Positions 1 through 42,416 of a stretch of DNA of 42,416 nucleotides are shown here, piece after piece. A program made the translations under genes and the position numbers. Position 1 is the first letter of the stretch, and every line of letters begins with the position of its first letter. The notes beneath the pieces are model-generated. The model worked only from the letters and a program-made list of their open reading frames with translations, had not been told where the DNA came from and ran no database searches. The stretch comes from Fibrobacterota bacterium (GTDB taxonomy: Bacteria; Fibrobacterota; Fibrobacteria; UBA11236). Where the stretch lies: contig JAYUVP010000065.1 in the NCBI GenBank assembly GCA_043753995.1, positions 1-42,416 of the forward strand, given 5' to 3'.

Positions 1-117
1 ATCGAGATTAGCCCCAGAGTGATTGCGTTAGTGAGTGAAGGGCGCAGATGGCACCGCGACTTTGTCACTGGCTGGGTATGGTATGGACCGAAGGGTTACA
101 TTGCAGGAGGATGAGGA

Positions 118-1194
118 ATGGGTGTTTTCCAAAAAACCGCTAATCCGGCGCTGGTCATCGGCTTATTTGTTTCATTACTAGCAGGCAAGGCCATCGCGCA
201 GAACACGGAAATCCTGCTTTGGCCCCAGGGGGCACCGCTCGCAAACGGCACGATTTCCACTAGCACGGCTTCCGTGGATCGACCCAGCATTACCGCCTAC
301 CCCGCTACCAACCCCAATGGCGCCGCCATTATCGTCTTTCCCGGAGGAGGCTATTCGGGGTTGGCCACTTCCTATGAAGGCACCACTCCCGCCAAGTTCT
401 TCGCCAGCAAAGGCGTTGCGGGCTTCGTGGTCAAATACCGACTGGGTCCGACCTATCATCATCCCGTCGAGATGTGGGATGCGCAGCGAGCCATTCGTTG
501 GGTGAAGTCGAATGCGGCCAAGTACGGCATCGATACTTCGCGTGTGGGCGTGCTGGGATTCTCCGCTGGAGGGCACCTGGCCTCGACCGTTTCCACGCAT
601 TATGATGCGGGCAACTCCAGCGCCGCCGACAGTATTGACAAGCAATCGTGCCGGCCGGCATTTTCCGTTCTCGCCTATCCCGTCATCACCATGAATCAGT
701 CTTTCACTCATGGAGGTTCTCGCACGAATCTCCTGGGGAACAATCCCAGCCAGGCCCTTGTCGATTCCCTATCGAATGAAAAGCAGGTCGCCGACAATAC
801 ACCCCCGGCCTTTCTTTTCCACTCCAAAGATGATGGCGTGGTGCCTATTCGTAATTCGAAGGCCTATTACGATTCCTGCCTGAAAAAAGGAGTGCCAGCC
901 TCCTTCATGATATTTGATAAAGGCGGGCATGGTTATGGGATGGCCGACGGCAAAGAAGGGGCGGCATTAGACCCCGTCCTCAATACTTGGTGCGACTCCA
1001 GCGTGAAGTGGCTCGACAAGCAGGGACTCTTCAAGCCTAAGACCACGGCGCTTATCCCATCGGCTCGAGGCCATCTCAACCGATCCGCGCCTCGCGACCT
1101 TTCCGTGCTGCCGTTGCAAGGGTTGGATGTCCCAACCTCCGACGCGCTCGGACGTCGCCCGAAGGGGATGCGGGCTGCTTTGGATGGGAAATAG
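118..1194 (+). CDS. Secreted alpha/beta hydrolase (BD-FAE / acetylxylan esterase-like)
   Basis: Signal peptide (AIA|Q), PGGGY oxyanion motif, GFSAGG nucleophile elbow, D..V and GGHGYG triad motifs, short C-terminal tail ending SDALGRR. Confidence 0.85.
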   Translation: MGVFQKTANPALVIGLFVSLLAGKAIAQNTEILLWPQGAPLANGTISTSTASVDRPSITAYPATNPNGAAIIVFPGGGYSGLATSYEGTTPAKFFASKGVAGFVVKYRLGPTYHHPVEMWDAQRAIRWVKSNAAKYGIDTSRVGVLGFSAGGHLASTVSTHYDAGNSSAADSIDKQSCRPAFSVLAYPVITMNQSFTHGGSRTNLLGNNPSQALVDSLSNEKQVADNTPPAFLFHSKDDGVVPIRNSKAYYDSCLKKGVPASFMIFDKGGHGYGMADGKEGAALDPVLNTWCDSSVKWLDKQGLFKPKTTALIPSARGHLNRSAPRDLSVLPLQGLDVPTSDALGRRPKGMRAALDGK

Positions 1195-1234
1195 ATCTTA
1201 GCCGCAGGCTATTAAATTCCTTCCCAGCGAAGGA

Positions 1235-2416
1235 ATGTTCATGGAAAATCACGCTTCACTCGAATACGGCAAACCGACACGCGCCCAGGCAGTCACCTTT
1301 GTCAAGCTTTCCGGGCAAGCCTTTGCCTTCGACCCGACGCAATGGCTAAACTCGCTAGGGGATGACGGGTGGAGCAATATCCGCACGCTGACCGATGGCG
1401 ACAAGGTCATGGCGGGGTTGGTTTTCCACCCTACGGCGCAATGGTTCTCTGGATCACGATTGCCTTGCAATGTGATAGCCTCGGTATTCTCCGCTGCCGA
1501 AGCGCGCCGGCAAAAGCTCGGCTACAGGGTTATGCTGCATGGCTTGCGAGAAACCCGCGCTGCAGGTGTGCCACTCGCCCTGCTCTTCGCGTCGACACCG
1601 GCCTTTTACCGCACGCTCGGCTTTGAGCCCGCCGGGCAGCGCCTGTTTTGGAAGGCGCCCATGCATCAGCTCCCGACCCAAACGGAAGGCGCGCAATTCC
1701 TACCCACGGGCCCTGACGAGCAAGGCGCACTGCATGAGCTTTATACGCGCTATGCGAAGGGCAATGCGGGGCTCATTGATCGCACGGATCACTTTTGGCG
1801 TTATCACCTGAACCCTTATGACGGTTCGACGGTCTACGCCTACCGCATCGAATTCGATGGCTCGTTAGAGGGCTATGTATCGCTGCGGCAGGCGCGTGCC
1901 AATCGCACCCTGATGGTGCAAGACGCCGTCACGACGACGACGCGCTCCGCGCGTGCACTATTGGCTTTCTTGTCACACCACCAGTCCGTGGCCGATTCCG
2001 TTATTTTCCCCGATGCCCCGCAAGGCACGCTTCACAAGCTGATCGCCACCAATGGCGCCCGTATGGAGCCAACCTGTGAAGAGTGGTTGCTGCGAGTCGT
2101 CAACGTGCAGACGGCTCTTGAGCAGCGCGGTTATCCCCCGCTGGATGCGAGGTTTGAGATCGATGTCGAGGATTCTGCCATGCCCGAGAATTCGGGCCGC
2201 TATGTATTCGAACTCGCCAATAGTCAGGCCCGCGTGCGAAGCGGGGGCGATGGACGATTGAAACTAGACGTGCGCGCGCTCTCGGCGATCTTTTCTGGCT
2301 TTTCGCATCCGAGCGAATGCGAAGCCATTGGGCTTGTTCAGGGATCGGCGCGGGACCTAGCGCTTTTCGGTGCCGTCTTTGCTGGACCCCGGCCTACCAT
2401 GCTGGATTCGTTTTGA
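1235..2416 (+). CDS. Eis-like GNAT acetyltransferase with C-terminal SCP2-like domain
   Basis: V..AAEARRQKLG acetyl-CoA motif, FYRTLGFE, LLRVVNVQTALEQRGY, and a C-terminal LDVRALSAIFSG...DSF end typical of the Eis family. Confidence 0.88.
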   Translation: MFMENHASLEYGKPTRAQAVTFVKLSGQAFAFDPTQWLNSLGDDGWSNIRTLTDGDKVMAGLVFHPTAQWFSGSRLPCNVIASVFSAAEARRQKLGYRVMLHGLRETRAAGVPLALLFASTPAFYRTLGFEPAGQRLFWKAPMHQLPTQTEGAQFLPTGPDEQGALHELYTRYAKGNAGLIDRTDHFWRYHLNPYDGSTVYAYRIEFDGSLEGYVSLRQARANRTLMVQDAVTTTTRSARALLAFLSHHQSVADSVIFPDAPQGTLHKLIATNGARMEPTCEEWLLRVVNVQTALEQRGYPPLDARFEIDVEDSAMPENSGRYVFELANSQARVRSGGDGRLKLDVRALSAIFSGFSHPSECEAIGLVQGSARDLALFGAVFAGPRPTMLDSF

Positions 2417-2435
2417 AGTGAAAGGAGCATGCCCC

Positions 2436-2574
2436 ATGCGAAACTTATTCTGCCTTTTCCTGATTGCTGTGGCTTAAGCTTCGGCCCAAAATACCTCCGC
2501 CGAAAAAGCGGACCACCTTGTTCCTGGGCGCTCCCCGCGCGCCGGGAATAGACGTAACTCCAAGGTAACGTATT
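2436..2574 (+). pseudogene. Remnant 5' end of a secreted-protein gene
   Basis: AAAGGAG RBS, then MRNLFCLFLIAVA*ASAQN...: a signal peptide interrupted by in-frame TAA at 2475-2477, running into repeat copy 1. Confidence 0.4.
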
Positions 2575-2697
2575 CCCCGCTTCTCTTCGGAGGAATGTGC
2601 GGGGGAAGGCGAGGCCGACAAGGGCGGCAGGGGCAATGCGGGCCGAGCCTGGGGGGCATTTGGGTAACCCGGAAGGAAGGGGCTGAGCCCCCCGGAA
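2575..2697 (+). repeat. Dispersed structured intergenic repeat, copy 1
   Basis: Contains GGGGAAGGCGAGGCCGACAA...GGCCGAGCCTGGGGGG...GAGCCCCCC, shared with four other loci. Its 5' C(TTCG)G hairpin is extended. Confidence 0.92.
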
Positions 2698-3248
2698 TAC
2701 AGGGTAAAGATTCCCGAATCGTCATTGACGATGCAGGGACGGTGGATATGTCGTCGCGGGCATAGAGGGATTCGAGGTTGTTAGTCCATGCGCCATATAA
2801 ATCAAAACCTATTTACATGGAACACCAGCCTTTGATATCGCCGAAACTCCCGACTCGGGTTTCGTTCTGGTCGGAACCGGGCCAGGCTCCGACTTCGTGT
2901 TCGGAAGCATCCTGAAGGTCGACCAAAGTGGAGGCATCGTTTAGTCCAATGAATACCGGTCCCATCCTAACAGCGAGCTGACAGAAACGGGTGGATTTTT
3001 CGTGACTGGATCCGGGTTCGAAAGAGGTGTTTATGATTTCCAAGCATAAATCTTTGAGTTCGATGGATACGAAGCACCTTTACGCCAGTTTTTTTGGAGG
3101 GGGCACCACGATGCTTGTCACATGCATCACCCCATCATGCGTGTTTTTCGAGACGAATGAATCCGAGTGAGGCCCATGGATTAGCGAGGAAATCCGTGCT
3201 GGGTTGAACGGGACGCCTCCAGTTCGGGCTGAATGCCCGTTCGTCCCA

Positions 3249-3545
3249 TCAGCTTTTAGGAAGTGCGTCTACTGGCCCGGTAACCGTGAAGATAAGGGGC
3301 ACTCCTTCGATCTCCCGGGGCAGACGCACCGTGACGCCAGCATCCACCACGCCGACCACCAACGCTTCACCGCCTGGGGGCCCTTGGCCGATACCAACCG
3401 AAGTCACGCCCTCAATGGCCAGCAACCTTGCCTCATGGCGCGCCAGTAACCCTGCAAGCCCACTCGCTGGAGTAACCGAAGCCGGGCTGTATTCAACCGG
3501 GCCAGAACCGGAGAAGTCCGGAGTCGGATGGGGAATGTCGGTCAT
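3249..3545 (-). CDS. Small protein resembling the prodomain of the adjacent protease
   Basis: GGAGG RBS before ATG 3545. GVTSVGIG...LPREIEGVP...GPVDAL aligns by eye with GIVGVGIG...SMPV...GAVDAY in 3619..4812. Confidence 0.7.
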   Translation of the reverse strand: MTDIPHPTPDFSGSGPVEYSPASVTPASGLAGLLARHEARLLAIEGVTSVGIGQGPPGGEALVVGVVDAGVTVRLPREIEGVPLIFTVTGPVDALPKS

Positions 3546-3618
3546 GGCGCCTCCACAATAGGACATCCTTAAGATAGACGGTTGACTGCCCCTCCGGGTG
3601 GGGCAGCCAGCGCTATCG

Positions 3619-4812
3619 TTACGGGAGCAACCGGATATTCAATGCTGCGAGTACGGAACCTATCGGGTTCGCGAAAGTGACGCCGCCGCCACCCGCGAAC
3701 AGGAGGCCAACAGGTCGCATTCCGGCCGCCCAGTGCCAGATGAGCGAGCCGGAATCGCCGCCAGCCGAGAACGGGGCGGAGTTGACCGACTGGATTGCGA
3801 TTTGGTTGCGGAACAACGCTACGCCCCTACCAGGGTAGTTGACGTTCACCGAAACCCCGATCTGGGTCACACGCCCCTGGGTCAGTCCAGTCGTGCGGCC
3901 GCTTTTACCCACGATCAGGCCAGGCGACGCCACAAGCGGTACCGTGCCCGTGCGGTAATAGGCTGGCCTGCCGCCAGCCAGATAATACTGCTCGCCACGG
4001 ATGCGGTCATGCCATGCCCATCCGAACGCGGCATCGACGAAGTTCGGCGCACCGCCGAAAATAATCGGGACCCACCGCCCCAGCACCGCGATCTGGTCGC
4101 CCGGATGCCGACCGCCATCGGCGGCGCCTGGCTGAATGATGCTGTCGCTCACCCGTCCGGCATTTGAATTCGCCAGCACATGGTTGTTGCTGAGGATCAG
4201 GTGGCGATTGTTCCATGGAGCCGTTAAGCCGATCGCGCGGCTGCCGAGTGTGCCTGCCGTAACGTTTACGTGACCAACCGACACACCGCTCGGAGCGGGG
4301 CGATGACGGGCGCGGTGCGAATAGGCGTCGACCGCGCCGACCGTCACCTGCTGCACCGGCATGCTAGACAAGGCGCGCGTCCCGGCGCTTTGCGCAAGCA
4401 GGCTCAAGAGCTCGTCCTGCGGAAGCGCGCTCTCGGTGAATAGTGTTAAGGTCGGCTCACCGGGCCCTCCCACACCGAAGGCTAGGCTGTCGGGATCGGG
4501 GAGGCCGATGCCGACACCAACAATGCCGTTGGTCGACGGAGCGTCAGATAGGGCGGAGAACTCGCCCGACGCGGCAAGAAGCGTGGCCTCCACTGCGTCG
4601 CGAAGGGCGAGCAAATCGTCCGAGACCCCTGCTTCGGCGAAGACGGCTTGCTGTTCCGCCTCGTGGCTCAGCGCATCAAGATTGGCGGAGGACGCGTCCG
4701 GGTTCTCGGGACCACCCGCCGTCGATTTACCAACGGGTTGGCCACCACCACCGGCGTCGTCACCTTCCCCGGGATTTTCAGTTCGAATAGTTTCGCTTTT
4801 CTTGTTTGCCAT
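3619..4812 (-). CDS. Trypsin-like (S1, Nal1-like) serine protease with N-terminal prodomain
   Basis: GTLG, LSNNHV (His), VDAA (Asp) and GDSGS (Ser) motifs; AAAGGAGG RBS; no signal peptide. Confidence 0.88.
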   Translation of the reverse strand: MANKKSETIRTENPGEGDDAGGGGQPVGKSTAGGPENPDASSANLDALSHEAEQQAVFAEAGVSDDLLALRDAVEATLLAASGEFSALSDAPSTNGIVGVGIGLPDPDSLAFGVGGPGEPTLTLFTESALPQDELLSLLAQSAGTRALSSMPVQQVTVGAVDAYSHRARHRPAPSGVSVGHVNVTAGTLGSRAIGLTAPWNNRHLILSNNHVLANSNAGRVSDSIIQPGAADGGRHPGDQIAVLGRWVPIIFGGAPNFVDAAFGWAWHDRIRGEQYYLAGGRPAYYRTGTVPLVASPGLIVGKSGRTTGLTQGRVTQIGVSVNVNYPGRGVALFRNQIAIQSVNSAPFSAGGDSGSLIWHWAAGMRPVGLLFAGGGGVTFANPIGSVLAALNIRLLP

Positions 4813-5054
4813 AATCGCACCTCCTTTGAATCTGGTTGACTACGACGGACCAGTTAGATTCATCGGAAATACGTGGCGTAACTAAATTTTTTTGAGTTAA
4901 AAGTTTTTGATTCTGCTCTCGCGCGCGCTCTGGTTTCAGAATGACCCACATGCGCCATCTGCAATTGGAAGCCAACAGCCCCGAATACAAAATTGTATGG
5001 TGAATGGTGATTGATATAACATCATGTCGTGGAAATGGTGCTCAGCGATTCCAG

Positions 5055-5164
5055 CGCTTCTCTTCGGGGGAAGGCGAGGCCGACAAGGGCGGCAGGGCAA
5101 AGCAGGCCGAGCCTGGGGGGGCGTTTGGGTAACCCGGAAGGAAGTGGCTGAACCCCCCGGAAAA
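5055..5164 (+). repeat. Dispersed structured intergenic repeat, copy 2
   Basis: Near-identical to the copy 1 core; lies between divergent genes. Confidence 0.92.
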
Positions 5165-5318
5165 CCGAAGTCATCAGGCATTTCCAAGGCAATTCCAGAT
5201 AACCTATTTTCTCGACTCTGATTCCGGGGTTTTTGCCTTGGCTCCGATTGGACTCACGATCTTATTGTGTAAAACGTCACTTTTATCACCCTTCGCAACC
5301 AAAAACCTGGAGCATCCC

Positions 5319-6413
5319 TTGAGCAACACTATCAAAAATCTCTTCGAACCCTACAGCATGGGCAATACCACGCTGAGCAATCGCTTGGTCATGAATCCCA
5401 TGACGCGTTGCCGCGCGGATGCGGCAGGCACGCCGCAAGATCCGATGGCGGAGTACTATGGCCAGCGCGCCACGGCCGGTTTGATTGTCTCGGAAGGCAT
5501 CGCGCCTTCGGCAAACGGCAAGGGTTATGCCCGAATCCCCGGCCTATGGAGCGAGGAACAGGTGCAAGCCTGGAAGCCCGTGGTGAAGGCCGTGCATGCT
5601 AAGGGCGGTAAGATCTTTGCGCAACTGATGCATACAGGGCGCGTCAGCCATCCGGCTAATATGGCTGCAGGCACAAAAATTGTGGCACCCAGCGCCGTGG
5701 CCCTGGCTGAAAAGATGTACACCGACTCCCTGGGCATGCAAGACTATCCTGTGCCACAAGTCATGACCGAAGCCGACATCTCCCAGGCCAAGGCCGAGTT
5801 TGTGCAGGCCGCCAAGAATGCCATCGCCGCCGGTTTTGACGGTGTCGAATTGCATGGCGCCAACGGCTACTTGCTGGAACAATTCCTGAGCCCCACGACC
5901 AATCAGCGCACCGACGCCTGGGGTGGCAGCGTCGAAAAGCGCATCCGATTCGTAGTGGACGTGGCCCGCGAAACGGCGGCTGCCATTGGCGGTGACAAGC
6001 TCGGCATTCGCCTATCGCCTTATGGCACCAACTCCGGCATGGTGGCTTACCCCGAGGTGGAAGAGACTTATTTCAAACTGCTGGCCTTGTTAGCCGAGGC
6101 GGGCCTGGTCTATGTGCATATCGCGGATCACAGCGCGATGGGTGCGCCCGCAATTCCTGCCACGTTCAAGCAAGCGCTGCGCAAGGCTTGGCCACGGACC
6201 TTCTTCATCGGCGGCAGCTTTGATCAGACCTCGGGTGAGCAGGCGGTGAAGGATGGACTGGTGGACCTAGTCGGTCTGGGCCGCGCCTTCCTGGCGAACC
6301 CGGATTTGGTGCAGCGCATGCAAAAGGGCCAGGACTTGAATGCGCCGGATATGGGCAGCTTATTTACACCGGGTGCCAAGGGGTATACGGACTATCCGGT
6401 GGCTATGGCTTAA
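5319..6413 (+). CDS. nemA: Old yellow enzyme / NemA-like alkene reductase
   Basis: PMTRCRA, YYGQRA, QLMHTGR, GFDGVELHGANGYL and GRAFLANPDL motifs. Probable TTG start at 5319 after GGAG. Confidence 0.9.
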   Translation: MSNTIKNLFEPYSMGNTTLSNRLVMNPMTRCRADAAGTPQDPMAEYYGQRATAGLIVSEGIAPSANGKGYARIPGLWSEEQVQAWKPVVKAVHAKGGKIFAQLMHTGRVSHPANMAAGTKIVAPSAVALAEKMYTDSLGMQDYPVPQVMTEADISQAKAEFVQAAKNAIAAGFDGVELHGANGYLLEQFLSPTTNQRTDAWGGSVEKRIRFVVDVARETAAAIGGDKLGIRLSPYGTNSGMVAYPEVEETYFKLLALLAEAGLVYVHIADHSAMGAPAIPATFKQALRKAWPRTFFIGGSFDQTSGEQAVKDGLVDLVGLGRAFLANPDLVQRMQKGQDLNAPDMGSLFTPGAKGYTDYPVAMA

Positions 6414-6426
6414 AACGACTTAGCCC

Positions 6427-6454
6427 GATTGGGTAACTTACCGGTTACCCAATC
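6427..6454. terminator. Hairpin between convergent genes
   Basis: Perfect 11-bp inverted repeat GATTGGGTAAC / GTTACCCAATC just after the OYE stop codon; no clear U-tract. Confidence 0.5.
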
Positions 6455-6509
6455 CAACCGGCGATTTCGGCCCAGTTTTTGTCTGGGCTTGAGTCGACGG
6501 ATGTCATCG

Positions 6510-6968
6510 TTATGTTTTCTTTTGTTTGGTTTTCTTTCCATCTGTTTCTGAAGCCAGCATGTCAGCGTGACGATGAATCAGCTTCCACTCGTCGTCTTCG
6601 CGGCGGAACACCTCGGTGATGCGCAGACTCATCGGCGTGGCCTTGGGACTCTTACCCATGAAGACGGTAGCCTGCTGCAAGCCCACCCAGTAAGCAAGGC
6701 CATTGCTGGCTCCCATGTGCAGAATCTTCAGCTTACTTTTGCCGCCGGCCTGGAATGGCTCGGCACCGCGCTCGTACGTGGACCCTACTTTCTTAGCACC
6801 CTCGACGTGGCCTCCCATTGGGCCGAAGAAGCTTGCCGGAGAGTCCTGGGTGGAGAGGCGGCCGACTGGCGCCGAGTCCCCGCTCACGTAAGCTTTTGCG
6901 GCCGCTTCGCGCTGCTTCATGAACTGCTCGAATCCCGGTAGATCTTTATTCGTCGTTGCTTTCTTCAT
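6510..6968 (-). CDS. NTF2/SnoaL-like (YybH/DUF4440-type) protein
   Basis: C-terminal LRITEVFRREDDEWKLIHRHAD motif; ATG 6968 follows a purine-rich RBS. Confidence 0.82.
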   Translation of the reverse strand: MKKATTNKDLPGFEQFMKQREAAAKAYVSGDSAPVGRLSTQDSPASFFGPMGGHVEGAKKVGSTYERGAEPFQAGGKSKLKILHMGASNGLAYWVGLQQATVFMGKSPKATPMSLRITEVFRREDDEWKLIHRHADMLASETDGKKTKQKKT

Positions 6969-7094
6969 CCTCTTCTCCAATTCATTATTCGCAATTCTGA
7001 TTGTTATTGAAATAAATTCAAACTGTCACAATTGAAGTGGGGTGAAGGCCCTATTCCCGTGCTGCTCGGGGACGCAGATAATTATTCTTTGGCC

Positions 7095-7496
7095 ATGGCC
7101 GCGAAAAAAAGTCCCCACGCGAAACAAGAAGCAGAACTCCGTAAAGTCGGGATGGCTTTCCCCGAAACCACCGAAGATTTTCCCTGGGGTCACCGCGCTT
7201 TGAAGGTCAAAGGCAAAGCCTTTGTTTTCATGTCCGGTGAAGAAGGGGAATTGAGTCTTTCTATGAAGCTCCCCGATTCCCGCGACTTCGCCTTAATGCA
7301 ATCTTTCGCTACCCCGACTGGTTACGGCCTCGGTAAAAGCGGCTGGGTGACGGCCCGGTTTGGCACGAAGGACAAGGTTCCCGTGGCTTTGCTTGCGGAA
7401 TGGATGCGGGAAAGTTACCGGGCCATCGCTCCAAAAAAACTGGCCGCGCTGCTCGCTGGTGAACCCATCGTCCAAAAGCGTAAAGGCCGGGATTGA
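7095..7496 (+). CDS. MmcQ/YjbR family protein
   Basis: [31 protein letters not shown] and [11 protein letters not shown] motifs. Confidence 0.88.
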
Positions 7497-7628
7497 ACCG
7501 TGCTACCATCCAGGAACAGAGTGGGGACGATGTGTACTCGTCGGCAATGGGGGACTTGCCTTTTTTAGGCTCCTAATACTTCTATACTAGGAACCTAGGA
7601 AGGATTGAATCCTTAGGAGGACGAGGCG

Positions 7629-8648
7629 ATGAAGAATAACCGTAGAGATTTCCTGAAATTCTCGGGCATGATGGGAGCTGTTTCTTTACTGCCGGCACGG
7701 ATCGCCGTAGCAGAATCCGGCTCCTCCAAGTCCTCCGCGGCGGGCACCTGCACCCTGATCCCAAGTGAAACCGGCGGCCCATTCCCGCTAGACTTGACGG
7801 CGAACAATGCCTTTTTCCGGAAGGACATCCGAGAGTCCAAAACCGGGGTCCCGTTGAATCTAAAACTGAAAATACTCGGTGTCGGGAATTGCTCTCCCTT
7901 GCCTAACCTTCGCGTAAATGTGTGGCATTGCGACAAGGATGGGAATTATTCGGGTTACGACAATCAGATGAATCCCGGGCAAGCCGGACTCACCTATCTA
8001 CGGGGCTATCAAGTCACGGATGATAACGGGGAAGTCGAATTCACGACGATATTTCCCGGTTGGTACCAGGGTCGCATTTGCCACATTCATTTCCAAGTTT
8101 ATGTCAGTTCATCCTATGCGGCGGTTTCGCAATTGACCTTCGATATAGCCGCGAAGAATGCGCTGTATGCAGCGAATCCATCCTTGTACACCAAGGGAGC
8201 GGACCCGACAACTTTAAGCGGAGACAATGTTTTCTCCGACGGCTATGCCGTGCAGACGGCGACCCTCACCGCCAATGCATCGGGAGGATATGACTCCTCC
8301 ATGGAAGTTTCCATCCAAGGCAATGGCACGCTGGGAGTGGGACATCTCGAAAAAGAGAACGCCAAGCAATTCGCTCTCGGTCAATCTTTCCCTAATCCGA
8401 TTACCGGCGAAGTTAGGGTTCCATTCACCTTGAAGCAGCGTTCCGATGTCGTGCTGGATATCCGGGATCTTTCGGGGAAGGTGATCGCGTCCGTTTCTGA
8501 AAGGGGAATGGTGGCGGGAGCGCATGATCTCAAGATCGTACTCTCGGATCGAAGCCTGAAATCCGGCAATTATTTATACCAGTTGGAAGTCACGAATAAC
8601 TCCGGAAAATTCACCGAGTTCCGGAGAATGATTTCCATCCGGCCTTGA
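7629..8648 (+). CDS. Tat-exported intradiol dioxygenase-like protein with T9SS-type C-terminal domain
   Basis: RRDFLK Tat motif; GPFP, VWHCD..G.YSGY, LRGYQ and TIFPGWY.GR.CHIH (Tyr/Tyr/His/His iron ligands); C-terminal LGQSFPNP...DLSGK...GNYLYQL. Confidence 0.88.
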   Translation: MKNNRRDFLKFSGMMGAVSLLPARIAVAESGSSKSSAAGTCTLIPSETGGPFPLDLTANNAFFRKDIRESKTGVPLNLKLKILGVGNCSPLPNLRVNVWHCDKDGNYSGYDNQMNPGQAGLTYLRGYQVTDDNGEVEFTTIFPGWYQGRICHIHFQVYVSSSYAAVSQLTFDIAAKNALYAANPSLYTKGADPTTLSGDNVFSDGYAVQTATLTANASGGYDSSMEVSIQGNGTLGVGHLEKENAKQFALGQSFPNPITGEVRVPFTLKQRSDVVLDIRDLSGKVIASVSERGMVAGAHDLKIVLSDRSLKSGNYLYQLEVTNNSGKFTEFRRMISIRP

Positions 8649-8833
8649 TGGGTTTCAATCGGGCGGAGATATCGTTTACCGGGGAACTTTCGACTTGTCG
8701 GAAATGCCAGCTTTCCTGAAGTAGGTGCCGGTATATTGCTCCTACAACCTTCTTAAGGGACGGAAACGTCCTTCCTAGGCCGTTTCAATCGGGAATTGCT
8801 TTGCGATGAAGGTATTACGGGAAGGGACAATCC

Positions 8834-10915
8834 ATGTTCGTAAGGATTTTCATTACCGCTACCCTGTTCGGCGCGATGATGGGGGCCTATGCCCAGACTC
8901 TGGACCTGCGGGGCCGTGTCGTGCAAGCGAACGGGACGCCCATCGCCGACGCCACGGTCGAGCTAAAGAGCTTGGGCAAATCCGTCAAGTCCACCGCTGA
9001 CGGCGCGTTTTCTCTGAACACCAATACGGCGCTGAATCCAGAAGCGCGTATGGATTTCCAGTACCGCTTGGAGCCGGATTTCCTATGGATCGAAACCCGG
9101 ACGGAGTTGCCGGTTCGGATGGAAGTTTTCGATTTGTCCGGGCAAGCCCTGGGAAGCCTTTCCCGGCGCTTGCCTGCGGGAAGCAGCCGAATAGCCTTTG
9201 CCGAGGCCATCATCGCTCCCAAGGCGGCCAGCGGCCTTTTTATGCTGCAGTTATCACTGGGATCACAAAGCCTCACGCGGAGCGTCTTCTATTCGGGCCT
9301 CGCGCCCCTAAGCCCGCGCTTGACCGGAATCGGAGCCCAGGTTGCCGCCAAGCGCGCGGCGGGCGTGGATACCTTGCGGATCCGCAAATCCGGCTTCAAG
9401 GATTTCTCCCTGGAAATCCCCAGTTACACGGCGGGGAACTTGGGCGATTTGACCCTGGTCGATCTCGGCAACGGCGCATTCCCTGTCCTAACAGATTCCA
9501 ATCGCGATGGCGTCATCGATGACAAGGATGCTGCGGGATTCACGGACTGGGTCTGGAAAGGGCCGGGGGCCTTCTTCATCGCCAATATGGACGACGACGA
9601 CGAGGATGGAAAGGTCGATGCGACCGATCTGGCTGTGAACGGGGCCAATGACGAAAAGGATTTGGCTCGCATCCGCGTGAAGATCCCGGCCGATCTGCTG
9701 GTGAAGGCGAAATCGATTTCGGCCACGGTGACGGCGGGTGCTTCCCAGGTGCATCTATTCGAGAAGGCCGCGTCGGGCTGGAAAGCGGCCACTGGCGCGC
9801 TTTCCCAGGTCACAGCGGACATGGAACTCGGCATCGAGGGGGTCCAATTCTCCGCCATCGGCTGGGATGGTTTCGCTTCCGTCCGCCTGGATTTGACGGA
9901 CGCGCAAGGGGCTTCGCTAGGCACCCAGACCGTCAAGATGCGGGTTGCGCCTTGGATCATGCTCCCGAATTTCGCCAAGACCGAGCTCGTGTACGTTTCT
10001 TCGACCACGCGGAACATGCGCCCCGGCATCGATGCCGTGCTGACGAAGTTGAATCTGCCCGCCTCCAAGGCGTCCAATCCCCCAAGCCAGGACGTCTGGT
10101 TCCAAGACACCATGGAAATGGGTTATACCCAGATCCCGGGCCTGCCACCCATGCACGTGGTGATGAATGCCGTGCGCGGCAACTCCGCCGACAACCTGGC
10201 CCCCACCCTACTCGCACCGGACATCGGGCTCATCACGGTCGCCAAGACGCGCAACCTGGGCGGCGAGGACCATTGGATGGATTGGATGGGGGACCTAGAG
10301 GTCACCGCTCCGGTGCCCGGATACCCGCTCGGGCGCATCTACTATGGCAAGAGCCCTCGCACCACCTTCCATCCCGACATCGTCAAGTTCCTGGAAGCGC
10401 AGGAGGTGCAGAAGCCGTTCGCCGTCAATAGCGGATGGTTGGTCATCCAGCACGTGGATGAGATTTTCAACTTCGTGCCCGATAAGAACGGCAAGGGGAA
10501 AATGATCATCGTCAGCCCTGAGGCGGCAAGCAAGGTGACGCCTGCGGGCTACGATGCGGGGAATCAGCAGATCCAGGCGATTATCAACGACATCATCAAG
10601 TCGGCCAAGACCGAGCTAGGCATCACGGACGCCGATATCATCCAACTCCCTACCTATTTCAGCGGGGGTGGGACCGATTACGCCCCCATCTGGTCGAGCG
10701 CGGTCAACGGCATCCACGTGAACGGCACCGTCATCGCGGGAGACACGGAAATGCCCGCCGCGATCAAATCCGATACCGAAAAGAAACTCACGGACTTGGG
10801 ACTGCAAGTGGCTTGGGTGGACGATAGCGAGTACCATCGCGGCGGCGGCAACGTTCATTGCGGTAGCAACACGAAGAAGACCCCGGTCTGCAAGAACTTC
10901 ACGGATTGCCTGTGA
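8834..10915 (+). CDS. Secreted animal-type protein-arginine deiminase (PAD) homologue
   Basis: Signal peptide; RVAPWIM, DVWFQD, GDLEV.AP...YPLGRI, QHVDE and GNVHCGSN match the PADI catalytic Asp/His/Asp/Cys motifs. Confidence 0.88.
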   Translation: MFVRIFITATLFGAMMGAYAQTLDLRGRVVQANGTPIADATVELKSLGKSVKSTADGAFSLNTNTALNPEARMDFQYRLEPDFLWIETRTELPVRMEVFDLSGQALGSLSRRLPAGSSRIAFAEAIIAPKAASGLFMLQLSLGSQSLTRSVFYSGLAPLSPRLTGIGAQVAAKRAAGVDTLRIRKSGFKDFSLEIPSYTAGNLGDLTLVDLGNGAFPVLTDSNRDGVIDDKDAAGFTDWVWKGPGAFFIANMDDDDEDGKVDATDLAVNGANDEKDLARIRVKIPADLLVKAKSISATVTAGASQVHLFEKAASGWKAATGALSQVTADMELGIEGVQFSAIGWDGFASVRLDLTDAQGASLGTQTVKMRVAPWIMLPNFAKTELVYVSSTTRNMRPGIDAVLTKLNLPASKASNPPSQDVWFQDTMEMGYTQIPGLPPMHVVMNAVRGNSADNLAPTLLAPDIGLITVAKTRNLGGEDHWMDWMGDLEVTAPVPGYPLGRIYYGKSPRTTFHPDIVKFLEAQEVQKPFAVNSGWLVIQHVDEIFNFVPDKNGKGKMIIVSPEAASKVTPAGYDAGNQQIQAIINDIIKSAKTELGITDADIIQLPTYFSGGGTDYAPIWSSAVNGIHVNGTVIAGDTEMPAAIKSDTEKKLTDLGLQVAWVDDSEYHRGGGNVHCGSNTKKTPVCKNFTDCL

Positions 10916-10954
10916 ATTACGTGCGCCTCAAAATCCGTGAACAGCCTGATAATT

Positions 10955-12718
10955 TTAAAAGAAGATATTGCGCACTTGGCATGCGCTGCCCGCGCGCAGC
11001 CTGAGGAGGTAGGTCCGTGGAGTGGCGTGTCCGCTGGAGATTATCCAAGGCCCGCGGCCTTGGCCAGCGAGTCGCGTTTGCAGTGAGCCATCCAACGCCA
11101 TCAAATCAAGACTCCAGGGCCTATCCGGCATACGGTTCAACTGCAACCGCCCTGGACCTACAGCCACCAAGGACACCGCACCCCATCCGAATGCGGAAGT
11201 GGGCAAAGAAGTCGCGAGGGATACGGGGCGGCTATCCCAGGTTCGGTTCGAGATGGCATTGAGGGTATACCAGGCCTCATTGTCCCAGAGCGTGGTCCCC
11301 GCAGCCGACAGGATGCCCGTGAGCTTAAATGCCACCACGTAATCCATGGCCTTCAAGGCGCCGATCTTGAGATGCACACGCAGGCGGTCATCGGAGACTT
11401 CCACATTGGCGACCGACCTGGCCTCATCGAGATCTTTGCAGCATCCATAGTTCGGCCTGCGCGCATAATGCCACTGCTTAACCGAAAAGGCCGAAGGGAC
11501 TATAGTCGACGGGTCCACCGGCTGAGTGAAAACGATTTCGAAACCGTCGGCCAGGCTATGGATCGACTTCATCTCGAAAGCGGATCCACCCGCCTTCGGC
11601 GTCATGCGGTACAAGGGCATTGTTCCGTTTCCTGGCCAGTTGCCGTATTGTTGTAATGTGCCCATGTAAAGGGCGCCCTCTGGGCCCCAGGCCATGCGAT
11701 TGACAGCCGAATTGGAGGTGCCGTTGCTGAAGCGGAAGACGGCGCCCTGGTATTCGCCGGCAACGGTGTCGAGCGCCAGTCGATTAATGCCCGGCGCACT
11801 GGCATCGCCGACAAGCCATTGCCCCGCATAGGGGCCAACTTTCACGTAGATAGGCTGCGAGCTGGAAACTCCTACTATCGAAGGTGTCGTGTGTGTGGGA
11901 TACGGTATCCACACCGCCGGAGGCTGATACGGGAGTGATTCCCCCCAATTGGGGGCCTGGGGCGGCGATTGCCGGTGGCCATAGAAACGGCCGGGCTTGA
12001 TGTGGAGGAACGCGCAACCGGGCAGCCAACTGCCCTGATTGTCCATCACGAACATCTCTCCCGATTCGTCCATGTTCGCCCCGTTGGGCGAACGTAATCC
12101 TCCGGCCACTTTCTCGAAAGAGGTTGCCCGCCGATCCCATTTAAGGAAAGCACCGGAATAGTCGCTGCTGGCAATCACATCCGAAGGGCCGCCTTGCACT
12201 ATGGTACCGGAATAAGGGGCATAGAAAAACCCGTCCTTGTACATAGGCGTGAAAACCCATTGATGCCAAAACGCACCCATGACCCAATTTGCGATTTTCG
12301 TGACGTTATTCGCAGGATCGGCCACGTTGTCCAGAGACGTCAAAGCATAGAAGGCATCTCGATCTGCAACATAGACCGTATCGTTCACCACGGTCAGCCC
12401 GGAAGGCTGCTTAAACATGCTGGCGATTTTGACTATGGAAGGCGAGGCACCGTCGACCCCGCTCGCTAGATAAACTGCAGAACCGGAATTCGGCGGAGGG
12501 ATTTCGCCACCTCCGATCACGCCGGCAGTGAGAATCACCATACGCCCGTCGCTCAAGAAGGCCAAACCGATTGTGTTGTACTTACTGGGCAAACGCACCT
12601 CCCGTATTTCGTAGGCGGGATGGATTGCATTTGGCTGAAGGTCCGCATGGACCGTTACCGCTAAGAGGAGGCCTGGGACCGAGGCGCGAAAAATGAAGCC
12701 TAATATCTTGTGCAACAT
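10955..12718 (-). CDS. Secreted beta-propeller (sugar/sorbosone dehydrogenase-like) protein with Ig-like and C-terminal sorting-like domains
   Basis: Signal peptide; GLAFLSDGR, AGGLRSPNG, DNQGSW, GPYAGQWLVGD and NRMAWGPEGALY; C-terminal ALDG...YLLRL. Confidence 0.72.
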   Translation of the reverse strand: MLHKILGFIFRASVPGLLLAVTVHADLQPNAIHPAYEIREVRLPSKYNTIGLAFLSDGRMVILTAGVIGGGEIPPPNSGSAVYLASGVDGASPSIVKIASMFKQPSGLTVVNDTVYVADRDAFYALTSLDNVADPANNVTKIANWVMGAFWHQWVFTPMYKDGFFYAPYSGTIVQGGPSDVIASSDYSGAFLKWDRRATSFEKVAGGLRSPNGANMDESGEMFVMDNQGSWLPGCAFLHIKPGRFYGHRQSPPQAPNWGESLPYQPPAVWIPYPTHTTPSIVGVSSSQPIYVKVGPYAGQWLVGDASAPGINRLALDTVAGEYQGAVFRFSNGTSNSAVNRMAWGPEGALYMGTLQQYGNWPGNGTMPLYRMTPKAGGSAFEMKSIHSLADGFEIVFTQPVDPSTIVPSAFSVKQWHYARRPNYGCCKDLDEARSVANVEVSDDRLRVHLKIGALKAMDYVVAFKLTGILSAAGTTLWDNEAWYTLNAISNRTWDSRPVSLATSLPTSAFGWGAVSLVAVGPGRLQLNRMPDRPWSLDLMALDGSLQTRLAGQGRGPWIISSGHATPRTYLLRLRAGSACQVRNIFF

Positions 12719-12784
12719 CCCTAGTATCCTCTCATTTTTGCAACCTAAGGGATAGCCAGTATTTGCGCTTATTGATTCTATAAC

Positions 12785-13966
12785 TTATGAGAAAGCTGCA
12801 TATCCAGGAGTCGGAGCGTTTAACACCAATATCTTGGCTTTTGGGAGCGAGTTGAAATCGCTAGCGCAGACAGTCGTGTAGGCACCCATGAAATCCGCAA
12901 CCAGTAGATCGCCTATCTCGAGTTCGGGTAGCCGGATATTGTCCTCGAGAACGTCGATGCTATCGCAAGTGGGCCCTGCCAGAACACTTGGATGGACCTT
13001 GCTCGAGTGATTCCCCGCGGGCTTGATCGGGTACTGTGCTCCTTGGTCGTAGACTCGTCCATTAAAGGAGCCGAAAACGCCATCGTCGAGGTAATACCAA
13101 AACGCAGGGCCACGACGAGCCTTGCCCACCACCGTGGTGATCGCAGTCATCGCCGGCGCAGCAATGAATCGTCCTGGCTCGGCTATCACCCGTACCTCGG
13201 ACGGTACCTGACCCAGCGCTGCCACAATAGGCTTGGCGAATTCCTCGATGGAAATCACCTCGTCCTGATAGGGGGCGGGGAAGCCACCGCCAATGTCTAA
13301 AAGTCGAATCGGGGTCAAATCATGGTTACGCGCGTATTCGATGATGGTGCAGCACTGAGAAATGGCGTCGAGATGCGCGCGCGGAGATGCGCACTGAGAG
13401 CCCACGTGGAATGACAAACCCGTCACCCGCAAACCGAGCGTTTTCGCAATCGTAAGAAGTTCATAAACGGAATCGGGTGCGCAGCCGAATTTTTTCGACA
13501 GGTCCACCGCAGCGTCAATACTTGGAAAACCTACGCGCAACAACAATGAAACATTTTCGCGATAAGCAACGAACTTCAACATTTCGTCGAGATTATCGAT
13601 TACGAATCTATTACAACCGTTTTCAAGGCCCTCGCGAATATCGCAATCGCGTTTGATCGGATGCGTGTGCACCCATTTATCGGGGGAGACATTGAGGCGC
13701 CGTAAAGGAGCGATTTCACCCGAGCTGGCCACATCGAAACCACTCCCTTCCGCATGCAGGGTAGCCAGCACCGCCGGGTGCGGGAGCGCTTTCATCGCGT
13801 AATGGATTCCCACTTGCGGTAAGGCCTTTGTCAATTGCCGATATTGCGCGCGAATGCGATTGCAGTCTAGCACCAAAAGCGGCGAGCCATGCGCCATCAC
13901 GAGGGACTGCGGGTCGGATGGGTGAACTAATTCGTCAATGGTCAAGGAGGGACTTGAAATTGTCAT
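12785..13966 (-). CDS. Fold-type III PLP ornithine/lysine decarboxylase
   Basis: YAMKA (PLP Lys), KFG, FHVGSQ, DIGGGF, EPGR, GPTCDS and GAYT motifs. Confidence 0.92.
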   Translation of the reverse strand: MTISSPSLTIDELVHPSDPQSLVMAHGSPLLVLDCNRIRAQYRQLTKALPQVGIHYAMKALPHPAVLATLHAEGSGFDVASSGEIAPLRRLNVSPDKWVHTHPIKRDCDIREGLENGCNRFVIDNLDEMLKFVAYRENVSLLLRVGFPSIDAAVDLSKKFGCAPDSVYELLTIAKTLGLRVTGLSFHVGSQCASPRAHLDAISQCCTIIEYARNHDLTPIRLLDIGGGFPAPYQDEVISIEEFAKPIVAALGQVPSEVRVIAEPGRFIAAPAMTAITTVVGKARRGPAFWYYLDDGVFGSFNGRVYDQGAQYPIKPAGNHSSKVHPSVLAGPTCDSIDVLEDNIRLPELEIGDLLVADFMGAYTTVCASDFNSLPKAKILVLNAPTPGYAAFS

Positions 13967-14187
13967 TTTATGCTCGGCTTCAATGGGTAAGGAAATAGAT
14001 TATACTGGACTCGTAATAGCCATTGTCATTGAGCTTGGATGAAGGTGCACTCGAATTTGTATCACTTTTTTTTCAAAGAAAATTCATACTGGTGCCGCTC
14101 TCTGGGTGCTCTTGAACCCGAAACTTGATCATGCTATATCCATTTGCAGCGCGGCTATTCTGCGGCGCATTTTCAGACGCGGAATTC

Positions 14188-14943
14188 ATGGCTGACGGAA
14201 CGGCATACGACGAATGGGTTCCGCAAGATTACTTGTCGGAGTATTACAGCGAGTTGCAGGAAGACGAACGAAGCACCCTGAAGTATTTCGTTGAACAAAT
14301 ACGCAAGGCTCCCGTCGGACCGGTGCTCTGCTTCGGATCCGGACCGACTCTCCACCATGTCTTCCTGGCCATACCGCGAATGACGGAAGTCTATCTGGCC
14401 GACTACCTACCCGCGAACTTGAAAGAGATAGACCGCTGGAGGAAGAACGAACCCGATGCTCACGATTGGTCGCCCTTCGTCCGATACACCTTGATATGCG
14501 AGTCGGGAGTGGAACCAGGGCCAGAACTGATCGCGGAACGCATGGAAGCCTTGAGAGAAAAGATCGCTGGTTTGCGTCACGCCGATGCCAGCCTTTCGGA
14601 TCCGCTTGGAAAAGAGTATCGAGGGTATTTTGCGGCGGTATTAAGTCCCTACTGTGCCGAGGCTGCGACTTCCGACAAAGTCCAATGGGTTCAGTACTGT
14701 CGAAACATTGCCTCCCTGGTAAGGCCAGGTGGACTGTTCATGACATCCACATTGCGAGGAGCCAGCGAGTATCGCGCGGGTTCGCGTTTTTTCCCGGTCA
14801 CCTCCATTGATGAGACCGACTTGATGGCCGTCTTGCATCAGGATTTTCGTGCGGACTCGGTGGAAGTCGAAGTAAGAGAATTGTCCCAGCATGCCAGCCA
14901 AGGTTTTTCGGGAATACTCCTCGCTCGCGGCATCCGAACCTGA
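14188..14943 (+). CDS. NNMT/PNMT/TEMT-family SAM-dependent methyltransferase
   Basis: YLSEYY, FGSGPT, LADYL..N..EI.RW...EP.AHDWSP and LVRPGG parallel nicotinamide N-methyltransferase motifs. Start could be 14125 or 14188. Confidence 0.85.
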   Translation: MADGTAYDEWVPQDYLSEYYSELQEDERSTLKYFVEQIRKAPVGPVLCFGSGPTLHHVFLAIPRMTEVYLADYLPANLKEIDRWRKNEPDAHDWSPFVRYTLICESGVEPGPELIAERMEALREKIAGLRHADASLSDPLGKEYRGYFAAVLSPYCAEAATSDKVQWVQYCRNIASLVRPGGLFMTSTLRGASEYRAGSRFFPVTSIDETDLMAVLHQDFRADSVEVEVRELSQHASQGFSGILLARGIRT

Positions 14944-14978
14944 CAAAATCAACATTCGATAAAAGTAAGGTGAAACTC

Positions 14979-15347
14979 ATGTCCTTCACCCAGGCGCAAG
15001 CATTGGGGATGATTATCCTCCTCACCTTGATTTCAGGAATCGCGGATGCGAAAGCATTCACTTACGCCGCTGCCATCTGGCAAGATGGCCGGCTCGTCTG
15101 GAGCGTATTCGGCAAGTCGGCGCTCGGATTCCTTGTGGGCATCGGGGCATTCTGGCTATCGGTCCGCTACATGCAGAAGCTCGGTGTCGTCACTCCCGAA
15201 TTGCAAACCTTGATTTGGTTCGGCGTGACCTTGGTCGGCGTGGCCATGATCAGTGGGCGCGCTTTCCGCTGGCCCTTGGTCGACCAGATTGTCGGTGTCC
15301 TGGTATTGTGCGGAATCGGCTGGCTATTGGCGCGAACTAGCGGTTGA
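14979..15347 (+). CDS. Small 4-TM membrane protein, SMR/DMT-like
   Basis: Four hydrophobic helices; acidic residue in TM1 (GIADA) and Trp in TM3 (LIWFG) at positions like EmrE E14/W63. Confidence 0.6.
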   Translation: MSFTQAQALGMIILLTLISGIADAKAFTYAAAIWQDGRLVWSVFGKSALGFLVGIGAFWLSVRYMQKLGVVTPELQTLIWFGVTLVGVAMISGRAFRWPLVDQIVGVLVLCGIGWLLARTSG

Positions 15348-15560
15348 GCCTAGGTTCAAGCATTTTATCCCGGCTATTCGTCGCCATGCCATAGCTTCGT
15401 ACCTCTTTGTATCGAATGCCGAAGCTTTGATTTTCCCTGGTGCGAAGCGCAATTGGCAAGTGTGGATCGGACTTAAACTGTAACCCGATAAACTGCCTTC
15501 AGGATCCGGCCAAACATATTCACTGGTATTCGCCTTATTCGATTCAAAATGCTTTTGGAT
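15324..15560 (-). pseudogene. Possible fragment of a MarR/AbiEi-like antitoxin-type gene
   Basis: YVWPDPEG..SG.SL.PI...A.D.K.YE.MA resembles the C-terminal half of a family recalled from memory. The 5' part is missing where repeat copy 3 begins. Confidence 0.35.
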
Positions 15561-15603
15561 GGATGTCACATATCCAATCGTAAATCGCTCCACCATTCTC
15601 ACT

Positions 15604-15710
15604 CGCCCCTCTTCGGGGGAAGGCGAGGCCGACAAGTGCGACCGAGCAAGGCGGGCCGAGCCTGGGGGGCGTTTGGGAAGCCGGGAGCGAGTGGCGGAGC
15701 CCCCCGAAAA
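15604..15710 (+). repeat. Dispersed structured intergenic repeat, copy 3
   Basis: Same core. The upstream flank 15561-15588 also resembles that of copy 4 (shared AATCGTAAATCGC). Confidence 0.92.
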
Positions 15711-15871
15711 ACGGGTCCATAACTTGCGACTGTTTCCTTGATCACAGTGTGAACCTGGGAAGCATTTGGTGAGGCTAGCGTTTCAAATTTGAAGTAATCT
15801 CTCATTTTCCAGGGATATCTGGACAGGAGCCTCGTCCTAGCGATAAGATTCGCCGGTATCCGGGAGGAGTG

Positions 15872-16345
15872 ATGGCTGACGCGGGCATCAAGGCCGAACA
15901 TGTTAATCCGTTCATCGCGGCGACCATCGATATGTTCGAGACCATGGCGAATCTCCAGGCCAAGCCCGGAAAGATGTGTTTAAAAGACAAACACATTTCG
16001 GCCTATGACGTGTCGGGTATCATCGGATTAAGCGGGGGAGCAAAGGGGCTGGTGGCCCTCAGCTTTCCCAAGGCTTCCGCTTTGGCGGCCGTTCAGGCCT
16101 TCACCGGGGAGAAAGACGTCAAGAAGAGCCGGATTATCGATTCCATTGGCGAACTGGCGAATATCGTCGCTGGCGCCGCGAAAAAAGATCTCTCGCAGTT
16201 CAAGATCAAAATATCGCTTCCTACGGTAATCACGGGTGAGAACCATTCCATTTCGGGTCCGGTGGATGCGATGGGATTGGTGGTTCCCTTTGAGTATGCC
16301 GGGGGGAAATTCGATTTGACGGTGTGTTTTAAAAGTCTGATTTAA
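15872..16345 (+). CDS. cheX: Chemotaxis phosphatase CheX
   Basis: NPFI, DVSGIIGLSG, ELANIVAG and ISLPTVITG motifs. Confidence 0.93.
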   Translation: MADAGIKAEHVNPFIAATIDMFETMANLQAKPGKMCLKDKHISAYDVSGIIGLSGGAKGLVALSFPKASALAAVQAFTGEKDVKKSRIIDSIGELANIVAGAAKKDLSQFKIKISLPTVITGENHSISGPVDAMGLVVPFEYAGGKFDLTVCFKSLI

Positions 16346-16358
16346 GCGGGAATGGATT

Positions 16359-16778
16359 ATGAAAATACTGCTCGTGGATGACTCAGGCATGATTCGATCG
16401 GTACTGAAAAAATATCTGACCGATCTCGGCTTGAGCGATTTCGCCGAGGCCCCCGACGGAGTATTCGCCTTGAGAGCCGTGGCGGCCCAAAAGATCGATC
16501 TCATTTTCATGGATTGGAACATGCCCAATCTTTCCGGGTTCGAAGCCCTGAAAAAGTTGAAAGCGAATCCGGCAGCCAAGTCCATCCCCATTATCATGGT
16601 CACGTCGGAACAGGAGAAGGGCCATATCCTGGAAGCCGTGAAAGCCGGCGCCGCCAACTACGTGATCAAGCCCTTCTCGGCGGCGGTGATCAAAGAGAAG
16701 ATGGCGCCCTATTTGCCTCAGCCTCCTGTGAAGGCTCCCGAACCGCCCTCCGCGGACGCCGAGAAGAACATCCCCTGA
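16359..16778 (+). CDS. cheY: Chemotaxis response regulator CheY
   Basis: Single receiver domain with VDDS, DWNMP, MVTSE and YVIKPF. Confidence 0.92.
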   Translation: MKILLVDDSGMIRSVLKKYLTDLGLSDFAEAPDGVFALRAVAAQKIDLIFMDWNMPNLSGFEALKKLKANPAAKSIPIIMVTSEQEKGHILEAVKAGAANYVIKPFSAAVIKEKMAPYLPQPPVKAPEPPSADAEKNIP

Positions 16779-16794
16779 GGGGCCGATATCTGTT

Positions 16795-19023
16795 ATGGAA
16801 CAAATGGAAGAGTTCGCCAAGGAATTTCTGACCGAAACCCGAGAGGGTATCGACAGGTTCGACCAAGAGCTGCTGGTGCTGGAAAAGGAGCCTCCGACTC
16901 TAGAGACCATCTCCGAAATCTTCCGCGTCGTTCATTCCATCAAAGGCGGCTGCGGGTTCCTGGGCTTCGTGAAATTGGAATCCCTGGCGCATAGCGGGGA
17001 AAACCTGCTGAGCAGCATGCGCGACGGGAAGCTCGCGCCCAGCAAAGATCTCATCACCTCCCTGTTCAAGCTGAGCGACGCCATTCGCGGAATCGTCCGA
17101 TCTATCGAGGCAGGCGATTCCGAAGGGGATCTGGACCCGGCGCCGCTGATCCGGGAATTGTCCACCTTCCAACCGGATTGGGTCGGGAAGGCGCCATCCG
17201 CCCAGCCTGTGGATGACTTTTCGGCCGTCGAGGCGGTCGCCAAGCCGAAGGAAATCTCGGAAGGCGGCGCAGGCCAGAAAGAGGGGCATGCCGCTTCGGA
17301 GCAGACCATTCGGGTGAATGTGGCCTTGCTGGACAAGCTCATGAATCTGGTCGGGGAACTGGTCCTGGTCAGGAACCAGGTATTGCGTTACTCGCAGCTC
17401 TCCGGTAACAACCAACTAACGGTGCCTTCGCAGCATCTCAACCTGCTCACCACCGAGCTGCAAGAAGGTGTGATGAAGACCCGCATGCAGCCGATCAAAC
17501 ATGTGTGGGGAAAGTTCCCCCGCATCGTTCGGGAGCTTTCCATCTCATGCGGGAAAATGGTCCAGGTGGAAATGGTCGGCGACGACACCGAGCTGGACAA
17601 AACCATTCTAGAGGCCATCAAGGATCCGCTTACTCACGTGCTGAGGAATTCCGTGGATCATGGCATCGAGGCTCCGGATATCCGCGAGGCCCAGGGGAAG
17701 CCGCGCGAGGGCAAGATCGCCCTCAAGGCCTTCCATCAAGGCGGCCAGGTCATCATTGAAATTTCCGATGATGGGGCGGGCATCGATTGCGCGCGCGTGG
17801 CGGTCAAGGCATTGGAAAAGGGTCTGATCAATCATGAGAAACTGGCCAAGATGCAGGATTGGGAATTGGCGCAGCTCATTTTCCTCCCCGGTTTTTCCAC
17901 GGCGGAAAAAATCACCACGGTTTCGGGCCGCGGCGTGGGCATGGACGTGGTCAAGACCCACATCGAAAAAATCGGCGGAGCCGTGGATCTTCTCAATCGC
18001 CCGGGATTGGGATTGACCTTGCGGATAAAAATTCCCCTCACCTTGGCCATCATCCCCGCCTTGATCGTGGAGAGTTATAACCGGCGATTCGCCATTCCCC
18101 AGATCAATGTCCTAGAAGTGGTTCGCCTGAAGAAGGCCGAATTAGCAAGCGGCATGGAGTGGTTCCAGGAAACCCCCGTGTACCGACTCAGGGGTAAATT
18201 GCTCCCCTTGGCGCGGTTGGACGGACTCTTCGAAAAGCCGGGGCCGGGCGCAAAGGACGCGAAAGTCGCGGGCTCTCCTTACCAGGGCAATTTCGTCGTA
18301 GTGCTGCAAGCAGAAAATCACCATTTCGGTATCCTGGTCCATTCGGTGCAGGATACCCAGGAAATCGTGGTGAAACCGATGAGCAAGTATCTGAAATCCT
18401 CCCTATTCGCGGGCGCCACCATCATGGGCGACGGCAAGGTGGCGCTGATCATGGACGTCCCCGGGTTGGCCCAAAGGGCCCGTTTGACCCGCGAAATGGA
18501 AGCCCGCGATGCAGCCGACTCGGGCGCAGAAGATCTAGACCGGCATAAGGTGAGCATGTTGATTGTGGAGTGTCATTCCCATGGTCTGCTGGCCATTCCC
18601 GTCGCGAACATATCCCGCTTGCAGGAAATACCCTGCTCGGCGATCGAAACCATGTCGAATGCGGAAGTATTCCAAAGCCGCGGCCGCATCCTCCCGATTT
18701 TCCGGATCAACGGAATGTTGCGGGGCGGGCGGACTCACGAGACAGATGCTTCCGTCCACGCGAATAGCGTCCTGAGCGTAGTGGTATTCAGTGAAGGAGA
18801 GCAATCCGCGGGCTTCGTGGTGGATCGGATCCTGGACATCGTGACTGTGATCCCGGAAATCCATTTGCCCTCCAGCGGTCCAGGGTTCAGGGGCAGCATG
18901 ATTATCAAAGGGAAGGCTACGGAAATCCTGGACCTGGCCGCTCTTGCCCGATCGGCGCTCCCTGCGGTATTCGCGGGACGGGAAGACTTCCATGTCTCCC
19001 AAAACCACCGAATGGACGTTTGA
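16795..19023 (+). CDS. cheA: Chemotaxis histidine kinase CheA with two C-terminal CheW-like domains
   Basis: HSIKG (P1), TIRV..LLDKLMNLVGELV (P3), RNSVDHGIE, DDGAGID and SGRGVGMDVV (P4), then two CheW-like domains. Confidence 0.96.
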   Translation: MEQMEEFAKEFLTETREGIDRFDQELLVLEKEPPTLETISEIFRVVHSIKGGCGFLGFVKLESLAHSGENLLSSMRDGKLAPSKDLITSLFKLSDAIRGIVRSIEAGDSEGDLDPAPLIRELSTFQPDWVGKAPSAQPVDDFSAVEAVAKPKEISEGGAGQKEGHAASEQTIRVNVALLDKLMNLVGELVLVRNQVLRYSQLSGNNQLTVPSQHLNLLTTELQEGVMKTRMQPIKHVWGKFPRIVRELSISCGKMVQVEMVGDDTELDKTILEAIKDPLTHVLRNSVDHGIEAPDIREAQGKPREGKIALKAFHQGGQVIIEISDDGAGIDCARVAVKALEKGLINHEKLAKMQDWELAQLIFLPGFSTAEKITTVSGRGVGMDVVKTHIEKIGGAVDLLNRPGLGLTLRIKIPLTLAIIPALIVESYNRRFAIPQINVLEVVRLKKAELASGMEWFQETPVYRLRGKLLPLARLDGLFEKPGPGAKDAKVAGSPYQGNFVVVLQAENHHFGILVHSVQDTQEIVVKPMSKYLKSSLFAGATIMGDGKVALIMDVPGLAQRARLTREMEARDAADSGAEDLDRHKVSMLIVECHSHGLLAIPVANISRLQEIPCSAIETMSNAEVFQSRGRILPIFRINGMLRGGRTHETDASVHANSVLSVVVFSEGEQSAGFVVDRILDIVTVIPEIHLPSSGPGFRGSMIIKGKATEILDLAALARSALPAVFAGREDFHVSQNHRMDV

Positions 19024-19510
19024 GGTGGCCCAATACTGCACCTTCTACCTCGGCGAGCAAACCTATGGATTGGATATCCTTTCCATCCAGGAAATCGTTC
19101 GGCTCCCGGACATCACGCCGGTTCCGGATACGCCGGCATTCGTTGCGGGGCTGATGAACCTGCGTGGCCAGATCGTCGTGGCCGTAGACCTGAGAAAACT
19201 TTTCGGGCTGCCTCCGCTTCCGCGTTCCCAGGCGCCCATCAATATCATCCTGAGTTCCAAAGAGGAATTGCTGAGCCTGCTGGCCGATCGCGCGGGCGAT
19301 GTGGTTGACTTCGGGGCCGAGGCCATGGTGCCGCCATTGAGTTTACAGAGAGGCCGGACCTCGGATTTGATCAAAGGCGTTTACAAGCTCAAGGATACCC
19401 TGCTGAACGTCCTCGACACGGAAGCCATTTTCAAAGACCGGAATGTCATGGATGCCAACGCGCTCCAACCCGATTTCGTAGGAGAAACAGATGTCCAAGA
19501 ATCCCAGTAA
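18992..19510 (+). CDS. cheW: Chemotaxis coupling protein CheW
   Basis: YCTF.L....YG, ITPVP and GLMNLRGQI motifs. Confidence 0.93.
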
Positions 19511-20963
19511 ATCGGGCCTGCTCACCAAATTCGGCGAGTCCAAAATCCACACCAAGTTGGTGACCTTGGTGGTGTTTTTCTTGGCCTCATTCATCCTCTT
19601 CGCCGGAATGGCCTGGCAGGCCGTCGAGACCGTGCGCATCCGGGGGCCGTATTACAACAATATCGTCCAGAGCAAGGATCTGATCGCCGATATCCTTCCG
19701 CCTCCGGAGTACCTGATTGAAAGCTATCTCACCGTGCTGGAAATGACCGAAGAGCCGGATCCGCAGAAGCTGGCGGCGTTGATCGAAAAGGGCAAACAGC
19801 TCAGGGTCGACTACGAGACGCGTAAGGAATTCTGGACCACGGATCTTAAGGAAGGGAAGATCAAGAACACCCTCCTGGTTGCCTCCTATGCACCTGGCAT
19901 GGAATTCCTGGAAAAGCGAGATAAAGAATTCATTCCCATGCTCTTGCGTGGAGACCGGGCGGGAGCGAAAAAACTCGCCAACACCTACCTGAAGCAGAAG
20001 TACGGGGACCACCGGGCCGCCATCGACCAGGTCGTCGCCATGTCCAACGAGAAATACAAGCAGGACGAAGACGCGGCCAGTTCCATTCTCCGGATCTACA
20101 CCCTCCTGATGTCCGGGTTCGCCGTGGCCATCATGGTCGCCATGTCCTTGTTGTGCTGGTATATCATCCGCAAGATCGCGGGCTCCCTAGTGGCAATCTC
20201 CAAGGGCCTGGACTCAGCGTCCACCAAGTTGACCGAAGTGAGCCAGCAGATGAGCGCCAACGCGGAGGAAACCTCCTCGCAAGCCACCTTGGTCTCCTCT
20301 TCAAGCCACCAGGTGAATCAGAGCGTGCAGACGGTAGCCATCGGCACCGAAGAAATGTCGGCGAGCATCCGGGAAATCTCCAAGAGCACCTCCGAGTCGG
20401 TGCGCGTGGCGGAATCGGCGGTCAAGATGGCGGAGTCCACGAACGCGGACGTCACCAAGCTGGGCGCGGGCAGCGAAGAAATCGGGGAAATCATCAACCT
20501 CATCACTTCCATCGCCGAGCAAACGAACCTGCTTGCCCTGAACGCCGCTATCGAAGCGGCAAGGGCGGGAGAAGCTGGCAAGGGATTCGCCGTGGTGGCC
20601 AATGAAGTGAAGGAGTTGGCGCGAGAAACCGCCAAGGCCACGCAGGACATCAAGCTGAAAATCCAGGCCATCCAGAACAGCACCAAGGGCGCCATCGGTT
20701 CCATTTCGGAAATCGGGAATATCATCCGGCAAATCAGCGACATCCAGACCACCATTGCCAGCGCCGTGGAGGAGCAGACGGTGACCACCAACGAGATGGC
20801 CAAGAACGTATCCGAAGCGGCCAGGGGAAGCGGCGAGATCACCAACAGCATCTCCGGGGTCGCGCAGGCCGCGCAAAGCACGGCCAACGGGGCCAGCGAC
20901 ACGAAAAAGGCCTCGGAAGAGCTGACCAAGATGCTGTCCGACCTGCAGCGATTCGTGGGATGA
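19491..20963 (+). CDS. Methyl-accepting chemotaxis protein
   Basis: Two TM helices flanking a helical periplasmic domain (ADILPPP); signalling hairpin [34 protein letters not shown]. Confidence 0.95.
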
Positions 20964-22114
20964 ATTCCCCCGGAAGGAAAATCCGGGTCCTGATCGTCGA
21001 CGACTCGGTTGTTGCCTGCAGGGTCCTGAGCGAAACGCTTTCCCGCGATCCCGGCATTGAGGTCGCGGGCACGGCCTTGTCCGGCCCCATCGCCTTGAGC
21101 CAGCTCGGAACCCTAGCGCCCGACCTGGTGATGCTGGATATGGATATGCCCGTCATGGATGGGCTGCAAACCTTGCTCGAGATCAAGAAAATCAAGCCCA
21201 AGCTTCCGGTGATCATGTGCAGCGCCTTGGTCGCGCCGGGTAACCGTCATGCCATGCAGGCCTTGCTGGGAGGTGCCGCGGATTGCGTGACCAAACCCTC
21301 GGCCCATATGAACGAGGGCAGCGGTCTAGGCCCCTTCTCCAGGGAACTGCTCAGCAAGATCAAAGCGAATTTCAACCCCAAAGACAAGCCGCCCGCGGCC
21401 TCTATTCTGTCAGCGAAAGCAACTGCGACTGCGATCTCAACTGTGACCGCGACGGCGGCCCCGATACTTTCGCCTCCGATCTTTGGTAGCCTCAAATCCA
21501 TGGGCCTTCCGGAAATCCTCGCCATCGGCGTCTCCACGGGTGGGCCTCAAGCTTTGGCCGAGCTGATTCCAGGGCTTCCGGCGGACTTCCCGGTGCCCAT
21601 CGTCATCGTCCAACATATGCCGCCGCACTTCACCAAGGCCCTGTCCGACAGTGTGGGCAGCAAATCGCGCCTCAAGGTGGTGGAAGCGGTCGAAGGTTGC
21701 AGGCTGGAAAAGGGGACAGTCTGGATCGCACCCGGCGGTTCCCACATGCGGGTGGTAAAACGGAAGAGCGGCTACGAACTGGTCCTCAATTCCGATGAGC
21801 CGGAAAATTCCTGCCGTCCGTCCGTGGACGTCTTGTTCCGGTCCGTGGCCGAAGCTTTCGGCTCCAAGGTGCTCGCCGTGGTCCTCACGGGAATGGGCCA
21901 GGACGGGCTGGCGGGAGCGGAAGCCATCCGTCGCGCCGGCGGCTCCGTCTTCGTTCAGGACGAGGCCAGCAGCGTGGTTTGGGGGATGCCCGGAGCTATC
22001 GCGAAGGCAGGTTTGGCGGATAGGATTCTCCCCTTACTGGATTTGCCGATGGAAATCCAGGCCGTATTTTCCAAAAAGCCTCTGATGGCGAATCCCCCAG
22101 AACTACCGAGGTAA
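20960..22114 (+). CDS. cheB: Chemotaxis methylesterase CheB
   Basis: Receiver domain plus GVSTGGP, VQHMP, RPSVD and LTGMGQDG. Confidence 0.96.
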
Positions 22115-22121
22115 ACCGGAT

Positions 22122-22946
22122 ATGGCCGTCACCGAAGCGGATTTCCTTTTCATTTCCAACCTTCTATACGATCGGTTGGGCATCCGCCTCGAAAAGGAAA
22201 AGGAATACCTCGTCGAGGCCCGCCTCGCCAAAGTCGCGGAAAGGGCGGGCGTGGGCGATTTGGAAAAACTCGTCCTATTGCTGAAGTCGGGCCGCCCCCC
22301 GGAAGCGGTGTTGAACGACACCCTGGAAGCGATGACGACCAACGAAACCTTTTTCTTTCGGGATACCGCGCCATTCGACGCTCTCAAGGAGAACGTTTTG
22401 CCGGTCATCGTCGCCAAGAAGCGCAACGAGAAGTCCATCAATATTTGGTCCGCCGCCTGTTCCACCGGACAGGAAGCTTTCAGCATCGCCATGACCCTCA
22501 GGGAATCCTTTCCCCACCTATCCAGTTGGAATATCCGGATCTTCGCGACCGATGTGGCCGCCAAGGTCCTGGCGAAGGCCCAGGAGGGGATTTTCAACCA
22601 GACGGAAATGAATCGCGGAGTCACTCCGCAATTGCTGGCCAAGTATTTCGTCCGGCAAGATGGGAAATGGGCAATTCGGGACGAGATCCGGAAAATGGTT
22701 TCTTTCCGGCCATTGAACCTGATCCATCCTTGGCCCCTGCTGCCGAAAATGGACATCGTATTCCTTCGCAATGTCCTTATTTACATGGATAACGACAGCC
22801 GCAAAGACATACTGGCCCGCGCCCACAAGCAATTGGAACCGGGAGGTTACCTGTTTCTCGGTGCCGCCGAATCCACCTACAACCTGTCTGAAATGTTCAC
22901 CAGGATGGACTGGAAAAGCTCCGGGTGTTTCCAGTCTGTTTTGTAA
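22122..22946 (+). CDS. cheR: Chemotaxis methyltransferase CheR
   Basis: TTNETFFFRD, IWSAACSTGQE and RNVLIY motifs. Confidence 0.96.
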   Translation: MAVTEADFLFISNLLYDRLGIRLEKEKEYLVEARLAKVAERAGVGDLEKLVLLLKSGRPPEAVLNDTLEAMTTNETFFFRDTAPFDALKENVLPVIVAKKRNEKSINIWSAACSTGQEAFSIAMTLRESFPHLSSWNIRIFATDVAAKVLAKAQEGIFNQTEMNRGVTPQLLAKYFVRQDGKWAIRDEIRKMVSFRPLNLIHPWPLLPKMDIVFLRNVLIYMDNDSRKDILARAHKQLEPGGYLFLGAAESTYNLSEMFTRMDWKSSGCFQSVL

Positions 22947-22995
22947 CGTTATCAATTTGTTTTTGGAATAGCGGTGTTTATCATCGAGGTGTATT

Positions 22996-23151
22996 ATGCT
23001 GGCAGTCGTGAAAACGCCCCATACTAATTTGCGCATCCAAGGAGACATTCCGGGGCCGGTTCTATCCGTCCTGAAGGCGCAGTACGGCAAGAAGCTCATC
23101 CTTCGGGAGGATGCGGATGATGAATCGGTCAACGTGTCGGGCCATAAGTAA
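22996..23151 (+). pseudogene. Truncated N-terminus of an XRE/HigA-like HTH antitoxin-type protein (51 aa)
   Basis: GAGGTG RBS; MLAVVKTPHTNLRIQGDIPGPVLSVLKAQYG...DDESVNV resembles, from memory, the N-terminal region of an HTH family, but it stops before any HTH. Confidence 0.5.
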
Positions 23152-23203
23152 GAATATCGCCAAAGCGCTTTCGGAACTTTTCAAGCAACCTGTGGCCCGA
23201 TTC

Positions 23204-23466
23204 CTTTAACGTTTACGCCAGTGGGGAGTGGCCTGGGAAGGCATGCGCTTTTAGCGAGGATGAGGCAGAAGTGGGGCTTATGTCCCCTGGATGCCGCACC
23301 CGCAGCTCGCAGTGAAAACCATTTTTGAGCAAGCGTAAGGAGGCATCTGCGAAGTCACGCGCCGCTCAAAAATGAGTTTGAATTGCCGACCATACACCTT
23401 ACCATGCCATTTGCGGACGCGCAATGCGAAGCATGCCCGCGCGACTCTGGCTGGGCTTTGTTGGGC
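23204..23466 (-). mobile_element. Degenerate long attC-like palindrome
   Basis: Minus strand GCCCAAC ... GTTAAAG ends, imperfect L-box pairing and an internal 11-bp IR (CATTTTTGAGC / GCTCAAAAATG). At 263 bp with an atypical spacer it is non-canonical. Confidence 0.35.
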
Positions 23467-23581
23467 GGAGTGGGCTGAGAACTTTTGGGGGCGGTATCTT
23501 CCTCTCACTAAAAAGCATGGGATTTTTGCGCAGCCACAGTGCGAGAAGTTACAGTATTCATTTGGAGGCGGTTTTGGTTTA

Positions 23582-24040
23582 TTACCATTTTCTCTGCCAG
23601 GGCGTTTTTACTTCGTTTTCAAAAGTAAAGTCAAGACATTGACAATTAGTTTCCGCAAACCCAAGAAATGATTTTCTTTTTTCATCCTCGCTTACATCAC
23701 CGCAAGAATATGTAAAGTCAATCAATTTTTCATTTCGGATCCAGTCGGGCAATAATTGCTTTTCAAATTCCGACATATCTAACTCCCTTTTGTAACAATA
23801 AGTAGACGCGGAATCACCGAAATTAGAGGCTTCACCAGTCCCCTTTCCTTTTGAAAATTTACTATCCAACTTTCTTTTGAAGCGAAATACAGAATACCTG
23901 ACTGTGCCAATTAATTCTAAGTGCACGGATTGGATTTGATTGAATTGACTCAGGAATACCTTTTCCTTAACTTTTAAATCTTCACCAAATGAAGATCCAA
24001 TTATTATTGACATGCCAATGAAAAAGGGGGCTAAATTCAT
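23582..24040 (-). CDS. AT-rich hypothetical protein, probable integron gene-cassette ORF
   Basis: 152 aa, AAGGA RBS, signal-peptide-like N-terminus, much lower GC than flanks, starts about 90 bp after an attC R' site in the same orientation. Confidence 0.65.
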   Translation of the reverse strand: MNLAPFFIGMSIIIGSSFGEDLKVKEKVFLSQFNQIQSVHLELIGTVRYSVFRFKRKLDSKFSKGKGTGEASNFGDSASTYCYKRELDMSEFEKQLLPDWIRNEKLIDFTYSCGDVSEDEKRKSFLGFAETNCQCLDFTFENEVKTPWQRKW

Positions 24041-24123
24041 TTCTTTTCCTTTTTAATCAATTTTTCGTAGTAAAACTTTGCATTCAACTGCAAAGCCCCA
24101 TCTCTACCCACCTTGGCTAGTCC

Positions 24124-24262
24124 GCATAACGTCATGCTAACTTGCGAGCGAGGGTGAGGAGAGCGCCTGCGAAGCAGAAACGAACCGAACGTACCTGCGC
24201 GTCTTTCGCGTAAGCGAAAGACGCGCAGGCCGAGCATCGTCAAGTTGTGCACGTTGTTATGC
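24124..24262 (-). mobile_element. Integron attC recombination site
   Basis: Minus strand reads R'' GCATAAC, 5 nt, L'' GCACAACT, variable region, L' AGTTAGC, 5 nt, R' GTTATGC. Contains a perfect 16-bp hairpin at 24194-24229. Confidence 0.82.
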
Positions 24263-24540
24263 GGCTGCGCAGAAACCTTCGGGGCTTCTCGGACTATCAT
24301 ATAGTTTTGCCAAGGAACGGAATACCAAATCGCTTACTACTTAGAGTATTCGACAGCGCAATGGCTTTAGTGATTTGGTTTTCTGTCTTTATCACGTTGT
24401 GTTTAAAATAGTTTTTGTTGATCGTTTTGACTGAAGCAATGCATCCCGACCCCAAAAATTAAAATACCTTTGGCCCATTACGCCTAACTCATACTTAGGG
24501 AGTTATGGACATCGCATTTCTAATCGTAAATCGCGCCCCC

Positions 24541-24648
24541 CGCTTCTCTTCGGGGGAAGGTGAGGCCGACAAGTGCGACGGAGCAACGCGGGCCGAGCCT
24601 GGGGGGCGCTTGGGAAGCCCGGAACGAGAGGCTGAGCCCCCCTGAAAA
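24541..24648 (+). repeat. Dispersed structured intergenic repeat, copy 4
   Basis: Same core. Downstream flank GAAAACCTAGGTGAAGATCC resembles copy 1 GAATACAGGGTAAAGATTCC. Confidence 0.92.
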
Positions 24649-24703
24649 CCTAGGTGAAGATCCGGTATCTGTTGCTTGAATATTATTACAGAAAATAAAG
24701 TGC

Positions 24704-25672
24704 TTACTTCGACACGGCGTCGCCCGGAATGAATTTCATTCCCTCGCAATAAAGATCGGCGGTGGTCCTCAAGACCATGTCGGAATTGGGCTGGGAGCCG
24801 CTAGTCTCCAGTCGGAAAATGCCGAGACCGGTGAATTCGATGGTGGCCAGCACTTCGCGGCGATTGGGGGAGAGAAATTCCAACCGACCTTTTCTTTCTT
24901 CTTGGGGACCATGCTTGCCTTGGATGACGAAGGACTCAAACCAATCCTGCCAAGTCTGGGAAGACGCGCTGCTCAGGGTGATTTTCAGGTTGGGGAAATC
25001 CATTTTGCCGGGCTCACGGTAATAATCGCGAGTCTCCCCGGCCTTGGCCTCTGGCAAGACATGCTTCACGGTGAAGGACTCGATGCGGGCGATATGGGTG
25101 CAGTCCAGGCCGTCTAGGGTGAGACGAAAATTGGCCGACAACCACGCCCTCTCCTGGGTCACTCCCACGTTACTGGGTGAATTGCCCGAGCCTTTGACTT
25201 GCTGGGTGTATTCGGGCTTGAATTTGACGGTAAGGTTGCCTGGTTCTCGGCTGGAGCCGTCGCAAGCCGGCACGGTGGTTTCCGTGATGACGGCATTGAA
25301 AAATTCGCGCCTGAACTTGGTTTGCATCTGGTGGTCGGAGATGACGATGGCGCCATTCATGGGCTGAGAATTCTTGTTCCAGACCGAGGCAATCCAGTTG
25401 CTAAGGTCCGGGTCGGATGCGCCTATTCCGAATTGGATCTGAAAGGGCTCATAAATAGATCGGCCCAGTTGCTTGTCGGACTGTTGGCCGCCTTGGGCGA
25501 CGTCTTGCACTTCGGCAGTGATGGCGCCTCCTGCTACGCTTTTCAGAAAACCGACATGGCTGCCGTCCAACTCAAGGGCAAAGTTTGAAGCGGCATAAGC
25601 GCGCTGAGCATTCGTTTCGAGGGTCAGGCTCGCAAGGGCCAAGAAGGCGAGGGCAGGGATGGATTTCTGCAT
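24704..25672 (-). CDS. Signal-peptide-bearing protein with two tandem phage tail-tube (T4 gp19/Afp1-like) domains
   Basis: AGGAG RBS before ATG 25672; MQKSIPALAFLALASLTLETNA signal peptide; two repeats beginning NFALELDG and NFRLTLDG with gp19-like G..(Y/F)..(F/L).I, W and G.(I/L) patterns. Confidence 0.78.
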   Translation of the reverse strand: MQKSIPALAFLALASLTLETNAQRAYAASNFALELDGSHVGFLKSVAGGAITAEVQDVAQGGQQSDKQLGRSIYEPFQIQFGIGASDPDLSNWIASVWNKNSQPMNGAIVISDHQMQTKFRREFFNAVITETTVPACDGSSREPGNLTVKFKPEYTQQVKGSGNSPSNVGVTQERAWLSANFRLTLDGLDCTHIARIESFTVKHVLPEAKAGETRDYYREPGKMDFPNLKITLSSASSQTWQDWFESFVIQGKHGPQEERKGRLEFLSPNRREVLATIEFTGLGIFRLETSGSQPNSDMVLRTTADLYCEGMKFIPGDAVSK

Positions 25673-26111
25673 GGGGGACTCCTGTTTCCGCTCATTCACT
25701 GGCGGCGTGAGGCAAACATATCCCAATCCTCGCTCCGCATCTGTGATGGCGGTCACAGGGTGACCGTTGCATTGTCTTGTCCGTCGTGGACTCCACAACT
25801 AAAACGCGCGCCCGATTATAGGTGCATAGCTCAATCAATCCACTATTCCGATTTTTCCGCTTGGCCGGAAACCAGATATTCAGTAGTTACGTCACCCTAT
25901 ATATTTTTATGCGTTTCTTTTTCCACCTTCTCCTGCGACTCCGGAATGATTCGCTTGTGCCACTTGCTATTGGAAGCCAATACGCCGAAGGCGCAAGGGT
26001 TGCGCGGCGATCGGCTCGGAAATGCGGAAGGAACTATATTCTATACGTCGCGCTTCAAAACATTTTTCAATCCTATTTCGGCAACGTGCAATTCGTTGAA
26101 GAGGTACTCTC

Positions 26112-29021
26112 ATGAAATGGCATGAATTTATTGGGGCGCTTAGGATTGCGGCCATCCTCCTGATTCCCTCGAATCTCGTAGCCGGGCTAGTTCCCGCTCC
26201 ATCCATGGAAGTTACGGCCCTAGGGCTCAAGCTAGGTGCGCCCATGCAGGCCCTGGAAGCCTATGTAAACCCCACCGGCGTAAGGTTCCGCTCGGTTTCC
26301 AAATCCGAAGGCCGCGAGGATTTCTCGATCATTCCGATATCCATGGATAATCAATCGATTCCATCGGTAGGCGTGGCTTCCTCTTCAGATTCGAATTCGA
26401 TATTGCTTGATAAGGAGATTTTGATCGAGCGATTCTCGGCAAGCTCCGAGGGAATACGGCAGGATTTCATCGTTCGGGACCGGCCCCGAGTAAATGGCAG
26501 AATGAAGATTCAGTTAATGGTTCATGGCGCACTCGCGCAGTCCGCGAATAGAGGGATTTCGCTATCGCTTCCATCGGGCCGGGCATTTGTCTACAACAAA
26601 TTGAAGGTGATGGATGCGAATGGGAAGTCTCTGGAAGCCAGTATGCTTGCATTGGAAAAACAAAAGATCGAAATCGCCGTGGAATTTTCAGGCGCGCGGT
26701 TTCCGGTAACCATAGATCCGACCCTAACCGATGCGGATTGGATGGCCTTAAACAAAGAGGGTATTCAAGGGGCTAATGGGGCGATAAACTCTTCAGCAAG
26801 CCATGAAGGGAATTTCTATTTCGGCGGGGGATTTTCGGGAGCTGGGAATATTTCCGCCCATAATATCGTGAAGTGGGATGGCAGCAAATGGGATTCGCTT
26901 GGATCAGGGACAAGCGGTATTATAAAGGCACTAGTTTGCGATAGTATCGGAAATTTGTTCGTCTGCGGCTCTTTCAAATATGCTGGAGGACATCCGGTCT
27001 ATGGAATCGCAAAATGGGACGGAACAAATTGGAGCGCCTTGGGATCGGGGCTGGTAAACGAATTGTTTTGCTCCGCATTATCCATTGGCAAGGGCGGGAA
27101 ATTATATGCCGGTGGCGATTTCACCAAGATGGGGTCGCAGAGCATTGCTGTTTGGGATGGTGTCGAGTGGAAAGGATTGGGGACCGGACTGACCTCGAAA
27201 ACCAAGTGGGGTGGGATTGTCAGGTCCATTGCCTGCGACACGGCGGGAAACGTATACGCCGGAGGAAACCTAGATACAGCCGGAAACTTGCCTGCAGATG
27301 GCATTGCTAAATGGAATGGATCGAGGTGGAGTGCCTTGGGAAAAGGGATCCACAAGAAAGCCTCTGGTCAAGAAGTATCCGTCCTTGCCTGGGACAGCTA
27401 TGGGAATCTGTATGCAGGAGGAACATTCGATTCCATAGGGGATGTCTCGGCTTCCAATATTGCTAAGTGGGACGGGAATGCCTGGAGCGCGTTAGGATTT
27501 GGCGTCAATAATAACGTTGCCGCCCTTGTTTGCAAGCCTTCCGGAAATGTCGTTGCGGGTGGAGCATTCACCAGCGCCGGTATAATTCCGGCCAATCACA
27601 TAGCGGAGTGGAACGGTATCCTCTGGGCTCCCCTCGGTGCAGGACTGGATAAACCCGTTTCCACTCTTGCTTATGATGGGTCTCGCGCGCTTATCGCATG
27701 CGGAATTGCTTATGGGTCCCATAGCTACCCATTCAGTTCCATATCGCAATGGGATGGAAGCGCATGGAGCCCGATCGGGAATGGAATAAACGGCCCCATC
27801 AGGGATATTGCCGCCGATAAAAAGGGAAATCTCTTTTTCGGTGGGGACTTCACTACCATCGGCGGCATAAAAGCAAATCATCTCGCGCAATGGGATGGAA
27901 GCGTCTGGAGCGGGATGGGTGGCGGTTTAAACCGCTCAGTGAACGCTCTTTTGCTTGATAACGAAGGGTTTCTTTATGCGGGTGGAAACTTTGATTCGGC
28001 CGGAGGAATAAAATCGAAATCGATAGCCAAGTGGGATGGGAAAAAATGGAGCCCGCTAGGTTCCGGCTTGAATGTAAAGGGCAATGACGGGGGAAATTAC
28101 GTTGCAAAACTTGCATTCGATAAAAAAGGGCGTGTCATTGCGGGAGGAGTATTCGATTCGGCCGGAGGGGTCGCGGTACATTATCTAGCCATGTGGGACG
28201 GAAATAGATGGAGCTCAATGGGACAGGGAATGGATGCTTTAGTTAGCGCTTTTGCCAACGATAGCAGCGGAAACCTATACGCCGCCGGACCTTTAACGGT
28301 CAGCAGCCGTTGGAAGGCTTCCGTTGCCCGGTGGGATGGGGAACGATGGGAGGCCCTTCACTCCGATACCTTATTCGGATTTTATCCCTATGCTGTAATT
28401 TGTGATGCCAAAGGAAATCTCTATGTCGGCGGCGATTTCAAATCCATAGAGGGTGTGCCAGCCAAAAATATTGCGAAATGGGATGGAAGCAATTGGAGCG
28501 CAGTTGGATCCGGGGTGGACAGCGCCGTTGGGAACCTGGCTATCGACAATTCGGGAAACATTTATGCGAGCAGCAAGGTGCCTGCCGGCATTTCGAAATG
28601 GGATGGAACGAGGTGGACCGAAATCGGGTCCGGGACCGATAAGCTCATTTTCGCCATGAGGATTTTCGATTCCACTCTGTATGCAGGAGGGAATTTTGTC
28701 CAAATCGGTGGCAAAAATTCCGCATGCATGGCTCGCTGCAATTTGCACACCCCCGCAAGCAACTCGATTCAATATGGTCTCAGCGAAAACGCCGCGGCCT
28801 CTCCTCCTGATTATAGGTGGATCCATTCCATCCTGGTTTTTTCCAATATCGAGAAGAACGACATGATTTCCATTACTTCACTTTCCGGTCGGCAAGTGTA
28901 CGCGGCCAAAGGGGCCACGCATATCGATCTTTCCGGCCTTGGGCCCCAGGTCCTTGTGGTGCGGGTCCATCGATCGGAAAGAACTATTTCTACCGGCATG
29001 GTGATGATAGAGCCTAGGTAA
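26112..29021 (+). CDS. Large secreted repeat protein: N-terminal beta domain, Rax2-like beta-propeller repeats, C-terminal sorting-like domain
   Basis: Signal peptide; FPVTIDP domain end; 13 W(D/N)GxxW repeats with YAGG.F strands; C-terminal SLSGRQV. Confidence 0.78.
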   Translation: MKWHEFIGALRIAAILLIPSNLVAGLVPAPSMEVTALGLKLGAPMQALEAYVNPTGVRFRSVSKSEGREDFSIIPISMDNQSIPSVGVASSSDSNSILLDKEILIERFSASSEGIRQDFIVRDRPRVNGRMKIQLMVHGALAQSANRGISLSLPSGRAFVYNKLKVMDANGKSLEASMLALEKQKIEIAVEFSGARFPVTIDPTLTDADWMALNKEGIQGANGAINSSASHEGNFYFGGGFSGAGNISAHNIVKWDGSKWDSLGSGTSGIIKALVCDSIGNLFVCGSFKYAGGHPVYGIAKWDGTNWSALGSGLVNELFCSALSIGKGGKLYAGGDFTKMGSQSIAVWDGVEWKGLGTGLTSKTKWGGIVRSIACDTAGNVYAGGNLDTAGNLPADGIAKWNGSRWSALGKGIHKKASGQEVSVLAWDSYGNLYAGGTFDSIGDVSASNIAKWDGNAWSALGFGVNNNVAALVCKPSGNVVAGGAFTSAGIIPANHIAEWNGILWAPLGAGLDKPVSTLAYDGSRALIACGIAYGSHSYPFSSISQWDGSAWSPIGNGINGPIRDIAADKKGNLFFGGDFTTIGGIKANHLAQWDGSVWSGMGGGLNRSVNALLLDNEGFLYAGGNFDSAGGIKSKSIAKWDGKKWSPLGSGLNVKGNDGGNYVAKLAFDKKGRVIAGGVFDSAGGVAVHYLAMWDGNRWSSMGQGMDALVSAFANDSSGNLYAAGPLTVSSRWKASVARWDGERWEALHSDTLFGFYPYAVICDAKGNLYVGGDFKSIEGVPAKNIAKWDGSNWSAVGSGVDSAVGNLAIDNSGNIYASSKVPAGISKWDGTRWTEIGSGTDKLIFAMRIFDSTLYAGGNFVQIGGKNSACMARCNLHTPASNSIQYGLSENAAASPPDYRWIHSILVFSNIEKNDMISITSLSGRQVYAAKGATHIDLSGLGPQVLVVRVHRSERTISTGMVMIEPR

Positions 29022-29049
29022 ATTCCGTTTTATAGGAGATCACAGTTCC

Positions 29050-29937
29050 ATGCACATTTTTCCGGAAACGACGAAGACGATCCGGCTCTCGGCCGGAACC
29101 CTCCATTACCGGGAGGTCGGCACCGGGGAGCCCTTGGTTTTCATCCATGGCCTTTTGGTCAACGCCTTGCTATGGCGGAAAGTCGTGCCTTTCCTCGCCG
29201 GCGAATTCCGGTGCATCATTCCAGACCTGCCCTTGGGAGGGCATCCGCAGCCCTTGTCGGCAGGGGCCGACTTGAGCCCCAAGGGACTGGCCGACCTCAT
29301 TGGAGAGTTCATCAATGCCCTGGGTCCGAGCCAGGCCACCGTCGTCGCCAATGACACGGGCGGGGCATTGGCGCAGATTGTCGTGGCTCGCCACCCCGAA
29401 AGAATATCGCGGCTCATTCTTACGAATTGTGATGCCTTCGAAAATTTTCTGCCGCCGCTTTTTCAATACCTGCAGAAGCGGGCGGGGATTCCCGGCTATG
29501 TCTTTCTTCTGACCCAGGCCCTCCGCATCGGCAGGGTTCGGCGCCTGCCCAAAGCTTTCGGTAGGCTTTCGAAATATCCCCTACCCGATGGGATTCTCGA
29601 CAAGTTCCTGCTTCCCGCAATCAGAATCCCGGGCGTGCGCCGGGATTTGAAAAAGGTATTGATGGGCATATCCTCGGAGGAGACCATGGCGGCGGCGCAG
29701 TCCTTCCATCTCTTCCCCCGGCCCGTGCTCCTTGCCTGGGCGTCGCAGGACAAAGTTTTTCCCCGGAGGTATGCCGAGAGACTGGCCGACCTTTTCCCGG
29801 ATGCGCGCATAGCGGACATCGAGGACTCGTGGGCCTTCGTACCCGAAGATCAGCCTGAGAACTTATCCCGTGTCATGCTGCAATTCCTTCATGCTACGGC
29901 CGATAAATCCGATCGGCTGAGCGCTCGATGGATTTAA
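29050..29937 (+). CDS. Alpha/beta fold hydrolase (dehalogenase/epoxide-hydrolase-like)
   Basis: FIHG, PDLPLGG and ANDTGGA (Asp nucleophile elbow) motifs. Confidence 0.85.
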   Translation: MHIFPETTKTIRLSAGTLHYREVGTGEPLVFIHGLLVNALLWRKVVPFLAGEFRCIIPDLPLGGHPQPLSAGADLSPKGLADLIGEFINALGPSQATVVANDTGGALAQIVVARHPERISRLILTNCDAFENFLPPLFQYLQKRAGIPGYVFLLTQALRIGRVRRLPKAFGRLSKYPLPDGILDKFLLPAIRIPGVRRDLKKVLMGISSEETMAAAQSFHLFPRPVLLAWASQDKVFPRRYAERLADLFPDARIADIEDSWAFVPEDQPENLSRVMLQFLHATADKSDRLSARWI

Positions 29938-29944
29938 ACCATTT

Positions 29945-31129
29945 TCACGGCAAAAGCAGCGATGGCATTAGGGTAGCCCTTCCGACAGCGTCCCATATCC
30001 CAGGGAACCGCAACGGGAAGACTGCACGCGCACGCTGCGGGACAGAGATCACCGCCGTAGCTCCGTCCGTCAGGTATTGCTGATCGAGGACGAGGTGCTG
30101 GATGCCCGCCCGGTCCCAGCTATGGGTGATATGCACGCGGCCATCGCGGGTCTGGATCATCGCCGGATAATCCATCCGCTGGGTCCCGCGCGCCGACAGG
30201 TCGGGCAGGATCCTTTCCCAAGTCATCCCGTCCCGGCTTCGCGATAGGACCAAGGGATAGCGGTTGGGCGGCAGGTTATGCGCCAGCAGGTGCCATCCGT
30301 TCGCCAGGGTCAGCGCGTCCAGGCCCACCGAGGTTTCGAGCCCGGGCACCCGGGTCAGGGCCGACCAGGTTCGCCCCATGTCCGAGGAGACGGCGGTGAA
30401 GGGGTTGTTTCCGGTCTGGGGGCGGCACAGCATGCGCAGGTTACGGTAATCGGAGGAAAGAACCAGGAATGATGGTTGGATGGCCCCCGCGGGCTGGAGC
30501 GGGCCAGCCAGCACGAGACTGCCGGTCCAGTTGCCGGCGGCTCCGATTTCCACGTGGGCCTGCCAGGATTCGGCTTCGGTGCTGGACCCGCAGAGCAGGG
30601 ACCCGTCAGGCAATTCCAGGGGCTTGTTCTTCACCGGTCCGGTCATCACCTTTCCGAAATTGCCGAAGATGGGAGAGTCGTGGGAGGGAAGCCACTGCCT
30701 TACCGACCATGTGCGCCCATGGTCCGTCGACGTCTTGAAGCAGCCCCACCAATTCTGATAGCCGGCCAAAGTCGCCGCGGCGCGTCGGGAACTGATCTTG
30801 TAGAAGAGATAGAGGACGCCGCTGCGGGCGGTGAACAGCACTGGGTTCCAGCAGGCATACAGGAGGCCGTCATCGCGCCGGCCGTCGTCCACCTCCACGA
30901 TCGGCGACCAGGCCGGACCCTCCTTGCGGCTGGCCCAGATGGAAACGTCGTCGGCGCCTTCAGCGCTGCCGCCGAACCAGGCGGCGACCAGGGATCCGTC
31001 GGCGGCCTCGGCGAGGGTGGAGGCATGGTTGTAGGCGGTAGTCGGGGTGCCAATCCGCTCTTCGCTCAGCACGGCCAGGTCCCGATCCAGGGCGAAGGCT
31101 GCGGCGAGCAGGCAGGGGAGGAGCGTCAT
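29945..31129 (-). CDS. Secreted BNR-repeat sialidase-like protein
   Basis: HASTLAE, WFGG..EG, WNPVL, Asp boxes (STDHGRTW, SSDMGRTW, SRDGMTW), GPVKNKP and YP motifs. Confidence 0.85.
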   Translation of the reverse strand: MTLLPCLLAAAFALDRDLAVLSEERIGTPTTAYNHASTLAEAADGSLVAAWFGGSAEGADDVSIWASRKEGPAWSPIVEVDDGRRDDGLLYACWNPVLFTARSGVLYLFYKISSRRAAATLAGYQNWWGCFKTSTDHGRTWSVRQWLPSHDSPIFGNFGKVMTGPVKNKPLELPDGSLLCGSSTEAESWQAHVEIGAAGNWTGSLVLAGPLQPAGAIQPSFLVLSSDYRNLRMLCRPQTGNNPFTAVSSDMGRTWSALTRVPGLETSVGLDALTLANGWHLLAHNLPPNRYPLVLSRSRDGMTWERILPDLSARGTQRMDYPAMIQTRDGRVHITHSWDRAGIQHLVLDQQYLTDGATAVISVPQRARAVFPLRFPGIWDAVGRATLMPSLLLP

Positions 31130-31434
31130 GGGGGTTTTAACCTACTTGACGGATGCATTTCGGACACACAACCTCCTCAGCAAAGGTCCGGCACAGCATT
31201 TCCTTGCCTTGTTTATCGTTCGGCGCGACGCGGAGGGAGAGGGGTCGGACGCTTGCAACTGAAGGCCATGAGATGGCATTTGTGACAGGCATCACGGATT
31301 CTGAGGGTTGACTGGCTTTGAATTAACTAGGCACCTTAGACGGCGATCGCCTTATCGGCGGGACGACTATAGGTGAAACCCAGCTTGATTTCCCTTATCC
31401 CCGGTTTAACGAGGAAAAGGGAAGCGGATTAAAT

Positions 31435-32823
31435 TCAGGGGAGGAGTTGGGGCTGGAGAATCGCAGGCGCCAAAGACCTTGCGGCATAGGCGCTGGAAAG
31501 CATAGCCATAGAGGCATCTGAATGCGGCCACCCGTCGGTATACAGATTATAACCGACGCAACGCGGGCTGCTGGAAATGGCCACCCAATCCTGTAAGGCC
31601 TGCATTCTTGTCTGCTCGGGTTGGCCGTCGGGATAGGCCCAGGTAAACGCGAAATTCAGCCCATTGTTTTCGAAGAACTTCGCGACGGCGCGGGTGTCAT
31701 AATACCAGACGTCCTTGGTGATCTGCATTTGAACCTCTTCCTTCCTGTAAATGCTGGAAAAGACTGCAGCATAGTCCAGACCGGTACGAGTGCGTTGGTA
31801 ATTCCAAGGCCGGAAGACGATTCGAGATTTCTTCAGCGAGGAAAAATTAGGCGTTCCGCCGAAATGTTTTTGCCCCACCATGGGATCGATGGCATCAGCA
31901 TAGGTGTAAAGCATGGCACCGGTGATAATCGGATGCGTCTTGGCAATATCGTCGATATACCCGACCTTCTTATTGTATTCCGCCAATAAGGCATTCATCC
32001 AAGTTGTAGCCGAGCTATAGCCATTGTCGGCGATTCTATTGAGGCTGGGATCGACAAGAACTTTATAGGAATAAGGCTCATCCCCACCCAAATCCACCGA
32101 AGCAATAGGAGAAGCGATGCCGGTCTGCCTTTGAAATTCCTCATGGGCAATGCAGAACGCGGTCAGGGTGCTTTTCCAGGTTTTATCGGCTTCGGGATTG
32201 TTGGTTGATTTCACCAAGGTTTCCACGGTCGCTATGGTCGGACTATTCGTAACCGTGCGCTTGGAGCTGAATCCGAAAAACCTCATAACGCCGGTAACCA
32301 CCTTGTCGACTAGGACTCCGACGACATGTACTGCCGCGCCGGCCGTGCCCAAGGTGGAATAGCAAGCCCACCCAACGATTGGGCTCCATCCATAGGCGTC
32401 GCCGCAGCCGGTCCAGCTTTGCACTAGAAGTATCGACGCCAGGCTTTTGATGTCGGTATCCTTGACGGAGACCATGGTGATTTTGCTGTTCACAATATTC
32501 GAAGCATCCCATTTCGATTGCCCGGAGACCTTGGGATATAGCTTCAGGGTGCCATTGGAAAGGGTATTGACTCGATGGAGCAATGCCAGATAGTCCTGCA
32601 CCAATCGGCTATCGACGCGATTGTTGTGAACCCCATTGGTGTATTCCGCTGTGTATGTGCCATAGTTCGGGCATACCCACATGGTGGTATAGCCGGCGGA
32701 AACTGCCTTCCGAATGAAGTCATCGGAAATGCTTTCAATGGGTCCACCAGGGGCGATTGACTTCAGGTTTTGCCCGAAGGAAGCGCTGAGGATCAGCAGC
32801 GCCAGTCCAAAAAAGTTTTTCAT
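31435..32823 (-). CDS. Secreted GH20-like TIM-barrel protein with a hydrophobic insertion
   Basis: Signal peptide; LYPKV, NPEA, VDLGGDEP (like GH20 HxGGDE), YADAIDP and PWNY in GH20 order. Start overlaps the upstream stop (ATGA). Confidence 0.55.
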   Translation of the reverse strand: MKNFFGLALLILSASFGQNLKSIAPGGPIESISDDFIRKAVSAGYTTMWVCPNYGTYTAEYTNGVHNNRVDSRLVQDYLALLHRVNTLSNGTLKLYPKVSGQSKWDASNIVNSKITMVSVKDTDIKSLASILLVQSWTGCGDAYGWSPIVGWACYSTLGTAGAAVHVVGVLVDKVVTGVMRFFGFSSKRTVTNSPTIATVETLVKSTNNPEADKTWKSTLTAFCIAHEEFQRQTGIASPIASVDLGGDEPYSYKVLVDPSLNRIADNGYSSATTWMNALLAEYNKKVGYIDDIAKTHPIITGAMLYTYADAIDPMVGQKHFGGTPNFSSLKKSRIVFRPWNYQRTRTGLDYAAVFSSIYRKEEVQMQITKDVWYYDTRAVAKFFENNGLNFAFTWAYPDGQPEQTRMQALQDWVAISSSPRCVGYNLYTDGWPHSDASMAMLSSAYAARSLAPAILQPQLLP

Positions 32824-33236
32824 TCAAGCCTCGCCTTCAAGACAATTCCCGCATCGCTGGTAGCGGCGGTGGGATGGGTTCCTGTGAGAATCAGGTAACA
32901 CTTGCCAGACGCCTCAAGCAATTTGGTTTTGAACCCTGCGCTCACTTGCGCGTCGCCTTCCCAAATGCGCCCATCATCGGGGCAGGACAAGGTCTGGGAA
33001 ACCAAGGTGAGAGCAACTCCGGGAGTCACAACTACCACGGCGCTGGGAATCGTATAGCCTGTGGGCCTTTTGCCGGCGATATTCAAGAAATCGACCTCGG
33101 CATCCCCCGTCAAGAGCCCGCCCCTTTGATAGAGAAGGATGCGGAAGACGTATTCCAAGCCAATGGTTCCTACGCCGGCGATTTTTGAAAATGAAGGAAC
33201 GCTGCACAACAAGACAAATGCCAAGACGCATTTCAT
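32820..33236 (-). CDS. Secreted hypothetical protein (138 aa)
   Basis: GGAGG RBS, signal peptide MKCVLAFVLLCSVPSFS, two Cys in the mature part, translationally coupled to the downstream gene. Confidence 0.7.
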   Translation of the reverse strand: MKCVLAFVLLCSVPSFSKIAGVGTIGLEYVFRILLYQRGGLLTGDAEVDFLNIAGKRPTGYTIPSAVVVVTPGVALTLVSQTLSCPDDGRIWEGDAQVSAGFKTKLLEASGKCYLILTGTHPTAATSDAGIVLKARLE

Positions 33237-33312
33237 GGATTTCACAGACGACCCCCTCCAGAATAAGAAAGCATTCGACGCTCCCAGGTGTTTCGAGGAC
33301 AGTTGAGGTTGA

Positions 33313-33675
33313 TTACTCGACATCCAGGCCAGAGCTTATGTCGTAGACCTCAGTGGTTGTGGGGATGAGCCCTTTATTGCAGGCGCAGAAAGCCACGGTG
33401 CGCCCAGTCGACTTTGCAGTAAGCACCATGGACACGATGGTGTTGTAGCGGGCATTAGTGGGCGCGACACCAAGCCAAATACCGTTGTCATTGACGATAT
33501 TCCCAGTAGTCGAATTGTCCTTGGGGACAACGTTGAATCCGAACCAATTGTTCCCATTCATGCGGACGGACTTGATCGTATACCCCGACGACCAAGACGT
33601 CTTGTCGAAAGCGCCGGCGATAGCCGCCAAAACAAAAACAAAAACAACGATGTTCTTCGCGATGCGATTTCTCAT
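33313..33675 (-). CDS. Small secreted protein, possible OB-fold AB5 B-subunit-like
   Basis: Signal peptide (AGA|F). YNTIVSMVLTAKSTGRTVAF resembles the StxB helix-strand NLQSLLLSAQITGMTVTI. Confidence 0.55.
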   Translation of the reverse strand: MRNRIAKNIVVFVFVLAAIAGAFDKTSWSSGYTIKSVRMNGNNWFGFNVVPKDNSTTGNIVNDNGIWLGVAPTNARYNTIVSMVLTAKSTGRTVAFCACNKGLIPTTTEVYDISSGLDVE

Positions 33676-33767
33676 AATACGTTTCCCTTCGCCCTATGGG
33701 CGTTAACCAAGCATTGACCAAATATTGAAAAGGCGCGGGGACAATCTATATCTACCCCACCAGCATG

Positions 33768-34136
33768 TCAATTACTGATGCTGACGCTATCGCCAGAATG
33801 GATCTGGATGAAGTATTCATTCGTCATCGCATGTCCATTGGAGAAGTAGCCGAATCTCCTGGTAAAGGGTTCGTTCCCGGCCGACGATGAGTACACAAAT
33901 CCGCCATCACCTGGAGGAAGGGTGAAGACTCTTACGACAGTGTCGCGTATACCGAGTTCGGGGATTTGCTGGCAATTCGAGGTGCTTTCAATGCACACAT
34001 CGATTTTGGTTATCGCTTCCCCAGATTTGTTGGAAAGTGATATTGAAACCACCTCAGGTTTGTCATTTTCGGTCGAACATCCAAAGAAACCCACCATGGT
34101 GGCAATGCAAACTAAACCTATCGCTTTCATATCCAT
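33768..34136 (-). CDS. Small lipoprotein, hypothetical (Ig-like beta sandwich)
   Basis: Lipobox FFGC; beta-rich sequence with ISLSNKSG and FGYFSNG. Confidence 0.72.
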   Translation of the reverse strand: MDMKAIGLVCIATMVGFFGCSTENDKPEVVSISLSNKSGEAITKIDVCIESTSNCQQIPELGIRDTVVRVFTLPPGDGGFVYSSSAGNEPFTRRFGYFSNGHAMTNEYFIQIHSGDSVSISN

Positions 34137-34174
34137 ATACCGTCCTTCATGAATGGGCAATCAAGTGCGTAGTA

Positions 34175-34219
34175 TAAAGAAAACGATGCCCTTAACCCAT
34201 CGCATTGGAAAAGGGCATC
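34175..34219 (-). terminator. Rho-independent terminator
   Basis: GATGCCCTT / AAGGGCATC stem followed on the minus strand by GTTTTCTTT, about 10 bp after the 34229 stop. Confidence 0.7.
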
Positions 34220-34228
34220 AGAAATAGT

Positions 34229-35665
34229 TCAGTAGACCGAAACCTTGTAGGATACGAAGTCGACATCATTAAAACGCTTAATCCTGAATTCCATGGACTG
34301 GCCAGCGGTCTGCGTATAATGCATGCTAATTGAATTCTGGTTCGGGTGGGTATTCGGAATGTCACCCATTCTTAAAACTCGTTGATTAAGGATACGTCCC
34401 GTCGAAGCGCTAAAAATTTGTACTTCCGCGAGATCTTTGTTCCCCGGATAACTTGTCCAGGCGGAAACATCAAACTGCACGCGCCTCAGGCCCGCGGGAA
34501 TATCTGTGGCATAGGGCCCGAAAACCATGAATCCACTAGGCTGACCGTACATGTTCCAGCAAAAGCTGGATGCGCAACTATACGAGTATGCGCCGGTATT
34601 CTGGTGATACATCGCATTCGGATCGTAGACTTTCAATTGGGTCGTCAAGGGCGTATTCGGTGCGATGTAGACAACACCACTCGCGGCGGGCCATAACATT
34701 TCCGTGTCTGAAAATGTTGCATTATCCGTTTTGCTCTTCACCGCCGCTTTGAGATCCGCAGTCGGGGGGCTCTCGACCCATCTCGTGTCCCAACCCCACC
34801 AGCTGAGGGCGCCCCGGTTAGTCGAAACGCTATACCAGTAGTCGCGACCGACTTTGTTGTTGTGCAAATCCATCTTGGTATCGAGATAGATGGAGTTCTC
34901 ACGGCATGACTCATGGGCGCTGGCGAATTCCTCCGCCCATTCAACGGCATCCTGTCGATGCGGTCCCTCATGCTTGTTGTAATGCGCTAGGAGCACGTTC
35001 CAAATGGTGTGCCGGAATGCGTCTCCCTGCGTCATGTGGCCATTGTTGCCATAAAATTCCACTTCCCAAGCAAAGGCATTATTGCTCGCACTTTGTGTCC
35101 CATCGATATAAGTCGGGCTCCCCAACAACAGCCAATACTCATCATCGCAGAGGCCGTATGCTTCTTGGTACGGGTAGCTGAACGATTGCTTTTTCAGCGA
35201 GCCGGTCTTGCCTTTGCCGTCGAGATGCTTCAGGACGTCCTTGAACAGGAAGTACCTGATTTTTGCGTTATACTTTTCAAGGACAGCGACCTGGTCTTTA
35301 ACCATTTCCTGCCGGGTCATGCCAAGCTCAGATTCGACCTTTTGCAATTCCACTTCCGACAGATTCTGAAAATCGGGCATTTTTACGGTTAGGTTCTTGT
35401 AAATGGCTCCTAATTCCGAGATGCTGAGTGGCAGCTCTTTTTTGGAGGCGGAGGATTTCGCAAGCGGCGATTTCGCGATTGCTGCGTAGAACGCCTGCTT
35501 GTAGTCCTCCATGGTAATCTTGGTGTAATCGTCCGAAAGGCCGCTCATTAGTGGCTCCTCGGAAACGGCATCGCCCTCCTTATTATGTATGACATCTGCC
35601 ATTTGGCAATTGAACAATACGCTGGCGGCAACGGCTGCCAGCATCAGATTTTTGCAAAATCTCAT
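34229..35665 (-). CDS. Lipoprotein with DUF6973-like domain and C-terminal CBM-like domain
   Basis: Lipobox LFNC; DAFRHTIWN...AHE...MDLHNNKVGR motif; C-terminal beta-sandwich with FMVFGPY and MEFRI. Confidence 0.7.
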   Translation of the reverse strand: MRFCKNLMLAAVAASVLFNCQMADVIHNKEGDAVSEEPLMSGLSDDYTKITMEDYKQAFYAAIAKSPLAKSSASKKELPLSISELGAIYKNLTVKMPDFQNLSEVELQKVESELGMTRQEMVKDQVAVLEKYNAKIRYFLFKDVLKHLDGKGKTGSLKKQSFSYPYQEAYGLCDDEYWLLLGSPTYIDGTQSASNNAFAWEVEFYGNNGHMTQGDAFRHTIWNVLLAHYNKHEGPHRQDAVEWAEEFASAHESCRENSIYLDTKMDLHNNKVGRDYWYSVSTNRGALSWWGWDTRWVESPPTADLKAAVKSKTDNATFSDTEMLWPAASGVVYIAPNTPLTTQLKVYDPNAMYHQNTGAYSYSCASSFCWNMYGQPSGFMVFGPYATDIPAGLRRVQFDVSAWTSYPGNKDLAEVQIFSASTGRILNQRVLRMGDIPNTHPNQNSISMHYTQTAGQSMEFRIKRFNDVDFVSYKVSVY

Positions 35666-36163
35666 CAGCTGAATTTCCTTGATGTAAATAGTTCGAGCAC
35701 ACCAGTACGAATAAAAACGCCCATGCGTTTTGCCGATTGCGAATAGATATCCGCAAAAAGCATACCTAGGTTCACGAGCTTTTCATTGCCCGGGGACTCG
35801 GAATTTTTACACTGAGCGCGAACTCTTCGAACTGAAAACCAAAACTATTCTAAAACCCCCAAAATATCAAGCCACGCTCAAGTTTGCCGCATTTTGGGCA
35901 TTTGCTGGCGGGACCAACAAGGACATTGCGCCGCGCTACTGGACTCTCATTTTTGGACCTTACCCGTATTATGAAGTCGCAGAATGCTCTCCGCGGTTTA
36001 TAGACTCTGGTTTCTTTTCCATGTGGCTCGATCTTCGCTCAACTTAAAATTTGATAAATCAATTGTTTCTATGATCAAATTCTGATTAGTATGGCCGTTA
36101 ATATTAACTGTATCGTTTCCTCCGTCTTCAACATCGAAATGCATTTCCGCGAAGCAATGCGAT

Positions 36164-36258
36164 GGGGAAGGCGAGGCAGACAATGGCGGCGGGGGAAGTC
36201 GGGCCGAGCCTGGGGGGCGCTTGGGAAGCCCGGAACGAGCGGCGGAGCCCCCCCCGGG
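36164..36258 (+). repeat. Dispersed structured intergenic repeat, copy 5
   Basis: Same core (GGGGAAGGCGAGGCAGACAA...GGCCGAGCCTGGGGGG...GAGCCCCCC); the 5' TTCG hairpin is replaced. Confidence 0.9.
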
Positions 36259-36319
36259 ATTGTTCCGGCGGATCGCCCGATTTGCTTGTCTAAGCGGTCC
36301 CATCCCTGGGATCAAGAGG

Positions 36320-36466
36320 CGGGATCAGATTCCCAACGGAGCCTTGGATCGGGCCTTTACGGTTGTACCGAAACCTCGGCAAAACGAGATCCTTGTCTAT
36401 GGAGCCTTGCAGGACTAGCAGCACACCCTTAGCGTCTGCCAAATCCTGGGGCCTTCCGGCGAAATG
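36320..36466 (-). pseudogene. Possible C-terminal fragment of a nucleotidyltransferase (DUF6036/AbiEii-like)
   Basis: FAGRPQDLADAKGVL...IDKDLV resembles the AGRxQDxxD C-terminal motif; the continuation appears frameshifted. Confidence 0.4.
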
Positions 36467-36546
36467 TCTACGCTTGCGCCCGGATTCACGTCTAACCTTC
36501 ATTCCGATTTGGAAGACGTTTATTAACCCGAATGATCCGATAGGCT

Positions 36547-37347
36547 ATGGTCACGAAAAAACTCCTGAATGCGATTTTGGTTTTATGCTTGGCCGGGTGC
36601 GCGGTGCCGGGTCCATCCTTTCTGCAAACCGCAAGCACCTTGCCTCGCGGAGGCGTCCGATTGCAGATGGGGGTGGGAACGGGCCTTCATTTTGAAGAGA
36701 CGGCTTACCGAAAATTGAGTCCCGCCCAAATTCAAACGGGCGGAGAACCCAATAAGGATCAAGCTTATCAGCGTGATTTTATCATCAAGCCGAATATCGT
36801 CAATTTGTTCTACCTCGGGAATGCGGTTGTCTATGGCGCCTATGGCTTTTGGGATGGATGGGAGGCGAATGGATCGCTATTCGTAAGCCTGGCCTCGGCA
36901 GGTGGGCGCCTAGCGATCAAATCCCGCCTCTATCAGGATGCAACTTATGCACTGTCGATCAATCCGGGAATACTGGCGGCTTATTCGCATGGCGGGAAAT
37001 CACCCGATGAGGAGGACAAAACAGGTCAAGATTCTTTTCTGCAATATCTCCTCAATGACAAGCGGGTTTTGGGGTTGGAATTGCCGCTGCTTGCTTCGGT
37101 GACTTCGGGCAAATGGATCTATACGGCTATCCCTTCCCTCGCCTATTATGACATCGACATTTCGAAGGGCTTTGCGCCCACTGTAAGAGGCGCCTCCGGT
37201 GTTTTGGGCGCAGGGCTGGGTTTCTCCTTGCGACTACGCCTGAAGAAAGCCCGGTTTGGGCCTGAGATTTCACTTTCTGCTTTGGATCTCATGCACGAAC
37301 CGATCGTGAATGCGAACTATGGTTTTGGCGGGGGGATAGAGTTTTAA
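36547..37347 (+). CDS. Lipoprotein / putative outer-membrane beta-barrel
   Basis: Lipobox LAGC, amphipathic Gly/aromatic-rich strands, C-terminal GIEF. Confidence 0.62.
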   Translation: MVTKKLLNAILVLCLAGCAVPGPSFLQTASTLPRGGVRLQMGVGTGLHFEETAYRKLSPAQIQTGGEPNKDQAYQRDFIIKPNIVNLFYLGNAVVYGAYGFWDGWEANGSLFVSLASAGGRLAIKSRLYQDATYALSINPGILAAYSHGGKSPDEEDKTGQDSFLQYLLNDKRVLGLELPLLASVTSGKWIYTAIPSLAYYDIDISKGFAPTVRGASGVLGAGLGFSLRLRLKKARFGPEISLSALDLMHEPIVNANYGFGGGIEF

Positions 37348-37425
37348 CGGGCCTTCGGGTAATCGTTGAAGACGATATTTCCGTCACAACCCATTCCTAT
37401 GTTCTCTATCCATGTGGAGGTTCCC

Positions 37426-38604
37426 ATGTTCGGTCGTGCTCCTATCGTTTCTTCGCTTCTGATTATCGTCATGGGCTGCAATATCGCCCGCTCCCAATCG
37501 CAAATCAAATTCACCAACGCTTATCCCGGGACGAAGTTCGACCGGCCGCTCTACTTCGGGCCTTTCCCGGGCCGCCCCAAGACCAATGTGGTTCTGGAGC
37601 AACATACGGGAAACGCCCTGATCCTCTATCAGAAATCCGACGGCTCGACGGCGAAAGATACCTTGTACCACGCCTCGGTGAATAGCACCGAGAGCGAAAT
37701 GGGATTGCTTGGAATTGCCTTCCATCCCGATTTCAATTTGAATCACAAGTATTACATCAGTTACAATCCGCCGGGTACCCCTTACCGCGACATCGTCGAG
37801 GAGCGCATCGCCGATGCCACGGGCATGAAAGACTCGGGGGCCAAGGGCCGCATCCTCATCAACATCAATGATCCGTATGCCAATCATAATGGCGGCACCC
37901 TCGGGTTCGGGCCCAAGGATGGCTTTCTTTATTACGGCGTCGGTGATGGGGGCTCAGGCAACGACCCCAACTCGAATGCGCAGAACAAGTATTCGTGGCT
38001 GGGCAAGATGCATCGCATAGACGTGAACGCCAAGGATGCGAACCTGGAATACCGCATACCCCCGGATAACCCTTTCGCCAAGGGAGGCGGCCGCCCCGAG
38101 GTTTACGCCTATGGGCTGCGTAATCCGTGGAAGTGGAGCTTTGACGCGCTGACCGGCGAACTATGGGCCGCCGACGTAGGCCAGGACAATGTGGAAGAAG
38201 TGAATATCCTGGTCAAGGGCGGAAATTATGGTTGGAGGGTTTTGGAGGGCAATCGGGAAACGTCCTTGGGGAAAAAGGATCCGTCCATGATTCCGCCTGT
38301 GTTCACTTACGACCATGCCATGGGTAGCTGCATCATCGGCGGAGTGGTTTTTCGGGCCAATCCTGCTTCGAAGTTTTACGGTAGCTATTTCGTTACCGAC
38401 ATGAACACCAGGCGAATCTGGGCCTTAAAAGGTAACTCGGCCGGTACCGTAACGGCCACCTCACTTAACGGTTATGAGACGGGGTTCTCGTCGTTCGGGA
38501 CCGATGCCGAAGGAAACCTATACGCATGCGCCATGGGGATGGGGGTCATTTACCTCCTGGGCGGCCCAGACTTGACCCCCACGAAGGCCGTATCTCCTCG
38601 GTGA
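37426..38604 (+). CDS. PQQ-dependent glucose/sorbosone dehydrogenase family protein
   Basis: GLLGIAFHPDF, NHNGG, GDGG, YAYGLRNPW, DVGQ and GGNYGW motifs; GGAGG RBS. Confidence 0.92.
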   Translation: MFGRAPIVSSLLIIVMGCNIARSQSQIKFTNAYPGTKFDRPLYFGPFPGRPKTNVVLEQHTGNALILYQKSDGSTAKDTLYHASVNSTESEMGLLGIAFHPDFNLNHKYYISYNPPGTPYRDIVEERIADATGMKDSGAKGRILININDPYANHNGGTLGFGPKDGFLYYGVGDGGSGNDPNSNAQNKYSWLGKMHRIDVNAKDANLEYRIPPDNPFAKGGGRPEVYAYGLRNPWKWSFDALTGELWAADVGQDNVEEVNILVKGGNYGWRVLEGNRETSLGKKDPSMIPPVFTYDHAMGSCIIGGVVFRANPASKFYGSYFVTDMNTRRIWALKGNSAGTVTATSLNGYETGFSSFGTDAEGNLYACAMGMGVIYLLGGPDLTPTKAVSPR

Positions 38605-38811
38605 ACCCCGTGGTCTAGACAGAATTCTTCCCATCACCCGAAATATTTACGGGTCCCCCGATCGAACATAATATCCACCAGAGTCGAGCAGTGATTTTCA
38701 TCACCGCTCTCTAAAGTTATTTGAATGGTTACGGATCGAAAGATCCATGAATCTAAGGCGAGGTTGGAGTCCCGGAGGAGGAGTCCTAAATCGTCAGGAT
38801 GGGTTCAAACC

Positions 38812-39771
38812 ATGACTCCTAAGACAAATAATCCTGCCCCTTTTTTTTCGGTGATCATTCCTGTTTACAACGGGCTTCCCTACCTTTCCATTTCCCTGCA
38901 AAGCCTGCTCGACCAATCACTCGGGGATTGGGAGGCCCTGGTCGTGGACGATCAAAGCACCGATGCGACCCCGCAGCTTGTCCAGGATTTCCAAAGCCGG
39001 AACCCGTGGGCCAGGATTGAATACTTCCGCATGCCGTTCAAGAAGGGCATTTCACCCGGTCGGGTACGAAACTATGGAATCGGTCGCGCCCGGGGACAAT
39101 GGATTTCCTTTCTCGACCATGATGATCAGTGGCACCCCACCCGCCTCGAGAAACACCATAAGATCATCGTATCCGACCCATCCGTAGCATTGATTCACAG
39201 CGACGAATGGCTCATCGATAATACCGGGGCGTTTTTAAACGACGGGCGGGGGCGGATCGAGTCCCGTCCCACACTGGACCCGGGCAGCCTTTCAGGAAAC
39301 TGTTTTGCGACTTTGTTCCACGGGAACCCGATCGGCATGAGTTGCGTGAGCGTGAAACGCGCGGTATTGGAATCCGTCGGCGCTTTCGATGAGGAAATCC
39401 TTTCCGAGGACTATGATCTTTGGTTGCGCATGTCCATCGGCAGGAATTTCCATTATATCCCGGAGCCCCTGAGCAGGTATCGAATTCACGCTGGCAATAT
39501 CAGCAAAAAAAGGATTGTCATACTTGAAGGCGAGGCAAGGGTCATCTCGAAAATCTGTCGCAGCCATCCCAAGGCGGTAGCCGGGCTTCCCCCCGGGGCC
39601 AGGAATGCCCGCCTTTTTTATTTGTGCCGATTACTGGCCACTAATTATCAGCAAGCCAGCGAGCCGGGGAAATCGCGCGCCAGTCTCATTCGGGCCTTAA
39701 TTGAAAAGCCTTCCAGCCTCGGTACCTGGGCGCGGATCCTGCTTCCAGGCCCGCTTAAACCCGCCGATTGA
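38812..39771 (+). CDS. Glycosyltransferase family 2
   Basis: SVIIPVYN, VVDDQSTD, RNYG, FLDHDD and EDYDLWLR motifs. Confidence 0.93.
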   Translation: MTPKTNNPAPFFSVIIPVYNGLPYLSISLQSLLDQSLGDWEALVVDDQSTDATPQLVQDFQSRNPWARIEYFRMPFKKGISPGRVRNYGIGRARGQWISFLDHDDQWHPTRLEKHHKIIVSDPSVALIHSDEWLIDNTGAFLNDGRGRIESRPTLDPGSLSGNCFATLFHGNPIGMSCVSVKRAVLESVGAFDEEILSEDYDLWLRMSIGRNFHYIPEPLSRYRIHAGNISKKRIVILEGEARVISKICRSHPKAVAGLPPGARNARLFYLCRLLATNYQQASEPGKSRASLIRALIEKPSSLGTWARILLPGPLKPAD

Positions 39772-39826
39772 GAAACCCGGAAACGGGGTATTCGTATATA
39801 CTGGATGCAGTACGGGAGAGTCGCTC

Positions 39827-41842
39827 ATGCAAAAGGAAAATCAAGGTGGATGGACCACAAGCACCTTACTTGCGTGGGCGCTTTGCGTCCTGCCCCTCTG
39901 CACGGAAACATTCGCAGCGTGGGAGAAAATCGCGCCGCATCCGGGGGGCAATGTCTCGGAATTCCTTGTGGCGGGAAATAGGAAGTTTATCCTGACTGCG
40001 GCGGGTGTTCATGTGCGCGACCCCGGCCAAGCTTCCTGGTCTCTTCTCGATTTGCCCTGCAAATCCCACGTGGACGAATTGCATAGCTCCGGAAACGCGA
40101 TACTCGCGAACTCCTATGAAGGCAAGCCTTGTCTCAGCCGGGATGGGGGAAAGACTTGGAAAGCCCTCGATTCCGGGCCCATCAAACCTAGTCCTGGGGT
40201 TCCAGTTCTTGGTATGGTCCGTCATTTCGGGCCTCAAGGACTTTATGTGGTGGCACTCGATACGGATTTTGTCCTGTTCAGGTCTCCCGACACCGGGCGA
40301 ACCTGGATAAGACTTAGGCCAGCTCCCGACATCCTCAGCCTAGTTCCTACCGGAGCGGATTTCCTCCTATCTAACCAGGATGGAGGGGTCTACCGGATGG
40401 ATCCGGTTACTGGGCAACTCACCTCCGCCTCAGAAGGCTTGGCGCCAACACAGAGTCATTCGTATCAAATCATCGGAAGGGACCCGGGAATCATTTTAGC
40501 TAGCACCGGAGAGGAGGGGAAGGGCATTTACCGTTACCTGCGATCTTCTAATCGGTGGGAATTACTGATTCCTGAATTCGTTCAATTCTTTCCCTTGACC
40601 GCCAATGATGGCTCCAGGGTCTTTCTGCTTGTATCTGACAAATCCGGATCCACTAAGCTATGGCATTCGACTGATGGAGGGGGCTCATGGCAACAAAAGG
40701 TCTTTACCGGGGATGCTCCATCCAGAATCTGGGCAGAAGCCGATACCCTCATCTACGGATACTGGGGTGTACCCTTGGTCAGAAGGGAATGGGGATCCCA
40801 GACCGAAGTCATTTGGGATCAGGGAATCTATGCCAACCTGATACATCAATTGCGGTTGTACGGCAAAACCCTGTATATCGACGGCGACAATTTCCCTGGT
40901 TACCGACGGACGCGGGATCGTGGGAAGACTTGGGAAGCCCCGATGGATTCCACGATCTACGAGCACCTTCATATCACCGGCAACCAGGTTTACGTGAGTG
41001 GAGCCGGATACCTGGATAGGCTAGATCCGGTGGGACTAGGCCGTCACAAGATGCCCTTCCCAACCCTGGAACAGCCTATCTACAAACTCATGGATGCCGG
41101 TGATTATTTCTACGCCATTTCAAGTTTACCCCTTGAGCCTAGGAAGTGGCTGCCCGTGCTTTACTCGGCGTCCAAGAGCAAGCTCACCTGGGGAGACAGT
41201 AGGGAGCTCCCATTCCCCAATGTGATTACCATCGCTGCAGCTAGTGAAACCTTGGCGGCCACCTACGGGGATAGTCTTGCCTTCAGCAAGGATGGCGGAA
41301 AAACATGGTCCCGCATTTCCCCTCCACTTCCTAGGAGAGCGAACTCCGACCCTCAAAATGGGTCGAAGAATTACCATGTCCATTGGGAAGCTGGCCTATG
41401 GACGCTCTGGGATGGTGTGGAGCTGTTCCATGCCACCGATCCGGAAGGAGTTTGGAGCCGGATGCAGGCGCCCCTTGATACCATCCTGAATTACCGCATT
41501 TCGGGAACGCGTGTACTGGTGGACAACTATAAGGACGCATTCCATCTTTCCTCGGATCAGGGTCGTACTTGGCAGGCAGTCCCACTCCCAATGCTCCGTA
41601 CCCAGATTTTCGATTTTGCCCTTTCCGATAGCATGGTTTGTGTGACGGGATATACAAATACACAATGCCAGGAATTGGATCCTCTACCTGTGGTTGCCGT
41701 TGCGCAAAAAGCCCGTATTTCCAAAGACTACCCGCCCTTTCTCAGGCGGTCGGGCCGATTTGTGATCCGCAATCCGCACTATCCACACCGAAACGCCTTC
41801 CTAAAGGTGGACGGCCGGGCGCTAGCCCTCCCACGTCCCTGA
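39827..41842 (+). CDS. Secreted BNR/Asp-box beta-propeller protein
   Basis: Signal peptide; repeated S.D.G.(T/S)W boxes (SRDGGKTW, SPDTGRTW, STDGGGSW, SKDGGKTW, SSDQGRTW); tail ends KVDGR. Confidence 0.8.
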   Translation: MQKENQGGWTTSTLLAWALCVLPLCTETFAAWEKIAPHPGGNVSEFLVAGNRKFILTAAGVHVRDPGQASWSLLDLPCKSHVDELHSSGNAILANSYEGKPCLSRDGGKTWKALDSGPIKPSPGVPVLGMVRHFGPQGLYVVALDTDFVLFRSPDTGRTWIRLRPAPDILSLVPTGADFLLSNQDGGVYRMDPVTGQLTSASEGLAPTQSHSYQIIGRDPGIILASTGEEGKGIYRYLRSSNRWELLIPEFVQFFPLTANDGSRVFLLVSDKSGSTKLWHSTDGGGSWQQKVFTGDAPSRIWAEADTLIYGYWGVPLVRREWGSQTEVIWDQGIYANLIHQLRLYGKTLYIDGDNFPGYRRTRDRGKTWEAPMDSTIYEHLHITGNQVYVSGAGYLDRLDPVGLGRHKMPFPTLEQPIYKLMDAGDYFYAISSLPLEPRKWLPVLYSASKSKLTWGDSRELPFPNVITIAAASETLAATYGDSLAFSKDGGKTWSRISPPLPRRANSDPQNGSKNYHVHWEAGLWTLWDGVELFHATDPEGVWSRMQAPLDTILNYRISGTRVLVDNYKDAFHLSSDQGRTWQAVPLPMLRTQIFDFALSDSMVCVTGYTNTQCQELDPLPVVAVAQKARISKDYPPFLRRSGRFVIRNPHYPHRNAFLKVDGRALALPRP

Positions 41843-41946
41843 GCGCGGTCTACGGCCACTTTCAAAGTCTGGGCATTATGTTTTCAGTATCGGGATGGCG
41901 GCAGTAAGCTGGCAACCAGGTCCGTCACACCTCTAAGGGACTAATC

Positions 41947-42414
41947 ATGGATACCAAACCTCCCATTCCACCCTTTACAACCGAAACCGCCACTCAAAAA
42001 GTGCGCATGGCTGAAGATGCTTGGAATACTCGCGATCCCGATCGTGTCGTGCTTGTTTACACAGAAGACACGAGATGGCGTAACCGTGTCGAATTTCCTG
42101 TCGGACGAGAAGAGGTGCGTAAGTTCCTTGTCCGCAAATGGGCCAAAGAGTTGGACTATCGATTAATCAAGGAGTTGTGGGGATGCTCAGGGAGTCGCAT
42201 CGCAGTGCGCTTCGCTTACGAATACCACGATGATTCTGGCCAGTGGTTCCGCGCTTACGGGAACGAAAACTGGGAGTTCAATGACCAAGGTTTCATGATG
42301 CGCCGCTTCGCCAGCATCAACGAACTTCCAATCAAGGAATCGGAACGGAAATTCTTCTGGCCTCTCGGTCGCCGCCCAGACGAGCACGCGGGACTGAGTG
42401 ATCTTGGGCTCTGA
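41947..42414 (+). CDS. DUF1348 / SnoaL-like protein
   Basis: PPFT.ETA.QKVR.AEDAWN and [11 protein letters not shown]...RIAVRFAYE...YGNENWEF motifs. Confidence 0.93.
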
Positions 42415-42416
42415 GG

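Follow-up and report, generated by a model that had tools for sequence, protein, structure and literature searches.

To our knowledge, every tube protein described from phage tails, tailocins, eCIS and T6SS is part of a larger machine and is assembled in the cytoplasm. The tubes of eCIS and other CIS, such as Pvc1 (6j0b), Afp1 (6rao), the S. coelicolor CIS (8bl4) and the Algoriphagus CIS (7aeb), together with T4 gp19 (5w5f), are leaderless, single-domain proteins of ~150 aa that form hexamers in the cytoplasm and are always encoded beside sheath and baseplate genes. The siphophage tubes P74-26 TTP and T5 pb6 have two domains per chain and known trimeric pseudo-hexameric rings; both belong to virions whose tails do not contract, their genes lie in tail modules, and their synthesis is cytoplasmic. 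Hcp (TssD) of the T6SS is single-domain and leaderless, forms rings by itself and is expelled by the sheath, and some Hcp proteins carry fused enzyme or effector domains. The protein described here, P0001, shares its superfold with Hcp (Z 9-10) and its Pfam family, PF06841, with the CIS tubes, whose fold is found in each of its halves (Z 12.9-14.4, rmsd 2.9-3.8 A, 137-148 residues). Unlike the CIS tubes, it is a fused pair with a Sec-type leader and has no machine genes adjacent to it. Its modelled domains pack against each other as do those of P74-26 TTP and T5 pb6, but for P0001 the trimeric ring is a prediction, and in contrast to these virion proteins it is cellular, carries an export leader as judged from its sequence and is not found in the phage collections searched. 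We consider it somewhat probable that P0001 is an exported, machine-independent, ring-forming tube protein.

The window, that is, the whole stretch of DNA analyzed, is a complete contig of 42,416 nucleotides (C65). P0001 is encoded by an intact minus-strand ORF of 322 aa, with its ATG at 25670-25672 and its TAA at 24704-24706; the features of the gene are collected in the table below. A longer frame opens at a TTG at position 25798 and would add 42 residues, without a ribosome-binding site and without a counterpart in relatives. The only later in-frame starts are two TTG codons: the one at codon 11 was rejected for want of a purine-rich site, and the one at codon 35 because it would delete the first conserved strand. 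The preliminary description had named a true start downstream of the leader as one way in which its reading could fail; none of the candidates is credible, and AGGAG with the ATG stand. The GC content of the gene is close to the contig mean of 55%. An AT-rich stretch (23400-24400, GC 35-46%) follows the gene. A promoter and terminator scan of 23400-26300 returned fewer sites than were found in shuffled sequences and nothing usable, and Rfam gave no match in the whole window. The only sequencing runs found to contain the stretch are two sediment-metagenome DNA runs, which may be its source, with no RNA run listed.

Table. Features of the tandem tube gene, in positions of the window
Feature	Position	Strand	Basis
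CDS of tandem tube-fold protein P0001	24704..25672, including stop	minus	ORF and translation, PF06841
Ribosome-binding site AGGAG	25679..25683	minus	6 nt 5' of ATG; read from sequence
Putative Sec-type signal peptide, residues 1-22	25607..25672	minus	n-, h- and c-regions by inspection; kept in 6 orthologues
Tube domain 1, ~residues 28-165	25178..25591	minus	PF06841 best stretch 29-150; AF2 strands 30-160
Tube domain 2, ~residues 178-318	24719..25141	minus	AF2 strands 182-316; homologous to domain 1

A Pfam search of 33 ORFs places the gene in a contig with a chemotaxis operon upstream (CheX to CheR, 15869-22946), a divergently transcribed 969-aa beta-propeller protein, hydrolases and sugar-active enzymes. 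No phage, CIS or T6SS gene was detected among the 33 ORFs, and a PHROGs search of 11 window ORFs with weak or no Pfam match detected no phage or CIS gene, which bears out the earlier statement that the 42 kb hold no recognizable sheath, baseplate, spike or other phage, eCIS or T6SS gene. The term orphan, which had also been applied to the gene, is accurate for the locus, where no machine genes lie beside it, but not for the genome: on contig C170 lies an eCIS, where ~20 kb hold a sheath gene, two Baseplate_J genes and the gene of a canonical tube (E 2.9e-45).

The fold of P0001 is supported by sequence and structure comparisons. In Pfam, PF06841 (Phage_T4_gp19) matches in two stretches at 61.5 bits against a gathering cut-off of 28.2 (E 9.4e-17), and the AF2 model, made with a 67-member family alignment, shows two beta-rich domains at residues 30-160 and 182-316 (pLDDT 87.8, pTM 0.83). 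The match to a gp19/Hcp fold on which the preliminary description hinged is therefore present, as a Pfam score above cut-off and as a modelled tube fold. When profiles of the two domains from 67 family members were compared with hhalign, they aligned over 130 columns (probability 96.1%, E 3e-9), and all four motif pairs that had been quoted as an internal repeat fell into register; aligned directly as a pair of sequences, the halves score weakly (41, against 27.3 +/- 4.1 with a maximum of 45 in 200 shuffles). Foldseek returned the two-domain tubes of P74-26 and T5 as best matches, followed by single eCIS tubes, with E values against tube proteins of 1e-9 to 1e-5. Superposition of the whole model (VIA) gave Z 17.4 and rmsd 3.9 A over 271 residues with P74-26 TTP (8ed0), and Z 16.8 and rmsd 3.9 A over 267 residues with T5 pb6 (5ngj, 9iny). 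Taken alone, domain 1 matches the PVC tube-type chain 6j0n_n (Z 11.0) and also Hcp chains, and domain 2 matches the Streptomyces CIS, Afp1, Pvc1 and T4 gp19 tubes (VIA, Z 12.9-14.4).

By sequence profile, the solved relatives are CIS tubes only, with 8bl4 of S. coelicolor first (E 3.9e-10) and then the PVC tube 9qgl, Pvc1 and Afp1. Identity to P74-26 TTP and T5 pb6 is 7-14% and there is no profile match, so the duplication in P0001 probably arose independently of that in the siphophage tubes. Both halves align to the canonical tube of the eCIS in the same genome, at 28% and 16% identity. The protein is nevertheless distant from the machine components as these are defined by dedicated models: it scores 29.6 against a cut-off of 220 for the CIS inner tube (NCBIfam CIS1_fam), 18.2 against 260 for the tube adaptor (NCBIfam CIS5_fam) and 45 against 62.4 for TIGR02241, and the T6SS Hcp model TssD in Pfam gives 14.7 against 25.8 (E 0.029), with no PF05638 match listed. 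PHROGs yields a weak match to "tail tube protein", and in the ESM Atlas the matches are confined to PF06841 clusters named "phage tail protein". P0001 is a CIS-type tube duplicated in tandem, with an architecture that converges on the siphophage tandem tubes. The phage origin that had been proposed for it is not upheld, as each domain is nearest to eCIS tubes and the family is cellular, with no member in the phage collections searched.

The leader of P0001 has one lysine (K3), a 14-residue hydrophobic core (I5-L18) and small residues at -3/-1, all by inspection, and T20-N21-A22↓Q23, followed by R24, satisfies the signal peptidase I pattern, again by inspection. Together with the junction x-A↓QR (T/V/A-x-A↓QR), it is kept in the 6 closest orthologues, which are 51-74% identical to P0001. 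The cleavable-type signal peptide noticed at the outset is thus supported by its Sec-type features and by this conservation, both read by inspection. AF2 models the leader as a helix detached from the rest of the protein, with pLDDT 50-54. Leaderless relatives begin M-A-D-V-R-S-Y-V... and align with P0001 from R24 onwards, so processing at A22↓Q23 would yield a mature N-terminus that nearly coincides with theirs. A second possible site, AYA↓A at 27/28, was considered and passed over for A22↓Q23, since in alignments with the leaderless relatives residues 24-27 already match the beginning of the mature fold. The sequence suggests that the protein is exported and cleaved by signal peptidase I at A22↓Q23.

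Leaders of more than one type are found across the family. Simple rules on extension length, hydropathy and the twin-arginine pattern divide the 120 homologues listed into 40 Sec-like, 11 Tat-like and 66 leaderless proteins, 1 with another extension and 2 fragments. By the same rules, the best 150 of 1798 representatives (50% identity) comprise 61 Sec/TM-like, 19 Tat-like, 43 leaderless and 2 truncated proteins and 25 with other extensions, several of which are degenerate R-x-R Tat-like leaders. At 21 genomic loci we count 8 Sec-like leaders, 6 Tat-like (one degenerate) and 4 leaderless genes; the remaining 3 are ambiguous or frameshifted. Two of the leaderless loci are truly so, since a stop codon lies within 10 codons upstream, and three loci (L011, L020 and L023) look frameshifted or broken. 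Tat leaders predominate in the Chloroflexota loci, and Sec leaders in those of Planctomycetota, Armatimonadota and Gemmatimonadota and in the clade of the window. On a FastTree tree of 118 mature domains, a quick tree with long-branch warnings, the leader state changes at least 13 times, and the starred branches force at least 3 changes each for the states "none" and "Sec". The large leaderless share (66/120 listed; 43/150 best) suggests that neither Sec nor Tat is needed for the fold to function or to be released. Leaderless homologues sitting in complete eCIS loci had been named as evidence that would refute the preliminary reading; leaderless forms do exist, but none of them was found in an eCIS locus.

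Domain fusions were examined in 25 long forms. Five of them (5/25) have a C-terminal DUF4352, which we take to be an Ig-like extracellular domain, and all five carry Sec leaders. Others are fused to DUF922, or to DUF4214 together with CIS_tube and Ig-like domains. The 2774-aa family member P0210 combines the tube fold with subtilase, peptidoglycan amidase, PG-binding and phospholipase D domains, and in having extra enzyme domains it resembles some Hcp proteins. The fusions fit with life outside the cytoplasm, and one of them hints at conflict functions.

The assembly that we propose would begin with removal of residues 1-22 by signal peptidase I, leaving a mature protein of ~300 aa. Its two CIS-type inner-tube domains, the product of an internal duplication, are modelled as packing like neighboring subunits of a ring. 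Three copies would then join head to tail, with domain 1 of one against domain 2 of the next, to form a pseudo-hexameric ring, which would lie outside the cytoplasm and thus, the source bacterium being a diderm, in the periplasm or beyond. Sheath, baseplate and spike would take no part in its assembly. As a working guess, the ring would serve as a structural or binding ring of the cell envelope. Such rings are known for a tandem tube: the available portions of PMC10034513 describe head-to-tail trimeric pseudo-hexameric rings of P74-26 TTP and report that the purified protein assembles spontaneously into tubes, from which it follows, as far as these portions go, that a tandem tube can polymerize without other factors.

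Three-copy predictions with residues 23-322 gave ipSAE scores of 0.71, 0.71 and 0.75, covering the partner copy, against 0.00 in 3/3 controls. The ipSAE mark is reached by 20/30 proteins solved as one-chain pairs and by 1/23 solved as single chains, a calibration that is only rough here because our own alignment and three copies were used. Contact agreement between the runs was at least 73% and partner pLDDT at least 77. In the predicted interface, domain 1 (residues 44-55 and 64-69) faces one neighbor and domain 2 (245-250, 284-294 and 306-310) faces the other, as in the head-to-tail rings of P74-26 TTP. Nine of the 17 invariant residues fall within this interface, which comprises 57/300 residues (p 0.0013); mean conservation of the interface and the rest does not differ significantly (0.66 vs 0.63, p 0.14). 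The models favor the trimeric pseudo-hexameric ring put forward in the preliminary description, with the reservation that the score of 0.71 may reflect model memory, since tube rings have been solved in abundance, and is to be read as likeness and not as proof of binding.

The family is large. A word-indexed search returned 225 homologues of 177-564 aa at E <= 0.001, and when all of 1.84 billion cluster representatives were searched with a profile, 4329 passed the same threshold; at E <= 1e-30 the family consists of 1798 clusters (50% identity representatives), and nearly all of the best 150 of these cover both domains. Seventeen invariant columns are common to the family. Its sources include Armatimonadota, Planctomycetota, Limnocylindria and other Chloroflexota, Gaiellaceae and other Actinomycetes, Gemmatimonadales, Symbiobacteriaceae and Syntrophaceae. 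Within the phylum of the window, the gene is present in 3/296 genomes, the source genome included. A tblastn search against 50,697 GenBank phage records gave 0 matches, and a pattern scan of IMG/VR gave none that was confirmed. These results show a large, patchily distributed and purely cellular family.

We also looked for machine genes and partners around relatives of P0001. Among 200 ORFs lying no more than 7 kb from 21 homologous loci, Pfam detected no sheath, baseplate, spike or tape-measure family, although misses among neighbors are possible because the ORFs were picked by a greedy longest-ORF rule and, in 6 GC-rich loci, the tube gene itself lost out to an antisense shadow ORF. The absence of sheath, baseplate and spike genes beside P0001 is accordingly repeated at the 21 loci of its homologues. 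An all-against-all blastp comparison of the 200 neighbor ORFs and 17 window ORFs revealed no partner gene conserved across phyla, only antisense shadow ORFs and synteny at the level of lineages: a methyltransferase with DUF7059 lies upstream in 5 Chloroflexota-type loci, and mraW is divergent in 2 Planctomycetota loci. At the scale of whole genomes, a match to the sheath family PF04984 at E <= 0.001 was found in 10/23 carriers, 6 of them above the cut-off, and was missing from 13/23, including an 8.2-Mb chromosome; these counts are affected by two entries that seem to be one genome, by incomplete genomes and by sheath types outside PF04984. In the carriers that allowed a check, sheath and tube gene lie on different contigs (G000; G250, with C312 vs C305; and G310, where the sheath positions exceed the length of the contig that holds the tube gene).

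With an eCIS on C170 and a sheath match in 10/23 carriers, a link in trans is conceivable for the genome of the window, and P0001 may be connected to its eCIS in this way. A stronger version of this idea would make P0001 a cytoplasmic spare part of that eCIS, an alternative tube, adaptor or initiator whose N-terminus is not a working signal peptide. The sheath, tube and two Baseplate_J genes of C170 would provide the machine, and the 28% and 16% identity of the two halves to its tube is in keeping with such a role, but the NCBIfam equivalog scores are far under their cut-offs (29.6 vs 220; 18.2 vs 260), CIS genes are never adjacent at the 21 loci, 13/23 carriers (the 8.2-Mb chromosome among them) have no sheath match, and the leader is kept in the closest orthologues, with Tat leaders taking its place in other lineages. 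We rate the spare-part reading as very improbable. Still less credible, to the point of being hardly worth entertaining, is a decaying prophage or CIS remnant with no present function: the ORF is intact with a good ribosome site, gene GC equals the contig mean, 1798 representatives (E <= 1e-30) from many phyla share 17 invariant columns, and no relative occurs in the phage collections searched. What would suit decay is the adjoining AT-rich stretch at 23400-24400 (GC 35-46%) and the frameshifted or broken appearance of 3/21 loci.

Two further readings accept export and differ in what the exported protein does. P0001 could be a non-polymerizing module, a monomeric or low-order beta-sandwich scaffold such as an adhesin or a carrier of secreted domains, that forms neither ring nor tube. 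Fusions to DUF4352 (5/25 long forms), DUF922, DUF4214 and enzyme domains would be natural for a carrier, initiator, tape-measure and terminator genes are absent nearby, and at a Gemmatimonadales locus a long linker rich in Pro and Ala joins the domain to the leader, as if to tether a module to the surface. We nonetheless think a carrier unlikely, given that domains 1 and 2 pack as in ring-forming tandem tubes (Z 17.4), that a head-to-tail interface is confidently predicted (0.71 vs 0.00) in which invariant residues are enriched and that, going by the available portions of PMC10034513, a tandem tube protein can self-assemble without other factors. The other reading is compatible with a ring and assigns it to defense of the envelope, where it would mimic the tip or the lumen of phage tails, tailocins, eCIS or T6SS tubes arriving from outside and, in the periplasm or on the cell surface, would protect the cell by capping them or binding their cargo. 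A PADLOC search of P0001 and its two neighbors matched no model, defense genes were not seen as conserved neighbors at the 21 loci, and in Chloroflexota the stable housekeeping neighborhood of the gene, with a methyltransferase upstream in 5 loci, points to vertical inheritance. These observations make a decoy quite unlikely in our view, in spite of the patchy distribution (3/296 genomes of the phylum), the stand-alone gene with its variable neighborhoods, the repeated gain or loss of export signals and the fusion of P0210 to peptidoglycan amidase, phospholipase D and subtilase domains, which is typical of conflict proteins.

If P0001 is an exported, ring-forming tube protein, its rings might also stack. 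A new envelope or extracellular nanotube, in which tandem CIS-type subunits exported by Sec or Tat form trimeric rings that stack without sheath, baseplate, tape measure or ATPase, and which in some lineages would cooperate with exported Hcp-like and OmpA-like partners, as in a Gemmatimonadales cluster, is an extension that we hold to be rather doubtful. As read from the sequences, the tube fold has here been duplicated and freed from its machine, and it carries two types of export signal, Sec and Tat, within one family. Should rings or tubes form in the envelope, they would constitute an undescribed structural or defensive element and a naturally self-contained, secretable building block for nanotubes, spread over ~1800 sequence clusters from many phyla (Armatimonadota, Planctomycetota, Chloroflexota, Actinomycetota, Gemmatimonadota and the phylum of the window). 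No paper that describes tandem gp19-type proteins as exported or stand-alone turned up in full-text literature searches, and papers beyond the searched set may do so. The accessible part of PMC11937823 deals with ordinary eCIS tubes, and the accessible parts of PMC3482391 and PMC8987985 contain nothing on exported or tandem stand-alone gp19-type proteins. The abundant extracellular proteins listed in the available part of a secretome preprint (10.1101/2024.11.06.622250) include a short Phage_T4_gp19 protein; to the extent that can be judged, this protein stands outside the family of P0001.

The genome from which the window derives also carries an eCIS-like locus, which lies on another contig (C170, ~1-22000; loci L001 and L024-L026), separate from that of the tube gene, and includes sheath, canonical tube and Baseplate_J genes (see the table).

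Among the homologue loci in other genomes, the five Chloroflexota-type ones (L005, L012, L016, L019 and L021) each have a methyltransferase gene, encoding MTS, DUF7059 and DUF7782 domains, ahead of a tandem tube gene of the Tat type; two of these loci also have pdxS/pdxT and thymidylate kinase nearby. Such stable synteny with housekeeping genes suggests that the gene has been inherited vertically over a long time. On a Gemmatimonadales MAG contig (L015), about nine genes form a single run on the same strand, most with Sec-type leaders: two OmpA-like proteins, two paralogues that share an unknown C-terminal domain (31% identity across 311 residues), two tandem tube proteins, each on a long Pro/Ala-rich linker, one protein with a TIG domain, one repeat protein and, with its own signal peptide, an Hcp (PF05638, E 3.3e-16). 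The run may represent a multi-part system of exported tube proteins. An Hcp gene was also observed in an Actinomycetes MAG locus (L020), 5 kb from a tandem tube gene that looks frameshifted, with another short gp19-like ORF immediately downstream. The giant 2774-aa metagenomic representative P0210 combines the tandem tube module with subtilase, N-acetylmuramoyl-L-alanine amidase, PG-binding and phospholipase D domains, although this could alternatively be an artefactual fusion from gene calling.

Downstream of the tube gene in the window, the GC content is 35-46% at 23400-24400, compared with 55% for the contig, and the 152-aa ORF within this AT-rich stretch matches nothing in any family library. 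Elsewhere in the window, a 693-aa protein has a CarboxypepD_reg domain preceding its eukaryote-type protein-arginine deiminase domains, a family that is uncommon among bacteria. A divergent pair encodes an ornithine/arginine decarboxylase and a methyltransferase of the NNMT/PNMT/TEMT family, which is more familiar from animals. Five successive ORFs have no Pfam or PHROGs match, save for DUF6973 in the last, and this run looks like an operon without annotation.

Features of the window, of contig C170 and of two homologue loci
Feature	Location	Strand	Match or remark
Sheath gene	C170:1029-1490		eCIS-like locus
Canonical tube gene	C170:1914-2342		eCIS-like locus; E 2.9e-45
Baseplate_J gene, first	C170:17297-17797		eCIS-like locus
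Baseplate_J gene, second	C170:20092-20673		eCIS-like locus
693-aa protein	window 8834-10915	+	PF03068, E 7.4e-52; PAD_M
Divergent pair	window 12785-14943		methyltransferase: PF01234, E 3.4e-35
152-aa ORF	window 23582-24040	-	hydrophobic N-terminus
Five ORFs (462, 167, 120, 130 and 478 aa)	window 31435-35665	-	DUF6973 (478 aa)
Gemmatimonadales run	L015:1085-14403		
Actinomycetes MAG locus with Hcp gene	L020:4964-5443 and 10822-11322		Hcp: PF05638, E 1.8e-39
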